Assembly (NCBI GenBank): GCA_023135835.1 | Contig: JAGLSI010000001.1 | Coordinates: 2,400-66,399, forward strand | DNA from: Minisyncoccota bacterium | Lineage (GTDB): Bacteria; Patescibacteriota; Minisyncoccia; Phycocordibacterales; UBA12079 | Direction of reading: 5' to 3' | DNA length: 64,000 nt | Shown: in pieces, positions 1 to 64,000 of the stretch | How positions within the stretch are numbered: position 1 is the first letter of the stretch | How the letters are laid out: every line of letters begins with the position of its first letter | Position numbers and translations under genes: made by a program | Notes under the pieces: generated by a model | What the model saw: only the letters and a program-made list of their open reading frames with translations | What the model was told of the DNA's origin: nothing | Databases searched by the model: none

Positions 1-1
1 A

Positions 2-511
2 GAGCTTATTGAAACAATAGATAAGTATAGAAATAGGTATGCTAAATATACTAATTATAAAATACCTCCACACATAACTATTTATCCACCTTTTTATTTA
101 AAAAAGATATCAGAAAAAGAAATTTTAGAATTAATTAAATTTTCTTTAAAAAACACAAATAAACATTCTTTAAATTTTAACTCAATAAGTTATTTTGAAG
201 AGGGAAATAATGTTGCTTTTTTTGCTCCTAATAAAAGCTCAAATAATTTTATAAGACAAGTTTTTTTAAAAGTAATAGAGAATTTAAAAAGCAGAGTGGA
301 AGATGTTTATAATGATTATAAGATGTCTGTTAAAGATTTTAATCCTCATTTAACAATAGCTGAACAAATACCTGATGATATGTTTGAAAAATTTAAAAAA
401 GAATTAAATAATACAAAAGAAAACCTTGTTTTTGAGTGTAATTCTTTGTGCTTATATAAACAAGAATCAAAATCAAGAATTTGGAATAAAGTTGGAGAAA
501 TAAAATTTTAA
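2..511 (+). CDS. 2H phosphoesterase family protein (LigT-like), 5' end outside window
   Basis: Open frame from window edge; two H-x-T-x motifs (PPHITIYPP and NPHLTIAEQ) typical of 2H phosphoesterases. Confidence 0.55.
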   Translation, partial: ELIETIDKYRNRYAKYTNYKIPPHITIYPPFYLKKISEKEILELIKFSLKNTNKHSLNFNSISYFEEGNNVAFFAPNKSSNNFIRQVFLKVIENLKSRVEDVYNDYKMSVKDFNPHLTIAEQIPDDMFEKFKKELNNTKENLVFECNSLCLYKQESKSRIWNKVGEIKF

Positions 512-530
512 TATTTGATATAATATTTAT

Positions 531-1199
531 ATGCAAACAATTTTAATCACAGGAATAGATAAAGGAATAGGGAAGGTTATAGCACAAAAGTTTTTAAGTG
601 AGGACTATTTTGTTATAGGAACTTCACTTCAAAATGAAGTTGATTTTTCAGATGAAAATTTAAAAGTTTTTCAAATGGACTTACTTTCAGATGAATCTAT
701 AAAAAACTGTGTGCAAGAGATTAATAATTTCAACAAAAAAATAGATATTTTAATAAATAATGCTGGGGTAATGGTAGATAAAGAAGAAACTACAGTGATA
801 AAAGAAAAATTAAGAAAAACCTTAGAGATAAATTTAATTGGAACAATAGATTTTACAGAACAAATCTTATCTGAAATAAATGAAGGAGGGCATATTATAA
901 ATATTTCTTCTTCAGCTGGGTCAATGAGTAGAACAGGAAGAGAAAGTAGGATGCCTAATCATTATCCATCTTATAAAATTTCTAAAATAGCTTTGAATAT
1001 GTATACAAAGACATTAGCTTTAAGACTAAAAGATAAAATTATAGTTTCATCTGTGCATCCAGGTTGGGTAAAAACCGATATGGGGGGACAAGAAGCAAAC
1101 CTTACTATAAAAGAATCAGTAGAAAATATTTTTAATTTTGCAATAACAAAACCAGAAACAGGGCAATTTTGGTTTAAAGGAGAAAAATATCCTTGGTAG
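531..1199 (+). CDS. short-chain dehydrogenase/reductase (SDR) family oxidoreductase
   Basis: N-terminal TGxxxGIG Rossmann motif (ILITGIDKGIGKVIAQKF), NNAG motif, catalytic YxxxK (YKISK). Confidence 0.8.
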   Translation: MQTILITGIDKGIGKVIAQKFLSEDYFVIGTSLQNEVDFSDENLKVFQMDLLSDESIKNCVQEINNFNKKIDILINNAGVMVDKEETTVIKEKLRKTLEINLIGTIDFTEQILSEINEGGHIINISSSAGSMSRTGRESRMPNHYPSYKISKIALNMYTKTLALRLKDKIIVSSVHPGWVKTDMGGQEANLTIKESVENIFNFAITKPETGQFWFKGEKYPW

Positions 1200-1413
1200 A
1201 ATTTATTAGATAATGATATAATAGACAAATGTTTAAAAGAATTTTAGGAGTAATATTATTATTGTCTATTGTTGTGGTTTATATTGCTTACCCGTATTAC
1301 GGAACTGTTTCAGCCGAAGTATTTAATATTTCTAAATATTTAGTTGGAATTTTAGGAGCTTGGGCAAGTCTTAAATTAATACTTTAAAAATTAATAATTA
1401 ATTAAAATTTATT

Positions 1414-2259
1414 ATGGTTAAAAAAGAAGAAAATAATACATGTTGTTTAGGTTTTCCTGAAGCTTGTATGTCTAGAATAATTAAATCAGTAATTTTAGTA
1501 TTAGTTGTACTAGCTTTATTTTTATTAGTTAAAACTTACGGAGCTTTGAAAGAGAATTCATTTATTGGTCAAGATATAATGGCTCAAAATACTATAACAG
1601 TAACTGGTGAAGGAGAAGTTTCAGCTATTCCTGATATTGCTAAATTTTCTTTTGCAGTAAAAGAAGAAGCAAAGACTGTAGAACAGGCTCAAGAAAAAGC
1701 GACTGAAAAAATGAATGCTGTTTTGGATTTCTTAGATAAAGCAGGAGTTGATGATAAAGAAATTAAAACAACAGGATATAATATTTATCCTCGTTATGAA
1801 TGGTGGAATAAAGAAGTTATGTGTGAAGGGGGTTATTGTCCTCCAACCGAGAGACAGAGAACACTTGTTGCTTATGAAGTAAGTCAAAATATTTCAGTTG
1901 AATTAAAAGATGTTGATAGTGCGGGAGAAATTTTAGCAGGGATTGGTTCCTTAGAGGTTTCAAATGTAAGTGGTCTTAGTTTTGATATAGATGATAAGGA
2001 TGGGTTAGAGCGAGAAGCTAGGCAGGAAGCTATTGACGAAGCTCAGTCTAAAGCTAAAGAATTAGCAAAAGATTTAGGTGTAAAATTAGTAAGAATTGTT
2101 TCTTACTCATCTAATGACGGAAGAAATGTTTATCCGCAATATGCTGTAATGGAAAAAAGTATGGCCTATGGAATGGTTGATAGTGTTTCAGTTCCTGAAA
2201 TCCCTGTAGGAGAAAACGAAATTAAAACAACAGTGTATCTTACATACGAGATTAAATAA
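1414..2259 (+). CDS. SIMPL/DUF541 domain protein with N-terminal TM anchor
   Basis: TM helix then TITVTGEGEVSAIPDIAKFSFAV... pattern characteristic of SIMPL (26 kDa periplasmic antigen) family. Confidence 0.6.
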   Translation: MVKKEENNTCCLGFPEACMSRIIKSVILVLVVLALFLLVKTYGALKENSFIGQDIMAQNTITVTGEGEVSAIPDIAKFSFAVKEEAKTVEQAQEKATEKMNAVLDFLDKAGVDDKEIKTTGYNIYPRYEWWNKEVMCEGGYCPPTERQRTLVAYEVSQNISVELKDVDSAGEILAGIGSLEVSNVSGLSFDIDDKDGLEREARQEAIDEAQSKAKELAKDLGVKLVRIVSYSSNDGRNVYPQYAVMEKSMAYGMVDSVSVPEIPVGENEIKTTVYLTYEIK

Positions 2260-2426
2260 CTAAAAAGTAAAATTATAAAATCGTTCATTGGGAATTATTT
2301 TTGATGAGCGGTTTTTTATATTAAAAAATATTTATCTTTACAAATTATTTAAATAATATAATATAAAAATTAGAAAACAACAGTAGATTAAGTTCTTAAA
2401 ATAAATCACTAAAAGAGGAGTAGATT

Positions 2427-2978
2427 ATGATTTCAAAGCAATGGAGAAGATTGTATTTGTTTGTTGTATTAATGGTTATTATATATAAACATATAAACAG
2501 CGGAGACCCTGTTCAGTGGATACTATTAGCTGTGTCTGGGGTGTTGTTAGTCGGTAGTTTTATACTTTTTCATATTGAAATAGAAGCTGAATCAAAAGAC
2601 CCTGTTCTTGTAAATCCTTGGGTAGTTATGTTTTCGTTAATAATGACCACTTCTTTTTACCTTTATTATGTTGGAGTTTTTATTAATACAGAGCCAAAGA
2701 TGTTGATTAATTGTATTTTCCCATCCATGTGTTTAATTATATTGATAGGAATATTTTTCATAGTTAGTTTTATAGGGGAGTTTTATTTAAGTATTGCCTT
2801 AAAAGGTGATATTAAGGAAGCTGGTTTCCTAAAGGTTTTATTCAGTTTTCTGAAATTTCCTTTTGTATTAAAAAATATAATACTTCTTCTTTTTACAATG
2901 ACAGTACCTACTAAAGAAGAAAAGAAAAAAACAACAGAAGATATCGCCGACAAAGAGATTGAAGGTGAAATGGCTTAA
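2427..2978 (+). CDS. hypothetical multi-pass membrane protein
   Basis: ORF with 4-5 hydrophobic segments, good SD (aaagaggag) 8 nt upstream. Confidence 0.45.
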   Translation: MISKQWRRLYLFVVLMVIIYKHINSGDPVQWILLAVSGVLLVGSFILFHIEIEAESKDPVLVNPWVVMFSLIMTTSFYLYYVGVFINTEPKMLINCIFPSMCLIILIGIFFIVSFIGEFYLSIALKGDIKEAGFLKVLFSFLKFPFVLKNIILLLFTMTVPTKEEKKKTTEDIADKEIEGEMA

Positions 2979-2988
2979 TGTTGTTCAA

Positions 2989-3030
2989 GCCCCAGCTATC
3001 CGTAAATAGGATAGATGGGGCTTATTTATT
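2989..3030 (+). terminator. rho-independent terminator hairpin (gccccagctatcc...ggatagatggggc)
   Basis: 13-bp GC-rich stem plus T-run after stop of 2427..2978. Confidence 0.5.
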
Positions 3031-3099
3031 TAATTTATTTTCTTTAAATTAAAAATCTCTTGACTTTTGGGTTAGTAAAAAGTATTATTTAGTTAAATT

Positions 3100-3124
3100 A
3101 AAAAGCCCCGAGGGGCTTTTTTAA
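3100..3124 (+). terminator. rho-independent terminator (aagccccgaggggctttttt)
   Basis: perfect GC stem followed by T6. Confidence 0.6.
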
Positions 3125-3152
3125 AAGGGAATTTAAATAAAAAATACTATGA

Positions 3153-3272
3153 ATCCTGTTAGAGATTTGGCGAAAAATATTTATTTTATTTTTTTAAGAA
3201 TAATAGGGATAAAGAATTTATTAATTTAATCGAGAAACGTTTATCCAAGGATAAACTATCTCTAATGGGATG
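3153..3272 (+). promoter_or_regulatory. conserved leader stem ATCCTGTTAGAGAT / ATCTCTAATGGGAT enclosing ~90 nt AT-rich loop; 3' arm overlaps secE AUG
   Basis: 14-nt arms are reverse complements (with G-U); same arrangement recurs at 13934-14030 and 34813-34913. Confidence 0.5.
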
Positions 3273-3455
3273 AAAATAATTGATTATATAAAAGATACAA
3301 GAGGAGAATTGAAGCATGTTTCTTGGCCTACAAGAAATCAGGCTATTTGGTTTACTGTGATTGTTATTATTGTTTCCATACTAACAGCTTTTTTCTTAGG
3401 TTTTTTTGATTTTATTTTTTCATTAGGTTTAGATAACTTTATTTTTAGTAAATAA
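3270..3455 (+). CDS. secE: preprotein translocase subunit SecE
   Basis: 61 aa, single C-terminal TM, KHVSWPTRNQAIWFT motif, immediately upstream of nusG. Confidence 0.75.
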   Translation: MKIIDYIKDTRGELKHVSWPTRNQAIWFTVIVIIVSILTAFFLGFFDFIFSLGLDNFIFSK

Positions 3456-3466
3456 ATAATTAATTT

Positions 3467-4012
3467 ATGTCACGACAAGAAGAAAATGCAAAAAGAAATT
3501 GGTACGCAGTTCATACTTATGTAGGGTATGAAAATACTGTAGTACGAAATTTAAAACAAAGAATAGGGTCTTTTGAAATGGAAGATAAGATTTTTGATGT
3601 GGTTGTTCCAACAGAAAAAAAGATTAAAATTAAAGGAGGGAAGAGGATAGAGGAAGAAGAAAAAATTTATCCAGGGTATGTTTTAGTAGATATGATTGTA
3701 ACTGATGACTCATGGTATGTTGTAAGAAACACTCCTAGAATTACAGGTTTTGTTGGTGTTGGTGTAAACCCTGTACCAGTAGACGAAAAAGAAATGACTG
3801 AATTAAGAAGAAGAATGAATTCTGATATTACAAAACATACATTAGATATTGAAGTAGGAGATATGATTAGTATAATTGATGGACCTTTTAAAGATACTGA
3901 AGGAAAAGTTTCTGAAGTAGATGAAGAAAGAGGAAAGATTAAAGTAATGGTGTCTATGTTTGGTCGCGAGACACCTGTTGAGTTAGACTCTTTGCAGGTT
4001 AAGAGAATCTAA
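3467..4012 (+). CDS. nusG: transcription termination/antitermination factor NusG
   Basis: NGN domain (WYAVHTYVGYEN) and C-terminal KOW (GDMISIIDGPFKDTEGKV); secE-nusG-rplK synteny. Confidence 0.9.
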   Translation: MSRQEENAKRNWYAVHTYVGYENTVVRNLKQRIGSFEMEDKIFDVVVPTEKKIKIKGGKRIEEEEKIYPGYVLVDMIVTDDSWYVVRNTPRITGFVGVGVNPVPVDEKEMTELRRRMNSDITKHTLDIEVGDMISIIDGPFKDTEGKVSEVDEERGKIKVMVSMFGRETPVELDSLQVKRI

Positions 4013-4096
4013 GGAGAGAGTAAAGCGACGGAGTTATTTAGATGCTTCTAAGTATAAAATTACTTATCTAGATAATAAAATTAATAAATAATAATA

Positions 4097-4198
4097 GAAA
4101 GTTCATAAAGTCCATAAAGTTTATAAAGTGAAAAAATTGTTTTACAATTTTTTAAAAAACTTTTAACTTTTAACTTTATAAACTTTTAACTAAAAGTT
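4097..4198 (+). repeat. intergenic inverted-repeat leader element copy A (GTTCATAAAGTCCATAAAGT...central hairpin...ACTTTATAAACTTTTAAC) ending at rplK AUG
   Basis: one of seven similar tripartite elements in the window. Confidence 0.7.
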
Positions 4199-4621
4199 AT
4201 GGCAAAAGAAGCAATAAAAAAAATTAAATTACAGATTGAAGGTGGGAAAGCTACACCAGCCCCTCCTTTGGGTCCTGCTTTAGGACAAGCGGGGATTAAT
4301 ATTGGGGAATTTGTAAATCAGTTTAACGCAGCTACAAAAGACAGAATGGGAGAAATTGTACCCGTAGTTATATCTCTTTATGAAGATAGGTCTTTTGATT
4401 TTATAACAAAAACTTCACCTGCTTCAAGAATGATTTTGAAAGCTATTGGAGAAAAGAAAGGTTCTGGTAAAAATTTAGTAAAAAGAGCGGGAACAATTAC
4501 CAAAGCTCAAGTTAGAGAAATTGCAGAAGCAAAATTAGTAGACTTAAGCGCTAATGATGTTGATCAGGCTATGAAAATTATTGAAGGAACAGCAAGATCA
4601 ATGGGAGTTGAAGTTAAATAA
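4199..4621 (+). CDS. rplK: 50S ribosomal protein L11
   Basis: [35 protein letters not shown] signature. Confidence 0.95.
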
Positions 4622-4807
4622 TCCTAAATTTAGCACATTTCTTCGTCAGCTTTAGAAAAATTATTTTCGCCGTATGTTCAATACGGCTCAAAAAATTTTT
4701 CTTTGCTTCCTCGAACTGCATTTAAATTTTGGATTATTTTAAAAACTACCATTCTCTACTAAAGTAGAGAACAGTAATTTTTATTTTATATTCCATGTTG
4801 GGAGAAG

Positions 4808-4837
4808 AGCGTCGGCAAAGCCGACGCTCTTTTTTAA
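4808..4837 (+). terminator. rho-independent terminator (gagcgtcggcaaagccgacgctctttttt)
   Basis: 10-bp GC stem plus T6 in the non-coding stretch after rplK. Confidence 0.6.
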
Positions 4838-4939
4838 AAGGAGTGTTGGGGTAACGGGAAGGTACCGTTACCCTTGATAAAAGATTTTAAAATTATTTTA
4901 AAAGGTTTTGGATTACCAAGACTATTTTAAAGTTTTTTC

Positions 4940-5419
4940 TTGTTTTTAAAATATTTTTTATGTTATTATATTGGAAATATGAAAAAAATTAATAGAAATT
5001 TAGTTGAAGCAGGAAATGCTAGAAATGAAGATTATAAACAGCTTTTAAAAAAAATTATTAAAGACGGTTTATGTCCTTTTTGTTGGGAAAATTTTGAAAA
5101 GTATCATCCTAAACCTATTTTTGAAAAAAGAAAATATTGGTTAGTTTCAGAAAATATTTATCCATACGAAAATTCAAAGAATCATTTTATACTTGTTGCT
5201 AAAAGACATTTAATATTTCCAAGCGAGTTATCTAAGGAAGAGTGGCAGGAATTACTTGAATTAATAGAGTTTTTAAAAGAAAAAACTAACTCAAATAGCG
5301 GTACTTTGTTAATGCGTTTTGGGGAAACAATTAATACAGGAGCTTCTGTTGAGCATTTACATGCCCAGTTTATAGTTGCAAAAGATAAGAGGTATCCGAT
5401 TATTACTAGAATTGGTTAA
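4940..5419 (+). CDS. HIT-superfamily (GalT/Ap4A-phosphorylase-like) protein; alternative start 4979
   Basis: C-terminal histidine triad SVEHLHAQFIV; CPFC motif; sits where rplA normally follows rplK. Confidence 0.55.
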   Translation: MFLKYFLCYYIGNMKKINRNLVEAGNARNEDYKQLLKKIIKDGLCPFCWENFEKYHPKPIFEKRKYWLVSENIYPYENSKNHFILVAKRHLIFPSELSKEEWQELLELIEFLKEKTNSNSGTLLMRFGETINTGASVEHLHAQFIVAKDKRYPIITRIG

Positions 5420-6279
5420 TTATCTTGAATTAAGATAACCTCAATATTAAAAGCATTAAAAATATTTTCTGCATCTAAGACAGAATAACCCTCTGAATAA
5501 TAAACCTTTTTAATCCCTGCACCTGCTATTAATTTTGCGCAGGTTGGGCATGGAAAGGTTGTTACATAAATTGATGCCCCGTCTAAAGATATACCTTCTT
5601 TAGCTGCATAACTAATCAAACTTGCTTCAGAGTGAATTGCTGTAGATAAATCGTATCTTTCTCCTGCATCAAAATTACTTCTTGGGTCTCCGTAAATATC
5701 CATACTAAAATCTGTTGGAACATGTTTGTTATATCCTGATAAGATAACCTTATTATCTTTAACGATAACTGAACCAACTTGCCGCCACCAATCAGAGCTT
5801 AATTTTTTTTGTTTTAAAGCTTCGCCCATCATTGTTTGATGGAATTTCTCAATAGTTATTTTCCTATTAGGGTGAACTTCTGTTTCTTGTAGGGTGATAG
5901 GTTTATCCCAGCGTAAAAAAACATTTTCAAAGCTTATGTTTTTATTATCTTTAAAATACTTTTTTTGAATTTCTTTTGATACAGCTTCGTCTGGAAAGAT
6001 TATTTCAAAATTTTCTTCTTTTTTAATTTCTTCTAAATTGTTTTTATCCAAAATATTAACATTTTCAAAAATATTAAGTGATTTAATTGCTTTCTGCATA
6101 ACCATTTCATCCATTGTTCTTAAGTCTCTTTCAAAATATTTATAAATAGAAGATTCTATAAGTAAATTTTTATCAATTAGGTATATATTAGTAGGAAATT
6201 TTTTAAATAATTTAATATAACCTGCATGCAGAACAGGGACAAAAGCAATTAAAATTTGTTTTGTTTTATTAGTATTCAT
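5416..6279 (-). CDS. dCMP deaminase (ComEB-like) with ~140-aa N-terminal extension of unknown function
   Basis: C-terminal HSEASLISYAAKEG...PCPTCAKLIAGAGI zinc-binding cytidine/dCMP deaminase motifs. Confidence 0.8.
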   Translation of the reverse strand: MNTNKTKQILIAFVPVLHAGYIKLFKKFPTNIYLIDKNLLIESSIYKYFERDLRTMDEMVMQKAIKSLNIFENVNILDKNNLEEIKKEENFEIIFPDEAVSKEIQKKYFKDNKNISFENVFLRWDKPITLQETEVHPNRKITIEKFHQTMMGEALKQKKLSSDWWRQVGSVIVKDNKVILSGYNKHVPTDFSMDIYGDPRSNFDAGERYDLSTAIHSEASLISYAAKEGISLDGASIYVTTFPCPTCAKLIAGAGIKKVYYSEGYSVLDAENIFNAFNIEVILIQDN

Positions 6280-6866
6280 TAAATTCTATTAATAAAATCA
6301 TCAGTTAGTTTTTTGATTTCATCAGTTAATTTTTGAGCACCTTCAATCATTAATGTTCTAACACGAGCTGTTGTTGACGTAGTTGCTTGTGGTTCTAAAG
6401 CAATAACCTCTTTACAATATTTTTTTATTTGCTCTATACGACTTTTATTAAGATCTTTGGTTGTTTTAGACATAATATAGACATCAGGTTTTATTACCTT
6501 TCTAAGAGCATCTAGGTCATTTAAATTATTTTGCATTACTAATATATCTACAGAGCGTAAATGAGATACGATTCCAACTCTTTCTTTTTCAGGGACAACT
6601 GGACGGCTGGGACCTTTTCTTTTTTTAGTTAGTGCGTCTGATTCTACTCCCACAATAAGTATATCTCCGTAAGATTTTGCTTTTTCTAGATAAGCAGCAT
6701 GACCAATATGTAACAAATCCCATACTCCTTGAGTTAAGACTATGCGATAATTTGATTCTTTTAAAAGTTTAACTATTATTTCTAATTGACTCAAGTCTTT
6801 AATAAATCTTTTTTCTAAAGGAGTATTGTTATCTAAAATTTCTTTTATTGTTATCTGCTTAGGCAT
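6279..6866 (-). CDS. RfaE domain II-like cytidylyl/adenylyl-transferase (HxGH nucleotidyltransferase)
   Basis: GVWDLLHIGHAAYLEKAKSYGDILIVGVESDA...KRKGPSRPVVPEKER closely follows HldE C-domain/TagD pattern. Confidence 0.6.
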   Translation of the reverse strand: MPKQITIKEILDNNTPLEKRFIKDLSQLEIIVKLLKESNYRIVLTQGVWDLLHIGHAAYLEKAKSYGDILIVGVESDALTKKRKGPSRPVVPEKERVGIVSHLRSVDILVMQNNLNDLDALRKVIKPDVYIMSKTTKDLNKSRIEQIKKYCKEVIALEPQATTSTTARVRTLMIEGAQKLTDEIKKLTDDFINRI

Positions 6867-7025
6867 GATTATTTTTATTTTATTAATAATTAATATTGAT
6901 TATATGTGTTAGTCCTTTTTTTGCAATTATTGTAAATAGGATAACTTGTTGATAAATATATAAAAATACAGACCTTCGTAATTAAACACGAAGGTCTGGT
7001 TTTGAGATATAAATCCCAAGGGTTT

Positions 7026-7931
7026 TTATATTGCAACAGGAATTTCTGGCATAGATGGATGAGCTTTGTAATCAAATAAAGAAAAATCATCTTTTCTATA
7101 ATCAAAAATACCATCTCTTTCAATATGTTTCACTCTTGGAAAAGGGAATGGTTTTCTTTTGATTAATTTTTTTGCAAAAGGTATTTGGTCCAGATAAATA
7201 TGAGCATCCAATATTGTATGAACATATTCATAAGCTTCATATCCTGTAGCTTTGGCTAAAGCTAAGGTTAATGCAGCGTACTGAATCATATTAGAAGGAA
7301 CTCCAATAAGAATATCACCAGATCTTTGAACCATTGTGAGTGTTAATTTCTTATTAACAATTCTCACATGAATTAGTCCATGGCAAGGTACAACAACAAC
7401 CTTACGATTTTTTCCTTTTCCGCTGAAAATATATTCAGGAATAAAAGGGGTGATTATGTGTGTTCTTAAGTGGGGTATCTCTTTGATTTGTTCAACCAAA
7501 TTTTTGAATTGGTTGAATGTTTCTCCGTTTACCATTGGAAAATCATGAAAAGCAACTCCGTAAGATCCATGTCCAAGATCTCCCATTTCTAAACCCATTT
7601 GAGAGCATTTTTTTTCAGTAACCCATGATTTCCACCAAGAACAACCAAATTTTTCAAGCTCTTCTTGAGTTCGGGCTCCATTAATAAATCCAAAAAGTTC
7701 TCCGATAGGAAACTTCCAAAATGAAGAAATATTCCTTTCTGTAATTATTGGGAAACCGTTACTTAAACGGAATTTCATTGGTGTAGACCCTGGTAGAAAT
7801 AAGGCGCCTACATGTTCACTCTCTTTGTTTACAAGTTGAGTTTTTTCTTCCTTTTCTCCATTTTTCAATACTTCTTTAATAAGATTTTGATACTGATAAT
7901 CAACAGTTCTTTCCTTATTATAATTAATCAT
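7026..7931 (-). CDS. thyA: thymidylate synthase
   Basis: PCH active-site Cys, MVQRSGDILIGVPSNMIQYAALT, DAHIY, C-terminal PVAI as in E. coli ThyA. Confidence 0.85.
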   Translation of the reverse strand: MINYNKERTVDYQYQNLIKEVLKNGEKEEKTQLVNKESEHVGALFLPGSTPMKFRLSNGFPIITERNISSFWKFPIGELFGFINGARTQEELEKFGCSWWKSWVTEKKCSQMGLEMGDLGHGSYGVAFHDFPMVNGETFNQFKNLVEQIKEIPHLRTHIITPFIPEYIFSGKGKNRKVVVVPCHGLIHVRIVNKKLTLTMVQRSGDILIGVPSNMIQYAALTLALAKATGYEAYEYVHTILDAHIYLDQIPFAKKLIKRKPFPFPRVKHIERDGIFDYRKDDFSLFDYKAHPSMPEIPVAI

Positions 7932-8054
7932 TATTATCCCCCTTATTTATATTTTATTTTAAAATAATTACAATCTAAATATTTTATACTCTTTATTATT
8001 AAGAAAAGCAATATCTAATAGAAATAAAGAAATAATTGTGCTAATATTTTATTT

Positions 8055-11000
8055 ATGACTGAAAAAAATAAAGATGAAAAAGAATTGCAAAAATCTGAAA
8101 CAGCTTTAGGAGAAGAACGAGTTTTAGAATTTTGGAATAAATCAAATACTTTTAAAAAATCAGAAGAAAAAGATGCTCCCAACGGGGATTTTACATTTTA
8201 TGACGGCCCTCCTTTTGCGACAGGAACTCCTCATTTTGGGCATATTTTAGCTGGAACTATTAAAGATGCTATTCCTCGTTATCAAACAATGAAAGGGAAG
8301 AAAGTGATTAGAAAATGGGGTTGGGATTGTCACGGTTTACCTTTAGAAAATATTATTGAAGAAGAGTTGGGTTTAGCTACAAAAAAAGATATTGAAGATT
8401 TTGGTATTGAAAAATTTAATGAATCAGCTAATTCTAAAGTGCTTCGCTATGCTGAATATTGGGAAAAAGTAATTCCTAGACTTGGTCGCTGGGTAGATAT
8501 GCAAGATCCTTACAGAACGATGGATACTAGTTATTCTGAATCAGTATGGTGGTCATTTAAAGAAATTTATAATAAAGGTTTGATTTATGAAGGTTTTAAG
8601 TCAATGCACTATTGTCCTCGTTGTGGAACTACTCTTTCAAATTTTGAGGTTAATCAAGGGTATAAAGATATTAAGGATTTATCAGTAACTGTTAAGTTTG
8701 AACTTGAGGACCCCATCAGAACTAACGGTTTAGGAAAACCTACTTCTGACGGGACAAGTAACCCTAAGACATATATTTTAGCTTGGACAACTACCCCATG
8801 GACGCTTCCTGGTAATATGGCTCTCGCAATAAATAGTAGAGCTGTTTATTGTAAAGTAAAAAGTAGAAGTGAAGAGGGGGAAATATTTATTCTCGCTAAA
8901 GAAAGATTAGACGAAGTATTTAAAGACAAAGAATATGAAATTTTAGAAGAATTTGATGGGTCAAAAATTATTGGTAAAAAATATAAACCAGTTTTTGATT
9001 ATTATATAAATGAAGATATTGAAAATAAACAAAATGCTTGGAAGATTTATGGAGCTGATTTTGTGAGTATGGAAGACGGAACAGGGGTAGTACACCTTGC
9101 TCCAGCTTTTGGTGAAGATGATTTAAATTTAGCTCAGAAAGAAGGAATTCCTGTAATCCACCATGTAGATTTGGAAGGTAAATTTAAAAAAGAAGTAAAG
9201 GAATTTGCAGGAACCCATGTAAAACAAAAAGAAGACCACCAAGCAACTGATATTGAGATAATTAAATCTTTAGCGACAAAAGGGTTGTTGTTTTCAAAAG
9301 AAAAAATAGAACATTCATATCCTCATTGTTGGAGATGTCATACTCCGTTGCTAAATTATGCAACTTCTTCTTGGTTTCTAGCAACTACAAAAATAAAAGA
9401 TAAAATTATTGCTGAAAACAAAGCGATTAAATGGGTGCCTGAAAATATTAGAGACGGGAGAATGGGAAAATGGTTAGAAGGGATGAGGGATTGGGCAATT
9501 TCTCGTTCTCGTTATTGGGGAGCTCCTTTACCTGTTTGGAAATGTGAAGAATGTGATGAAAAGAAAATAATCGGTTCTATTGATGAAATAAAAAAAGAAA
9601 CAAAAAGCACCAACCAGTTTTTTGTTATTCGTCATGGTGAAGCTGATAATAATGTTTTAAGTGTTTGTTCAAAAGGAGTAGCTGATAAACATCATTTAAC
9701 TGAAAAAGGAAAGGAACAAATTTCTATTTCCGCTAAGGAATTGAAAAATAAAAAAATTGATTTAATTATTAGTTCTCCGTATATTCGTACTAAAGAGTCT
9801 GCTGAAATATTAGCTAAAGAATTAGGAGTAAAAGAAATTATTGAAGACAGTAGGGTAGGAGAGGTAAATAGTGGTGACTTTGGCGGGAAGTCTGTTTCAG
9901 AATATCGTAACTTTTTTTCATCCGAAGAAGATTATTTTAAAAAAGCTCCAGAAGGAGGAGAAAGTTTTGATGATATTAAAAAAAGAGTAAGTGAGTTTTT
10001 GTATGATGTAGACGAAAAATATTCTGATAAAATTATTTTAATTGTAGGGCACGAGACTATTAACTGGATGTTAAGAGCGGGGGCTCAAGGAATGAATCCT
10101 TATGAAGCTATAGAATTAAAGAATGAAGTTGGTTTATCGAAAAATGCAGAATGGTATCAATTGGATTTTACGCCAATTCCTCATAATAGAAATTATGAAT
10201 TAGATTTACATCGCCCTTATATAGATGAGGTAGAATTTTCTTGTTCTTGTGGAGGAAAAATGAAAATTATTAAAGAAGTTTTTGATTGTTGGTATGAGTC
10301 AGGCTCAATGTCTTTTGCCTCTAAACATTATCCTTTTGAAAATCTTGATATATTTAATCCTGAAAAAGGAGTTGGTTATCCAGCTAATTTTATTGCTGAA
10401 GGATTAGACCAAACTCGTGGATGGTTTTATTCAATGCTAGTTTTATCAGTAGCCTTGTTTGATAAAGCTGCTTATCAAAATGTAATTGTGAATGGTTTGG
10501 TTATGGCAGAAGATGGACAAAAAATGTCTAAATCAAAACAGAATTTTTCAGATCCTATGGATGTTGTAAATAAATACGGTGCTGATGCTGTTAGATATTA
10601 TTTATTATCTTCTCCTTTAATGAAAGCTGAAGATTTGAATTTCACTGATAAAGGAGTGGATGAGGTTTTGAAAAAGAATATATTAAGATTTAAAAATGTT
10701 TTATCTTTTTATGAATTATATAAAGATGAAAAAGTATCTGATGTAGAAGTTAAGGATAGTCAAAATATTTTAGATAGGTGGGTTTTAAGTCGTTTGAATG
10801 AGTTATCTCAAGAGGTTTCTAAAAATATGGATAATTATGAGATTGATAAGGCTGTTAGACCTATTGCTGATTTTGTAGATGATTTATCAACTTGGTATTT
10901 AAGAAGGTCGCGAGATAGATTTAAAGGTGAAGACCAACAAGATAAGGATTTTGCGATTGTAACGACTAAATATATTTTAGAGAATTTAGCAAAAGTTTAT

Positions 11001-11606
11001 GCTCCAGTTATGCCTTTTGTTGCAGAAGAAATTTGGCAAAAAGTAACTGAAAATAATTTTAAAGATGAAAATAAATCAGTGCATTTGGAAGATTGGGTTG
11101 AGAGGGGTGAAGTGAATGAAGAATTAATTGAAGAAATGGAAGTTGTAAGAACTATTATTTCTCTTGGTTTAGAGATTAGAGCAAAAGAAGGTGTTAAGGT
11201 AAGGCAACCACTTCAAAAATTAAAAGTTAAAAATGAAAAACTAAAAGAAAAAGATGAGCTTGGTGAGTTAATAAAAGATGAGTTAAATGTAAAAGAATTT
11301 GCTTTTGATGAAAATATTGAAAATGAAGTGGAGCTTGATTTAGGGATTACACCAGAGTTAGAAAAAGAGGGGGATTTTAGAGAATTTTTGAGAAATATTC
11401 AGATTTTTAGAAAAGATTCTGGGTTAAAAGCTCATGATGAAATTAATTTAGTTATAAAAACTGATAATTTAGGAAAAGAATTATTAGAAAAGTTTGAAGA
11501 TGAATTAAAGCGAGTAGCGGGAATAAAAGAAATTCAGTTTGTTGAAGTAAATGATGGAAAGGAAATAGTAATTAAAGAATATAACTTTAAAATTAAAATT
11601 ATTTAA
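8055..11606 (+). CDS. ileS: isoleucine--tRNA ligase with inserted histidine-phosphatase (PGM-like) domain
   Basis: HIGH-type motif PHFGHIL, KMSKS, editing domain, Zn motifs; insert ~9610-10190 carries RHGE, SSPYIRTKESA, LIVGHETINWMLR motifs. Confidence 0.9.
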   Translation: MTEKNKDEKELQKSETALGEERVLEFWNKSNTFKKSEEKDAPNGDFTFYDGPPFATGTPHFGHILAGTIKDAIPRYQTMKGKKVIRKWGWDCHGLPLENIIEEELGLATKKDIEDFGIEKFNESANSKVLRYAEYWEKVIPRLGRWVDMQDPYRTMDTSYSESVWWSFKEIYNKGLIYEGFKSMHYCPRCGTTLSNFEVNQGYKDIKDLSVTVKFELEDPIRTNGLGKPTSDGTSNPKTYILAWTTTPWTLPGNMALAINSRAVYCKVKSRSEEGEIFILAKERLDEVFKDKEYEILEEFDGSKIIGKKYKPVFDYYINEDIENKQNAWKIYGADFVSMEDGTGVVHLAPAFGEDDLNLAQKEGIPVIHHVDLEGKFKKEVKEFAGTHVKQKEDHQATDIEIIKSLATKGLLFSKEKIEHSYPHCWRCHTPLLNYATSSWFLATTKIKDKIIAENKAIKWVPENIRDGRMGKWLEGMRDWAISRSRYWGAPLPVWKCEECDEKKIIGSIDEIKKETKSTNQFFVIRHGEADNNVLSVCSKGVADKHHLTEKGKEQISISAKELKNKKIDLIISSPYIRTKESAEILAKELGVKEIIEDSRVGEVNSGDFGGKSVSEYRNFFSSEEDYFKKAPEGGESFDDIKKRVSEFLYDVDEKYSDKIILIVGHETINWMLRAGAQGMNPYEAIELKNEVGLSKNAEWYQLDFTPIPHNRNYELDLHRPYIDEVEFSCSCGGKMKIIKEVFDCWYESGSMSFASKHYPFENLDIFNPEKGVGYPANFIAEGLDQTRGWFYSMLVLSVALFDKAAYQNVIVNGLVMAEDGQKMSKSKQNFSDPMDVVNKYGADAVRYYLLSSPLMKAEDLNFTDKGVDEVLKKNILRFKNVLSFYELYKDEKVSDVEVKDSQNILDRWVLSRLNELSQEVSKNMDNYEIDKAVRPIADFVDDLSTWYLRRSRDRFKGEDQQDKDFAIVTTKYILENLAKVYAPVMPFVAEEIWQKVTENNFKDENKSVHLEDWVERGEVNEELIEEMEVVRTIISLGLEIRAKEGVKVRQPLQKLKVKNEKLKEKDELGELIKDELNVKEFAFDENIENEVELDLGITPELEKEGDFREFLRNIQIFRKDSGLKAHDEINLVIKTDNLGKELLEKFEDELKRVAGIKEIQFVEVNDGKEIVIKEYNFKIKII

Positions 11607-11648
11607 TACAGATTTGCAGAAAAACAGATTTATTGATATACTCTAGTT

Positions 11649-11894
11649 ATGAATACAATAGCAAGAATACAATCTAGAGGAACCTTTACTATACCTAAGA
11701 AAATTAGGGATGTTTTAGATTTATCAAATGGAGACATGCTTAATGTTAATTTAAAAAACAAAAAAATAGTAATTGAACCTATTAAAACTGATAAAAGTTT
11801 ACAAAAAGATATTTTAAATTCTTTAGAAGATATTAAAAAAGGAGATTTCATTTCTTTTTCTTCCGCTAAAGAAATGCGTAAAAAAATAAGTTAG
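11649..11894 (+). CDS. AbrB/MazE/SpoVT-type antitoxin
   Basis: swapped-hairpin motif TFTIPKKIRDVLDLSNGDMLNVNLKN..IVIEPI. Confidence 0.55.
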   Translation: MNTIARIQSRGTFTIPKKIRDVLDLSNGDMLNVNLKNKKIVIEPIKTDKSLQKDILNSLEDIKKGDFISFSSAKEMRKKIS

Positions 11895-11895
11895 T

Positions 11896-12141
11896 ATGAT
11901 TGGTATAATTACTAAGACAGCAGAAAAACAGTATTTTAAATTACCTAAAAAAATTCAAAGTTTATGCGATAAACAAATTGATTTTTTATTAGAAGATTAT
12001 AGACATCCTTCTTTAAATTCAAAAAAATATGATAAAGAAATTAATCTTTGGCAAGCGAGGATAAATAAATTTTATAGATTCTATTTTTTTATTGAGGAGG
12101 ATAGATATATAATAGTTAGTATTAAAAAACACCCTAAATAA
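11896..12141 (+). CDS. RelE/ParE-fold toxin (putative)
   Basis: 81 aa, 2-nt spacing after antitoxin, C-terminal basic/aromatic pattern (WQARINKFYRFYFFIEEDRYIIVSIKKHPK) resembling RelE/YoeB. Confidence 0.45.
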   Translation: MIGIITKTAEKQYFKLPKKIQSLCDKQIDFLLEDYRHPSLNSKKYDKEINLWQARINKFYRFYFFIEEDRYIIVSIKKHPK

Positions 12142-12145
12142 AATT

Positions 12146-12886
12146 ATGAAAAAATTAATATTTTTAGATACAGAAACAACAGGGAATGATTTAAAAGAGG
12201 ATCGGCTTTGTCAGGTGGCTTATAAAATTGATGGTGATATGACGGCTAAAAACTTTAAACCAACTATCCCTATTTCAATTAAAGCTATGAGTGTAACAAA
12301 TATTACAAATAAAATTGTTGAAAATGAGGAAGCTTTTCAGGGAAGTAATTTTGCTAAGGAATTACAAGATTTATTAAATGAAAATATTTTAGTAGCACAT
12401 AATGCTTCTTTTGATATTGCGATGTTGGAAAATGAAGGTTTAAAAGTTCCTAATTATATTTGCACCTTGAAATTATCTCGTTATTTAGATGATAAGGCTG
12501 AAATTCCAGAACATAATTTGCAATTTTTAAGATATTACTATGATGTTGACCCTAATCTTACAGACGGGCACAGTTTAGATGTAATTGCTCACAGTGCTGA
12601 TGGGGATGTTTTGGTTTTAGAAGCTATTTATAAATATATTCACAATTTAGCTAAAGAAAAATCTAATACAGAGGCAGATGAAGATATTTTGAATAGAATG
12701 ATGGAGATTTCTAAAAAACCATCATTAATACGAAGATTCTCTTTCGGAAAACATATAAATAAATTGGTAGAAGATGTTGTTCAAGAAGATAAAGGATATC
12801 TAGAATGGTTTTTAAAAACTAAAGAGGAGGAAGGGACAGATGAAGATTGGATTTATACTCTTAAATATTTTTTAAATATAAAATAG
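12146..12886 (+). CDS. DEDDh 3'-5' exonuclease (DnaQ-like)
   Basis: Exo I FLDTETTG, Exo II VAHNASFDIAML, Exo III H..DGD motifs. Confidence 0.7.
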   Translation: MKKLIFLDTETTGNDLKEDRLCQVAYKIDGDMTAKNFKPTIPISIKAMSVTNITNKIVENEEAFQGSNFAKELQDLLNENILVAHNASFDIAMLENEGLKVPNYICTLKLSRYLDDKAEIPEHNLQFLRYYYDVDPNLTDGHSLDVIAHSADGDVLVLEAIYKYIHNLAKEKSNTEADEDILNRMMEISKKPSLIRRFSFGKHINKLVEDVVQEDKGYLEWFLKTKEEEGTDEDWIYTLKYFLNIK

Positions 12887-12924
12887 AGATTTTTAATAAA
12901 AAGTTAAAGATTTAATAAAGAAGA

Positions 12925-12952
12925 CCGTAATCGCTACGCGATTACGGTCTTT
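12925..12952. terminator. bidirectional terminator hairpin (agaccgtaatcgctacgcgattacggtct)
   Basis: 12-bp stem between convergent genes. Confidence 0.55.
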
Positions 12953-12969
12953 GTATATCCTTTAAAAGA

Positions 12970-13179
12970 TTAATTCCAAATTCTTTCCCACACAATCTTT
13001 CTTGTTTTCCAGTAGGCTTTTTGTAATGGGTTTGTTTTTAGAATACTTTTTTTATCAATATTGCTATGGAGAAGTCCGCAGTCAGAACAAGGAGAAGAAC
13101 GTATTCTTTTTCCGTCTACTTCCACCACAATTATTGAATTTTCATCCACTAAGTTCTCACAATCTTTACATATATTCAT
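12970..13179 (-). CDS. small Zn-ribbon protein (CxxC...CxxC)
   Basis: 69 aa with CKDCENL...CSDCG; convergent with upstream gene at a bidirectional terminator. Confidence 0.35.
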   Translation of the reverse strand: MNICKDCENLVDENSIIVVEVDGKRIRSSPCSDCGLLHSNIDKKSILKTNPLQKAYWKTRKIVWERIWN

Positions 13180-13291
13180 TTTTTAACTCCTTTATGGATA
13201 AGAACAATTAAATTTACTAAACAAAATATATAATACTTTATATATAAAGTAAACCCTATATCTTCAAAATTAAATGAGCTATACTATTTAA

Positions 13292-13903
13292 ATGCATGAA
13301 ATTTATAATACAGAAGGAATTATCTTAAGTGGTGGTGATATTGGCGAAGCTAACAAATTTATTAATATTTTTTCAGAACAATTTGGTTTAATTTCAGCCA
13401 CAGCTCAAAGTGTAAGACAAATAAAGTCAAAACTTCGTTTTGGATTACAGAAATTTACAGTTTCTAATTTTTCTTTAGTACGTGGAAAGGATGTTTGGCG
13501 AATTACAAATATAGAATATAAACAAAATCTTTATTATGAGTTTTGCAAGGATAAAAACAAACTAAAAACCATGATTAGTATTTTGGTTTTAATTAAAAAA
13601 CTTTTAGCAGGTGAGAAGTATAATAAAAGACTATACAAGATAATTCGTCGTTCCATTTCTTTTTTAAAAAAAGAAAATTTATCAGAGAAAGAAATTAGTG
13701 ATTTTGAAAATATTGTTTTAATTAGAGTGTTGCACAATCTGGGTTATTTTAATGAAGATAAAAAGATTCAAGGAGAAAATATTTATAAAAAAATAATTGA
13801 AACTTCATCTTGGAGTAAAAAGATACTAGAAGAAGTTAGAGGTTTTAACGGAGAGATTATAGAAGATATTAATGAGTCTTTATATAATACTCATTTATTT
13901 TAG
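13292..13903 (+). CDS. recO: DNA repair protein RecO (short form)
   Basis: N-terminal OB-fold pattern EGIILSGGDIGEANKFINIFSEQFGLISATAQSVRQIKSKL. Confidence 0.6.
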   Translation: MHEIYNTEGIILSGGDIGEANKFINIFSEQFGLISATAQSVRQIKSKLRFGLQKFTVSNFSLVRGKDVWRITNIEYKQNLYYEFCKDKNKLKTMISILVLIKKLLAGEKYNKRLYKIIRRSISFLKKENLSEKEISDFENIVLIRVLHNLGYFNEDKKIQGENIYKKIIETSSWSKKILEEVRGFNGEIIEDINESLYNTHLF

Positions 13904-13933
13904 ATTAATATATATGTTATAATTTAATTACTT

Positions 13934-14030
13934 ATCCTGTTAGAGATTAAGGATTAGTTTATAATTTAAAAATATTATTAATTTAATTTAAAAAGATAAA
14001 ATCTATAAAAATTTTATCTTTAATAGGATG
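13934..14030 (+). promoter_or_regulatory. conserved leader stem ATCCTGTTAGAGAT / ATCTTTAATAGGAT overlapping AUG of 14028 gene
   Basis: second copy of the secE-type leader. Confidence 0.45.
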
Positions 14031-16022
14031 GATGATTTAAATAATAAACCATTAACTCAAATAGAGAAATTAAAAAGAACTCTTTTTTTTAAAAATAAAA
14101 ATAAAAATAAAAAAAAAGAAGTTATTAATAATTTAAAGCCTAAAAAATATTTAGTTGATAGTGATTGGAAAAAAGAGGAAGTGGAGCCTGTTAAAAATCA
14201 ACCAGATGACCCTAGGCTAGATTGGCAGGGGAAAGGAGATATGAAAAAAGAAAGTAAGTCACCAAAAAAGAAAATGACATTTTTCGGGAAATTGGTAATT
14301 TTCTCTGTTTTGTTTTTCATAGGTTCGTTTTTTGTAGCCTTGTATGTTTTTTATGGAGGAGTAAATATTATCTCTACTGAAAATGTTGATATTTCTATTT
14401 CAGGACCATCTTCTATAGGTGGAGGGGAAGAACTTTCTTTTCAAATAACTGTGCAGAATAATAATTCAGTTGATTTAGAGTTAGCTGATTTAATTGTGGA
14501 ATATCCTAATGGAACTCTTTTGGCTGATGACAGAAATACTAAATTAACTTTAGTAAGAAAAACATTAAATACTGTTCCGGCGGGGGGTAGTTCTACTCAT
14601 ATCTTTAAATCAGTTTTGTTTGGAAATGAAGGAGACTTAAAAGATATTATTATTACTATTGAGTATCGTGCAAAAGGATCAAATGCCATTTTCTTTAAAG
14701 AAAGAAAATATGAAGTTTTGATTGATTCTTCACCTATTGTTTTTGTAGTTGATATTCCAGAAAAAATTACAGCAGGACAAGAATTTGAAATGGATATAGA
14801 GATATATTCTAACTCTAATAAAGTAATTGAAGATTTTTTGTTTGAAGCTGACTATCCTTTTGGTTTTATTTTTAAAGATTCTAATATAAGGCCAAGTTAT
14901 AGGGATAATATTTGGAGTTTTGGTGATATTAGTCCAAATTCAAAAAATATTTTAAAAATACAAGGTGTTTTAGAGGGGCAAAATGAAGAGGAAAGGATTT
15001 TTAGATTTTATGGAGGTTCTGAGGATAAAGAAGATGATAATGTAATTAAAGCAAAGTTAGTATCTATAATAGAACCTATTTTAATCAGAAAATCTTTAAT
15101 AGGAGTAGATTTAGTTTTAAATGGAGATTATAGTTCTGAATATATTACATCAAGTGATAAAGATATAAGAGTGGATGTTTTGTGGTCAAATAATTTAATC
15201 ACTAAGCTAGTTGATGCTGAGTTAGTAGTTAATCTGAAAGGAAATACTTTGGATAAAAGGACTATTTCTTCGGATGAAGGTTATTATAAATCCTTAGATA
15301 ATTCAATAACTTGGAATAAAAAGAGCAGTCCTCAGTTGGCAGTATTAAATCCAGGTGATAGCGGGAATCTTAGTTTTAGTTTCTCTATTTTTCCTCTTTC
15401 TTATATTTCAAATTCTGGAGTAAAAAATCCAGAAATTGAATTAGAGTTGGTAGTTAAAGCTAACCAATTATCAGAATTAGATTCCTCGGTAGAAAAAATA
15501 GAAACAAAACTAGTTAAAACAATTAAATTAAATACAGATTTACTTTTGACAGGACAAACTCTTTATTCCGTTGGTTCTTTTGAAAATACAGGACCAATTC
15601 CTCCTAAAGTTGATAATGAAACTACTTATACTATTGTTTTAACTGCTACAAATACCTCAAATAGTATTTCTAAAGCTAAGGTGGTAGCAACTTTGCCTGC
15701 TTATGTAAAATGGATGGATAGAATAAGTCCGTCTTTTGAAAATATTAAATTTAATCAAGTAGGGGGGGAGATTGTTTGGGATATAGGAGATTTGCCTGCT
15801 GGAGCTGGAATATTAACAGCAATGAAAGAAGTTTCTTTTCAAGTTTCTTTTTTACCTAGCTTGAGTCAGGTTGGTTCAGAACCTGTTTTAATAGATAATC
15901 TTTATATTGAAGGGGTAGATGATTTTACAGGAAAATATATTAAGTATCCAATTAAAGCAATTACCACAAGCTTTGAGACAGACCCAGTTTATGGTTTAAG
16001 AGATGAAGATGTGGTAGAGTAA
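14028..16022 (+). CDS. large N-terminally anchored extracytoplasmic protein, beta-rich, unknown function
   Basis: Lys-rich cytoplasmic N-term, one TM (FFGKLVIFSVLFFIGSFFVALYVFYGG), 560-aa Ser/Thr/Asn-rich ectodomain. Confidence 0.6.
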   Translation: MDDLNNKPLTQIEKLKRTLFFKNKNKNKKKEVINNLKPKKYLVDSDWKKEEVEPVKNQPDDPRLDWQGKGDMKKESKSPKKKMTFFGKLVIFSVLFFIGSFFVALYVFYGGVNIISTENVDISISGPSSIGGGEELSFQITVQNNNSVDLELADLIVEYPNGTLLADDRNTKLTLVRKTLNTVPAGGSSTHIFKSVLFGNEGDLKDIIITIEYRAKGSNAIFFKERKYEVLIDSSPIVFVVDIPEKITAGQEFEMDIEIYSNSNKVIEDFLFEADYPFGFIFKDSNIRPSYRDNIWSFGDISPNSKNILKIQGVLEGQNEEERIFRFYGGSEDKEDDNVIKAKLVSIIEPILIRKSLIGVDLVLNGDYSSEYITSSDKDIRVDVLWSNNLITKLVDAELVVNLKGNTLDKRTISSDEGYYKSLDNSITWNKKSSPQLAVLNPGDSGNLSFSFSIFPLSYISNSGVKNPEIELELVVKANQLSELDSSVEKIETKLVKTIKLNTDLLLTGQTLYSVGSFENTGPIPPKVDNETTYTIVLTATNTSNSISKAKVVATLPAYVKWMDRISPSFENIKFNQVGGEIVWDIGDLPAGAGILTAMKEVSFQVSFLPSLSQVGSEPVLIDNLYIEGVDDFTGKYIKYPIKAITTSFETDPVYGLRDEDVVE

Positions 16023-16057
16023 AATATATATTATTAGGTATTAAATAATTTAAAACT

Positions 16058-17452
16058 ATGTCAGAAAAAGAAAATAAGATGGAGAAAATAGTATCTTTAT
16101 GTAAACGAAGAGGTTTAATTTTTCAAGGTTCAGAAATTTATGGTGGAATGGGAGGAACATATACATATGGACCTTTAGGAGTTGAGTTAAAGAATAATAT
16201 AAAACAATTATGGTGGAAAAAATTTGTTCAAGATAGAATAAATATTGTAGGTATTGATGGTCCAATCTTATTGCATCCAAAATTATGGGAAGCTTCTGGT
16301 CATGCTGAAGGTTTTGGGGATGCTATGGTTGATTGTAAGGAGTGTAAAAAAAGATTTAGGGCAGATCATTTAGTTGAAGATGAGACAGGAGAGGATTTGG
16401 AGGGAAAGAATGAAGAAATGACAAAAATTATTAAAGAAAAGGAAATTAAATGTCCTAATTGTGGAAAAGTTAATTGGACTGATGTTAAGGATTTTAACAT
16501 GATGTTTAAAACACAGATGAATGGAGTTGAGGGAGATATTTTTTTAAGACCAGAAACAGCAGGGGCAATTTTTATTGAGTTTAAAAATGTATTGGATTCT
16601 ACTCAGCAGAAAATACCTTTTGGTATTGCTCAAATAGGAAAAGCTTTTAGGAATGAAATTGTAGCAAGTAATTTTATATTTAGGTTAAGAGAGTTTGAAC
16701 AAATGGAAATTGAATATCTTATTAGGCCTCAAGATAATTGGGAACCAATATTTGATGACTGGTTAAGTCAGCAAGAAGATTTTGCTATGGAATTAGGAGC
16801 AAAAAAAGAAGATTTAAGAAGATTAGAGCATCCAAGAGAAAAATTATCTCATTATTCTAAAAAAACGATTGATATTGAATATAATTTCCCTTTTGGTTTT
16901 AAAGAGTTGTTTGGTTTAGCTCATAGAGGAGATTTTGATTTAACTCAACATACTGAGTTTGGTAATGAAAAATTAGAATATTTTGATCAAGAAAGTGGTG
17001 AAAGATTCATACCTCATATTCTAGAGCCTACTTTTGGTGTAGAAAGATCTTTGTTAGTTGCTTTAGTCTCTGCTTATACTGAGGAACAAGTAGGAGATCC
17101 TAATCCTGAGGATGGACAAAGAGATACTCGTATAGTTCTAAAATTTCCAAAGAAATTAGCTCCTGTAAAAATTGCTTTCCTACCTTTATCTAAAAAAGAG
17201 GAATTAACAAATCCTACTAAAGAATTATTTAATCAAATGCAAGAGAAATTTGTATGTCAGTATGACGATACTCAATCAATCGGGAAGAGATACAGAAGAC
17301 AAGATGAAATAGGGACTCCTTACTGTGTTACTTTTGACTTTGATTCTTTAGAAGATAAGTCTGTAACTGTGCGAGATAGGGATACTATGGAGCAAGAAAG
17401 AGTGAAAATAGAAGAATTAGAAAATTATTTAACAGAGAAATTAAGCGAATAA
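16058..17452 (+). CDS. glyQS: glycine--tRNA ligase (dimeric GlyQS type)
   Basis: N-term RRGLIFQGSEIYGGMGGTYTYGPLGVELKNNI, class II motifs. Confidence 0.9.
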   Translation: MSEKENKMEKIVSLCKRRGLIFQGSEIYGGMGGTYTYGPLGVELKNNIKQLWWKKFVQDRINIVGIDGPILLHPKLWEASGHAEGFGDAMVDCKECKKRFRADHLVEDETGEDLEGKNEEMTKIIKEKEIKCPNCGKVNWTDVKDFNMMFKTQMNGVEGDIFLRPETAGAIFIEFKNVLDSTQQKIPFGIAQIGKAFRNEIVASNFIFRLREFEQMEIEYLIRPQDNWEPIFDDWLSQQEDFAMELGAKKEDLRRLEHPREKLSHYSKKTIDIEYNFPFGFKELFGLAHRGDFDLTQHTEFGNEKLEYFDQESGERFIPHILEPTFGVERSLLVALVSAYTEEQVGDPNPEDGQRDTRIVLKFPKKLAPVKIAFLPLSKKEELTNPTKELFNQMQEKFVCQYDDTQSIGKRYRRQDEIGTPYCVTFDFDSLEDKSVTVRDRDTMEQERVKIEELENYLTEKLSE

Positions 17453-17483
17453 AATAATTGAATTTTAAGGGTTGAAATAACGA

Positions 17484-17518
17484 TTTTAACGGCTACATTA
17501 ACGTAGCCGTTAAAATTT
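17484..17518 (+). terminator. terminator hairpin ttttaacggctac...gtagccgttaaaa
   Basis: member of a recurring AACGGCTA..TAGCCGTT hairpin family (also 35421, 40268). Confidence 0.55.
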
Positions 17519-17538
17519 ATAGAATTTTTAGAAATTAA

Positions 17539-18822
17539 ATGTATAATAATGGAATGAAATATAAAAAGAAAGTATTAAAAAATGGTTTAAGAATAGTTAC
17601 TGTGCCAATGCATGATAATAAAACAGTTACTGTTTTAGTTTTAGTAGAAGCCGGTTCAAAATATGAAGATAAAAAAGAAAATGGAATTTCTCACTTTTTA
17701 GAACATATGTGTTTTAAAGGAACTACTAAAAGACCTAATGCAGGTGATATTTCTTTAGAATTAGATAGATTAGGAGCTCAGTCTAACGCCTTTACTTCGC
17801 ATGAATTTACGGGTTATTATGCAAAAGTTCATGCTAAGAATGTGTACAAAGTAATAGATATTATTTCTGATATGTATTTAAGTCCTATTTTTGATGAAGG
17901 AGAAATTAAAAAAGAAAAAGGAGTGATTGTTGAAGAAATGAATATGTATGAAGATTTACCAATGAGAAAGGTTGGTTATTTGTTTATGGAGCTTCTTTAT
18001 AAAGATAACCCTGTAGGAAGAACTATATTAGGAGATAAAGATTTTATAAAAAAAGCAGAACAAAAAGATTTTATAGAATATAGAAATAAACATTATGTTG
18101 CTTCAGCTACAACTGTAATTGTTGCGGGTAATATAGATGAAAAAAGGGTTATAAAAGATATTGAAGATAAATTTGAAAAAATTAGTCATAGTAAAAAAGA
18201 GGGGAAAGAAAAAGTCAAAGAAATTCAAAAAAAACCAGAATTAAAAATTGAATATAAAAAATCTGATCAAAGCCATTTAATTTTAGGAGTGAGAGCTTTT
18301 GATTTTAGTAAAAAGGATAATTTAATCACTTCTGTTTTGTGTGGGGTTTTGGGTGCTGGGATGAGTTCTAGATTATTTAAAAAATTAAGAGAAGAAATGG
18401 GAGTTTGTTATTATGTGAAAGCAGAAAATGATTCTTATTCTGATCATGGATATTTAGGAGTATCTGCTGGAGTTGATAATAAAAGAATAAAAGAGGTGGT
18501 AGAGGTTGTTTTAGGAGAATTTAAAAAATTAAAAGATGAGTTGGTTTCAGAAAAAGAATTAAAAAAAGTGAAGGAAGCTATGATAAGTAGTTTAATTCTA
18601 GGGCTAGAGTCCTCTGACTCTTACTCTGAATATTATGGAATTCAAGAAGTTTTGAACAGACCTATTAATACTCCTCAAGAAAAAATCAAAAAAATAAAAG
18701 CTATTACGGCTAAGGATATAAAAAGAGTGGCTAATAAAATTTTTGTTAATGAAAGTCTGAATTTAGCTGTTATAGGGCCTATTAAAGATAAAAAACCTTT
18801 ACAAAAAATTCTTAAATTTTAA
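17539..18822 (+). CDS. M16 family zinc peptidase (insulinase-like)
   Basis: inverted zincin motif HFLEHMCFKGT. Confidence 0.8.
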   Translation: MYNNGMKYKKKVLKNGLRIVTVPMHDNKTVTVLVLVEAGSKYEDKKENGISHFLEHMCFKGTTKRPNAGDISLELDRLGAQSNAFTSHEFTGYYAKVHAKNVYKVIDIISDMYLSPIFDEGEIKKEKGVIVEEMNMYEDLPMRKVGYLFMELLYKDNPVGRTILGDKDFIKKAEQKDFIEYRNKHYVASATTVIVAGNIDEKRVIKDIEDKFEKISHSKKEGKEKVKEIQKKPELKIEYKKSDQSHLILGVRAFDFSKKDNLITSVLCGVLGAGMSSRLFKKLREEMGVCYYVKAENDSYSDHGYLGVSAGVDNKRIKEVVEVVLGEFKKLKDELVSEKELKKVKEAMISSLILGLESSDSYSEYYGIQEVLNRPINTPQEKIKKIKAITAKDIKRVANKIFVNESLNLAVIGPIKDKKPLQKILKF

Positions 18823-18871
18823 CCACATCTTATTGTTCTACTTTTTAATATTTATATGGTAATATAAATAT

Positions 18872-19948
18872 ATGTTTAATAATGATTCTAAAAATGTAGT
18901 AGTAAATATTGGAACAGGAACGATAATTAAGACTCTGTTGTTTATTTTGTTATTTGTAGTTTTGTATTTTTTTAGAGATTTAGTTTTAATTATAATTACA
19001 GCAGTAGTCTTGGCTTCTTCAATAGAACCAATAACTAAGTGGTTGATGAGGTATAAAATTCCAAGAGTTTTGGCGGTTATTTTGATTTATATAGCCTTCT
19101 TTTCTTTTTGTATAGGAATCTTTGTTATATTTATGCCCGTTGTATTAGATGAAACCTTTTCATTTATTGGAATGTTGCCAGCTTATATAAATGCAATAGA
19201 ATCATGGAACCCTATTTCTCACAGTGGATTTTTGTCCCCGACAGCTTTAGAAGGGATATCTTCAGGCTTTTCTGTATCGGAAGTTGTGGTAGGTTTAAGA
19301 GAAATTATAACAAATACTTTTAGTAGTTTTTGGCAAACTATTAACCAAGTTTTTGGTGGTTTATTCTCTTTTATTTTAATTCTTGTTTTTTCATTTTATT
19401 TTGCTGTGCAAGAACTTGGAATTATTAATTTTTTGAAAATTATTACTCCTTTGAAACATGAAAGTTATATAATTGATCTTTGGAGGAGATCTCAACTAAA
19501 GATTGGTTTATGGATGCAAGGGCAATTATTATTAGCCCTATTGATTGGAGTTTTTGTATATTTAGGTTTGATGGTATTAGGAATTAAATATGCTTTGTTA
19601 TTAGCCCTATTATCTGCTTTTGCAGAACTAATTCCTTTATTTGGACCTATTTTAGCCGCTATCCCTGCAATTTTAATTGCTTTTGCTGATGGGGGAACCA
19701 CTATGGGATTAATGGTATTAGGTTTCTTTGTAATTATTCAACAATTTGAGAATCATTTAATTTATCCTTTAGTAGTTAAAAAGGTTGTGGGAGTACCTCC
19801 TTTAATGGTGATTATTGCTTTAATGGTTGGGGCTAAATTGGCAGGTTTCCTAGGTCTTTTAATCGCTGTTCCTATTGCAGCTATTTTGATGGAGTTTGTT
19901 AATGATATTGAAAAAAATAAAAAAAGACAATTAGCGGAAGAATCATAA
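18872..19948 (+). CDS. AI-2E family transporter (PerM/YhhT-like)
   Basis: 8 TM segments, conserved ELIPLFGP/PPLMVIIAL patterns. Confidence 0.7.
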   Translation: MFNNDSKNVVVNIGTGTIIKTLLFILLFVVLYFFRDLVLIIITAVVLASSIEPITKWLMRYKIPRVLAVILIYIAFFSFCIGIFVIFMPVVLDETFSFIGMLPAYINAIESWNPISHSGFLSPTALEGISSGFSVSEVVVGLREIITNTFSSFWQTINQVFGGLFSFILILVFSFYFAVQELGIINFLKIITPLKHESYIIDLWRRSQLKIGLWMQGQLLLALLIGVFVYLGLMVLGIKYALLLALLSAFAELIPLFGPILAAIPAILIAFADGGTTMGLMVLGFFVIIQQFENHLIYPLVVKKVVGVPPLMVIIALMVGAKLAGFLGLLIAVPIAAILMEFVNDIEKNKKRQLAEES

Positions 19949-19981
19949 TCCATTAATTAGTAAATATTAAGAATAGCTATA

Positions 19982-21403
19982 ATGAAAGAAAGATTTTATA
20001 TTACAACTACTTTAGCCTATGTTAATGCTGACTTACATATTGGGCATGCAGCTGAATTTATTAGAGCAGATATTTTAGCTCGCTATAAAAAAGCGATGGG
20101 ATTTGATATTGTTTTAAATATAGGAACAGACGAGCATGGACAAAAAATATTAAACACAGCAAAGGAACAAGGTTTGGAAGTTCAGGAATTTGTTGATAAA
20201 CAAATAATTAAGTTTAAAGAGCAGGTTCAGGAGATGGATATAGATTATACTAATTGGGTTAGAACCACTGATGAGCATCATCAAAAATCAGCTCAAGAGT
20301 TTTGGAAAAGATGTGAAGTTAATGGAGATATTTATAAAAAGAATTATAAAACTAAGTATTGTGTTGGTTGTGAAGCAGAAAAAACAGATTCTGAATTAGT
20401 GAACGGAGAATGTCCTCTGCATCCAGGAAAAAAGATAGAAGAAAGAGAAGAAGAGAATTATTTTTTTAAATTTTCAAATTATCAGGAAAAACTTTTAGAT
20501 TTATATAAAAATAATCCTGATTTTATTATTCCTGGTTTTCGTCAAAATGAAATTTATAAATTTGTAGAAAGGGGATTGCAAGATTTTAGTATTTCTAGGT
20601 TAAAAGAAAAAATGCCTTGGGGGATAGCCGTTCCAGAAGATGATAAGCATGTAATGTATGTTTGGTTTGATGCTTTAGTAAATTATATTTCCACTATTGG
20701 TTGGCCTGATAATTTAGAAGAGTTTGAAAAATGGTGGCCAGTTTTTCAGGTAGCAGGAAAAGATAATTTAAGATTTCAGTCAGCTATGTGGCAGGCGATG
20801 TTGATGTCTGCTGGTTTAGAGCCTTCAAAACAAATTCACATTTTTGGATTTATAAACTCAGGTGGGCAGAAAATGAGTAAGAGTATTGGAAATGTTATTA
20901 ACCCTTCAGATATTATTGATGAATACGGAACTGATTCTTTGCGATATTATGTAGCAAGTCATTTGAGTATGTATGAAGATTCTGATATGACTACGGAAAA
21001 ATTCAAGGAAGTTTATAACGCTGATTTAGCTAACGGATTAGGTAATTTAGTTAGTAGAACTATGAAAATGGCTGAAACTTATCTTGATGAACCTATAAAG
21101 ATTAAGTCTTTTAAATTTTCAGATAATGCAAAAGAACTTATGGATAATTTTAAAATTAATAATTATATGGAATATATAAGAGATGCTATTTCCCATGCTG
21201 ATTTTTGGATTCAAGATAAAGAACCTTTTAAAGTAATAAAAACAAATCCAGAGTTAGCTAAAAAAGCTATAACTTATTCAGTGGAAAGGCTTTACGATAT
21301 TAGTAAGTTGCTTGAATTTATTATCCCAGAAACTGCTCAAAAAATTCAAGAATTAATTAAAGCAAATAAGTCTCCTGACGAACCTTTGTTTTTAAGAAAA
21401 TAA
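19982..21403 (+). CDS. metG: methionine--tRNA ligase (short form)
   Basis: HIGH-type motif LHIGHA, Zn knuckle CVGCEAEK..CPLH, KMSKS. Confidence 0.9.
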   Translation: MKERFYITTTLAYVNADLHIGHAAEFIRADILARYKKAMGFDIVLNIGTDEHGQKILNTAKEQGLEVQEFVDKQIIKFKEQVQEMDIDYTNWVRTTDEHHQKSAQEFWKRCEVNGDIYKKNYKTKYCVGCEAEKTDSELVNGECPLHPGKKIEEREEENYFFKFSNYQEKLLDLYKNNPDFIIPGFRQNEIYKFVERGLQDFSISRLKEKMPWGIAVPEDDKHVMYVWFDALVNYISTIGWPDNLEEFEKWWPVFQVAGKDNLRFQSAMWQAMLMSAGLEPSKQIHIFGFINSGGQKMSKSIGNVINPSDIIDEYGTDSLRYYVASHLSMYEDSDMTTEKFKEVYNADLANGLGNLVSRTMKMAETYLDEPIKIKSFKFSDNAKELMDNFKINNYMEYIRDAISHADFWIQDKEPFKVIKTNPELAKKAITYSVERLYDISKLLEFIIPETAQKIQELIKANKSPDEPLFLRK

Positions 21404-21409
21404 AAAAAT

Positions 21410-22213
21410 ATGTACGAATATATAGATACTCATGCTCATTTAGATATGGGAGATTATAATGAGGATAGAGAAGAATTAATAAAAAAACTTCAAGAGGAGC
21501 ACGTTGGTGTAATTACTATTGGGGTAAATAAAGAAACTTCTTTTGAAGCAGTTGACTTTGCTAATCAATATGAAAATATTTACGCTACTGTTGGTTGTCA
21601 TCCAATAGATGCTAAAGAAGAATTTAAAGAAGAGGATTTTGTAGAACTGGTGAAAAATAAAAAAGTAGTAGGAGTAGGGGAATGTGGTTTAGACTTTTTT
21701 AGAATAAAAGGAGACCACGCCTGTCGGCAGACAAGCTTTGAAACTGAATCTCAAAAACAAAAGGAGGATTTTAAAAAACAAATTGATTTTGCTGTAAAAA
21801 ATGACTTACCTATTGTGGTTCATTGTCGTGATGCTCATAAAGAAGTAATTGAAATTTTAGAAATTAAAAAACAAGAGTTTGGAGATAAATTAAGAGGAGT
21901 GATACATTTTTTTTCAGGAGGAATAAGTGAAGCTAAACAATATCTAGAATTAGGTTTTTATTTTTCTTTTGGAGGAGTTTTAACTTTTACTGATGCTTAT
22001 GATGAAGTTCTTAAGTTTATTCCTATTGATAGGGTTTTGCCTGAAACAGATGCTCCTTTTGTAGCTCCTGTTCCTTATAGAGGTCAAAGAAATGAACCAA
22101 TTTATGTAAAAGAAGTAGTAAAAAGAATTTCTGAATTAAAAAACATAAACTTAGAAGAAATGAAAGAGGTTCTTATAGAAAATACTTATAAATTATTTTC
22201 TAAAATATCTTGA
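21410..22213 (+). CDS. tatD: TatD family metal-dependent DNase
   Basis: DTHAHLD N-terminal motif, GECGLD, HCRDA. Confidence 0.9.
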   Translation: MYEYIDTHAHLDMGDYNEDREELIKKLQEEHVGVITIGVNKETSFEAVDFANQYENIYATVGCHPIDAKEEFKEEDFVELVKNKKVVGVGECGLDFFRIKGDHACRQTSFETESQKQKEDFKKQIDFAVKNDLPIVVHCRDAHKEVIEILEIKKQEFGDKLRGVIHFFSGGISEAKQYLELGFYFSFGGVLTFTDAYDEVLKFIPIDRVLPETDAPFVAPVPYRGQRNEPIYVKEVVKRISELKNINLEEMKEVLIENTYKLFSKIS

Positions 22214-22400
22214 TTTTATCATTTAAAAAACTGTATTTTTTAATGTTTGCAATAAAGAATTAGCTATGATAATCTAACAGTAATTAGAAATCAATCTTTT
22301 AAAGATTTTTGATGTATTAATAGAAGTTAAGGAGGAGTAGTAAAAATATACATTTTTTCCAAATCTACCTACGGGTGGACTAACTACTCAAGAAATAATT

Positions 22401-22928
22401 ATGTCTGAAAAAGTAATTTATGAAATTGGGTATTTGGTAATTCCTAATGTTTCTGATGAAGAAGTTTTAACAGAGGTAGCTAATATTAAACTTATTTTAG
22501 AAAAAGAAGGAGCTACTTTTTTATCAGGTGATGAGCCAAAGCTTATTGATTTAGCTTATCCTGTTTCAAAGATATTTAACACAGAAAAACAGATTTTTGA
22601 GAAAGCTTATTTTGCTTGGATAAAATTTGAAGTAGAAGTAGATAAGTTGGTAAAAATTAAAGCAGAATTAGATAAATATGAAAATATTTTGAGATATCTT
22701 TTAATTAAAGCTCTTAAGGAAAGTGCTCTAATCTCCGATAACAAAAAACCTTCTTTTACAAAGAAAGATGAGATTATAGAAGAAAAACAAATTAAACCAG
22801 TAGAAATAATAAAAAAAGAAGATTCTTCTGAAACTGATATAAAAAAAGTAGAAGATGTTAACGACGCAGAGAAAGAGAAGAGTAAGGAAGAATTAGATGA
22901 AACAATTGATAATTTAATTATTAAATAA
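22401..22928 (+). CDS. rpsF: 30S ribosomal protein S6 with acidic C-terminal extension
   Basis: YEIGYLVIP...LAYPVSK pattern; rpsF-ssb-rpsR synteny. Confidence 0.75.
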   Translation: MSEKVIYEIGYLVIPNVSDEEVLTEVANIKLILEKEGATFLSGDEPKLIDLAYPVSKIFNTEKQIFEKAYFAWIKFEVEVDKLVKIKAELDKYENILRYLLIKALKESALISDNKKPSFTKKDEIIEEKQIKPVEIIKKEDSSETDIKKVEDVNDAEKEKSKEELDETIDNLIIK

Positions 22929-22933
22929 TAAGT

Positions 22934-23060
22934 AAGTCAAAAGTTCATAAAGTCCATAAAGTCTGTAACCTGCCTGCCGGCAGGCAGGAGTAAAAATCAC
23001 AAAGCGATTTTTATGAAAAAGACTTTCGACTTTCAACTTTATAGACTTTCAACTAATGTT
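22934..23060 (+). repeat. inverted-repeat leader element copy B with embedded GC palindrome CCTGCCTGCCGGCAGGCAGG
   Basis: 5' arm GTCAAAAGTTCATAAAGTCCATAAAGT, hairpin aaaaatcacaaagcgattttt, 3' arm GACTTTCGACTTTCAACTTTATAGACTTTCAACTAA. Confidence 0.7.
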
Positions 23061-23507
23061 ATGTATCTAAACAAAGCAATAATAATAGGGAATTTAACTA
23101 GAGACCCAGAATTAAAAGCTTTGCCTTCAGGAGGGCAGGTTGTTAATATGGGTGTAGCTACAAATAGAGTTTGGAAAGATAAAGAGGGAAACAAGCAAGA
23201 GTCAGTAGAGTTCCATAATATCGTAGTTTTTGGGAGACAAGCAGAGACATCTGCCCAATATCTTAAAAAAGGTTCTAGTGTATTAATAGAAGGAAGATTA
23301 CAAACTCAGAGTTGGGAAGCAGATGGAGTTAAAAAATATAGAACAGAGATTGTTGCTGACAGGGTACAGTTTGGTCCACGAAAAGATGGGGGAGCTCCTT
23401 CTTCTTCAGCTCAATCAGAACCTGTTAACAAAGGTGATGAAGCTCCAAAACCAGAAGGAATTGACTATCCTGCTGAAGAAATAAATCCTGAAGATATACC
23501 GTTCTAA
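23061..23507 (+). CDS. ssb: single-stranded DNA-binding protein
   Basis: OB-fold MYLNKAIIIGNLTRDPE..., acidic tail ending DIPF; ORF-track start 23013 translates the repeat element. Confidence 0.9.
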   Translation: MYLNKAIIIGNLTRDPELKALPSGGQVVNMGVATNRVWKDKEGNKQESVEFHNIVVFGRQAETSAQYLKKGSSVLIEGRLQTQSWEADGVKKYRTEIVADRVQFGPRKDGGAPSSSAQSEPVNKGDEAPKPEGIDYPAEEINPEDIPF

Positions 23508-23528
23508 TTTCTTTTAGGAAATTAGAAC

Positions 23529-23727
23529 TAGTTGAAAGTTCTTAAAGTCTATAAAGTTAAAAGTGAAAAAATTTGCAGAGCAAATTTTTATAACTCTTAA
23601 CTAAAATAAAAACTTTATAAACTTTTAACTTTATATGCACTGCATATAATTCCTACACTCGGATTATATGAAAATTCATTTTCATAAATCCTCACTTGAA
23701 ATTATAAACTTTTAACTAATTAAAATT
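23529..23727 (+). repeat. inverted-repeat leader element copy C (expanded, ~200 bp)
   Basis: GTTGAAAGTTCTTAAAGTCTATAAAGT...gaaaaaatttgcagagcaaattttt...AAACTTTTAACTAA. Confidence 0.65.
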
Positions 23728-23934
23728 ATGAATAAACAACAATGTTTTTTCTCACAAAACAATATAGAACAGATAGACTATAAGGATCTAGAGGCTTTGA
23801 AAAAGTTTATCAATCCTCATGGAAGAATTTTATCTAAAAAGAGAACAGGTCTTTGTGCTAAGCATCAAAGGCAATTAGCTATAGCTATTAAAAGAGCTAG
23901 GTTTTTAGCCCTTTTACCTTTTACTTCTAGTTAA
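23728..23934 (+). CDS. rpsR: 30S ribosomal protein S18
   Basis: IDYKDLEALKKFINPHGRILSKKRTGLCAKHQRQLAIAIKRARFLALLPF. Confidence 0.9.
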   Translation: MNKQQCFFSQNNIEQIDYKDLEALKKFINPHGRILSKKRTGLCAKHQRQLAIAIKRARFLALLPFTSS

Positions 23935-23943
23935 AAACAAAAA

Positions 23944-23982
23944 ATACCCTCAGCACCTTTAAGGTGTTGAGGGTATTTTTTG
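23944..23982 (+). terminator. rho-independent terminator (accctcagcacctttaaggtgttgagggtattttttg)
   Basis: 12-bp stem plus T6 after rpsR. Confidence 0.7.
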
Positions 23983-24213
23983 CTTTGCTTTTAGTCAGTT
24001 GTTTTAACCTTTTTTAGAAAATAAGCTTTAATATAGTTATTGAGAGAAGCTTTTTGATTTATATAGTCCAATCGATTGGACTATTTTTTGCATTTCTAGT
24101 GTTATAAATAAAACTTATAGGTTTTAAAGTTTAAAATTCCATCGGCTCATTAAAGTGAGCCGATGGAATTTTCTTAAATTTAAATCTTAAAAAAATAAAA
24201 AAGTTAAACTTTT

Positions 24214-25266
24214 TTATTTTTTTATCTCCTCTCTAATTTTTTTTAAGATTTCGCCTGTTAGTTTTTTATCAGCTTTTAAGAATTGGCGAGTAGCATCATA
24301 ACCACGACCCAATTTCATATCACCATAGGAATAAGACGATCCTGCTTTTGATATTACTCCGTATAATTCTCCCATAGCAATTATTTCTCCTTCTCTAGAG
24401 ATTCCTTCATTGTAAATTAAATCAAACTCGGCCATTTTGAATGGGGGAGCCACTTTATTTTTTACTACCTTAACTCTTACTCGTCCACCAACAACATCAG
24501 TTCCTTTTTTAATCTGAGCAATTCTTCTAATATCTAACCTAATTGAGGTGTAAAATTTCAAAGCTTTTCCTCCAGGAGTAGTTTCAGGATTACCAAACAT
24601 TACTCCAATTTTCATTCGTATTTGGTTAATAAAAATAACTGTAGTTTTGCTTTTAGCTACAATGGCTGTAAGTTTTCTTAAGGCTTGAGACATTAGTCGT
24701 GCTTGTCGTCCAACATGATGAGCTCCCATATCTCCTTCAATTTCTGCCTGAGGGGTTAATGCGGCTACAGAGTCAATAACTATTACATCTACTTTTCCTG
24801 AACGAACTAAAGATTCTGTGATTTCTAAAGATTGTTCTCCTGTATTAGGTTGTGATACTAACAAATCATCAATTTTAACACCTAGGTTTTTTGCATAGAC
24901 TGGATCAATTGCGTGTTCGGCATCAATAAAGGCACATATTCCTCCTGATTTTTGTGCTTGGGCAATTATGTGAAGAGATAATGTTGTTTTCCCAGATGAC
25001 TCTGGTCCAAAAATTTCTATTATTCTTCCTCTTGGGATTCCTCCAATACCTAATGCTTCGTCTAGTCCGATTGAACCTGTTGATATAGCAGCTATATCAA
25101 CTTTAGGTGTTTCTCCTAAGCGTATAATAGAATCTTCTCCAAACTTTGTTCGGATTTGAGCTAACGTGTCTTTAACTCCTGAATTTTTCTTCTCTGTTTT
25201 TTCGGAATTAGATATTTTTTTTGTTTTATTAATAGCTTTTTTTGTAGCTTCTTTCTTTTTAGGCAT
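24214..25266 (-). CDS. recA: recombinase RecA
   Basis: Walker [12 protein letters not shown]1/L2 loop motifs, highly conserved throughout. Confidence 0.95.
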
Positions 25267-25279
25267 TTTTTTTGTTTTA

Positions 25280-25633
25280 TTATGTTTTTAAATAAATTAA
25301 TTCTAGTTTCTTTTCAATCTCTCTTTGGTATTTATCTTTAGCAGATACCTTTATTATATTATATCCTGGAGATAAAAGTAATCTTTCGTTTAAATACCCG
25401 TTTTCATCAACAAAGGTTTGTCTGTTATTAATACTAATATATGAAATGTTTTCAGTATAACCTTTAATTGTAATTGAATTCGTTGTTAATAAAGAACCAT
25501 TCAAAGGAGCTTCTATTTCTAGGACAGGGCCTTTAATAAAACTTCTTGTTTGATAATAAGTATATACAACAGTTATAAGTAAAATAATTATAAAAAAATA
25601 AATTCCTATTTTGTTTTGATTATTTTTATTCAT
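25280..25633 (-). CDS. hypothetical N-terminally anchored protein
   Basis: 117 aa, one TM then beta-rich domain; co-directional 13 bp downstream of ftsK. Confidence 0.4.
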
Positions 25634-25645
25634 ATCAATTTGGTT

Positions 25646-27952
25646 CTAAATATTTCTCTCGGATGTATTTAAGTTTTCATTTTCTTTTTCTTCAGTTAAA
25701 TATCCTGATTCTACCGAATTGTTCCTATCTACTCCAGCTGTAGCTGTATCCTCTGAGGATTCTTCAGAATCACTTTTTAATAAGACTTCACGAGGTTTTG
25801 ACCCTTCTGCTGGCCCAACAATACCATTGTCTTCTAGCTCATCTATTATACGGGCTGCTCTAGCATAACCCACCTTTAATTTTCTTTGTAGATATGATGT
25901 AGAAGCTTTTCCGGCTTGCATTACTGTTTCTTTTGCATCTTCATATAATTCATCAGAATCTTCACTCCCAGAATCTAGAGATTCAAATAAAACATTTTTA
26001 TCTTTTTCTGCTGAACTAATATCTATTTCATAAGGGATTTCATTTTTATAAGCATCAGAAAGGAATGATGTTACCGCTTTTAGTTCTGGTTCAGAGATAA
26101 AAGCAGATTGAATTCTTGTTGGCTTAGACATGTCTCCTGATAAATAAAGCATGTCTCCAGCTCCTAACAATTTTTCAGCTCCTCCTGCATCTAAAATTGT
26201 TCGTGAATCTATCTGAGAAGCTACTTGTAGAGCTACTCTGGTAGGAATATTGGCTTTAATTAAACCTGTAATAACATTTACAGAAGGTCTTTGGGTAGAT
26301 AAGACTAAGTGGATTCCAATCGCACGGCTCATCTGAGCTAATCTTACAACCACAGCTTCTAACTCTCTTGGATAAGACTGCATAATATCTGCTAATTCAT
26401 CAATTACAATGACAATATAAGGCATTGCATCAGGTAATTCATCCTCAATGCCTTGTTTTTTCTTAGAGGCCTTTTCATATGCAGGTGCAACAATATTTTT
26501 ATGATAAGACTGAATATCTCTTACAGAGTGTGATTCTAAAATATCATAACGCCTATCCATTTCTTTTACTGCCCATTTAAGTGCTAGAATTGCTTTTTTA
26601 GCATCAGTAATTACAGGAGTTAGTAGGTGGGGGATAGTTTTATATTGAGTTAATTCTACTCTTTTAGGGTCAATCATTATGAATTTTAGATTATCAGGAG
26701 TAGTTTTATATAATAAAGAAGTAATTAATGTATGGATAGTTACAGATTTTCCAGCTCCAGTTGCTCCAGCGATTAACATATGAGGAGCTTTAGCTAGGTT
26801 TATGAAGTGAGCTTTTCCTGAAATATCTTTTCCTAAAGCAATTGTTAATAATTTATCACTGTTCTTAAATTCTTTTTGATTAAGAAGAGAAGCTAATCCT
26901 ACTAAGGTTTTTGTAGTATTTGGAATTTCAATTCCTACCAAAGACTTTCCTGGTATAGGAGCTTCAATTCTAAGTGGGTGGGCAGCTAAGGCTAATGATA
27001 AATCATTTTGTAGACCAACTATTTTTGCTAGCTTTATTCCTTCTGCTGGTTTAAGGGCGTATCTTGTTACTGATGGTCCTATAGAAATTTCGTCCATCTC
27101 AACATTGATTCCAAAGTTTTTTAAAGTTCTTTTAATAATATTTGAATTAGCTTTAATATCTCCGACTTCCGGTCTTCCTTTGTCTTTATTTAATAGAGAG
27201 GTAGGGGGGAGTAGATTTTTTCTACCAAAATATTCTAAAGCTTTTTGAGAAATGAAGTTTCCTCCAAAGAGCATATTATCCTCTAATTCTTCCTCGTCTT
27301 TTTTAGAAGTTTTTTTAATTGGATTTTGATTATTTGTTTTTGTGGTATTTTCTTCTACTTCTTTTTCCTCATCCTCCTCTTCAATAGTAGAAATCTTAAC
27401 AGACTCGTCTTCTTGGAAATCCTCTATATCCTTATTAAGGTTTCTCCAGAAAAGAAGTTTGTTTAGTTTAAGAGCTGTTTCAAAAATTATTAATAAAGAG
27501 ATTACCAATAACGCGCTTAAAATAATTAAGGTAACATAAATATCAAAAAGTTTTAATAAGGGAGGTAAAATTAATTTACCTACTAGCCCTCCGCTGGTTG
27601 GAGAAAATAATTCTATCAAACTTAAACTTGATAGAAAAAATAATAAAGAGCTAGTGGTTTTTAATGAAACAAATTTTAATTTTACTTCTTTAATAACTGA
27701 GTAGGTAAGTAGAAATAAAATAAAAGGGAGGAAAAAATAACCAACCCCAAAAAGTAAGCTAAATATTAAATAAGTTTTTTCGCCTGCTATTCCACCATAG
27801 CCTAATGCGGCCAAGACTAAAAAAATTGCAATTACGCTAGAAATTATAATTAATACTCCTTGTAGTGTTTCGTCTTTGAGTCTCTCTAAAAAACTTTCTT
27901 GATTTTCTGTATCAATACTTAATTGTTTTTTCTTTTTTGTTTTCTTTCCCAT
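25646..27952 (-). CDS. ftsK: DNA translocase FtsK/SpoIIIE
   Basis: N-terminal TM segments, Walker A LIAGATGAGKSV, Walker B IVIVIDELAD, C-terminal gamma wHTH. Confidence 0.9.
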   Translation of the reverse strand: MGKKTKKKKQLSIDTENQESFLERLKDETLQGVLIIISSVIAIFLVLAALGYGGIAGEKTYLIFSLLFGVGYFFLPFILFLLTYSVIKEVKLKFVSLKTTSSLLFFLSSLSLIELFSPTSGGLVGKLILPPLLKLFDIYVTLIILSALLVISLLIIFETALKLNKLLFWRNLNKDIEDFQEDESVKISTIEEEDEEKEVEENTTKTNNQNPIKKTSKKDEEELEDNMLFGGNFISQKALEYFGRKNLLPPTSLLNKDKGRPEVGDIKANSNIIKRTLKNFGINVEMDEISIGPSVTRYALKPAEGIKLAKIVGLQNDLSLALAAHPLRIEAPIPGKSLVGIEIPNTTKTLVGLASLLNQKEFKNSDKLLTIALGKDISGKAHFINLAKAPHMLIAGATGAGKSVTIHTLITSLLYKTTPDNLKFIMIDPKRVELTQYKTIPHLLTPVITDAKKAILALKWAVKEMDRRYDILESHSVRDIQSYHKNIVAPAYEKASKKKQGIEDELPDAMPYIVIVIDELADIMQSYPRELEAVVVRLAQMSRAIGIHLVLSTQRPSVNVITGLIKANIPTRVALQVASQIDSRTILDAGGAEKLLGAGDMLYLSGDMSKPTRIQSAFISEPELKAVTSFLSDAYKNEIPYEIDISSAEKDKNVLFESLDSGSEDSDELYEDAKETVMQAGKASTSYLQRKLKVGYARAARIIDELEDNGIVGPAEGSKPREVLLKSDSEESSEDTATAGVDRNNSVESGYLTEEKENENLNTSERNI

Positions 27953-28082
27953 TTTAATTTATAAATTTATTAATAAGTTCCTTTAATTATAACATAAGAA
28001 TATAAGAACATTAAAAACATAAAACAAATAAAATGAAGTCCTTACCGGTTTGTTTTTCATACTCGTTTGTTTTAATGTCCTA

Positions 28083-28105
28083 ATTGTCTTTTATAAAAAG
28101 ACAAT
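28083..28105. promoter_or_regulatory. palindromic operator-like site ATTGTCTTTTATAAAAAGACAAT in divergent ftsK/28167 intergenic region
   Basis: 10-bp perfect inverted arms; three further AAAAGACA half-sites within 60 bp. Confidence 0.4.
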
Positions 28106-28166
28106 GTAAAAGACACAAATTATTTGCGTTTATTAATAAAAGACATATAATAGAAATATAAAAGAC

Positions 28167-28907
28167 ATGATTATGAATTCTTTAGAAAATATAAACAAAA
28201 GATATAGTGATGATTTATATTTAACTTTTTTAGCAAAGAAGGTAGAGAAGATAGTTTCTGCTTTATATTTAATCACTGATCCCTTAGATAAAAAAGAACC
28301 TCTTCGTTGGGATATAAGACAGGAAGGGCTTGTGCTTTTTTCTGATGTTACAAAATTAAATAACTGCTTAAGTTCAGATAAATCTGAGATATTTTTAAAT
28401 ATATCTTTTCGGTTTTTTAAAACTATGTCTTTGTTGGAATTAGCTGTTTTAACAAAATTATTATCAGAAGAAAATTTTAGTATTTTTGAAAGAGAGTTTA
28501 ATTTATTATTATCTATTATAGAAAATAATACTACTACGATTAATAAACAACTTTCTCCTTACCTAGATGGGGAGTACTTTAAACTAAAAGACAAAGCTTT
28601 TCGTTCTAAAGAGATACAAACCATATTAGGAACTATAAAGGACATAGATAAAGATAAAGGACAAAGTCCTTTAGAACCAAAGATGGTTAAAAAGGACATA
28701 GCTTCTAATAATGAAAAGAAGAACTTGCGTAGAGATAATATAATAAAAACACTGTCTAAAGGACAAAAACTAACTATAAAGGACATTGCAAAAATAATCA
28801 CAGATTGTAGTGAAAAAACTATTCAAAGAGAATTGCAACGAATGATGAAAGACAATTTATTAGTAAAAGAAGGAGAAAGGAGGTGGAGCCGTTATTTTTT
28901 AAAATAA
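28167..28907 (+). CDS. hypothetical protein with C-terminal winged-HTH
   Basis: C-terminal LTIKDIAKIITDCSEKTIQRELQRMMKDNLLVKEGERRWSRYFL HTH-like. Confidence 0.5.
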   Translation: MIMNSLENINKRYSDDLYLTFLAKKVEKIVSALYLITDPLDKKEPLRWDIRQEGLVLFSDVTKLNNCLSSDKSEIFLNISFRFFKTMSLLELAVLTKLLSEENFSIFEREFNLLLSIIENNTTTINKQLSPYLDGEYFKLKDKAFRSKEIQTILGTIKDIDKDKGQSPLEPKMVKKDIASNNEKKNLRRDNIIKTLSKGQKLTIKDIAKIITDCSEKTIQRELQRMMKDNLLVKEGERRWSRYFLK

Positions 28908-29131
28908 AAATAAAATACTAAAAATGGGTGATTTTTTGTTATTAATATTTTTTATAGAGCTTCCTTTTGTTTGAAATTAAAGTTTTAATTAAAAAAGACT
29001 TGTTTTTTATAAAAATAAATAAGGTATTTTTAATTTTTAATATTAAATTACAATTTAAACCTTTATTTCCTTGCATTTATAGCCCTGTTATTATAAAATA
29101 ATAGAGTTATATTTCGGTGTATTTACACAAG

Positions 29132-29140
29132 TTATCCACA
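29132..29140 (+). promoter_or_regulatory. perfect DnaA box TTATCCACA, 9 bp upstream of a TTGCAA-16-TATAAT promoter
   Basis: exact consensus 9-mer. Confidence 0.45.
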
Positions 29141-29148
29141 AAGTTTCT

Positions 29149-29176
29149 TTGCAAGAAGAGCTATACGAGATATAAT
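29149..29176 (+). promoter_or_regulatory. sigma-70-like promoter TTGCAA-16-TATAAT
   Basis: near-consensus hexamers, 480 bp upstream of surface-protein gene. Confidence 0.45.
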
Positions 29177-29371
29177 TTTATCAACAAATTCTTCGTCAAA
29201 AAACGAAGAGATTATTTTGTTAAAGTTTTTGTACTTTGAAAAATAGTTGAATTATAAAATTTAATTTCTTTAGATAAAGAAAAAGAAGTTAGGTTTTATA
29301 ATTCAATTTATAAAGAACTCAAAAAACAAATGAATGCACCGTTCTATATTTGGTCGTAAATCTAGTCGGTG

Positions 29372-29521
29372 TAGTAGACTTCTTTAAAAATTATTTTTAA
29401 AGCAGGTGGTCGAAGTCCGACCTCTTAACTTGTATACCAGTGATTTTTAATTATTAAAATATTGTTTAATTATTACTGAGGTCGTACTTCTTTTGAAAAA
29501 ATAATTTTTAAAGAAGTCTAC
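29372..29521 (+). repeat. structured element: 24-bp perfect outer stem enclosing GAAGTCCGACCTCTTAACTTGTATACCAGTGA core (copy 1)
   Basis: core re-occurs at 33514-33547; candidate ncRNA or leader. Confidence 0.45.
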
Positions 29522-29659
29522 GTTAAAATTAACAAACGAAATTATTAATTTGTTTATTAGCCGCATAAAATTTTTTTATTTTATGCATTATGATTTCTTA
29601 AAAAACATTATTATTTTTTTATCAATTAATTTATTTTAAGAAATTTTTAAAAATACATT

Positions 29660-32600
29660 ATGAGTATATTTAAACTTAAGGACACTGCGGTAATGAAAGT
29701 TATCTCAGTTTTCGCAGGTAGTGCTATGGCTCTTACTCTTGTGTTTGGTGGTGCAGTTGCTCCAGCTCAAGCTCAAACAGTAGAAGAACTTACAGCACAA
29801 ATAAATTCTTTGCTAGCAATGATTACATCTTTGCAAGCTCAATTAACAACAATCGGAGGAGGTACTGTATCAGGAGTATCTTATAGCTTCACAACAAACC
29901 TTTCACAAGGAGATAGTGGGGCAGACGTTTTGAATCTTCAAAAAGTTCTTAACATGAGTGCAGACACTCAGGTTGCAGTAACAGGAGTAGGTTCAGCAGG
30001 ATTGGAGACAGAATATTTTGGTTCTTTGACTAAAACAGCTGTAATTAAATTCCAGAACAAATACGCTTCTGAAATTTTGACACCAGTTGGATTAACAGCA
30101 GGAACAGGATATGTTGGTCCTTCAACAAGAGCTAAATTGAACACAATGACAGCTCCAGTTGTACCAGTAACTCCAATTGACCCAACAACACCAGTTGTAG
30201 TACCTACAGGAACAGGATTAACTGTTTCAGCAGGAGCACAACCTACAGCTAATTTAGCTGCTGGAGGTGCAGCAAGAGTACCTTTCACAAAAGTAGTACT
30301 TACAGCTAGCGCTGATGGAGCTGTTGTAGTTGACTCTATTTTAGTAGAGAGAACAGGTTTGTCACAAGACGCTGCGTTCGCAGGAATCGTTCTTTTGGAC
30401 GAAGATGGAACACAACTTGGGATTGCAAAAACTTTGAACTCATTACATCAAGCAACTGTTGGAGAAGCCTTCACAGTTAATGCGGGAACTTCAAAGACAA
30501 TTACAATCGCAGCTAACATGACTACTAAAACATTGATGGCTGATTACACAGGGCAAGTTGGTTCATTGACAGTAGTAGGAGTAAATACTTCAGCTACAGT
30601 TAACGGAGCTCTTCCAATTGTAGGAACAAGTCATACAATGAACTCTTCTCTAACAATTGGAACAGTTTCAGTTGCAAGAGGAATAAATGATCCAAATACA
30701 GCTGCTACAAAAGAAGTTGGAGTATCAGATTATACTTTCGCTTCAGTTAAGATAACAGCTGGTTCAGCAGAAAAGGTTAGAATTCATTCTTTGAGATGGA
30801 ATCAATCAGGTTCAGCTTCAGCAGCAGATTTAGAAAATCTAAAAACTTATGTTGACGGAACAGCTTATGATATTACAGTTTCAGCTGATGGAAAATATTA
30901 CACAGCTGACTTTGGAAGTGGAATTGTGATTGACAAAGGTCTTTCAAAAGAAATTTCAATCAAAGGTGATATCGTAGGAGGATCTGGAAGAAATATCGTA
31001 TTTGATATTTATAAATCAACTGATTTATATGTAACAGGAGAAACTTACGCATACGGAATTACACCACCAGCAGGAAGTGGAACTGCAGCTACAACTGGCT
31101 CAGATTTTCTTGCAACAACACCGTGGTATGATAACTGTCATGTAACAGTTTCAGACGGAACTCTAACAGTTTCTAAAGCGACTTCAGTAGAATCACAAAA
31201 TGTTGCTGAGGTTGTAGCTAATCAAGTTCTTGGAGGATTTGATGTAGAAGTTAAAGGAGAAGCCGTTTCAGTAGCTAGTCTTGTATTTACAGGAACTATC
31301 GCTGGAGCAACAGGAGGAGTTGGAACAGATATTGATAATGTTACTTTGATAGACGCTAATGGTTCAGTAGTTGCTGGTCCAGTAGATGCTACAGGAGCTG
31401 CATTAACTGCAACTGTTACATTCTCAGATACAGTAACATTCCCAATTGGAACAGGAACTTATACATTGAAAGGTCAATTAGCGAGTGCGTTCGTTAATGA
31501 TCAAACACTTGTATTTGAAACTGATCCTGATGATAACTGGACAACAGTTACAGGACAAACAACAGGAAATGCTATTGTTCCTGCACCAACATCAGCTGTT
31601 ACTTCAAATACAATGACAATGAAAGCTGGTTCAGCTGTAATTAGTACATCTGCAAGCCCGGTAGCACAAAACATTGTAGCTGGAGCACAAAGCTTTGTAT
31701 TTGCTAATTTCCAATTTGATGCAACAGCATCAGGTGAAGATGTTAGATTTACATCACTTGTGTTATATAACACAGCTAGTGCTGAATCAGAATATCAAAC
31801 AGGATGTCAATTATTTGATGGGGATACTGCTTTGAACACTGGTTCAAATAAGAAAGATATTGCAGCAGATGAAGCAACATCTCAAACATTCACATTAGAT
31901 AGTGGTGGAGTGACAATTCCAAAAGGAACATTAAAGACTATTGCTTTAAAATGTAACCTTTCAGCTTCAGCAGTTGCTCAAACTTACTTGTGGAAGATGT
32001 CAGCAGAACAATCAGGAACAGGTCTTGACTCTGGAACAACTATCACAATTGCAGCAGCTAATGTGACTGGAGATGGTCAATTGATGTCATCTACTGAAAA
32101 AGGAACACTTACAGTTACTGAACAATCAGGTGCTTACACAATTGCAGCGGCTGGTACTACAGATGTAACTCTAGGTTCATTGAAATTCACAGGAACAAAT
32201 GAATCAATTGCATTGAAGAAATTAGCTCTTCAACTAACAGATGCTTCAAGTACACCTTCAGATTTAGTTAAAGTAACTTTGTGGGATGGAGCAACAAAAG
32301 TTGGTGAAACTATCTTCACAGGTACAAACAATAATGCAACATCAACTTTGTCAGGAAGTTTCATAATTCCTAAAGACGGAACTAAGATTCTAACACTTAA
32401 AGGTGATTTAGCAGAAATTGGTACATCTAAGGTTGGAACTCAAGGAGCATTATTGATCGTTAATTACGATGATGATGACCCTACAGGAACACAAGGTGTA
32501 GGTGATCAATCAGGTACAACTATTAGCAGAACTTCTGCTTCAACAGATTCAACATTTGATGGAGTAAGAGTATTTAGGGCTTACCCTGAAATGGCTAAGA

Positions 32601-33232
32601 TTGATATCTCAGGATCATTAACACCTGGAACTACTGATCTTTACAGATTTAGCGTAACAGCTAAAGATAAAGATGGAGTAAGTGAAGGGGTTGGTATTTA
32701 CAAGTTCACACTTAACTTAGCAACATCATCAGATAATGCTACAACAGGTTCAACTACAGTTACAAATGTAAAAGTGTATGCTTACACTGATTCAGCATTT
32801 TCAACAACAGTTGATCAATCAGCAGATGGTACTGCTTACACAAGTGGACAAGTAGTAGCAACAGTTCCACAACCATTAGGAACAACAGCAGGAGTTGATA
32901 ATGAATTATTATTGAGTTCAGCTCTACAAATCCCAGCAGGTCAAACTTATTACTTTAAAGTAGTAGGAACAACCAGCATCGTTTCTGGAACAGGAACAGA
33001 CGCTAATAACTGGGTTAAATCTTACATCGCTGGAGATTCAGCATACGCTGTAAACAGTGCAAGATTAATGGAATTAGCTGATACAGTAGATAGTGATACA
33101 AATGATGCTTTCATTTGGTCACCATATGCAACAACTACTTCCGTAACAACTACTCATTATGACTGGACAAACGGATATAAGATTTACGGTTTGCCAGCAG
33201 ATGGTATGGACTCAGAAACTGTTAACCAATAA
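29660..33232 (+). CDS. S-layer-like large surface protein with signal peptide and PG-binding-like module; probable start 29693
   Basis: signal peptide MKVISVFAGSAMALTLVFGGAVAPAQA, coiled segment, PG_binding_1-like GDSGADVLNLQKVLN...FQNKY, ~900 aa Thr/Gly/Ser/Val-rich repeats. Confidence 0.7.
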   Translation: MSIFKLKDTAVMKVISVFAGSAMALTLVFGGAVAPAQAQTVEELTAQINSLLAMITSLQAQLTTIGGGTVSGVSYSFTTNLSQGDSGADVLNLQKVLNMSADTQVAVTGVGSAGLETEYFGSLTKTAVIKFQNKYASEILTPVGLTAGTGYVGPSTRAKLNTMTAPVVPVTPIDPTTPVVVPTGTGLTVSAGAQPTANLAAGGAARVPFTKVVLTASADGAVVVDSILVERTGLSQDAAFAGIVLLDEDGTQLGIAKTLNSLHQATVGEAFTVNAGTSKTITIAANMTTKTLMADYTGQVGSLTVVGVNTSATVNGALPIVGTSHTMNSSLTIGTVSVARGINDPNTAATKEVGVSDYTFASVKITAGSAEKVRIHSLRWNQSGSASAADLENLKTYVDGTAYDITVSADGKYYTADFGSGIVIDKGLSKEISIKGDIVGGSGRNIVFDIYKSTDLYVTGETYAYGITPPAGSGTAATTGSDFLATTPWYDNCHVTVSDGTLTVSKATSVESQNVAEVVANQVLGGFDVEVKGEAVSVASLVFTGTIAGATGGVGTDIDNVTLIDANGSVVAGPVDATGAALTATVTFSDTVTFPIGTGTYTLKGQLASAFVNDQTLVFETDPDDNWTTVTGQTTGNAIVPAPTSAVTSNTMTMKAGSAVISTSASPVAQNIVAGAQSFVFANFQFDATASGEDVRFTSLVLYNTASAESEYQTGCQLFDGDTALNTGSNKKDIAADEATSQTFTLDSGGVTIPKGTLKTIALKCNLSASAVAQTYLWKMSAEQSGTGLDSGTTITIAAANVTGDGQLMSSTEKGTLTVTEQSGAYTIAAAGTTDVTLGSLKFTGTNESIALKKLALQLTDASSTPSDLVKVTLWDGATKVGETIFTGTNNNATSTLSGSFIIPKDGTKILTLKGDLAEIGTSKVGTQGALLIVNYDDDDPTGTQGVGDQSGTTISRTSASTDSTFDGVRVFRAYPEMAKIDISGSLTPGTTDLYRFSVTAKDKDGVSEGVGIYKFTLNLATSSDNATTGSTTVTNVKVYAYTDSAFSTTVDQSADGTAYTSGQVVATVPQPLGTTAGVDNELLLSSALQIPAGQTYYFKVVGTTSIVSGTGTDANNWVKSYIAGDSAYAVNSARLMELADTVDSDTNDAFIWSPYATTTSVTTTHYDWTNGYKIYGLPADGMDSETVNQ

Positions 33233-33354
33233 CAGTTGAAATAGATAGGTTTTGTTAAATCTTATTAAGTTTCTGTCAAAATTTTTATCGGATCTTTTAA
33301 AGTGAAAATAGAAACAAGGCGAAATAAAATAGAACTAAGCAAAACAATAATAAA

Positions 33355-33384
33355 AAACACCCACATCCAGTGGGTGTTTTTTAT
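33355..33384 (+). terminator. rho-independent terminator (acacccacatccagtgggtgtttttt)
   Basis: 8-bp stem plus T6 downstream of surface-protein gene. Confidence 0.6.
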
Positions 33385-33513
33385 TATGTTATCAAAATCC
33401 TTGGATATCGGATGTCCAAGGATTTTCAATGGGCTCAAGTCGTTGATTCGTTGAAGTATTTTATAGCTTAATAATAGCGCTCCAAGCGCTACTATTATGT
33501 TGAATAAGGAAAG

Positions 33514-33640
33514 GAAGTCCGACCTCTTAGCGTGTATACCAGTAACCTTTAGCTATTTTCTTTTGTTTTGCTATTACTGAAGTCGGTCTTCTTAATAATC
33601 CAGCAGCCCATCGTTAACGAAGTCAGACTTCTTCTGACAG
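33514..33640 (+). repeat. structured element core GAAGTCCGACCTCTTAGCGTGTATACCAGTAA ... ATTACTGAAGTCGG (copy 2)
   Basis: ~85% identical to core at 29411-29442 and 29473-29491. Confidence 0.45.
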
Positions 33641-33649
33641 CAAACAATT

Positions 33650-33658
33650 TATCCACAA
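33650..33658 (+). promoter_or_regulatory. perfect DnaA box TTATCCACA, 16 bp upstream of TTGACT-16-TATTAT promoter (33675-33702)
   Basis: exact consensus 9-mer. Confidence 0.45.
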
Positions 33659-33853
33659 TTTGTTTAAAAACTCTTGACTTTTTTATTCACTTTGCTATTA
33701 TATAGAAAGTACTTGAATCTTGGCTTGCCAATATTTAGGTACTATGAAAAGAGTCATTATTCCTTCGGGGGTTCTGGCTTTTTTCATTGTCAAAATTCAC
33801 TTATTTAATAGTAGCGCTTGGAGCGCTGTTACTAAAATTCAGATAATATTTAC

Positions 33854-33915
33854 AGCGCTTGGAGCGCTGTAATAGGGTAATATAATTTAATTATGAATAA
33901 TATAAATTTAAAAAC
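33854..33915 (+). repeat. direct repeat (copy 1) of promoter region plus first 7 codons of gene 35132 (MNNINLK then stop)
   Basis: ~60 bp identical to 35095-35156, includes AGCGCTTGGAGCGCT palindrome. Confidence 0.7.
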
Positions 33916-33941
33916 AAAATGAGAGTCAACTATTCCAGTTA

Positions 33942-33963
33942 ACCTGCCTTTGCCGGCAGGCAG
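33942..33963. repeat. GC palindrome CCTGCCTTTGCCGGCAGGCAGG nested in a longer hairpin (33912-33995)
   Basis: member of 4-copy family (22969, 33942, 56330, 58004). Confidence 0.55.
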
Positions 33964-34040
33964 GCTGGAGTAATTAACTCTCATTTTGTTTTTAGTTTCT
34001 CTTGATTTAATCCAATATTTTTAATAAAATTAATAGTATT

Positions 34041-34727
34041 ATGCAAAATAAAAATTTACAAATAGGTTTAATTACAGGTGTATTATTAGTAATTTTGGTT
34101 TTTTATGTTTATCAAGATTTATCTATTAAAGATGATGGTATAGTAGCAACAACAACTGGTCAGGTAGTAAATTTATCTGATGATTTAAATACTGCAGGAA
34201 ATGATAATTTGATAATTAAGGAGATTAAAGATGACAATATTCAAAACACAAATGTTCTTATAATGCCTAACCTAGATAGAGAAATAGAGTTTTTAGAGAA
34301 CTTTCCCGAAGAAGCTAGGCAAATCATGATTGATAGAATAAATACAGTAGTGCAGGATATAAAAGATAAACCAGGTTCTTATGACGATTGGATCTCTTTA
34401 GGATTGCAGAGGAAAATAATAGAGGACTATGAGGGGGTTGAATTAGCTTGGGAGTATGCAAAGTACTTAGAACCAGATAGATTCCTTGCTTGGAGTAATT
34501 TAGGTGATTTAAATGCATATTATTTAAGTAATAATATAAAAGCAGAGGAAAATTATATTAAAGCTATAGAATTAAACACTCATCAAATACAAACATATAT
34601 TAAAATTGTAGAGTTTTATAAAGAATTCTTAAACGATACAGAAAAAGCTATTTCTATATTAGAAAAGGGGATAGAAGTAAATCCTAATTCTCAAGAATTA
34701 AAAGACCTCCTATCTACCCTAAATTAG
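34041..34727 (+). CDS. N-terminally anchored protein with TPR-like C-terminal helices
   Basis: TM LQIGLITGVLLVILVFYVY; AWSNLGDLNAYYLSNNIKAEENYIKAIELN TPR-like repeats. Confidence 0.5.
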   Translation: MQNKNLQIGLITGVLLVILVFYVYQDLSIKDDGIVATTTGQVVNLSDDLNTAGNDNLIIKEIKDDNIQNTNVLIMPNLDREIEFLENFPEEARQIMIDRINTVVQDIKDKPGSYDDWISLGLQRKIIEDYEGVELAWEYAKYLEPDRFLAWSNLGDLNAYYLSNNIKAEENYIKAIELNTHQIQTYIKIVEFYKEFLNDTEKAISILEKGIEVNPNSQELKDLLSTLN

Positions 34728-34755
34728 TCGCGCTCGGAGCGCGACTAATCTTTAG

Positions 34756-34764
34756 TTATCCACA
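34756..34764 (+). promoter_or_regulatory. perfect DnaA box TTATCCACA upstream of TATAAT at 34797
   Basis: exact consensus 9-mer. Confidence 0.4.
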
Positions 34765-34812
34765 AGTTATCAAGGTTTTTGGGGGATATTTAAGGGTATA
34801 ATATAGCTATGA

Positions 34813-34913
34813 ATCCCGTTAGAGATTTGATAAAAATAGACAAAACGGGAATGAGAAATTAATAATTTAAATAATAGGTAATTTATTAAAAGTAAATTAT
34901 CTCTAACGGGATG
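34813..34913 (+). promoter_or_regulatory. conserved leader stem ATCCCGTTAGAGAT / ATCTCTAACGGGAT (perfect complement) overlapping AUG at 34911
   Basis: third and most perfect copy of the secE-type leader. Confidence 0.5.
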
Positions 34914-35054
34914 AATAAGACATCTTTTAAGTTTATAAGTGGTTTTGTGTTGATTTTAGTCGTTTCTTTAGGGGTTTTAGTCTATTTTAGTACTGACAGA
35001 GATATAGAAAAAGATATTATTCCAGCAGAAAACTTAGCAGCAGAACAAATTTAA
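34911..35054 (+). CDS. small N-terminally anchored protein (47 aa), not in ORF track
   Basis: ATG placed exactly as in the other two leader copies; TM FISGFVLILVVSLGVLVYF. Confidence 0.35.
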   Translation: MNKTSFKFISGFVLILVVSLGVLVYFSTDRDIEKDIIPAENLAAEQI

Positions 35055-35094
35055 CAGAATATTGCAGCGCTCCAAGCGCTGCAATTAATAGTAG

Positions 35095-35156
35095 CGCTTG
35101 GAGCGCTGTAATAGGGTAATATAATTTAATTATGAATAATATAAATTTAAAAAAAT
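35095..35156 (+). repeat. direct repeat (copy 2) spanning promoter and 5' end of 35132 gene
   Basis: identical to 33854-33915. Confidence 0.7.
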
Positions 35157-35395
35157 ACAAAAAATATTTGGTTGGTATTTTGGTAGTGGTTTTGATAGTA
35201 GGGGGTATTTATTATTATCAGAATAAGGGGTTTGAATTTACTTTAATTACAAATAGTGAAGAATATGGTGAGTTTTTAGCCAGAGGAGGTAGTGAACAAG
35301 AATATTTAGAGTGGGTTAAAGAATTAGAAAAGCAAGATATTTATGGAGGAACAACACCGGAAGAAACATTGGATTTATATATAAAAGTTTTATAA
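35132..35395 (+). CDS. small N-terminally anchored protein
   Basis: 87 aa, TM YLVGILVVVLIVGGIYYY, terminator hairpin 35421-35459 downstream. Confidence 0.5.
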   Translation: MNNINLKKYKKYLVGILVVVLIVGGIYYYQNKGFEFTLITNSEEYGEFLARGGSEQEYLEWVKELEKQDIYGGTTPEETLDLYIKVL

Positions 35396-35516
35396 TTAAA
35401 GTTTTTTAAAATAAACAAAAAAATCTAACGGCTATGAACTTATAGCTGTTAGATTTTTTATATAGAACGGTTTATTTTGATATTGCTTAGTTTGTGTAAG
35501 TGTATTTATATAAACA

Positions 35517-35545
35517 CTTGACTTTTATATAAATAAAGAATATTA
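35517..35545 (+). promoter_or_regulatory. promoter TTGACT-17-TATTAT in front of cassette 35546-40254
   Basis: consensus-like hexamers with 17-bp spacer. Confidence 0.4.
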
Positions 35546-35806
35546 TTGATACATGAGTTAATTATTTACTTTTTATTAAATATTATGAATAAATTACATA
35601 AAAGAGAAAAATTTAAAAGGTTAGCAACTTCTAGAACAATGGATGTTTTAAAAAGATTGCAGGTTCTTTCTAATTGTTCTAATCGTAGTGCTTATGATTA
35701 TAACGAAGAAGATATAAATAAAATATTTTTAACAATTGATAAGGCGGTAAAAGATTCTAAGTCGAAATTTCATTACCCTAAAGAAAAAATTAATTTTAAA
35801 TTATAA
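35546..35806 (+). CDS. hypothetical small basic protein, first gene of cassette (alt start 35585)
   Basis: 86-aa ORF, no recognisable motif. Confidence 0.35.
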   Translation: MIHELIIYFLLNIMNKLHKREKFKRLATSRTMDVLKRLQVLSNCSNRSAYDYNEEDINKIFLTIDKAVKDSKSKFHYPKEKINFKL

Positions 35807-35810
35807 TATT

Positions 35811-37508
35811 ATGTCTATACAAGGAAAAATATCTCCTAGAATTATTCAGTCTATATCAACATTATATAATGATACTAATCGTGTAATTCTTGAATTCATT
35901 GATAACTCAATAGATAGTGCTGAAGAATACTTTGATTCTTCTAACAATGGTTATATAAGACCGATTAAAATTATTTTAGAGATAGATGGAAAAAATAATA
36001 AAGATGGGGTTGTCAGCATTTCCGATAATTGTAAAGGTATGTTTAACATTGAAAAGATAGTCCAAAACATAGGTAATTCTGATAAAAAAGCACAGCCATG
36101 GACGAATGGGCAATTTGGTTATGGAATGTGTTCTTTTATTGCTTGTTGTAGTGAATTAAAAGTTGTTTCTAGGTTTGAAAAAGGAAAGATTTTTGAAATA
36201 AATATTTTAAAGGATCATTTTTTAGTTGATGATCAAAAAGATTTTCTTTTTTCTGATCCTATTATAAATAGTAATTTTGAATATGATACTGGGACTAAGG
36301 TAGTATTAAAAATGTTTGGTAAAAGTGATTGGAAAGATATAGACATTAAAGAGATCCAAGTTGAAATAGAAAAGCATTTTGAATTGTTACTAAATAGAAC
36401 TAATTTAGAAATTAAATTAATTTCAAATGGGAATGAGTCTATCTGTAAACCTTTCGATTATTCTTTGCATGAGGGAAGAGAGATAAATGAATATTTGGAA
36501 AATTCATTTAATTCACTTCTTTGTATTGATAAACCAATTCACTTGTTTATAAAAGTAACCGAAGGAAAAGATGTTAATAAAAGACCTATTTTTATTGTTA
36601 AAGGGAGAAGAATTGCTGAAATAAAAGATATTAAAGCTTTTAAGTCAAAAAATAAAAGTGATATTTGGAATCATCCTAATATAACTGGATATATAGATTT
36701 GGGGAAATCCATAGAACCTGATATATCAAGAATAAATGGTTTTAGCCCCCAATACAAAGATAAGATGAATATTATATTTAATTGGTTAATATCAAAAGAA
36801 TCAGATATTTTAGATTTAATTAAAGAAGATAATGAAAGTACTCAAGAAAAGCATTATCAACAGTTAGAAGATATTTTAAGCAAAGCTTTATCAAAAATCG
36901 CTCGGATAGATTCTATGAATTTTAGAACCGACATTATTTCTGGAAAAGAACTTATTCTAGAAAAAGGTGCTATTGGTAGTGGTATAGGAATTTCTGCTCC
37001 ACTCCCTGGGTCTGGTGAGCTTGGCGGTGAGGGAGGAGGAGGCTCTGATTTTCTTGAAGGAGATAATCCTGATGATCAACTTGGTGGAAATAAAAACTTA
37101 GCCAAAGAAAGTGATAGTCTTTTTGATGATAAAGAACCAGAGGGAAAAAAGAGAAGAAAAAGTGGTTTTAATATCAAAATTTCTGATCTAGAACCCAATG
37201 TTGATATAAACACAGAAAAACAAATTAAATCTCGTTTAATTGGTGATACTATTGAGATTTTTAAAAAACATCCTGAATTTGAAAAAAGAGTTGGGCATTT
37301 TCGTGGTGGAAGGCCGAAGATAACTCAAAGGTTAATAACTTATTTAGCTGGGGAAATCACGGTTCATTATAAAGATAGGTTTTATTCAAAAACAGGACAA
37401 CCAGAATATAATATAAAAATGTTTGAGAGTTTAGTTGAATCAATTTATCTTTTTGAGGATTTATTAAGGGATTTTGTTGAAAAAGATTTATCATCATGGA
37501 ACAAATAA
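35811..37508 (+). CDS. GHKL-superfamily ATPase (MutL/MORC/GyrB-type Bergerat fold) with long C-terminal region of unknown function
   Basis: N-box ILEFIDNSIDSAEE, G1 ISDNCKGM, G2 TNGQFGYGM within first 130 aa; Gly-rich linker GSGELGGEGGGGSD. Confidence 0.75.
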   Translation: MSIQGKISPRIIQSISTLYNDTNRVILEFIDNSIDSAEEYFDSSNNGYIRPIKIILEIDGKNNKDGVVSISDNCKGMFNIEKIVQNIGNSDKKAQPWTNGQFGYGMCSFIACCSELKVVSRFEKGKIFEINILKDHFLVDDQKDFLFSDPIINSNFEYDTGTKVVLKMFGKSDWKDIDIKEIQVEIEKHFELLLNRTNLEIKLISNGNESICKPFDYSLHEGREINEYLENSFNSLLCIDKPIHLFIKVTEGKDVNKRPIFIVKGRRIAEIKDIKAFKSKNKSDIWNHPNITGYIDLGKSIEPDISRINGFSPQYKDKMNIIFNWLISKESDILDLIKEDNESTQEKHYQQLEDILSKALSKIARIDSMNFRTDIISGKELILEKGAIGSGIGISAPLPGSGELGGEGGGGSDFLEGDNPDDQLGGNKNLAKESDSLFDDKEPEGKKRRKSGFNIKISDLEPNVDINTEKQIKSRLIGDTIEIFKKHPEFEKRVGHFRGGRPKITQRLITYLAGEITVHYKDRFYSKTGQPEYNIKMFESLVESIYLFEDLLRDFVEKDLSSWNK

Positions 37509-38380
37509 ATTTACAAAAACTTATAAAACAGATTTCACCTCTTTATAATTCTTATAAAGAGTCTAAGGGTAATATTAATGGAACAGAAGCATTATTTATA
37601 ATGTGGGAAATAGGAGAACTTTTGAAGAAAAAAATTGAAGAGTTTGGTATCGCTCCTCATAATTTATATAGAAAGATATATGGAAAAGCTGAAGGAAAAG
37701 AAGATATCATTCAAAGGAGCTATATTACGAGAGAGTTTTTAGGGAGAGCTTATCGTATAAGAAATATCTTTGAAAATAAAAATGATATTGAAAAAGATTT
37801 TCCTAATTTGAAAAAATTTATTTTGTTTAGAGAAGCAATGCCCTTTTTTGATAATAAAAAATATATGTTTAAAGGAAGAGATAGAGAAGATTTATTAACT
37901 ATTCTAAACAGTAACGAATCCTCAGATCTTATTTTTAAAAGAATTAAATTGTTACAAAAAGAAAAGATTGGAATAAAGAATTCAAGAAATCAAAAATTAA
38001 TTGAGTTACAGCCACAAAAAGAAATTTTTATAACTTTTTATAATTATGTATTTAATTTAATAAAAGATAACAATTACAGAGATACCAGAGAAAAAGTTTT
38101 GCCTTTAATAAATAATTCATTAATTAGCAAACTTTCTTCAAATACTAGCGCTTTAGCCCAAGAAGGACTAGTATACAAAAATATAGATGAAGAAATCTTT
38201 GATGATTATTGGATTTCTTACAGTAAACTATTGAAAGGTTTTTCTGAGCAAATGGACGCAAAAGAAAGAAGGAGATTTAGGCGATTAATATCTCCTGAAC
38301 GTATAATAAAATTAGCTGATATGTTACAGGTAATAACCTCTGAAAAATTATTTGTAAATTTTAAAAATCAGTTAAATTAA
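37496..38380 (+). CDS. hypothetical protein, overlaps upstream stop by 13 nt
   Basis: 294-aa ORF, 13-nt overlap with GHKL gene; no known motif. Confidence 0.5.
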   Translation: MEQINLQKLIKQISPLYNSYKESKGNINGTEALFIMWEIGELLKKKIEEFGIAPHNLYRKIYGKAEGKEDIIQRSYITREFLGRAYRIRNIFENKNDIEKDFPNLKKFILFREAMPFFDNKKYMFKGRDREDLLTILNSNESSDLIFKRIKLLQKEKIGIKNSRNQKLIELQPQKEIFITFYNYVFNLIKDNNYRDTREKVLPLINNSLISKLSSNTSALAQEGLVYKNIDEEIFDDYWISYSKLLKGFSEQMDAKERRRFRRLISPERIIKLADMLQVITSEKLFVNFKNQLN

Positions 38381-38388
38381 TTTAAGTC

Positions 38389-39936
38389 ATGAATTTTGAT
38401 GTTGATTCTAATATTTTTGATCAAAAAGAAGACCATTTAAAAACTAGGATAGAATCCCTAGATTTTTCTAGTAAGACAAAAATTTTGTTAAAAAAAGACA
38501 ATATATTAACTGTAAGAGGTTTATTAAAACGAACAGAAAAAGAATTAAAAAATAAATATAACTTAAGCAGATCAAATATAGACATAACTTTAAGAAAATT
38601 AAATTTTTTAAACTCAAAAATAAAAAATAAAGAAAAACAAAATAAAGGAGAAATATCAGATATTTCTGATGAATTAGATTTAAAAAATTGTTTTGAAGAA
38701 ATTTATATAGATAAATCGGAAGATGTTTTAGAAGTTTTTTCTAATTGGTTTGGTTTTGATGAAAAAATAATAAAGAGCAAGTCTAGAAAAAGTGAGATTG
38801 TAGATGTACGAGATTTAATAATTTATTTTTTACGTGAATATGGAGAGTTATCATTTCCTTATATAGGAGAATTATTAGGGGGTCGTGATCATACCACCAT
38901 CATTTATGCTTATAACAAAATAAAGAAAAAAATAAAAAATATAAGAGATTTTGAAAAAAAGTTTTTAAGTCTTATCAAAGAAAGTAACAAAATAAAAGAA
39001 AAAAAAGAATATATAAAAAGGATTCTAATTCCAATAATAGAAGTTTTGGTTTCTGAAAATAATTCTAAAAAAGGGGTTAAAATGGTTTCAGAAAGAAATA
39101 ATTATATTCTTCAATTATATAGAGAAGGATTAATTCTTGATAAAATAGGTAAAAAGATGGGAATTTCTAGGGAAAGAGTTCGTCAAATAGTTAAAAAAAC
39201 TATAGTACAATTAGCTATAAATAAATCAGTTTCTACTGGAGCAGAACTAAATTTTGATTTTCTTATTGAAGATGAGAAAAGGAAAAGAAAGGAAACTCAA
39301 CTTATTGCTAATCCTCCAAAAATAAAGACTATAAAAAAGAGATATTGGAGCAGAGATCATAGAAAATGTAAAATGTGCGAAAGAATTATTTATAAGCATG
39401 TTAGTAATGGTTTATGTGAAGAATGTACAGGTAGTTTTAGAGGAAAAAATAGAGAAAATATTATTTTGTTACATGAAAATAAATGTGATTTATGTGATGT
39501 CTTAAGAGAAGAAGCTAAAACACTTTATAAAAGAGATTTGTATATTATGAGAAATAAAATTGTGTGTTGTAGAGATTGCTTTTTAAAATTAACAGGAAAA
39601 ACTTTAGGTTCTTATAAAAATTATGAATGGAGTAGATTTTATCCCCAATGTAAAAAATGTGGGACAAAAGATATTCCTCATGCAAAATTAGGTCTTTGTG
39701 AAGAATGTTGCCTGTTTTTATCAGATAGCCAAAGAGAAAAAATTATTCAAGATAATAAGAGTGTGTGCTGTGTGTGTGGTATAAGCAGAGATGAAGCAAA
39801 AAGTAAATTTAAAAGAGATTTACATATCTGGAAAAACAAAAAAACATTTTGTCGAAAATGCCATCTTGTAGAGACAGGTAAAGTTCTTAGCGATTATAGA
39901 AAAAATAATTGGAAAAAGTTTTATAAAAATTATTAA
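38389..39936 (+). CDS. multi-DNA-binding-domain protein: RNAP alpha-CTD-like HhH + DnaA domain-IV HTH + sigma-70 region-4 HTH + tandem Zn ribbons
   Basis: IESLDFSSKTKILLKKDNILTVRGLLKRTEKEL (alpha-CTD pattern); FPYIGELLGGRDHTTIIYAYNKI (DnaA domain IV signature); LDKIGKKMGISRERVRQI (sigma r4.2); C-terminal A-B-A'-B' CxxC...CxxC repeats. Confidence 0.7.
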   Translation: MNFDVDSNIFDQKEDHLKTRIESLDFSSKTKILLKKDNILTVRGLLKRTEKELKNKYNLSRSNIDITLRKLNFLNSKIKNKEKQNKGEISDISDELDLKNCFEEIYIDKSEDVLEVFSNWFGFDEKIIKSKSRKSEIVDVRDLIIYFLREYGELSFPYIGELLGGRDHTTIIYAYNKIKKKIKNIRDFEKKFLSLIKESNKIKEKKEYIKRILIPIIEVLVSENNSKKGVKMVSERNNYILQLYREGLILDKIGKKMGISRERVRQIVKKTIVQLAINKSVSTGAELNFDFLIEDEKRKRKETQLIANPPKIKTIKKRYWSRDHRKCKMCERIIYKHVSNGLCEECTGSFRGKNRENIILLHENKCDLCDVLREEAKTLYKRDLYIMRNKIVCCRDCFLKLTGKTLGSYKNYEWSRFYPQCKKCGTKDIPHAKLGLCEECCLFLSDSQREKIIQDNKSVCCVCGISRDEAKSKFKRDLHIWKNKKTFCRKCHLVETGKVLSDYRKNNWKKFYKNY

Positions 39937-39957
39937 TTTATTATAATAACAAAAAAT

Positions 39958-40254
39958 ATGATGATATTTGTTTATGTGATAATCGGAGTGGTAATTGGGT
40001 ACTTTGTTTTTGGTGGGTCTATGAATAAGAATGCTAAGAAAAACGAAGTTTTGGAGATTTTGGATGAAAAAGATAAGAAGATTCTGGCTTTGATTGAAGA
40101 AAAAGAGAAAGTTACTAATAATGATATAGAGAAATTGTTAGGGATAGCAGATAGTACTGCAACTAAATATTTACAACAATTGGAAGATAAAGGAAAAATT
40201 ATACAAAGAGGAAAAACTGGGAAATATACTTATTACGAAAAGGTTTCAAAGTAG
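39958..40254 (+). CDS. small membrane-anchored winged-HTH protein (paralog of 51833-52111)
   Basis: TM MMIFVYVIIGVVIGYFVF then DIEKLLGIADSTATKYLQQLEDKGKIIQRGKTGKYTYY; ~65% identity to second copy. Confidence 0.6.
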   Translation: MMIFVYVIIGVVIGYFVFGGSMNKNAKKNEVLEILDEKDKKILALIEEKEKVTNNDIEKLLGIADSTATKYLQQLEDKGKIIQRGKTGKYTYYEKVSK

Positions 40255-40267
40255 GTTGATAATTAAA

Positions 40268-40302
40268 TTTTTAACGGCTACGGTATCATAGCCGTTAAAA
40301 AT
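40268..40302 (+). terminator. terminator hairpin tttttaacggctacggtatcatagccgttaaaaat
   Basis: 10-bp stem plus flanking A/T runs, ends the cassette. Confidence 0.6.
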
Positions 40303-40772
40303 ACTACTTCTATTTCTAGAAGAAGGGGGGACAAGGTTCTAATTTAGAAAAAAAATCGTTATGAGAAGTTTGAAAATGAGCTTATTTCGCTTGAAGCCGA
40401 TATTTTCGTAGCCGTAGCTACCAAAATTGAGGGTGAAAGATGAAATGGTTTATTTTCAGAGTTCGTAATAGGTATTTGTTTTTAATTTAGAGCCCCGTTT
40501 TCATTCCGCCACATCAACCATTCAAAACGCTGAATTTAGATATTTATATCAAGCGACTTCTTATAAAAATTCTCATGGAATCCAATCCCCGATAAACCTT
40601 ATGAATGTAACCTATATTGATAACACATGGTCTATTTTTGCAGATGAGAGAACTGCTCCTGTAGATAAAAATGAAAATGTTCAATTTATAGGCAATCAAT
40701 CAATGTCTCCTTTAGATAATTGGTAAGTTAGCTTGTAGTAGGTTAGCTTTTAGAATGTTAGGATTTTAAATT

Positions 40773-40813
40773 AAAGATGTGAGGGGGGTCGCGAAGCGAC
40801 CCCCTCATCTTTA
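40773..40813. terminator. strong GC hairpin aaagatgtgaggggggtcgcgaagcgaccccctcatcttt
   Basis: 17-bp stem; strand unclear. Confidence 0.4.
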
Positions 40814-40920
40814 ATTTAATAAAAACCAAAATTAAAGCTAAAAGCATTGACTTTCTGTTTTTGATTACTATACTAATAATATAGGTATCGTGATTATTAG
40901 TTTTTAAGTAAATAAAAAAT

Positions 40921-41244
40921 ATGGAAGAAACACTTTTAAAAGATAAAAAATATTTGATGGGAATCTTAACTGGTTTAATTTTGATGGCAATAATCATGGT
41001 AGGATTTAATCAATATCAAGGAAGTCAGAGTGAAGAAGTCGAACTTAGTGGCGAACAGCCAAAAAGTGATATTGAAACTGATAACATATCACAAGAAACT
41101 GAGTTAATGACTCCTGAAACTCCTCATAGCCCTCAATTAGAAAGACTTGCTTTGATTTTAAGAGAAGCAGGAAGAATGTTAGAGAGAATGGATGAAGATA
41201 TTGTTGAAATTAGCGAGACTCAAATAGCTGTTATTAATCAATAA
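40921..41244 (+). CDS. small membrane-anchored acidic protein
   Basis: 107 aa, TM YLMGILTGLILMAIIMVGF; terminator gggcgagcctttggctcgccctttt at 41284-41309. Confidence 0.35.
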   Translation: MEETLLKDKKYLMGILTGLILMAIIMVGFNQYQGSQSEEVELSGEQPKSDIETDNISQETELMTPETPHSPQLERLALILREAGRMLERMDEDIVEISETQIAVINQ

Positions 41245-41408
41245 TTAAACAGAGGGTGGTAGGTGGAAAATAGAATGTTGATAGGGCGAGCCTTTGGCTC
41301 GCCCTTTTAATAATTTAAAGTCCTTTACAATATATAATATATGCTGTATCCTGTTTTTTAGAAGGTGGTTGTTTTGAAACGTAGCTTTAAAAAGGGGAGG
41401 AGAATGAA

Positions 41409-41819
41409 ATGGACAGAGTTCTTACAGCAGAATGGGTTAGTGGTGTTTTCATGGAATGTATCTTTAAACGAGGCGATTCAGTTGATACTGGTATCTTTAT
41501 ATCAGGAATTAGTTTGGACGTTGGTTTTCATCCAGACCGAATCAGAAGGTATAAGGGCGAGATTGCGGCAATGTTAGATGAATTACCTGATGGATTTCGT
41601 GAGGGTGAGGGTGCGTTATTCGTTGATGCTTACATTGATAAAAACGGTAGGCGATGGACCTGTATATCAACAGCGATGGAGTACTTGTTTCAGCTTGGAT
41701 TGGCGATTGGTAAATTAGTTTACCAACATCCTTATGGTGTGTGCCCAATACTTCCTGGGGGTTTGCCGCGTTATAAAATAACAGAAGACTTTGAGCTCGT
41801 TGAGCCCAAAACTATTTGA
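41409..41819 (+). CDS. hypothetical protein, atypical GC-ending codon usage
   Basis: GGAGG SD 8 nt upstream of ATG 41409; codons gcg/ggc/ctg/cgc unlike rest of window; terminator 41844-41881. Confidence 0.5.
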   Translation: MDRVLTAEWVSGVFMECIFKRGDSVDTGIFISGISLDVGFHPDRIRRYKGEIAAMLDELPDGFREGEGALFVDAYIDKNGRRWTCISTAMEYLFQLGLAIGKLVYQHPYGVCPILPGGLPRYKITEDFELVEPKTI

Positions 41820-42004
41820 ATCGTTTGTTTTTTCAGACGATAAGGCCTTGGGGTAGTATTTAAATACCCAAGGTCTTTTTACGTATTAATATTTAAGAAG
41901 AAACCCTTTACATATTATATAAAATATTATATATTTCTTTTCAGAAAGTTAAGTTAAGTTAAGTTTTTAAATTTATCTTTATTAAAATATTTTGGAGGTT
42001 TATA

Positions 42005-42358
42005 ATGGTGGAATCAAAGGGTCCTAGAAAACCGTCAGAGTGGATTGGTTATAAGTTAATGACTGGATATTTACTTCAGTTAATTAGCGACAACGGAACT
42101 TTCCCAGCTCTTTTAGAAGAAGAACCTTTTATTTGTGTAAGTAGGGGTCTTTTAGGGCAAGTTCGAGACTTATTACCAGAAAACAATTCTGAGATTGTTG
42201 GAGTTATGATTTATGCGAATCTTGATAAGGCCTTATGCTTTATTGTTGGGCACAGAACTGAAATCAAACCAATTCAAATATTATTAAGGAGGGAGTTGGT
42301 GATTTTTGATGTAGATGATTTTGAGTGGTCCCAAGAGGAGACCTTTCTTAGGAGTTAA
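42005..42358 (+). CDS. hypothetical protein, atypical codon usage
   Basis: GGAGG SD 8 nt upstream; terminator 42377-42430. Confidence 0.5.
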   Translation: MVESKGPRKPSEWIGYKLMTGYLLQLISDNGTFPALLEEEPFICVSRGLLGQVRDLLPENNSEIVGVMIYANLDKALCFIVGHRTEIKPIQILLRRELVIFDVDDFEWSQEETFLRS

Positions 42359-42428
42359 ACAGGGTTTTAATATCACAAAACCCGTTAAGTTAGAAAATCT
42401 GTTTTCTAATTTAGCGGGTTTTCTTTTT

Positions 42429-42457
42429 ATTTATATCTCTTGACAAATACATGTTGA
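42429..42457 (+). promoter_or_regulatory. promoter TTGACA-17-TATCAT
   Basis: perfect -35, good -10, upstream of small ORF 42555. Confidence 0.45.
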
Positions 42458-42554
42458 TGTGGTATCATTAAAAAAGAGTTAAGAAAGCCGTTTAGGTTTT
42501 TTAAAAATGTTTTTTATTTTAATTCTGGCGGGGGAGTCAGAAAAGGGGAATAAG

Positions 42555-42692
42555 ATGAAAAAATATTTAGTTTGTACAGTTTTATTTGCGGTTATGTCGA
42601 TTTTATCTTTTAACTTTTTTTTGGACACTCAGAGTATCCAAGAAAACTTAAGTTCTAGCACAGAACTTAAATTAGCACAGATTTTAAGATAG
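42555..42692 (+). CDS. small secreted/lipoprotein-like peptide (45 aa)
   Basis: SD aaagggga; MKKYLVCTVLFAVMSILS signal-like; terminator 42699-42748. Confidence 0.3.
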   Translation: MKKYLVCTVLFAVMSILSFNFFLDTQSIQENLSSSTELKLAQILR

Positions 42693-42938
42693 TTTCCAGG
42701 GGGTTTCAAGCTTTTAGCCTGAAACCCCTTGTTTTTTTATTTAAAATCCTTTAATATGTATTTTATAAAGATCAGAGAAAATAGGTTTTAAAGACTTTCT
42801 TTTTATAAACCCTATTTAGGTCGAAGCGCTAATATATCAAATATATAAAAAGTGTTTTTCTCTGGGTCTTGATTATTCAAGACTTTTTTAAATTTTATCC
42901 TAAGTCAATAAATAAATTTACTTAGATAAATTAAAAAT

Positions 42939-43427
42939 ATGGCAATAAATAAAGATAGAAAAAAAGAGATTTATGAAAAAGTACAAGGAATTTTAAAAGA
43001 TTCTGCTTCTGTTGTTTTCGTAAATTTCAAAGGATTAAATGTTACTGATACTACTCAGTTGCGTAATAATCTTAGGGATGAAGATTCATCATATAGTGTA
43101 ATTAAGAAATCCCTTGTTAGAAAAGCTTTAGAGAACTATTCTTTTAAAGGTGATATGCCTGAATTAGAAGGAGAGTTAGCTTTGGCTTATGGTGAGGATT
43201 TAATTGCTCCTGCAAGAGGGGTGTATGAATTTCAAAAAAAGAACAAAGAAAATATTGCTATTTTAGGAGGTATTTTTGAAGGTTCTTTTATGAATAAAGA
43301 AAAAATGCTTTCTATTGCTCAAATTCCAGCACCTCAAATTTTGAAAGGACAATTTGTAAATCTTATAAATTCACCAATTCAAGGTTTTGTAACTGCGTTG
43401 AGTAAAATAGCGGACAAAAAGATTTAA
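42939..43427 (+). CDS. rplJ: 50S ribosomal protein L10
   Basis: KKEIYEKVQGILKDSASVVFVNFKGLNVTDTTQLRNNLR pattern; followed by rplL. Confidence 0.9.
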   Translation: MAINKDRKKEIYEKVQGILKDSASVVFVNFKGLNVTDTTQLRNNLRDEDSSYSVIKKSLVRKALENYSFKGDMPELEGELALAYGEDLIAPARGVYEFQKKNKENIAILGGIFEGSFMNKEKMLSIAQIPAPQILKGQFVNLINSPIQGFVTALSKIADKKI

Positions 43428-43445
43428 TTTCTGTCGAAATTAAAT

Positions 43446-43559
43446 CGAGTCAAAAGTTTATAAAGTTCATAAAGTCTATAAAATAAAATTACAAAGTAAT
43501 TTTTTTAATGACAATAAACTTTTAACTTTTAACATTACAAACTTTAAACTAATATAATT
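43446..43559 (+). repeat. inverted-repeat leader element copy D
   Basis: GTCAAAAGTTTATAAAGTTCATAAAGTCTATAAAAT ... aaaattacaaagtaatttt ... AAACTTTTAACTTTTAACATTACAAACTTTAAACTAA. Confidence 0.7.
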
Positions 43560-44087
43560 ATGATTGAAGAAAAAAAAGATGATGTAGTGGAAGAGGTTGA
43601 AGCTACTGAAGCTCCAGTTGAAGCAGAGGCTCCTGTTGAAGAAGTTAAGGAAGAAAAGAAAGCAGAAGCTCCAGCTGAAGAAGCAAAAGAAGATGAAGGG
43701 GAAGAAGTAGAAGTTCCCAAAAAATTCAAAGCATTAGTAGATGGAATTGAAGAAATGTCAGTTCTTGATTTGCATGAATTAGTAAAGTTATTAGAAAAGA
43801 AATTTGGTGTTTCTGCTGCTGCTGTAGCTGTGGCTGGAGGATCAGCAGGCGGAGGTGATGATGCTGGTGAAGAAAAAACTTCATTTGATGTTGAGCTTAC
43901 ATCTGCAGGAGACCAAAAAATTGCTGTGATCAAAGCAGTTAAAGGTGCTTTAGGTCTAGGACTTAAGGAGGCAAAAGAATTGGTTGACGCTGCTCCAGCT
44001 TCATTAAAGAAAGATATGAAAAAGGAAGAAGCAGAAGCTTTAAAGAAAGATATTGAAGAAGCAGGAGGAAAAGTAGAGTTGAAATAA
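43560..44087 (+). CDS. rplL: 50S ribosomal protein L7/L12 with ~55-aa acidic Glu/Ala/Pro-rich N-terminal extension
   Basis: [27 protein letters not shown] and C-terminal [24 protein letters not shown]; no in-frame alternative ATG downstream of 43560. Confidence 0.85.
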
Positions 44088-44102
44088 TGATTAAGAAAAA
44101 AC

Positions 44103-44140
44103 AGGCGTCTACCAAAGGTAGACGCCTGTTTTTTATTGAC
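44103..44140 (+). terminator. rho-independent terminator (aaaaacaggcgtctaccaaaggtagacgcctgtttttt)
   Basis: 14-bp stem plus T6. Confidence 0.7.
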
Positions 44141-44213
44141 TAATAATAAAAAAACAATATACTCTATTTTAGATAGTTAAAATATATTTTATTTTTTTAA
44201 AAGGTAAAAGGAG

Positions 44214-44507
44214 TTGGTTATGGCGAAGAAAATTGTTTTTTACGGGAAAGAAGATTTTTCTATCATACTTATTCTCTTGAATGATACTGTTATGGAGAAG
44301 GTACTCGCCGATATTGTTAAAGGGGATAGAGAAAATGGTAAAACAATGCCAATTATTGTTTTAAAGGATACTGATATAAAAGGTTTGTCTCAGCGTCTCT
44401 TTAGAGAATTTGAAGAAGATATTTCGGTTCCTATTGGTGAAGGCTTGTTTCAATTTAAAGATGCTGAAGACTTAACAAAGTATATTCAGCAGCAAGAGAA
44501 TATATGA
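44214..44507 (+). CDS. hypothetical protein
   Basis: 97-aa ORF, SD aaaggtaaaaggag, terminator 44518-44551. Confidence 0.4.
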   Translation: MVMAKKIVFYGKEDFSIILILLNDTVMEKVLADIVKGDRENGKTMPIIVLKDTDIKGLSQRLFREFEEDISVPIGEGLFQFKDAEDLTKYIQQQENI

Positions 44508-44633
44508 AGGGATATTGATGGCTGGGTTCTTAGGACCCAGCCATTTTTTAATTTTGTTGCTGGTATAAAAAATAGATGTTATTATTAATTGTAATATATA
44601 AAAGTGAGTGTATAAATCTCATTTTAAATTACT

Positions 44634-45251
44634 ATGGAAACATTAAGTAAATTATTTGGTAACGCTGCTAAAATAAAAATAATGAGACTGTTTTTGTCTA
44701 ATGATGATGTTATTTTTGATAATGCTGAAATATCAAAAAGGACAAAAGTATCTTTGGTAAATCTTCGTAAAGAACTGAAAATTTTTGAAAGTATTTCTTT
44801 GATTAAAAAAAGAATTTTTTATAAAGAAGTTATTAAAAAAGTAAAAGGAAAAGAAGTTGTTGAAAAGAAAAAAACAAGCGGTTGGATTTTAGACCCAAGT
44901 TTTTCTTTGCTAGCTCCTCTAAAAAATTTATTAATTAAAGGAAGTCCTGTTGCTCAAAAAGATATAATTAACCGTTTGAAGGGAGGAGGAGTTCTTAAAT
45001 TAATAATTACTTCAGGTGTATTTATTCAAGAACCAGATAGTAGAGTAGATATTTTAATAGTAGGAGATAATTTAAATAGTTCTTATTTAGAACGAGCAAT
45101 TCGTATATTAGAGTCTGAGCTAGGTCAAGAATTAAAGTATTTTATATTAGAAACTGATGATTTTAATTATCGTTTGGGAGTTTATGATAAACTTTTAAGG
45201 GATATTTTAGACTATTCTCATAAGAAAATCGTAAATAAGTTGGATTTTTAG
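44634..45251 (+). CDS. hypothetical protein with N-terminal wHTH
   Basis: AKIKIMRLFLSNDDVIFDNAEISKRTKVSLVNLRKELKIFESISLIKK. Confidence 0.45.
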   Translation: METLSKLFGNAAKIKIMRLFLSNDDVIFDNAEISKRTKVSLVNLRKELKIFESISLIKKRIFYKEVIKKVKGKEVVEKKKTSGWILDPSFSLLAPLKNLLIKGSPVAQKDIINRLKGGGVLKLIITSGVFIQEPDSRVDILIVGDNLNSSYLERAIRILESELGQELKYFILETDDFNYRLGVYDKLLRDILDYSHKKIVNKLDF

Positions 45252-45266
45252 TATCTAAATTAGGTT

Positions 45267-45275
45267 TTATCCACA
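45267..45275 (+). promoter_or_regulatory. perfect DnaA box TTATCCACA upstream of 45457 gene
   Basis: exact consensus 9-mer; TATAGACATATAAT -10-like 20 bp downstream. Confidence 0.4.
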
Positions 45276-45456
45276 GTTTTTGTATATTTTTATAGACATA
45301 TAATGATATTATATAAATATGGTATTTATTAATACTAAAATAAAGGTCGTTAAGTCATAAAACCAATGATTTTTTGGTGGTTGATTATTGACCATTCAAT
45401 TAAGTTTTGGGGATATGATGATAATTCATTATTAGTTTTAATTTTTTAGAAAAAAT

Positions 45457-46140
45457 ATGATATTACAAACATGGAGTGAAGTATTGTCACAATCTTTTCA
45501 AAGTCTTTGGATTGGAGTAATGGGCTTTGTTCCAAACTTAATAATCGCAATAATAATTTTTATTATTGGGTGGGTTGTTGGAGTTTTATTTGGGAGAGTA
45601 GTTTCTCAGATAATTCATTCATTAGGTATAGACAAACTTTTGAGAAGTGCTAGTGTTGAAAAAACATTAAATAAAGCAGGTTTCAATTTAAACGCCGGTA
45701 ATTTTTTCGGTGCTTTAGTGAAATGGTTTATTATTGTAGTTTTTGCCGTAGCTGCCTTTGATGTATTAGGGCTTGACCAAGTAAATTTATTTTTACAACA
45801 AGTAGTTCTACTATATCTACCTAGAGTAATTGCAGCAGCAGCTATTCTTTTGATTGCTGTTATTATTGCAGATGCTACTGAGAATCTTGTAATAGGTTCC
45901 GCAAAAGCAGTTGGTGCTAGAAAATCTCAATTTGGATTTTTAGGTACATCTGTTAAGTGGGCAATTTGGGTATTCGCTGGATTGATGGCTCTTTATCAAT
46001 TAGGAGTTGCATCAGCTTTTATTCAAACTTTGTTTACAGGATTAATCGTTGCTATTTCTCTATCATTGGGATTAGCTTTCGGATTAGGAGGAAAGACTGC
46101 CGCGTCAGATGTGATTGAAGACTTAAGAAAGAAAATGTAA
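45457..46140 (+). CDS. membrane protein with repeated 'conserved TM helix' (MscS-associated type) segments
   Basis: two similar TM hairpins; terminator 46160-46198. Confidence 0.55.
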   Translation: MILQTWSEVLSQSFQSLWIGVMGFVPNLIIAIIIFIIGWVVGVLFGRVVSQIIHSLGIDKLLRSASVEKTLNKAGFNLNAGNFFGALVKWFIIVVFAVAAFDVLGLDQVNLFLQQVVLLYLPRVIAAAAILLIAVIIADATENLVIGSAKAVGARKSQFGFLGTSVKWAIWVFAGLMALYQLGVASAFIQTLFTGLIVAISLSLGLAFGLGGKTAASDVIEDLRKKM

Positions 46141-46247
46141 CCATAAGTAAAACCTAAAAATAACCTCCACTTAATTTAAGTGGAGGTTATTTTTTTTGAA
46201 TTTTTGTTTTTTAAACAAAAATTTGGAAAAAAGTAATTTAATTTTTA

Positions 46248-46275
46248 TTGACATAGAATAAAATTCTGTTAATAT
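46248..46275 (+). promoter_or_regulatory. promoter TTGACA-16-TAATAT for rpsS cluster
   Basis: perfect -35. Confidence 0.45.
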
Positions 46276-46313
46276 ATAACAAGCTCCGAGTGATTAAGAG
46301 CTATTTTAAATTT

Positions 46314-46643
46314 ATGACAAGATCACTAAAAAAAGGTCCTTATGTGGACGAAAGACTTTTAAAAAAAATAGAAGGTAAAAAGCCAGAAGATTTAGGTGTG
46401 ATAAAAACTTGGTCAAGATCTAGTCAGATTTCACCTGAAATGGTAGGTTTTACTTTTGGAGTTCACAATGGAAAAAATCATATTGAAGTGTTGATAACGG
46501 AAGATATTGTCGGACATCGTTTAGGAGAATTTTCTCCTACAAAAAAATTCGTGAAGCATGGAGGAAAGATGCAGAAAGAATTAGAGCAAAAGAAGAAAGA
46601 AGCTGAAGTTACAGCGGCTAAAGCTGCTAAAGCTAGTGTTTAA
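46314..46643 (+). CDS. rpsS: 30S ribosomal protein S19 (ORF track start 46290)
   Basis: [20 protein letters not shown]...[17 protein letters not shown]. Confidence 0.9.
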
Positions 46644-46654
46644 ATAATTTAATC

Positions 46655-47059
46655 ATGACTGAAATTAAAGCAAAATTAAAAAATTATAGACAATCACCAA
46701 GAAAAGTTCGTTTGGTAGCCGATTTAATTAGAGGTAAAGAAGTAGAAAAAGTTATCTCAGAACTTAATTTTTTAAATAAAAAAGTTTCTTTAGTTATAAG
46801 GAAATTGATTGAATCTGCTATAGCTAATGCTAAGCACAATAATAAAATAAACAAGGATAATTTATTTATAAAGGAAATTACTGTTAACGAAGGTCCTGCT
46901 ATGAAAAGGTTTAGAGCAGGGGCAAAAGGAAGAGCTTTCCCTTATAAAAAGAGAACAAGCCATATTGATGTTACTTTGGAAGATAAAAAAGAAGAAAAGG
47001 TAGTAAAAGAAGTGGCTGAAAAAGCAGTTAAAAAAGAGAATTTAAAAGTTAAAAAATAA
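46655..47059 (+). CDS. rplV: 50S ribosomal protein L22
   Basis: position after S19; QSPRKVRLVADLIRGKEVEKVISEL. Confidence 0.9.
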   Translation: MTEIKAKLKNYRQSPRKVRLVADLIRGKEVEKVISELNFLNKKVSLVIRKLIESAIANAKHNNKINKDNLFIKEITVNEGPAMKRFRAGAKGRAFPYKKRTSHIDVTLEDKKEEKVVKEVAEKAVKKENLKVKK

Positions 47060-47072
47060 ATAAAATTATATC

Positions 47073-47735
47073 ATGACTCATGTAGTCCACCCATATGCAC
47101 AAAGAATAGGAATTTTAAGAGATTGGAAATCTCGTTGGTTTGGTACTCATGAAAAATATGCAGAGCAATTAAAGACAGATGTTTTGATAAGAGAATTTTT
47201 AGAAAAGAAATTACGAAGTTTTTATGTTTCTTCAGTAGAGATGGAGAGAGACGAAAAGATATTTAAAATAATCATTAAAACATCAAGAGCAGGAATGATT
47301 ATTGGAAGAAATGGAGACGGAGCTAAGAATTTAAAAAATGAAGTTTTAGCTTTTATGACAAAACACAAATTACCTAAAGCGAAAGAGTTAAAGATTGATA
47401 TTGAAGAAATTAGATATCCAGAAACTGATGCTGCAATAGTAGGTATGATGGTTGCTGAAGCTTTAGAAAAAAGAATGCCTTTTAGAAGAATACTAAAAAC
47501 AACAATTGAAAAAGTAGCAGCTAATAGAGAAGTTCAGGGTGTAAGAATTTCTTTATCAGGTCGTTTAGGGGGAGCTGAAATGGCTAGAAAAGAAGAATTA
47601 AAAAAGGGGAGGATTCCTCTACAAACTTTAAGAGCTGACATTGATTTTGCAAGAGAAAAGGCCTTTATGTCTTATGGAATTGTTGGGATAAAAGTTTGGA
47701 TTTACAAAGGTGACGTATTTAATAAGAAAAAATAA
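47073..47735 (+). CDS. rpsC: 30S ribosomal protein S3
   Basis: HPYAQRIGILRDWKSRWFG, KH domain, GRIPLQTLRADIDF. Confidence 0.9.
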   Translation: MTHVVHPYAQRIGILRDWKSRWFGTHEKYAEQLKTDVLIREFLEKKLRSFYVSSVEMERDEKIFKIIIKTSRAGMIIGRNGDGAKNLKNEVLAFMTKHKLPKAKELKIDIEEIRYPETDAAIVGMMVAEALEKRMPFRRILKTTIEKVAANREVQGVRISLSGRLGGAEMARKEELKKGRIPLQTLRADIDFAREKAFMSYGIVGIKVWIYKGDVFNKKK

Positions 47736-47763
47736 TTACTAATTTTATATTTTAAATTTAATC

Positions 47764-48195
47764 ATGTTATTTCCTAAGAAAGCAAAACATCGAAAATGGC
47801 AAACAGCTAGAAAAAACCCTAATAAAGTTGGGGTAGCTTCACGTGGAAATACTATTGCTTTTGGGTCTCATGGATTAAAAGCTATGGAAGGAACAAGAGT
47901 TAGATCTAATCAAATTGAGGCAGCTCGTCGTGCTGCTAAAAGATATATTGGAAAGACAGGTAGGGTTTGGATAAGAATTTTTCCTGATAGACCTTTTACT
48001 TCAAAACCATCAGAAGTTAAGATGGGTAAGGGGAAAGGAGCCCCAGAAGGTTATTGTATCCCAGTTAAGCCAGGAACAATTTTGTTTGAAGTTGATGGTG
48101 TATCAGATGAAAAAGCAATTGAAGCTTTAAGAAAAGCAGGAACAAAAATGCCTTTAAAAACAAAAATACTTGATAGAGCAAAAATTAGTATTTAG
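47764..48195 (+). CDS. rplP: 50S ribosomal protein L16
   Basis: MLFPKKAKHRKWQTARKNP... Confidence 0.9.
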   Translation: MLFPKKAKHRKWQTARKNPNKVGVASRGNTIAFGSHGLKAMEGTRVRSNQIEAARRAAKRYIGKTGRVWIRIFPDRPFTSKPSEVKMGKGKGAPEGYCIPVKPGTILFEVDGVSDEKAIEALRKAGTKMPLKTKILDRAKISI

Positions 48196-48253
48196 TATTG
48201 ATTTAAGAGCTTGTTTAATGTAATATGTCCTTTACGAAACTTGAAATAATACA

Positions 48254-48451
48254 ATGGAAAAAACAGATTTAAAAAAGAAAATAGATAAAGATTTAAATAA
48301 AATTTTATCAGAAAAAAGAACTGAATTGCGAGAATTTAGATTTTCTTTATCTGGGTCTAAAATAAAAAATATTAAAAAAGGAAGATCTTTAAGAAAAGAG
48401 ATTGCTAGAATTTTGACTGAATTAACTTTAAGAAAAGGAAATTCTAAATAA
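48254..48451 (+). CDS. rpmC: 50S ribosomal protein L29
   Basis: 65 aa helical, operon position between rplP and rpsQ. Confidence 0.8.
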   Translation: MEKTDLKKKIDKDLNKILSEKRTELREFRFSLSGSKIKNIKKGRSLRKEIARILTELTLRKGNSK

Positions 48452-48459
48452 ACATATTT

Positions 48460-48720
48460 ATGGAAAACGATAAATTAGAAAAAAAAATAACAAGTGGAAA
48501 AATATTAAAAGGAGAGGTTGTTTCTAATAAAATGGAAAAAACTCTAGTAATTTTAGTTAAGAGATTTGTAAAGCATCCTAAATATGATAAATATAGAACT
48601 CTTACAAAAAGATATAAAGCGCATTATGATGAAGGTGAATATAATGTAGGGGATAATGTAGTAATCCAAGAATGTAATCCAATCTCAAAAGATAAGAGAT
48701 TTAAGATAGTTAAAAGTTAG
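48460..48720 (+). CDS. rpsQ: 30S ribosomal protein S17
   Basis: GEVVSNKMEKTLVILVKRFVKHPKYDKY. Confidence 0.85.
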   Translation: MENDKLEKKITSGKILKGEVVSNKMEKTLVILVKRFVKHPKYDKYRTLTKRYKAHYDEGEYNVGDNVVIQECNPISKDKRFKIVKS

Positions 48721-48724
48721 AATT

Positions 48725-49096
48725 ATGATACAACCACAATCAATAGTAAAAATAACAGATAACTCAGGCGGAAAAATTGGAAGAGTTTTTAAAGTACTTG
48801 GGGGTTCTAAAAAAAGATATGCTCGAATAGGAGATACTGTTGTTTTGTCAGTACAGGTCGCAGAGCCTAGAAAAGCTGTGAAGAAAAAAGACGTATTAAG
48901 AGCTGTTGTGGTTAGAGCTAAACAAAAAATAAAGAGAAAAGATGGTTCTTATATTGCTTTTGATGACAATGCTGTTGTAATTATTGATAAAGAGAAGAAA
49001 GAACCGATAGCAGGAAGAATTTTTGGACCTATTCCTAGAGAAATAGCTGATTTAGGTTATCAAAAGATTATTTCTTTAGCTCCTGAAGTAATTTAA
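48725..49096 (+). CDS. rplN: 50S ribosomal protein L14
   Basis: MIQPQSIVKITDNSGGK... Confidence 0.95.
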   Translation: MIQPQSIVKITDNSGGKIGRVFKVLGGSKKRYARIGDTVVLSVQVAEPRKAVKKKDVLRAVVVRAKQKIKRKDGSYIAFDDNAVVIIDKEKKEPIAGRIFGPIPREIADLGYQKIISLAPEVI

Positions 49097-49111
49097 AAAA
49101 GAAGATTTACT

Positions 49112-49420
49112 ATGAAAATTAAAAAAAATGACAATGTAATAATAATTGCTGGGAAAGATAAGGGTAAAACAGGTAATGTTTTACGAGCTTATCCTTCTTT
49201 AAACAAGGTTTTGGTTGAAGGTATAAATAAGAAGAAAAAGAATCAAAGAGCAACTAAGTCTGGGCAAAAAGGGCAAATTATTGAAAAAGAATTTCCAGTT
49301 GATGTTTCCAATGTAGCTTTCATAGACCCTAAAACAAAAAAAGCGACAAGAATTGGTAAGAAAGAAATAAAAGGGAAGATGGAAAGAGTAACAAAGAAAA
49401 GTGGGTCGGTTATAAGCTAG
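49112..49420 (+). CDS. rplX: 50S ribosomal protein L24
   Basis: KOW MKIKKNDNVIIIAGKDKGKTGNV. Confidence 0.85.
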   Translation: MKIKKNDNVIIIAGKDKGKTGNVLRAYPSLNKVLVEGINKKKKNQRATKSGQKGQIIEKEFPVDVSNVAFIDPKTKKATRIGKKEIKGKMERVTKKSGSVIS

Positions 49421-49525
49421 TCAAAAGTTAAAAGTTCATAAAGTCTATAAAGTAAAGATTTACGAAGTAAATTTTAAAAAAAAGACTTTCGGCTTTCGAC
49501 TTTATAGACTTTAGACTAAATTAAT
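49421..49525 (+). repeat. inverted-repeat leader element copy E
   Basis: GTCAAAAGTTAAAAGTTCATAAAGTCTATAAAGT...aagatttacgaagtaaatttt...GACTTTCGGCTTTCGACTTTATAGACTTTAGACTAA. Confidence 0.7.
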
Positions 49526-50080
49526 ATGAATAGTATAAAAGAAAAACAAAATACAGCTTTTGATACATTAAAATCAGAGTTTGAATATAAAAATAAGATG
49601 CAATCTCCTAAATTAGAAAAGGTTGTTTTGAATGTGGGAGTAGGTTCAATAAGGTCTGATAAGAAAAAAACTGAATTAGTTGAGGATAGATTAACTAAAA
49701 TTGCAGGACAAAAACCAGCTTATAAAAATGCTAAAAAATCAATCGCTGCCTTTAAATTAAGAGAAGGTGAAAAGGTTGGATACCAGGTTATTTTAAGAGG
49801 AAAAAGAATGTTTGGTTTTTTGGATAAATTAGTAAGTGTTGCTTTGCCTAGAACAAAAGATTTTCGTGGTTTAAACTTGAAGTCAATTGATGAGATGGGA
49901 AATGCGACATTAGGGATTAAAGAACATGTTATATTCCCTGAAACTTCAGACGAAGAAATGAGAGATATCTTTGGAATGTCTATTACTATAGTAACTACTG
50001 CTAAAAATAAAAAAGAAGCAGAGGCTTTTTTGAGACATATAGGATTTCCTTTTAAAAAAGCAGAAGAAAAGAAAAAATAA
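49526..50080 (+). CDS. rplE: 50S ribosomal protein L5
   Basis: KLEKVVLNVGVGS...PAYKNAKKSIAAFKLREGEKVG. Confidence 0.9.
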   Translation: MNSIKEKQNTAFDTLKSEFEYKNKMQSPKLEKVVLNVGVGSIRSDKKKTELVEDRLTKIAGQKPAYKNAKKSIAAFKLREGEKVGYQVILRGKRMFGFLDKLVSVALPRTKDFRGLNLKSIDEMGNATLGIKEHVIFPETSDEEMRDIFGMSITIVTTAKNKKEAEAFLRHIGFPFKKAEEKKK

Positions 50081-50095
50081 GTTTTAAACAATAAA

Positions 50096-50131
50096 AAGGC
50101 GTTGGGCTTTAGTCCAACGCCTTTTTATTGT
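50096..50131 (+). terminator. terminator aaaaggcgttgggctttagtccaacgccttttt
   Basis: 10-bp stem plus T5 right after rplE, inside the normally continuous spc operon. Confidence 0.6.
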
Positions 50132-50137
50132 TTAAAT

Positions 50138-50165
50138 TTCAATGGCTATGCCCATAGCCATTGAA
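50138..50165. repeat. 28-bp palindromic repeat TTCAATGGCTATGCCCATAGCCATTGAA (left boundary of R-M cassette)
   Basis: identical copy at 52144-52171. Confidence 0.8.
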
Positions 50166-50225
50166 ATTAAGCTTAAAATATAGTTTTGTGAATAATTATT
50201 TTTGAGGTAAAATATAAGTAGTTAT

Positions 50226-51218
50226 ATGCAAAAAGAAAATATTAAAACTAAAATAATAGTTCAAAACTTGTTTTCTTTAGGGTCTGATAAGAAGAAAGAT
50301 AAAACAGGCTTTACTTTTATTGACTTATTTGCGGGGATAGGAGGGACTCGTATAGGGTTTGAAAAAGCTGGAGGTGAATGTGTTTTTACGTCTGAATGGG
50401 ATAAATATTGTCAAGAAACATACAAAGCTAATTTTGGAGAAGTTCCATATGGAGATATAACAAAAATTAAAGAATATGAAATACCTAATTTTGATGTTTT
50501 AGTAGCAGGATTTCCTTGCCAACCATTTAGTTCTATAGGTAAAAGAGAGGGTTTTATGCACACTACTCAAGGAACTTTATTTTACGATGTTTTAAGAATC
50601 ATAAATCATAAAAAGAACAAAGCATTTTTATTGGAAAATGTTCCAGGGTTACTAACTCATGATAATGGAAATACTTTTAAGATTATATTAGATTCTTTGA
50701 AAGAAGCAGGTTATAAGGTTTTTAGTAAAGTATTGGATGCTTCTAATTTCGGAGTTCCTCAAAAAAGAAAGAGAATTTATATAGTTGGTTTTAGAAAAGA
50801 TTTGTTTGAAGGTGAAGATTTTGTATTTCCTGAGGGAAATAATAAACAATCTTTTATAAACGAACACTTAGAAGATAATGCTTTAGGTTATTCTATTTCT
50901 AAACATTTACAAAAAAGTTATTTGTTTAAAAAAGATGATGGTAGACCAATAATAGTAGATAAAAATTCTAAAATTCAAACAAAAACATTAGTTTCTACTT
51001 ATCATAAAATTCAAAGGTTAACAGGAACTTTTGTTAAAGATGGAGAAACAGGAATTAGATTACTAACTGAAAATGAATGTAAAGCGATCATGGGTTTCCC
51101 AAAGGACTTTATTATTCCTGTGTCAAGAACTCAGATGTATAGACAAATGGGTAATTCAGTTGTTGTTCCAGTTATCGAAGCTGTAGCAAGAGAAATAGAA
51201 AACAAATTAAAATTATAA
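50226..51218 (+). CDS. DNA (cytosine-5)-methyltransferase (type II R-M modification subunit)
   Basis: motif I FIDLFAGIGGTRIGF, motif IV FPCQPFS, motif VI ENVPGL, motif VIII QKRKRIYIVG, motif X NSVVVPV. Confidence 0.9.
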   Translation: MQKENIKTKIIVQNLFSLGSDKKKDKTGFTFIDLFAGIGGTRIGFEKAGGECVFTSEWDKYCQETYKANFGEVPYGDITKIKEYEIPNFDVLVAGFPCQPFSSIGKREGFMHTTQGTLFYDVLRIINHKKNKAFLLENVPGLLTHDNGNTFKIILDSLKEAGYKVFSKVLDASNFGVPQKRKRIYIVGFRKDLFEGEDFVFPEGNNKQSFINEHLEDNALGYSISKHLQKSYLFKKDDGRPIIVDKNSKIQTKTLVSTYHKIQRLTGTFVKDGETGIRLLTENECKAIMGFPKDFIIPVSRTQMYRQMGNSVVVPVIEAVAREIENKLKL

Positions 51219-51231
51219 AATAGTTATTTTT

Positions 51232-51828
51232 ATGAAAAAACATAAAATCAAAAAAATAAGTCAAAATAGTTTATTGGTTGAATATTTTCAGAATAATCCC
51301 AAGCGAGCTATTTCCCATCCTGAGGTGGTGGATTGGGTTATAAAAGAATTTAAGAAAAGAACAGGTAAAATTTTCAGAGATCCTGATAGAGGAATAAGAA
51401 AATTATATCAAAAAGGTTATTTAGTAAAAATTAAAAAAGGTGTTTATAAATATGATCCGTCGTTAATAAAGAAAAAAGAATTACAAGATTTTACATCAGC
51501 TATCAAGAAAAAGATTTTTGAACGAGATAGTTTTAAATGTGTTATGTGTGGTAAAGGAGAAAAAGATGGAGTTGAGATACATGCTGATCATATAAAACCA
51601 AAGGACTTAGGGGGAAAAGCTACTTTAGAAAATGGACAAACTCTCTGCAGCGCTCATAACTTTTTGAAGAAAAATTTAAAACAAACTGAAACTGGTAAGA
51701 AAATGTTTATACGTTTGTATGAATTATCTAAAAAAACTAAAGATAAAAAGCTTATTAAATTTTGCACAGAAATATTAGAGGTTTTTGAAACAAATAATAT
51801 TAACGGACACATTGAATGGAATAAATAA
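51232..51828 (+). CDS. HNH-family type II restriction endonuclease (N-terminal winged-helix, C-terminal HNH)
   Basis: CVMCG...HADHIKPKDLGG...ENGQTLCSAHN HNH motif; 13 bp after MTase stop. Confidence 0.7.
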   Translation: MKKHKIKKISQNSLLVEYFQNNPKRAISHPEVVDWVIKEFKKRTGKIFRDPDRGIRKLYQKGYLVKIKKGVYKYDPSLIKKKELQDFTSAIKKKIFERDSFKCVMCGKGEKDGVEIHADHIKPKDLGGKATLENGQTLCSAHNFLKKNLKQTETGKKMFIRLYELSKKTKDKKLIKFCTEILEVFETNNINGHIEWNK

Positions 51829-51832
51829 TAAA

Positions 51833-52111
51833 ATGACAATAATTTATATAATAATAGGAATAGCGATAGGGTATTTCGTGACAGTGGCTTTTGTTGGTGC
51901 TGGAAATAAAAAGGTTGAGAAAGAGCTTGACCAAGATGAAAAGATTTTGAATTTAATTGCTGAAAAGGAGAGGGTTACGAATGGGGATATACAAAAATTA
52001 CTTAGTATTGCAGATAGTACAGCCACTAAATATCTTCAAGAGCTTGAAGATAAAGGAGAAATTAAACAACAAGGCAAAGCAGGACGCTTTGTCTATTATG
52101 AAAAAATTTAA
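51833..52111 (+). CDS. small membrane-anchored winged-HTH protein (paralog of 39958-40254); ORF-track start 51785 overlaps HNH gene
   Basis: TM MTIIYIIIGIAIGYFVTVAFVGAG then DIQKLLSIADSTATKYLQELEDKGEIKQQGKAGRFVYY. Confidence 0.55.
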   Translation: MTIIYIIIGIAIGYFVTVAFVGAGNKKVEKELDQDEKILNLIAEKERVTNGDIQKLLSIADSTATKYLQELEDKGEIKQQGKAGRFVYYEKI

Positions 52112-52143
52112 TAAATTCAGAAAACCGTTGATTTTCAATCTAT

Positions 52144-52171
52144 TTCAATGGCTATGCCCATAGCCATTGAA
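52144..52171. repeat. 28-bp palindromic repeat TTCAATGGCTATGCCCATAGCCATTGAA (right boundary of R-M cassette)
   Basis: identical to 50138-50165. Confidence 0.8.
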
Positions 52172-52312
52172 TTTTATAATTGTTTGCGTTTGAAAAAGCT
52201 AAGAAGCTAAAAACCTAATATCCTAATAAGCTAAAAATGTTGACATCAAAGGGTGTTTTTGATAGGATAAGCAAGTATTCATTAATTATAATGACTATCT
52301 TTTAAAAAGATT

Positions 52313-52498
52313 ATGGCAAAAAAATCAGTAATAGCTAGAGCAAATAAAACTCCAAAATTTTCTACAAAAGCAGTAAATAGATGTTTTAAGTGTGGGAGAA
52401 AAAGAGGTTATATGAGACAATTTGATTTATGTCGTATTTGTTTTAGAGAATTAGCAAATGAAGGTAAGATTCCTGGAATCAGAAAATCATCTTGGTAG
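52313..52498 (+). CDS. rpsZ: 30S ribosomal protein S14 type Z (zinc-binding)
   Basis: 61 aa, [23 protein letters not shown]. Confidence 0.9.
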
Positions 52499-52611
52499 AG
52501 TAAACGAGTCAAAAGTCAAAAGCCCATAAAGTCTATAAAGTGAAAAATCGCAAAGCGATTTTTCCAAAAAAACTTTTGACTTTCGACTTTACAGACTTTA
52601 GACTAAATATT
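52499..52611 (+). repeat. inverted-repeat leader element copy F
   Basis: GTCAAAAGTCAAAAGCCCATAAAGTCTATAAAGT...gaaaaatcgcaaagcgattttt...GACTTTCGACTTTACAGACTTTAGACTAA. Confidence 0.7.
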
Positions 52612-53007
52612 ATGAATAGAGATATAATTTCAGAATTAATAATAGGTATTAAAAATGCCGGAAAAGCACAAAAAGAAACTGTACAGTTTCCTTATTCTAA
52701 TTTCAAAGCTAAGGTTGCTGAGGTATTAAAGAAGGAAGGTTTTATTGAATTTTCATCTAAAATTGGAAAAGCCCCTAAAAGAGTTTTAGAGGTTGGTATT
52801 TCTTATAAATCTAAAAATATTCCAAAAATAAAAGATGTTGAGAGAGTTTCTAAGCTTTCAAAAAGAATTTATTTAGGGAGTGATGATATCAAGAAAGTTA
52901 AAAATGGTTTTGGTAAGTTATTAATCTCAACTTCAAAAGGGGTAATGACTGGAGAGGAGGCTAAAAAAGAAGGACTGGGAGGAGAGCCTTTGTTTAAAAT
53001 TTGGTAA
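52612..53007 (+). CDS. rpsH: 30S ribosomal protein S8 (ORF-track start 52540 translates the repeat)
   Basis: MNRDIISELIIGIKNAGKAQKETV... typical S8. Confidence 0.9.
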   Translation: MNRDIISELIIGIKNAGKAQKETVQFPYSNFKAKVAEVLKKEGFIEFSSKIGKAPKRVLEVGISYKSKNIPKIKDVERVSKLSKRIYLGSDDIKKVKNGFGKLLISTSKGVMTGEEAKKEGLGGEPLFKIW

Positions 53008-53549
53008 ATAAAATTATGTCAAGATTAGGAAAACAAAAATATGAAATTCCAGCAAACACCGAAATTACATTGGTAGATAATTTTGTGGTAGTGAAAGGGC
53101 CTTTAGGGGAGTTAAAGAGAGAATTGCGACCTGAAATAGAAGTTAAGATTGAGGATAATAAGGTTTCAGTAAACCCAACTAATAATTCTCCGTTTGCAAA
53201 GGCTTTGTGGGGAACATTTGCTTCTCATATTACAAATATGATTCAAGGAGTAAGCACTCCTTATGAAAAAAAATTAATTCTTGAAGGAGTTGGTTTTAAA
53301 TCAGAAGTTAAAGGAGATAAATTAGTTTTAGCCTTAGGATTTTCTCATTTAGTTGAAATAGAAATACCTGAAGGGTTAAAAGTTGTGGCTGAAAAGAATA
53401 ATATTACAATATCAGGAATAGACAAAGAATTAGTTGGTCAATTTGCTTCTAAAACACGAAAGAAAAAGAAAGCAGAACCATATAAAGGGAAAGGTTTTAG
53501 ATATTACGATGAGGTGGTTAGAAGAAAACAAGGTAAAAAGAACGTGTAA
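53001..53549 (+). CDS. rplF: 50S ribosomal protein L6
   Basis: two alpha/beta repeats, SRLGKQKYEIPANTEITL. Confidence 0.9.
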   Translation: MVNKIMSRLGKQKYEIPANTEITLVDNFVVVKGPLGELKRELRPEIEVKIEDNKVSVNPTNNSPFAKALWGTFASHITNMIQGVSTPYEKKLILEGVGFKSEVKGDKLVLALGFSHLVEIEIPEGLKVVAEKNNITISGIDKELVGQFASKTRKKKKAEPYKGKGFRYYDEVVRRKQGKKNV

Positions 53550-53572
53550 ATAAATAAAAGTAAAAAGAAATT

Positions 53573-53923
53573 ATGGACAAAAATAAAATTAAAACAGAAT
53601 CAAGGAAAAGAAGACATAAAAGAGTTAGGTCAAAGGTTATTGGTACTTCTTCAAGACCTAGATTATGTGTGTTTAAGTCAAATAAATATATTTACGCTCA
53701 AATTATTGATGATAATAAGAATAAAACTTTAGCTGCTTCTTCAAGTTTGAAAATGAAAGCTAATTCTTTATTAGAGAATGCGGCAAAAGTAGGTAAAGAA
53801 ATAGCTGTTAAAGCTACAGATTTAAAAATTAAAGAAGTTGTTTTTGATAAAGGAGGTTATATTTACACAGGAAAAATTAAGGCTTTAGCTGATGCTGCTA
53901 GAGAAGGAGGTTTAAAATTTTAA
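53573..53923 (+). CDS. rplR: 50S ribosomal protein L18
   Basis: [36 protein letters not shown]. Confidence 0.9.
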
Positions 53924-53932
53924 ATAAATAAA

Positions 53933-54568
53933 ATGGTAGAAGAAAAAGAAATCAAAAAAGAAGATAAAAAAGAAGAAGCAATTAATGTTGTGGCTGATTC
54001 TAATAAAGAGGTTGAGAATAAAAAAGATGTGAAGGATTCTTCTGTAGAAGAAAAAAAATCTTTTCCAAGCAGAGCTCCTTTCAAAAAGAACTTTAATTCT
54101 AGAAAAAGAAAGAAGTTTACAAAACCTCGTTCAGAATTTGATCAAAAAATAATTAAAATTAGAAGAGTTACTCGTGTTATGTCAGGAGGACGAAGATTTA
54201 GTTTTTCTGTAGCTATTGTATTAGGAAATAAAAATGGAAAGGTAGGAGTAGGTGTTGCAAAAGCTAATGATACTGCTTTAGCTATTGAAAAAGCAGCAAA
54301 GAAAGCTAAAAAGAATATGATTGAATTAAAATTAACTAAAAATAATTCAATTCCTTATGATGTTTCTAAAAAATATTGTGCATCAGTAATTCAAATTTTA
54401 CCCACAAAAGAGGGTAGTGGTTTAAGTGTAGGTTCTTCTTTGAAAACTGTTTTAGAATTAGCTGGAATTACAGATGTAACTGCTAAAATAATTAGTAGAG
54501 GAAAGAATCAATTAAATATTGCAAAAGCTACAATTGAAGCTTTGAGAGATTTTGAGGTGCAAAAATAA
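53933..54568 (+). CDS. rpsE: 30S ribosomal protein S5 with Lys/Glu-rich N-terminal extension
   Basis: KIIKIRRVTRVMSGGRRFSFSVAIVLGNKNGKVGVGVAKANDT. Confidence 0.9.
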   Translation: MVEEKEIKKEDKKEEAINVVADSNKEVENKKDVKDSSVEEKKSFPSRAPFKKNFNSRKRKKFTKPRSEFDQKIIKIRRVTRVMSGGRRFSFSVAIVLGNKNGKVGVGVAKANDTALAIEKAAKKAKKNMIELKLTKNNSIPYDVSKKYCASVIQILPTKEGSGLSVGSSLKTVLELAGITDVTAKIISRGKNQLNIAKATIEALRDFEVQK

Positions 54569-54586
54569 AAATATAAGTAAAATATT

Positions 54587-55021
54587 ATGCAATTACATCA
54601 ATTAAAAAGAAAAAATCCAAATAAAACCAGTATTAAAATAGGTAGAGGGGGAAAGCGTGGAAAAACTTCTGGAAGGGGTCATAAAGGTCAAAATGCCAGA
54701 GCAGGAACAAGTAAAAGACCTGAAATGAGAGAAGTTATAAAAAGATTACCTAAAAAGAGAGGTTACAACTTCAAGTCTTTCCAAAAGAGACCCGTGTTAG
54801 TTAATCTTGCTATTCTTGAAAAAAGTTTTTCAGCAGGTGATGAAGTTACTCCTAAAATTTTATTTGAAAAATCAGTTATTAAGAGGAAAGAAAATAAAAT
54901 TCCTGATGTAAAAATCTTAGGAAATGGAGATTTAAATAAAAAATTAGTTATTTCTGGTTGCGTTTTTTCTCAGAGTGCAAAAGATAAGATAGAAAAAAAT
55001 GGGGGTAGTATAAAAGCTTAA
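54587..55021 (+). CDS. rplO: 50S ribosomal protein L15 (no L30 gene between rpsE and rplO)
   Basis: LHQLKRKNPNKTSIKIGRGGKRGKTSGRGHKGQNARAG. Confidence 0.9.
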   Translation: MQLHQLKRKNPNKTSIKIGRGGKRGKTSGRGHKGQNARAGTSKRPEMREVIKRLPKKRGYNFKSFQKRPVLVNLAILEKSFSAGDEVTPKILFEKSVIKRKENKIPDVKILGNGDLNKKLVISGCVFSQSAKDKIEKNGGSIKA

Positions 55022-55050
55022 TTAGTCTAAAATAAATACTTAAAAAACAT

Positions 55051-56319
55051 ATGAATTTTGCTCACAAATTTAAATTAGTTTTTAAAGACAAGAATTTAAG
55101 AAATAGAATTTTCTTTGTTTTAGCTTCTTTAATTGTTTTTAGAGCCTTAGCTTCTATTCCAATTCCAGGAGTAGATATAGCTAGGTTAAATGAATTTTTC
55201 TCTAATAGTCAATTTTTAGGGTTGTTAAACATGTTTTCTGGTGGAGGTTTGTCTAGTTTATCTATTGTGATGCTTGGTGTTTCTCCGTACATTACAGCTT
55301 CTATTATAATGCAGTTAATGACCATGATGATTCCAAAATTAAAGGAAATGTATCATGAAGAAGGAGAGGCTGGAAAGAAAAAATTTAGTCAGTATTCACG
55401 ATTGCTAACAATTCCATTGGCTTTAATTCAAGGATTTGGATTTTTAAGATTATTGCAAAGTCAGGGAGCTGTAGATATTTTAGGAAATTTTGAATTATTT
55501 ACTAATATAATGGTAATAACTGCAGGTTCTGTTTTGTTAATGTGGATAGGAGAACTAATTTCTGAGTATGGAATAGGAAATGGGGTTTCTCTTTTGATTT
55601 TTGCGGGTATTGTTTCTGGTTTGCCTACTAGTTTAAGTCAATTATATTTTAGTTTTGAAATGTCTCAATTACCGATGTTATTAGGATTCTTGATTGTATC
55701 CATAGCTATAGTTTATGCAATTGTCGTAGTTACTGAAGCAGAAAGACCTATTCCTATAAATTATGCTAAAAGAGTAAGAGGCTCAAAGGTTTATGGCGGG
55801 GTTTCTACTTACTTACCATTAAGAGTAAATCAAGCAGGGGTGATTCCTATTATTTTTGCGATGTCTATTCTTTTATTTCCTCAAATGATTTTAAATTTTT
55901 TGGTGAATTCAAGTAATGAGATAGTTAAGAATGTTTCAGATTTTATGTTAGGGATTATGTCTAATTCTTGGGTTTATGCGGTAATGTATTTTTTGTTAGT
56001 ATTTTTCTTTACTTATTTTTATACAGCAATTACATTTGATCCTGATGCTATTTCACAAAACTTACAAAAAAGCGGAGCTTTTATTCCAGGGGTTCGTCCA
56101 GGAGAGAAAACATCTGAATATTTAGGAAAGGTATTAACAAGAATTACTTTGGTAGGAGCTATTTTCTTAGGAATAATTGCTGTACTACCTTTAATTTTAC
56201 AAGCTTTCACTGGTATTGCAGCTCTGGCTATTGGAGGAACTGCTTTGTTGATTGTAGTTTCAGTTGTTCTTGATTTGGTAAAGAAAATAGACGCTCAGGT
56301 TTCAATGAGAGAATATTAA
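55051..56319 (+). CDS. secY: preprotein translocase subunit SecY
   Basis: 10 TM, LRNRIFFVLASLIVFRALASIPIPG, GISPYITASIIMQL. Confidence 0.95.
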   Translation: MNFAHKFKLVFKDKNLRNRIFFVLASLIVFRALASIPIPGVDIARLNEFFSNSQFLGLLNMFSGGGLSSLSIVMLGVSPYITASIIMQLMTMMIPKLKEMYHEEGEAGKKKFSQYSRLLTIPLALIQGFGFLRLLQSQGAVDILGNFELFTNIMVITAGSVLLMWIGELISEYGIGNGVSLLIFAGIVSGLPTSLSQLYFSFEMSQLPMLLGFLIVSIAIVYAIVVVTEAERPIPINYAKRVRGSKVYGGVSTYLPLRVNQAGVIPIIFAMSILLFPQMILNFLVNSSNEIVKNVSDFMLGIMSNSWVYAVMYFLLVFFFTYFYTAITFDPDAISQNLQKSGAFIPGVRPGEKTSEYLGKVLTRITLVGAIFLGIIAVLPLILQAFTGIAALAIGGTALLIVVSVVLDLVKKIDAQVSMREY

Positions 56320-56329
56320 AACATTAAAA

Positions 56330-56351
56330 CCTGCCTATGCCGGCAGGCAGG
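56330..56351. repeat. GC palindrome CCTGCCTATGCCGGCAGGCAGG flanked by AACATTAAAAC direct repeats
   Basis: family member; followed by terminator 56368-56402. Confidence 0.55.
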
Positions 56352-56531
56352 CACTAGAACATTAAAACAAAAAAATGGTTTGCTAAAGCAAACCATTTTT
56401 TTGTCGCAAATTTTATTGTTTTTGTTTATAATGAATAGTATTAAAATAAATTTTATTTTTGATTAAAGGATTTAAAAAATCGCATAGCGGTTTTTTCTCA
56501 TAAATCCTAAATCTTAAATCTTTTAACAATT

Positions 56532-57125
56532 ATGAAACAAGCATATATTATTATAGGAAGATCAGGTTGTGGTAAAGGAACTCAGGCTGAGTTACTTATA
56601 AATTATTTAAAAAATGATTTAAATAGAAAGGTTTTTGACTTACAGACAGGAGATAAGTTTAGAGATTTTATAAAAGGAGAAGGTTATACTAATAAATTAG
56701 CCAAAGAAATTGGTGATAGAGGAGGACTCCAGCCAATGTTTCTAGTACTTTCTTTATGGGCAACAGCTTTGATTGAGAATCTAAAAGGAGATGAGGATTT
56801 AATTTTAGATGGAATGCCTAGAAAAAAAGATCAAGCAGATGTTTTGCATTCAGTTTTTGATTTTTATAGCTATGATAAACCAAAAGTTATTTACATTAAT
56901 GTTTCTAGAGAGTGGGCTGAAGAAAAATTATTGGCTAGAGGAAGGGGAGATGATGAAGCTGAGAAAATTAAAAATAGACAGGATTGGTTTGATACAGATG
57001 TAATTCCTGTTTTAGGCTTTTATGAAAACCATGAAGACTATGAATTTTTAGATATAAATGGAGATCAAAGTATTGAAGATGTTCACAATGAGATAATGAA
57101 CAAAATCGGAGATTTTGAATTATAA
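56532..57125 (+). CDS. adk: adenylate kinase (divergent)
   Basis: P-loop GRSGCGKGTQAELL, position after secY. Confidence 0.75.
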   Translation: MKQAYIIIGRSGCGKGTQAELLINYLKNDLNRKVFDLQTGDKFRDFIKGEGYTNKLAKEIGDRGGLQPMFLVLSLWATALIENLKGDEDLILDGMPRKKDQADVLHSVFDFYSYDKPKVIYINVSREWAEEKLLARGRGDDEAEKIKNRQDWFDTDVIPVLGFYENHEDYEFLDINGDQSIEDVHNEIMNKIGDFEL

Positions 57126-57219
57126 ATTTTAGATTTTAAATTTTAAATTAATAAAAATTTGATTTGCAAATTTTTAACTTTTAACTTTATAGACTTTATG
57201 AACTTTTGACTAATTTATT
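57126..57219 (+). repeat. inverted-repeat leader element copy G (degenerate 5' arm)
   Basis: aatttgatttgcaaattt hairpin + AACTTTTAACTTTATAGACTTTATGAACTTTTGACTAA 3' arm before map AUG. Confidence 0.55.
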
Positions 57220-57987
57220 ATGCTTCCAAATATATATACAGAAGAAGAAATAGAAATTTTACGAGAAGGCGGTAAAAGGCTTAATTTTATTTTGCATGAA
57301 GTAGCTAAGATTGTAAAAGAGGGAAGCACTCCAGATGACCTAAATTCTTTAGCTGAAAAATTGATTTATGAACAAAGAGATAGTCCTGCTTTTTTAAATT
57401 ATACAACTGATGGACATAGACCATACCCGTCTTCTTTGTGTGTATCTGTAAATGACGAGGCTGTTCATGGAATCGGAAAAGGGAATAAGGTTCCTCTAAA
57501 AGAAGGAGATATTGTAAATATTGATTTAGGCTTAACTCATAAAGGATTAATTACTGATAAGACTTTAATGCTCGGAGTGGGTAAAATAGAATCAGATGAT
57601 ATAAATTTAATAGAAACTACTAAATTAGCTTTAGAAGCTGGAATTAAGGCTATAAAAGCAGGAAATACTACTGGAGATATCGGAAATGCGATAGAAACTT
57701 TAGTAAAAAGTAGAGGTTTTAATGTAATGAAAGAATTGGGAGGGCATGGAGTTGGTAAAGATGTTCATGAAAAACCTTTTGTTCCTAATTTTGGAAGAAA
57801 AGGTGAAGGTGATATCTTAAAAGAAGGAATGGTTATTGCCTTAGAACCAATTGTAACAAAAGGAGAGGGGAAAATTTATACAGCAAATGACGGGCATACT
57901 TATAGAAGTATAGATGGTGCTAATGTTGCTCAGTGGGAAGATACTGTTTTAGTGACAAAAGGAGGTTTTGAAATTTTAACTAGGTAA
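57220..57987 (+). CDS. map: type I methionine aminopeptidase
   Basis: metal ligands in pita-bread fold: D..D..H..E..E pattern (NIDLGLTHKGLITD, HGVGKDVHE, ALEPIV). Confidence 0.9.
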   Translation: MLPNIYTEEEIEILREGGKRLNFILHEVAKIVKEGSTPDDLNSLAEKLIYEQRDSPAFLNYTTDGHRPYPSSLCVSVNDEAVHGIGKGNKVPLKEGDIVNIDLGLTHKGLITDKTLMLGVGKIESDDINLIETTKLALEAGIKAIKAGNTTGDIGNAIETLVKSRGFNVMKELGGHGVGKDVHEKPFVPNFGRKGEGDILKEGMVIALEPIVTKGEGKIYTANDGHTYRSIDGANVAQWEDTVLVTKGGFEILTR

Positions 57988-58136
57988 AAATAAATTCAAA
58001 CATGCTTGCCGACAGGCAGGTTTTTAGTTTATCTTAAGATTTAAGAGGAAGTAATTGTATATTAAAAAAACTACTAATTTTAACAATTTTGTGTATAATT
58101 AAATTCAAAATAATTATTAAATAATATAAAAATTAT

Positions 58137-58613
58137 ATGGAAAAAGCACAAGAAGAAAAAACTTTAATTATAATGAAACCAGATGCAATTCAAAGATCTT
58201 TATTTGGAGAAATTTTACAAAGATTTGAGAGAAAAGGTTTAAAAATTATTGGGGTTAAGATGGCTAAAATATCAGATGTTTTGATTGAAGAACATTATAG
58301 CCATTTAACTGAAAAACCATTTTTTAATACTTTGAAAAATTATATGCAATCATCTCCTGTGGTATTGATTGCTTTAGCTGGTGCAAATGCTATTTCAGCT
58401 ACAAGGTTGATTGTTGGTCCAACTAAAGGATATGAAGCTGATGCAGGAAGTATTCGAGGAGATTATTCTTTGAGTGGACAATCTAACTTAGTACACGCTT
58501 CTGATGCCCCTGAAACAGCTGAAGTTGAGATTAAAAGATTTTTTGCCGAAGAAGAATTGTTTGATTATCAAAAACCTGATTACAAGTTGGTTTACTCAGA
58601 GGATCACTTTTAA
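58137..58613 (+). CDS. ndk: nucleoside-diphosphate kinase
   Basis: TLIIMKPDAIQRSLFGEIL, active-site NLVHASDAPETAEVEIKRFF. Confidence 0.85.
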   Translation: MEKAQEEKTLIIMKPDAIQRSLFGEILQRFERKGLKIIGVKMAKISDVLIEEHYSHLTEKPFFNTLKNYMQSSPVVLIALAGANAISATRLIVGPTKGYEADAGSIRGDYSLSGQSNLVHASDAPETAEVEIKRFFAEEELFDYQKPDYKLVYSEDHF

Positions 58614-58656
58614 GAATCGGTTTTAGAAGTCTGTCAATCTTCACAAAGTAAAAATT

Positions 58657-58840
58657 GGTGTATAATATAAATAGGAGAAATATTTAGCGCAATAACCTAG
58701 CTAAACTTAAAGTAAAAGAGAGCAGGTGTTTCTGATTCACTGAGGTGTCTCGTTCACAGCACTCACCTAGAGATATTCTAGGGCTATCTGTACTAAGTGT
58801 TTCTCCAATAAAAACAACTATCTTCGGATAGCTGTTTTTA
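58657..58840 (+). ncRNA. candidate small RNA: extended -10 TGGTGTATAAT, ~150-nt structured transcript, terminator acaactatcTTCGgatagctgttttt
   Basis: 270-bp ORF-free gap with promoter, internal aggtg...cacct hairpin and UUCG-loop terminator. Confidence 0.3.
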
Positions 58841-58886
58841 TTTTATTTATAGAGACGAACAAAAGCTTTTTTGATATAATTACAGA

Positions 58887-61058
58887 ATGAAATACGAAAA
58901 AGTTTTAAAGAATATAGTGTTAGTATTAATTTTTATTATCCCCTTTGTGCCGTTGGTAGTTTGTTCCTCTTTATTTTTTCCATACATTGTCGGAAAAAAT
59001 GTTTTATTTAGGATACTGGTTGAATTAGCTGTTGGTATTTGGGCAATTTTAGCTTTATTTAATAAAGAGTATCGTATTAAGGTTTCTTGGATTTTTGGAG
59101 GAATTGTTTCTTTGGTATTAATAATGTTTTTCGCTGATTTGTTGGGAGAAAATCCATTAAAGAGTTTTTGGAGTAATTATGAAAGAATGGAGGGGTGGAT
59201 AACTTTAATTCATCTTCTGGGTTACTTTTTAGTATTAACAGGAATGTTGAATTCTAAAAAACTTTGGTCTCGTTTTTTTAATACATCCTTATTGGTGAGT
59301 GCGTGGATTAATTTTTATGGAATTCTTCAATTAATAGGTTGGGCAAGTGCTAATCAGGGAACTTCTAGATTAGATACAACTTTTGGAAATGCTTCTTATC
59401 TTGCTATATATACTGTAATTCATATTTTCTTAGCTTTGTTTTTATGGGCACGACAACATGATTGGAAGAATTTAATGGGCTATTTTTATGGAGGAACAAT
59501 TTTACTTAATATTTATATTCTTTACCATACTGCTACTAGAGGAGCAATTTTAGGATTTATTGGGGCAATTTTATTGATTTCTTTTTTAGTTGCTTTGTTT
59601 GAAAAGGAGAATAAAAAGTTAAAGAAAATTTGTATTGGATTTTTAGTTGGAACTATTTTATTTATAAGTGGTTTTTTGGCAATAAAAGATACTTCTTTTG
59701 TTAGGGGTAGTGAGGTTTTAAATCGTTTTGCTTCTATTTCTTTACAAGAACAGACAACGAAATCTCGTTTTATGATTTGGGATATGGCTTGGCAAGGAGT
59801 AAAAGAAAGACCTGTTTTAGGTTGGGGTCAAGAGAATTTCAACTATGTTTTTAATAAATATTATAATCCTAAGATGTACGGGCAAGAAGAGTGGTTTGAT
59901 AGGACTCACAATGTGTTTATGGATTGGCTAATTGCAGGAGGTTTTTTAGGTTTATTAGCCTACTTATCTCTTTTTGTTAGTATTTTATACTATTTATGGA
60001 ACAAGAAATATGGAAAAGATTTTTCAGTATTTGAAAAAAGTATTTTTACTGGGTTATTGGCTGGTTATTTTATCCATAACTTTTTCGTGTTTGATAATAT
60101 AACTAGTTATATTTTATTTTTTACTATTTTAGCTTTCATACATAATTCAATCAATTTTAAAGAAAATATGGATGATAAAACCTTTGCTTTAGATAAAATA
60201 AGTGACGAGAATAAAAATAAAGTAATTATTCCGTTGATTGTTTTTCTAACTATTTTTTCACTTTATTTTTTTAACACGAAAGGCGTGTTAGCTAATAGAT
60301 CTTTATTATTAGGATTAAGTCCTCATCCAGAGGGTTTATCGGAAAATTTAAAATATTTTGAAAAGGCATTAAGTTATAATTCTTATGCTAATCAAGAAGT
60401 GAGAGAACAATTAATGTTATTTACTGGAAGAGTGGGTGAATTAGGAGGTGATCAGAGTATTAGAAATAATTTTTTTGAGTTGTCCAAGATGGGGATTTTA
60501 AAAGAAATTGAAAGAGATTCTGAAAATACCAGAAATAGAGTTTTGGCTGGGTCTTTTTTTAATAATTCAGGATATTACACAGAAGGATTTATTCAATTAG
60601 AAAAAGCTAGAGAACTATCTCCTAAAAAACAATCTATTTATTTTGTAATGGGCTTAGCTAATATTAATCAAAAAAAATATGATGAGGCCTTAGGTTTATT
60701 CAAAATAGCTTATGAATTAGAGCCAAAATATGATAAAGCAAGAGAATTGTATGCTCTTTCTGCGCTTTATTCAGGAAAAAATGATTTGGCTGATGAGTTG
60801 TTGCTTGAAAAAATTCCAACTGATTTAAGTTTTCTAAATATTTATAAAAATACAGGGCAATTTGATAAGATGATTTTAGTAGCAGAAAAAATAGCAGAGA
60901 AAAACTCTAATGACCCTCAGTCTTTTATTACTCTAGCGGCTGCTTATTATGAGGTGGGTAGAAATTTGGAAGCAATAGAACAATTAAGAATAGCTATTAA
61001 ATTAGATCCTAATTTTAAAGAACAAGGTGAAGCGTTTATTAAAGCGATGCAAGAATAG
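58887..61058 (+). CDS. polytopic membrane protein (O-antigen ligase/Wzy-like N-domain) with C-terminal TPR repeats
   Basis: ~10 TM in first 450 aa, then TPR-like EALGLFKIAYELEPKYDKARELYALSALYSG. Confidence 0.5.
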   Translation: MKYEKVLKNIVLVLIFIIPFVPLVVCSSLFFPYIVGKNVLFRILVELAVGIWAILALFNKEYRIKVSWIFGGIVSLVLIMFFADLLGENPLKSFWSNYERMEGWITLIHLLGYFLVLTGMLNSKKLWSRFFNTSLLVSAWINFYGILQLIGWASANQGTSRLDTTFGNASYLAIYTVIHIFLALFLWARQHDWKNLMGYFYGGTILLNIYILYHTATRGAILGFIGAILLISFLVALFEKENKKLKKICIGFLVGTILFISGFLAIKDTSFVRGSEVLNRFASISLQEQTTKSRFMIWDMAWQGVKERPVLGWGQENFNYVFNKYYNPKMYGQEEWFDRTHNVFMDWLIAGGFLGLLAYLSLFVSILYYLWNKKYGKDFSVFEKSIFTGLLAGYFIHNFFVFDNITSYILFFTILAFIHNSINFKENMDDKTFALDKISDENKNKVIIPLIVFLTIFSLYFFNTKGVLANRSLLLGLSPHPEGLSENLKYFEKALSYNSYANQEVREQLMLFTGRVGELGGDQSIRNNFFELSKMGILKEIERDSENTRNRVLAGSFFNNSGYYTEGFIQLEKARELSPKKQSIYFVMGLANINQKKYDEALGLFKIAYELEPKYDKARELYALSALYSGKNDLADELLLEKIPTDLSFLNIYKNTGQFDKMILVAEKIAEKNSNDPQSFITLAAAYYEVGRNLEAIEQLRIAIKLDPNFKEQGEAFIKAMQE

Positions 61059-61203
61059 GCTTTGTGAGGCAAATTTATTTTTCTTTTCATGTAACATGGA
61101 TAACTAACACTTTATAAAAGAAAATGATTACCTATATCTGCTTTGGTAGATATAGGTAATTTTTTTATTTATAATCCTTGGGTTTTGTGCTAAAATACTC
61201 TTT

Positions 61204-63741
61204 ATGATAAAAAGATTAAAGAAAATTTTTGGTGATCAGAATTCTAAAGAAATTAAGAAATTACAGCCAATTGTTCAGAAAATAAATGATTTAGAAGAAG
61301 AAATCTCAGCTCTTTCTGATGATAAGCTAAAGGACAAGACTAAAGAATTTAAAGAAAGATTAAATAAAAAAGAAAGTTTGGATAATATTCTTCCAGAAGC
61401 TTTTGCTGTGGTTAGGGAAACTTCTAAAAGAACTTTAGGGCAAAGACATTATGATACTCAATTAATGGGAGGAATAGGGTTACATAAAGGTTCAATTTCT
61501 GAAATGAGAACTGGTGAGGGAAAAACATTAGTCGCTACATTACCCGTTTATTTAAATGCACTTTTAGGGGAAAGTGTTCATGTAGTTACTGTTAATGATT
61601 ATCTTTCTCGTAGGGATGCGGTTTGGATGGGACAGATTTATGCATTTTTAGGGTTAAGTATAGGTGTAATTGGGCATGATTCTTCTTTTGTTTATGATTC
61701 CACTCATATTAAAACAGAAGAAGGAAAAGAAGATGATAAAGAAAGAGATTCAGAGGGATCATATAAAGTGGTTGATGAATTTTTGAGACCTTGTTCTCGG
61801 CAAGAAGCTTATAAGGTTGATATTACTTATGGGACTAATAGTGAGTTTGGCTTTGATTACTTAAGGGATAATATTGAACATAATAAAGAAAATTTGCGAC
61901 AACGAGGTTATAGTTTTGTAATTGTTGATGAAATTGATTCTATTTTAATTGATGAAGCTAGAACTCCTTTAATTATTTCTATTCCTGATAAAGAGTCTGG
62001 AGGATTATATGCTAAGTTTTCACAAATTTCGCAAGGCTTAAAAGAAGGAGAGGACTTTGAGATAGATGAAAAGAAAAAAGCTATTTCTTTGAAAGACTCT
62101 GGAATTGAAAAGGCAGAAAAAGCTCTTGGGGTAGGTAATATTTATACAGAAAAAGGGATTAAATATGTGCATCATTTAGAAACAGCAGTTAGGGCCAAGT
62201 CTCTTTTTAAATTAAATAAACATTATGTAGTTAAAGACGGGTCTATTATAATTGTTGATGAGTTTACTGGACGAATGCAACCTGGTCGTCGTTGGTCAGA
62301 AGGTTTACATCAGGCTATTGAAGCAAAAGAAGGATTAAAGGTACAAAACGAATCAAGGACTTTTGCTTCTATTACTTATCAAAATTATTTTCGAATGTAT
62401 AAAAAACTGAGCGGAATGACAGGAACAGCCCAAACATCGGCTGAAGAGTTTTTGAAAGTTTATGGTTTAGATGTTTTAGTTTTACCAACTAATAAGCCAA
62501 TTCAAAGAAAGGATGAAAATGATTTAATTTTTCAAACTAAGAATGGAAAATTTCAGGCTATTGCGAGAGAAGTAAAGGAATTAAATAAAAAAGGACAGCC
62601 TATTTTAATCGGAACAGTTTCAATTGAAAATAACGAGTTACTTTCTGCTTATTTAAATAAGGAGGGGATTAAGCATGAAATTTTAAATGCTAAGAACCAT
62701 GAGCGAGAAGGAGAAATTGTAGCTGCAGCAGGAGAAAAAGGAAAAGTAACTGTGGCTACCAACATGGCTGGTCGTGGAGTGGATATTAAATTAGGAGGGC
62801 TTCCTTTTGATGAAAATAAAAAGAAAGAAGTTTTGGATTTAGGAGGTTTATTTGTATTGGGAACAGAAAGACACGAAGCAAGGAGGGTTGATAATCAGTT
62901 AAGGGGAAGAACAGGAAGACAAGGGGATGTTGGTCAAACTCAATTTTTTGTATCAATGGAAGATTCTTTGATGAGGGTTTTTGCTTCATCTAATATTAAA
63001 GGGATGATGGGGAAATTAGGTATTCCTGAAGATCAGCCCATTGAAAATAAAATGGTTTCTAAGGCTCTTGAATCTGCACAGACTAAAATAGAAGGTTTCC
63101 ATTTTGATTCTCGTCGTCATGTTTTGCAATATGATGATGTTTTGAATCATCAAAGACAAATTGTATATTCTAGAAGACGAGATGTTTTATTAGGAGACGA
63201 TAAGTTAGTAAGTGATAAATTTAATGAAATTTTAGAAACTGGAGAAAAAGAAATCATAAATACTATTACACAAAAAAGACTTTTAATAGGGGATAAAGAC
63301 TTTTTAGATATCGTTAGAAAAACTATCTTACAAACAATTGATATGTTTTGGGTAGATCATTTGGAATTAATGGATTATCTTCGTTCCAGTGTGAACCTAA
63401 GAGCTTATGGGCAGAGAGACCCTTTAGTTGAATATAAAAGAGAAGGTTTGCAATTATTTAAGGAAATGCAAAATTCTATTAATGAGCATATTTTAAAATT
63501 AATTCCAAGATTAGATACAGAAACTTTTTTGAAAAATCGGGAAGCGATGGAGAATAGTGGAGCAGTAGAAATGAATAATATTAAACAAGAGGCTGAAAAA
63601 ATAAACGCATCAACTTCAAATCAATCACTTGGTACTACAAGCACTAAGTCAGAGAAAGTAGGTAGAAATGACCCATGTCCTTGTGGGGCAAAGAAATCAG
63701 ATGGAAGTTCAATTAAATATAAAAATTGTTGTGGAAAATAA
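61204..63741 (+). CDS. secA: preprotein translocase ATPase SecA
   Basis: DEAD-like motor motifs (MRTGEGKTLVATLP, VDEIDSILIDEARTPLIIS), C-terminal Zn finger CPCGAKKSDGSSIKYKNCCGK. Confidence 0.95.
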   Translation: MIKRLKKIFGDQNSKEIKKLQPIVQKINDLEEEISALSDDKLKDKTKEFKERLNKKESLDNILPEAFAVVRETSKRTLGQRHYDTQLMGGIGLHKGSISEMRTGEGKTLVATLPVYLNALLGESVHVVTVNDYLSRRDAVWMGQIYAFLGLSIGVIGHDSSFVYDSTHIKTEEGKEDDKERDSEGSYKVVDEFLRPCSRQEAYKVDITYGTNSEFGFDYLRDNIEHNKENLRQRGYSFVIVDEIDSILIDEARTPLIISIPDKESGGLYAKFSQISQGLKEGEDFEIDEKKKAISLKDSGIEKAEKALGVGNIYTEKGIKYVHHLETAVRAKSLFKLNKHYVVKDGSIIIVDEFTGRMQPGRRWSEGLHQAIEAKEGLKVQNESRTFASITYQNYFRMYKKLSGMTGTAQTSAEEFLKVYGLDVLVLPTNKPIQRKDENDLIFQTKNGKFQAIAREVKELNKKGQPILIGTVSIENNELLSAYLNKEGIKHEILNAKNHEREGEIVAAAGEKGKVTVATNMAGRGVDIKLGGLPFDENKKKEVLDLGGLFVLGTERHEARRVDNQLRGRTGRQGDVGQTQFFVSMEDSLMRVFASSNIKGMMGKLGIPEDQPIENKMVSKALESAQTKIEGFHFDSRRHVLQYDDVLNHQRQIVYSRRRDVLLGDDKLVSDKFNEILETGEKEIINTITQKRLLIGDKDFLDIVRKTILQTIDMFWVDHLELMDYLRSSVNLRAYGQRDPLVEYKREGLQLFKEMQNSINEHILKLIPRLDTETFLKNREAMENSGAVEMNNIKQEAEKINASTSNQSLGTTSTKSEKVGRNDPCPCGAKKSDGSSIKYKNCCGK

Positions 63742-63826
63742 TTTTTGGTAATTGATTATGTAGCAACATTCTCCTCAGGAGGATGGTTCTGGAAAAAAAA
63801 TATAAAAAATGTTGCGGAAAGTAAAT

Positions 63827-64000
63827 TATGAAAAAACTAGAGGATTTAAGTGATGGGAGAATTTTATATAAAAGTCATAGGGCTGAGCCATATTTTAGTT
63901 TCATTAAAAACGGAGTAAAAAATATTGAAGGACGAGTTTTAAAAAATCTATATAAAGATTTAAAACCAGAAGATGAGATTTTAATTTTTAATAACGAAGA
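63827..64000 (+). CDS. ASCH-like domain protein, 3' end outside window
   Basis: MKKLEDLSDGRILYKSHRAEPYFSFIKNGVKNIEGRVLKNLYKDLKPEDEILIFNNE pattern resembles ASCH/PUA-like. Confidence 0.35.

Follow-up and report, generated by a model that had tools for sequence, protein, structure and literature searches.

How did three genes come to lie between the ribosomal protein genes rplE and rpsZ of an uncultivated Paceibacteria (CPR) bacterium, and what do the repeats on either side of them reveal about their arrival? Ribosomal protein clusters serve as a stable backbone for phylogeny and for quality checks of metagenome-assembled genomes. Insertions within them are rare in well-studied bacteria (PMC8046335). 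We analysed the locus within a 64-kb stretch of DNA, hereafter the window, to which all coordinates refer. The 2006 bp insert contains three genes, which encode a C5 methyltransferase, a putative endonuclease with winged-helix and HNH domains, and a small winged helix-turn-helix protein with a membrane anchor (TM-wHTH); they are separated by 13 nt and then 4 nt. None of the three is mobility-related, both flanks are ribosomal protein genes and the same 28-mer is found on both sides. The features of the locus are:

49526–50080, + strand: rplE, encoding ribosomal protein uL5 (Pfam Ribosomal_L5 and L5_C)
50083–50136, + strand: intrinsic terminator of rplE, a perfect stem of 23–25 bp followed by a T-run (−35.5 kcal/mol, z −12.8)
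50136–50165, + strand: left repeat copy, 30 bp, containing the 28-mer hairpin at 50138–50165 (exact match, folding)
50186–50213, + strand: promoter-like site TTGTGA-16-TAAAAT (consensus scan 9/12; weak, consensus-only)
50226–51218, + strand: C5 cytosine DNA methyltransferase, M.HhaI-like (PF00145, PADLOC, TIGR00675)
51232–51828, + strand: putative restriction endonuclease of the HNH type (PF01844, E 8e-9)
51833–52111, + strand: TM-wHTH gene, 92 aa (HTH_24, E 3e-9)
52142–52175, + strand: right repeat copy, containing the 28-mer at 52144–52171, with a TTTT tail (terminator-like by scan)
52240–52268, + strand: rpsZ promoter TTGACA-17-TAGGAT with a TG extension (scan 10/12, the best promoter-like site of the region)
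52313–52498, + strand: rpsZ, encoding the zinc-type ribosomal protein uS14, 61 aa (Pfam Ribosomal_S14)

We compared this junction with the same junction in related genomes. Homologues of the three cassette genes were found at rplE|rpsZ in none of 75 related genomes. The nearest relatives with long contigs, L104 and L106, are both other species rather than strains, and both have empty junctions: the gap is 187 nt in L104/L105, where uL5 is 79–80% identical and the upstream synteny is equal, and 291 nt in L106–L109. An identical rplE protein was found on NCBI and Logan contigs with its neighbours unchanged, and the cassette arrangement recurs in the NCBI MAG GCA_030641385.1 and in two Logan runs (which may represent related samples); as the cassette is present in independent assemblies, a misassembly is unlikely. 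Every contig encoding an identical uL5 or uS14 carried the cassette, so that no strain-level empty allele was seen among these contigs. The GC content of the cassette equals that of its surroundings, and composition therefore gives no independent sign of recent transfer. Taken together, the junction comparisons indicate that the R-M cassette at rplE|rpsZ is an insertion.

The first-pass annotation regarded a location within a ribosomal protein operon as unusual, a view which did not hold up, as the junction is routinely variable in this lineage. Across 54 species-level loci from related genomes the rplE–rpsZ gap had a median length of 1068 nt (~1.07 kb) and was shorter than 100 nt in only 3. 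The genes found there are diverse and include SAM methyltransferases, MazF, YafQ/ParE, a PaaX/Cas2-like protein, NYN, EamA, a surface protein of 1957 aa, and DNA-alkylation-repair, NUDIX, GNAT and hydrolase genes. Judged by these gene contents, the rplE|rpsZ junction is a variable, permissive slot for accessory genes across Paceibacteria. No flanking repeats above chance were found at 41 other occupied junctions, which rules out the repeats as a property of the slot. We found no description of rplE|rpsZ as a variable site in CPR bacteria in the full-text literature. In this large CPR lineage the junction is a routinely occupied accessory slot with fast turnover, holding R-M, toxin and other genes. 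An occupied junction can break or confuse assemblies, as may be the case for the closest relative, whose contig ends 70 nt past rplE. The junction also offers a defined site for studying gene gain and loss in organisms which rely heavily on R-M defence.

It had also been proposed that the insertion split transcription of the spc operon, leaving a terminator behind rplE and a promoter in front of rpsZ. The terminator is real (−35.5 kcal/mol), and terminators occur at the matching position behind rplE in the relatives L104, L106 and L110. The proposed promoter was partly right: its TTGACA is present, at 52240–52245 and not at the 52239 first given, but the TATAAT, at 52287–52292, lies 41 nt from this −35 box and so is not its partner. 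The element TTGAC(A/T)-17-TGaTAGGAT is kept in the empty-site relatives L104 and L106; past it, related downstream sequence reads aagcaagta in the window and in L106 and taacgaagt in L104. In a further relative, L112, rpsZ is preceded by a closely related TTGACA-17-TAATAT with an equal spacer. As a terminator behind rplE and this promoter before rpsZ already exist in empty-site relatives, the insertion did not cause the split. Both signals predate it, and the comparison indicates that the Paceibacteria rplE|rpsZ spacer is the boundary of two transcription units and not the interior of an operon, with rplE closing the upstream unit and rpsZ opening the downstream one. What is called the spc operon is, in this Paceibacteria lineage, two transcription units. 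Within the cassette, the TTGTGA-16-TAAAAT site ends 12 nt before the methyltransferase ATG and may act as the cassette promoter.

The methyltransferase matched PF00145 over positions 1–323 of 324 (E 2e-104) as well as PADLOC MTase_II (E 8e-133) and TIGR00675 (dcm). Its best solved relative in the PDB is M.HhaI (E 7e-71); the alignment takes in the motifs FxGxG, PCQ, ENV, QxRxR and GNSV, and the target-recognition region aligns poorly. The HNH protein consists of an N-terminal winged helix (H-E-H-H-E-E at residues 11–73 of the AlphaFold model, pLDDT 84), an HNH domain whose zinc ligands are Cys and His residues, and a helical hairpin at the C-terminus. Residues D119, H120, N134, H142 and N143, together with C103, C106 and C139, are kept across 42 homologues. 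Its fold was matched at the level of domains only, with the winged-helix and HNH domains matching separately: there was no structural match to the whole protein at E below 0.001, and no solved structure or characterised enzyme matching the entire wH-HNH protein was found. The Pfam matches and the AlphaFold model agree with the gene content first assigned to the cassette, namely a C5 methyltransferase, an HNH protein with an N-terminal winged helix and a TM-wHTH protein.

The HNH protein has 3514 homologues and, among the matches listed, the 119 closest are 66–83% identical. The same methyltransferase-HNH pair was found adjacent in four unrelated Patescibacteria contexts (L080–L085) at 76–83% identity, always with the methyltransferase directly upstream of the HNH gene; one of these contexts has a Vsr mismatch-repair gene downstream, and all four lack the TM-wHTH gene. 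That the pair stays together in unrelated contexts bears out the earlier statement that R-M genes are mobile, and indicates that the pair is a mobile two-gene module. No flanking repeats longer than 12 nt surround the pair in L080–L085, so the repeats do not belong to the R-M module as such. We describe the locus as a predicted, horizontally acquired two-gene Type II R-M module, with a putative enzyme activity and target. The palindromes TCGA, ACGT, GATC and CCGG are avoided in the window (ratios 0.33–0.48); they were rejected as R-M targets, as contigs of other hosts of this R-M family avoid none of them and some insert-free relatives do. The HhaI site GCGC is not avoided in the window, and no candidate site emerged consistently from k-mer avoidance. 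Taken by itself, the R-M pair is unremarkable.

The repeats were examined next to the ends of other rplE–rpsZ gaps. The 28-mer TTCAATGGCTATGCCCATAGCCATTGAA has exactly two + strand matches in the window (50138–50165 and 52144–52171), against 0.00 in dinucleotide shuffles. Two identical 28-bp palindromic repeats had been reported to bound the insert, and they do; the identical stretch is in fact 30 bp long (50136–50165 and 52142–52171), or ~32–33 bp with one mismatch. This compares with no more than 12 bp between the gap ends of 41 other loci and no more than 15 bp in shuffles. Each copy of the 28-mer forms a stem of 12–13 bp with a loop of 4 nt; with flanks, copy 1 folds at −21 kcal/mol (z −7.6), and copy 2 folds at −15.7 kcal/mol (z −5.0). 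The left copy has a tail which is not T-rich, and for this reason the terminator scan makes no call there. The right copy probably terminates the transcript of the cassette, and it natively accompanies the TM-wHTH gene. Elsewhere in the window, we found a paralogous TM-wHTH gene and further hairpins related to the 28-mer:

17485–17514, + strand: variant family hairpin after a class II aminoacyl-tRNA synthetase gene (folding, sequence)
35425–35455, + strand: more diverged member TCTAACGGCTAT..ATAGCTGTTAGA, upstream of the 35.5–40.3 kb cluster
39958–40254, + strand: paralogous TM-wHTH gene (72% nucleotide identity to 51928–52109; HTH_24)
40270–40299, + strand: variant hairpin TTTAACGGCTAC..ATAGCCGTTAAA after the TM-wHTH paralogue (folding, sequence comparison)

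The window holds about five members or variants of this family, and none were found in ~35 kb of three close relatives. In the variant at 40270–40299 two stem positions are changed relative to the 28-mer, both of them compensated, and across family members the gap between the conserved 11-nt arms ranges from 6 to 9 nt. Counting 13 metagenome loci and four to five copies in the window, the stem of the 28-mer has neighbours including ComM, TruB, HisRS, LysM and aminoacyl-tRNA synthetase genes; 12 hairpin loci adjoin housekeeping genes and have no wHTH gene nearby. The loop TGCCCA is common to the window's two copies only: 14 other loci show 12 different central sequences, and the exact 28-mer with its loop was not found elsewhere. 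The concern that the 28-mer might be a widespread terminator, shared by many unrelated loci, is therefore justified for the hairpin family, but not for the exact 28-mer with its loop. Neither the window nor the seven related loci searched contained an Rfam match at the gathering score, the sub-threshold matches being generic hairpins, and the hairpin pattern had no match in IMG/VR, which was searched as a check on phage origin. A role as a DNA uptake sequence was ruled out, as the window contains no single arms outside hairpins. In the full-text literature that we searched, REP-like repeats were not described for Patescibacteria. We assign the 28-mer to a hairpin family of low-GC Paceibacteria which is conserved in sequence and located at the 3′ ends of diverse genes. 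It should be noted that, with the family dispersed in this way, the cassette could lie between two members which were homogenised later, which counts against duplication.

The TM-wHTH protein has a hydrophobic N-terminus, MTIIYIIIGIAIGYFVTVAFVGAG (read directly from the sequence), and consists of a membrane helix followed by a winged helix-turn-helix. Databases contain eight homologues, six distinct TM-wHTH loci are represented, and a profile search of all ORFs in 75 relatives found no further TM-wHTH genes. The window's paralogue is the last gene of a separate four-gene cluster. At five of the six distinct loci a family hairpin lies downstream of the stop codon, starting 15 to ~45 nt past it; the stem of the 28-mer follows the homologues in L087, L090 and L112 as well as the window paralogue. 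In L112, too, the gene and its hairpin immediately precede the rpsZ promoter, here behind other cargo. L112 and L113 are 100% identical over 1173 nt, up to a point 16 nt past the hairpin; both are short-read contigs with ~3.5x coverage, for which a chimeric join is possible. The hairpin family is a regular companion of TM-wHTH genes and is not specific to the R-M pair. The TM-wHTH gene had been counted as a component of the R-M cassette, an assignment which we do not follow, as it is unlinked to the R-M pair elsewhere and recurs with the hairpin behind other cargo. These neighbourhoods indicate instead that it stands outside the R-M module, and that gene and hairpin move together, placed at the 3′ end of varied cargo. 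Of all the features of the locus, this association most deserves further study.

If a resident site was duplicated, an empty site should hold a single 28-mer, as the first-pass annotation predicted. Support for this was mixed: L106–L109 hold one degenerate copy (22/28 overall, with the right arm and TTTT matching 16/16) in the syntenic position, whereas no hairpin lies in the empty site of L104, which is just as closely related. The suggestion that the repeats are a clue to the mechanism of insertion likewise stood in one respect, in that they are true duplicates (30/30 identical), and was weakened in another, in that the hairpin comes from a dispersed family. Our preferred reading, to which we give a probability of roughly 55%, is that a Type II R-M module and a TM-wHTH gene occupy a Paceibacteria accessory slot, and that the identical repeats derive from recombination which duplicated a resident hairpin. 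Before the insertion the spacer probably held one hairpin copy; recombination at this hairpin would then have placed the cargo and duplicated the resident site, giving two identical copies. Recombination at a resident hairpin is the likeliest origin because a common loop is confined to the two copies of the window and because a lone degenerate copy survives in one empty-site relative. Against it, a search of the cassette, its flanks and the tested window ORFs turned up no recombinase, transposase or integrase, RecA being the sole recombination protein there. The three cassette genes are probably expressed as one transcript from the weak promoter-like site just past the left hairpin. This transcript would stop at the right hairpin with its U-tract and the rpsZ promoter would restart transcription, so that expression of the ribosomal genes would be insulated.

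The same arrangement could have arisen by chance placement, with the cassette or the R-M pair landing by illegitimate recombination between two family hairpins which were later homogenised by gene conversion. In a variant of this, one hairpin was resident and the other lay behind the wHTH gene, and the repeats would say nothing about mechanism. The family occurs at many unrelated loci, with five members or variants in the 64-kb window, and the native association of the right copy with the wHTH gene accounts for its presence. A class termed "chance insertion between repeated sequences" has been recognised (PMC2853133). However, loops differ at every other locus whereas these two copies are identical down to two flanking bases, the empty-site relative holds one degenerate copy and not two, and gene conversion between 28-bp tracts 2 kb apart would itself be recombination at the hairpin. 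We regard chance placement as a possible but rather unlikely explanation.

Duplication of a resident hairpin by recombination is also favoured over a more specialised process, in which gene sets ending in a TM-wHTH gene and a palindrome integrate site-specifically at the hairpin with a recombinase encoded elsewhere. The hairpin would then be attachment-like, the spacer upstream of the rpsZ promoter a preferred docking site and the R-M pair one interchangeable cargo; if true, low-GC Paceibacteria would have a type of mobile cassette that has not been described before. Two lineages do have the wHTH gene and hairpin immediately before the rpsZ promoter, each with its own cargo, the second window cluster (35.5–40.3 kb) has related hairpins at both ends, and the 28-mer parses as 11+6+11, comparable to the layout of Xer-type sites. 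The point at which the 100% identity of L112 and L113 stops, 1173 nt along and 16 nt past the hairpin, would also fit, but chimerism is possible in such ~3.5x short-read contigs, and there are six wHTH loci in total. Other observations make the proposal improbable: no recombinase was found in the cassette, flanks or tested window ORFs, the arm spacing varies from 6 to 9 nt where a fixed recombination core would not, and most hairpin loci are without a wHTH gene or obvious cargo.

It is highly doubtful that the palindromes are operators, bound at both cassette ends by a TM-wHTH dimer which controls the R-M genes in the manner of a C protein. Perfect palindromes are typical sites of dimeric wHTH proteins, 20 nt separate the left copy from the methyltransferase promoter-like site downstream of it, stem changes are symmetric between the two hairpin classes, and gene and hairpin occur together at 5/6 loci. 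At the other wHTH loci, however, there is a single copy located downstream of the gene, 12 hairpin loci have no nearby wHTH gene and arm spacing varies; the same R-M pair also occurs elsewhere without the wHTH gene, which here lies downstream of R and falls outside the Xre-type C-protein family. Finally, a reading without any insertion, in which the arrangement is old and was fixed by vertical descent or arose during assembly, would account for a cassette GC content equal to that of the genome and for the cassette's presence on all contigs with identical uL5 or uS14, but is largely refuted by the empty sites of the nearest long-contig relatives, the lack of homologues of the three genes at the junction in 75 related genomes, the close homologues of the pair in unrelated contexts and the agreement of independent assemblies.

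We also compared the locus with known systems. It is like those Type II R-M systems in which an M.HhaI-like C5 methyltransferase is combined with an HNH (beta-beta-alpha-Me) endonuclease in having a full-length methyltransferase and an adjacent, co-oriented HNH gene with zinc ligands, in the preservation of the pair across contexts and in the Vsr gene beside one copy. It differs from HhaI in that the target-recognition region does not align, and R.HhaI itself is not an HNH enzyme. Controller (C) proteins of R-M systems are small HTH proteins whose genes share an operon with R and M and lie close to palindromes. The window cassette similarly has a small HTH gene together with R and M and palindromes close by, but its wHTH gene is downstream of R, is HTH_24/MarR-like with a membrane anchor and not Xre-like, and is absent from all four other contexts of the same pair, whereas in systems under C-protein control an Xre-type C gene, preceded by C-boxes, lies upstream of R and is conserved with the R-M pair. 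Integron cassettes (attC) and Acinetobacter pdif modules (28-bp Xer sites) are small gene sets with palindromic ends which are moved by a recombinase acting in trans. The window locus is also a small gene set between short palindromes, and its 28-mer parses as 11+6+11, but it has no integrase and no attC architecture, its family's arm spacing is 6–9 nt, and the hairpin arms bear no resemblance to known dif sites. REP/BIME-type intergenic palindromes are short, sequence-conserved and terminator-like, occur at the 3′ ends of many unrelated genes, and are present in many copies per genome together with a RAYT transposase. The hairpin family shares with these its position at the 3′ ends of unrelated genes, its terminator-like form, its variable loops and its compensated stems. 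It appears to differ in copy number, which is low in the DNA covered (about five members in the 64-kb window, and no member across ~35 kb from three close relatives), in the lack of a RAYT-type transposase among the tested ORFs and in its strong link to TM-wHTH genes.

R-M systems without mobility genes have been described which are flanked by direct repeats of 26–65 bp that are single-copy in the empty genome; the "long target duplication" criterion is a direct repeat of >30 bp, although the tables also include a 26/26 case (PMC2853133). The window locus differs from these insertions in that its repeat is a perfect hairpin of a dispersed family and not a unique sequence, in that the empty-site copy is degenerate and comes from another species (uL5 79% identical) and in that the insert has an extra gene unrelated to R-M. 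It is alike in that R and M lie in an insert of <20 kb (here 2 kb) with no mobility genes, and in its identical direct repeats, which align to a single, degenerate copy in the insert-free L106–L109 but to none in L104, the window repeat being identical over exactly 30 bp and so at the threshold. By analogy, the locus appears to resemble these known repeat-flanked R-M insertions without mobility genes.

The three genes lying between rplE and rpsZ, as claimed in the first-pass annotation, are bracketed by identical palindromes. TTCAATGGCTATGCCCATAGCCATTGAA, a 28-mer, has two exact matches in the window (expected: 0.00), identity between the two copies extends to 30 bp, and either copy folds into a hairpin with a 12-13 bp stem and a 4-nt loop. 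The arrangement was confirmed by these matches, by the gene calls and by its recurrence in independent assemblies, including contig DAOWHO010000007.1 of MAG GCA_030641385.1. The host, at 29.8% GC, is one of the low-GC Paceibacteria (Patescibacteria/CPR group). The features of the locus are:

up to 50080: rplE
50083-50136: rplE terminator, very strong (-35.5 kcal/mol)
50138-50165: left copy of the 28-mer
between the copies: C5 methyltransferase gene, full-length (PF00145, E 2e-104)
between the copies: HNH protein gene
between the copies: TM-wHTH gene (92 aa; hydrophobic N-terminal helix and winged helix-turn-helix)
52144-52171: right copy of the 28-mer
52240 and 52268: rpsZ promoter, TTGACA-17-TAGGAT with a TG extension
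from 52313: rpsZ

A promoter had been proposed before rpsZ, and its TTGACA box stands, but the partner of this box is TAGGAT rather than the TATAAT further downstream. The ends of the rplE-rpsZ gap share no more than 12 bp at 41 other loci and no more than 15 bp in shuffles, and flanking repeats were absent from the other occupied junctions.

We compared this junction to those of the nearest lineages with long contigs, chosen by uL5 protein search and context look-ups. It was empty in L104/L105 (GCA_030641525.1; uL5 79-80% identity, same upstream synteny; 187 nt) and in L106-L109 (uL5 79%; 291 nt), so that, compared with these relatives, the cassette is an insertion. At each empty junction an rplE terminator is present together with a promoter, TTGAC(A/T)-17-TGaTAGGAT, and related sequence after it (aagcaagta in L106 as in the window, taacgaagt in L104). 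As the terminator and promoter thus predate the cassette, the insertion did not split transcription of the spc operon, contrary to the earlier claim. A single copy of the 28-mer had been expected at an empty site: L106-L109 do carry one degenerate copy, TTTATTGACTATATCTATAGCCATTGAATTTT, in the corresponding place between terminator and promoter (22/28 identical; 16/16 over the right arm plus TTTT), but the empty junction of L104 has no hairpin. In a third lineage (L110/L111, uL5 76%) another large occupant of the slot lies directly 3' of rplE:

L110 6661-12534 and L111 878-6754: 1957-aa surface-protein gene with F5/8 type C, fibronectin type III and Pur_ac_phosph_N (purple acid phosphatase N-terminal) domains

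The uL5 locus was also taken from 75 species-level Paceibacteria genomes, and no homologues of the three cassette genes were found at these loci. rplE and rpsZ are seldom adjacent in Paceibacteria: at the 54 loci with both genes the gap ranged from -8 to 4271 nt (median 1068 nt), being < 100 nt in 3 and ≥ 700 nt in 36. The cargo is mixed, including a class I SAM methyltransferase (ten genomes), MazF, YafQ/ParE, a PaaX/Cas2-like protein, NYN, EamA, inositol monophosphatase and many unknowns. In higher-GC Paceibacteria (L011, L012, L027, L028, L043, L064, L065 and others) a conserved structured leader precedes rpsZ, about 110 nt upstream, with invariant TAA and TGC motifs around covarying hairpin/stems and compensatory changes in 6 of 8 predicted pairs in the alignment. 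This leader has no Rfam match; it may serve in autoregulation by a ribosomal protein from the rpsZ-rpsH unit. Insertions in this ribosomal cluster are rare in Gammaproteobacteria and Bacilli, and mostly fall between operons (PMC8046335); the Paceibacteria junction behaves like such a between-operon boundary.

It should also be noted that the contig of the closest GTDB relative (L004, uL5 91% identical) stops 70 nt after rplE, at 5529-5598, within an apparent terminator, which fits with assemblies breaking at this variable junction. Upstream, window 42939-46643 has the order rplJ-rplL, three to four non-ribosomal genes (one with a mechanosensitive-channel domain) and rpsS, with the usual rpsJ-rplC-rplD-rplW-rplB block missing upstream of rpsS; the same rplJ-rplL...rpsS order is found in L104 1-3127.

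The nearest solved structure to the methyltransferase is M.HhaI (E 7e-71), but the alignment over the target-recognition segment is too poor for the HhaI recognition sequence to be transferred. In PADLOC the protein scores as a Type II methyltransferase (E 8e-133). For the HNH protein there are 3514 homologues; among the matches listed, the 119 closest share 66-83% identity, and the named sources are Patescibacteria, Ignavibacteria, Leptospiraceae and one Aenigmarchaeota archaeon. Its AlphaFold model (42 homologues, pLDDT 84) begins with a winged helix, followed by an HNH domain and, at the C-terminus, a helical hairpin; in the PDB, single domains alone found matches (cullin-type and Fur-type winged helices, a Geobacter HNH nickase and EcoKMcrA; all E > 0.001). 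Palindrome avoidance gave no consistent candidate for the target site. We read the pair as a putative classical Type II system, and in itself it is ordinary.

The proposed mobility of this R-M system is borne out by four other genomic contexts (L080-L085), in which the HNH gene is directly preceded by the gene for a 330-337 aa methyltransferase, 76-78% identical to ours along its entire length. In one of these the pair is followed by a gene for Vsr very-short-patch repair, a typical companion of m5C methylation. The TM-wHTH gene and the flanking repeats are absent from all four contexts, which makes the two-gene pair the mobile unit.

Further hairpins related to the 28-mer were found in the window, the variants differing at two stem positions with both changes compensated:

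17485-17514: related hairpin, after an aminoacyl-tRNA synthetase gene
35425-35455: more diverged member
40270-40299: related hairpin, after a TM-wHTH paralogue (72% identical)

A metagenome contig scan for the exact stem with any loop returned 13 loci, of which 12 have no TM-wHTH gene and adjoin housekeeping genes, the neighbours including ComM, Na/Ca exchanger|TruB, HisRS, LysM and PsbP-like genes; there were no matches in viral contigs. The stem is therefore a dispersed, terminator-like family in low-GC Paceibacteria. At family level this goes against the first-pass reading, which was to fall if the 28-mer were a common terminator at many unrelated loci. The central sequence of the 28-mer, TGCCCA, however, occurs only in the two window copies. 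Outside the window, 14 loci (the 13 scanned and L090) show 12 different central sequences, the nearest being TACCCA in L096, and the confinement of TGCCCA to the window copies indicates that these are real duplicates of each other. At some metagenome loci the hairpin sits at the apex of a far longer perfect palindrome (L095 2690-2795, with at least 36 further complementary nucleotides per side; L103 499-546).

Homologues of the TM-wHTH protein are few, with 8 in the protein database and 6 distinct loci here, where the gene sits 3' of unrelated genes, among them Bro-N, ferric reductase, an unknown gene, serine hydrolase and the R-M pair. In 5 of the 6 loci the stop codon is followed by a family hairpin, starting between 15 and about 45 nt away, with the stem kept and the loops differing. 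The gene and hairpin are one inherited unit; we also considered that the hairpins might be operators for the wHTH protein. In L112, a contig whose uS14 is 89% identical to that of the window, the unit with a variant hairpin lies directly upstream of a closely related rpsZ promoter (TTGACA-17-TAATAT), ending a different cargo of DNA-alkylation repair, NUDIX, GNAT and serine hydrolase genes. L112 2333-3505 is 100% identical over 1173 nt to L113 1-1173, from a sister sample, through the serine hydrolase gene, TM-wHTH gene and hairpin. Identity stops 16 nt past the hairpin, where L112 continues into the rpsZ promoter and rpsZ and L113 into Pth and signal peptidase. This suggests that breakpoints cluster at the hairpin if the rearrangement is real, but with only about 3.5x coverage of both contigs it may instead be a chimeric join.

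A second cluster in the window (35586-40299) ends in the TM-wHTH paralogue and variant hairpin, after a small ORF, a GHKL/HATPase_c_3 protein (35811-37508), an unknown 294-aa protein and a 515-aa protein with RNA polymerase alpha-CTD, DnaA C-terminal and sigma-70 region 4 HTH domains. It matched no PADLOC defence family.

Two other kinds of palindromic element were seen in the window. The first is a compound intergenic element of ~95 nt, comprising AGTCAAAAGTTCATAAAGTCTATAAAGT, a small hairpin and then ACTTTATAGACTTTAGACTAA, in seven copies:

4093-4193, 22935-23056, 23530-23635, 43457-43552, 49426-49519, 52514-52606 and 57135-57221: compound element

Several copies end about 6-12 nt before start codons (rplE, rpsH, rplL and other genes), and two bracket the rplE...rpsZ block. 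The elements fold as long hairpins (z -4 to -5.8), have a 28-nt match in L096 and nothing in Rfam, and could be processing sites or terminator-promoter modules. The second, the hairpin AGCGCTTGGAGCGCTGT, has three copies in 33805-35153; they mark where a 61-69 nt duplication joins on either side of a TPR-containing ORF (34041-34727). At 35085-35153 the copy has its left flank in common with the 33805 copy and its right flank, with a -10 box and an ORF's first 8 codons, in common with the 33854-33914 copy. The pattern resembles recombination or duplication in which the hairpin is the joining point.

The insertion of a mobile pair and the duplicated repeats thus stand from the original interpretation, but the operon split does not, and the hairpin family is not specific to this locus. 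In the best-supported reading, a mobile Type II R-M pair and a TM-wHTH-plus-hairpin unit occupy a pre-existing accessory slot between two transcription units. The three genes are probably co-transcribed, starting at a weak promoter-like site (50186-50213) and stopping at the right hairpin with its U-tract; rpsZ restarts from its own promoter. The recombination event which brought the cargo most likely duplicated a resident hairpin, giving two identical copies. No recombinase was found among the window ORFs tested; a dedicated hairpin-based cassette system was considered as an alternative, as was chance placement followed by homogenisation of the hairpins.

Of more interest, beyond the original claim, are the variability of the rplE|rpsZ junction across the lineage and the conserved unit of TM-wHTH gene and palindrome, which twice adjoins an rpsZ promoter; the literature searched holds no description of either, which is weak evidence of novelty. 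The repeat-flanked R-M insertion itself is of an already known kind. It matches a class of R-M systems with 26-65 bp direct repeats, no mobility genes and a single copy in the empty genome, for which site-specific recombination and chance insertion between repeats have been given as alternatives (PMC2853133), and its repeat sits at the 30-bp threshold of that class.
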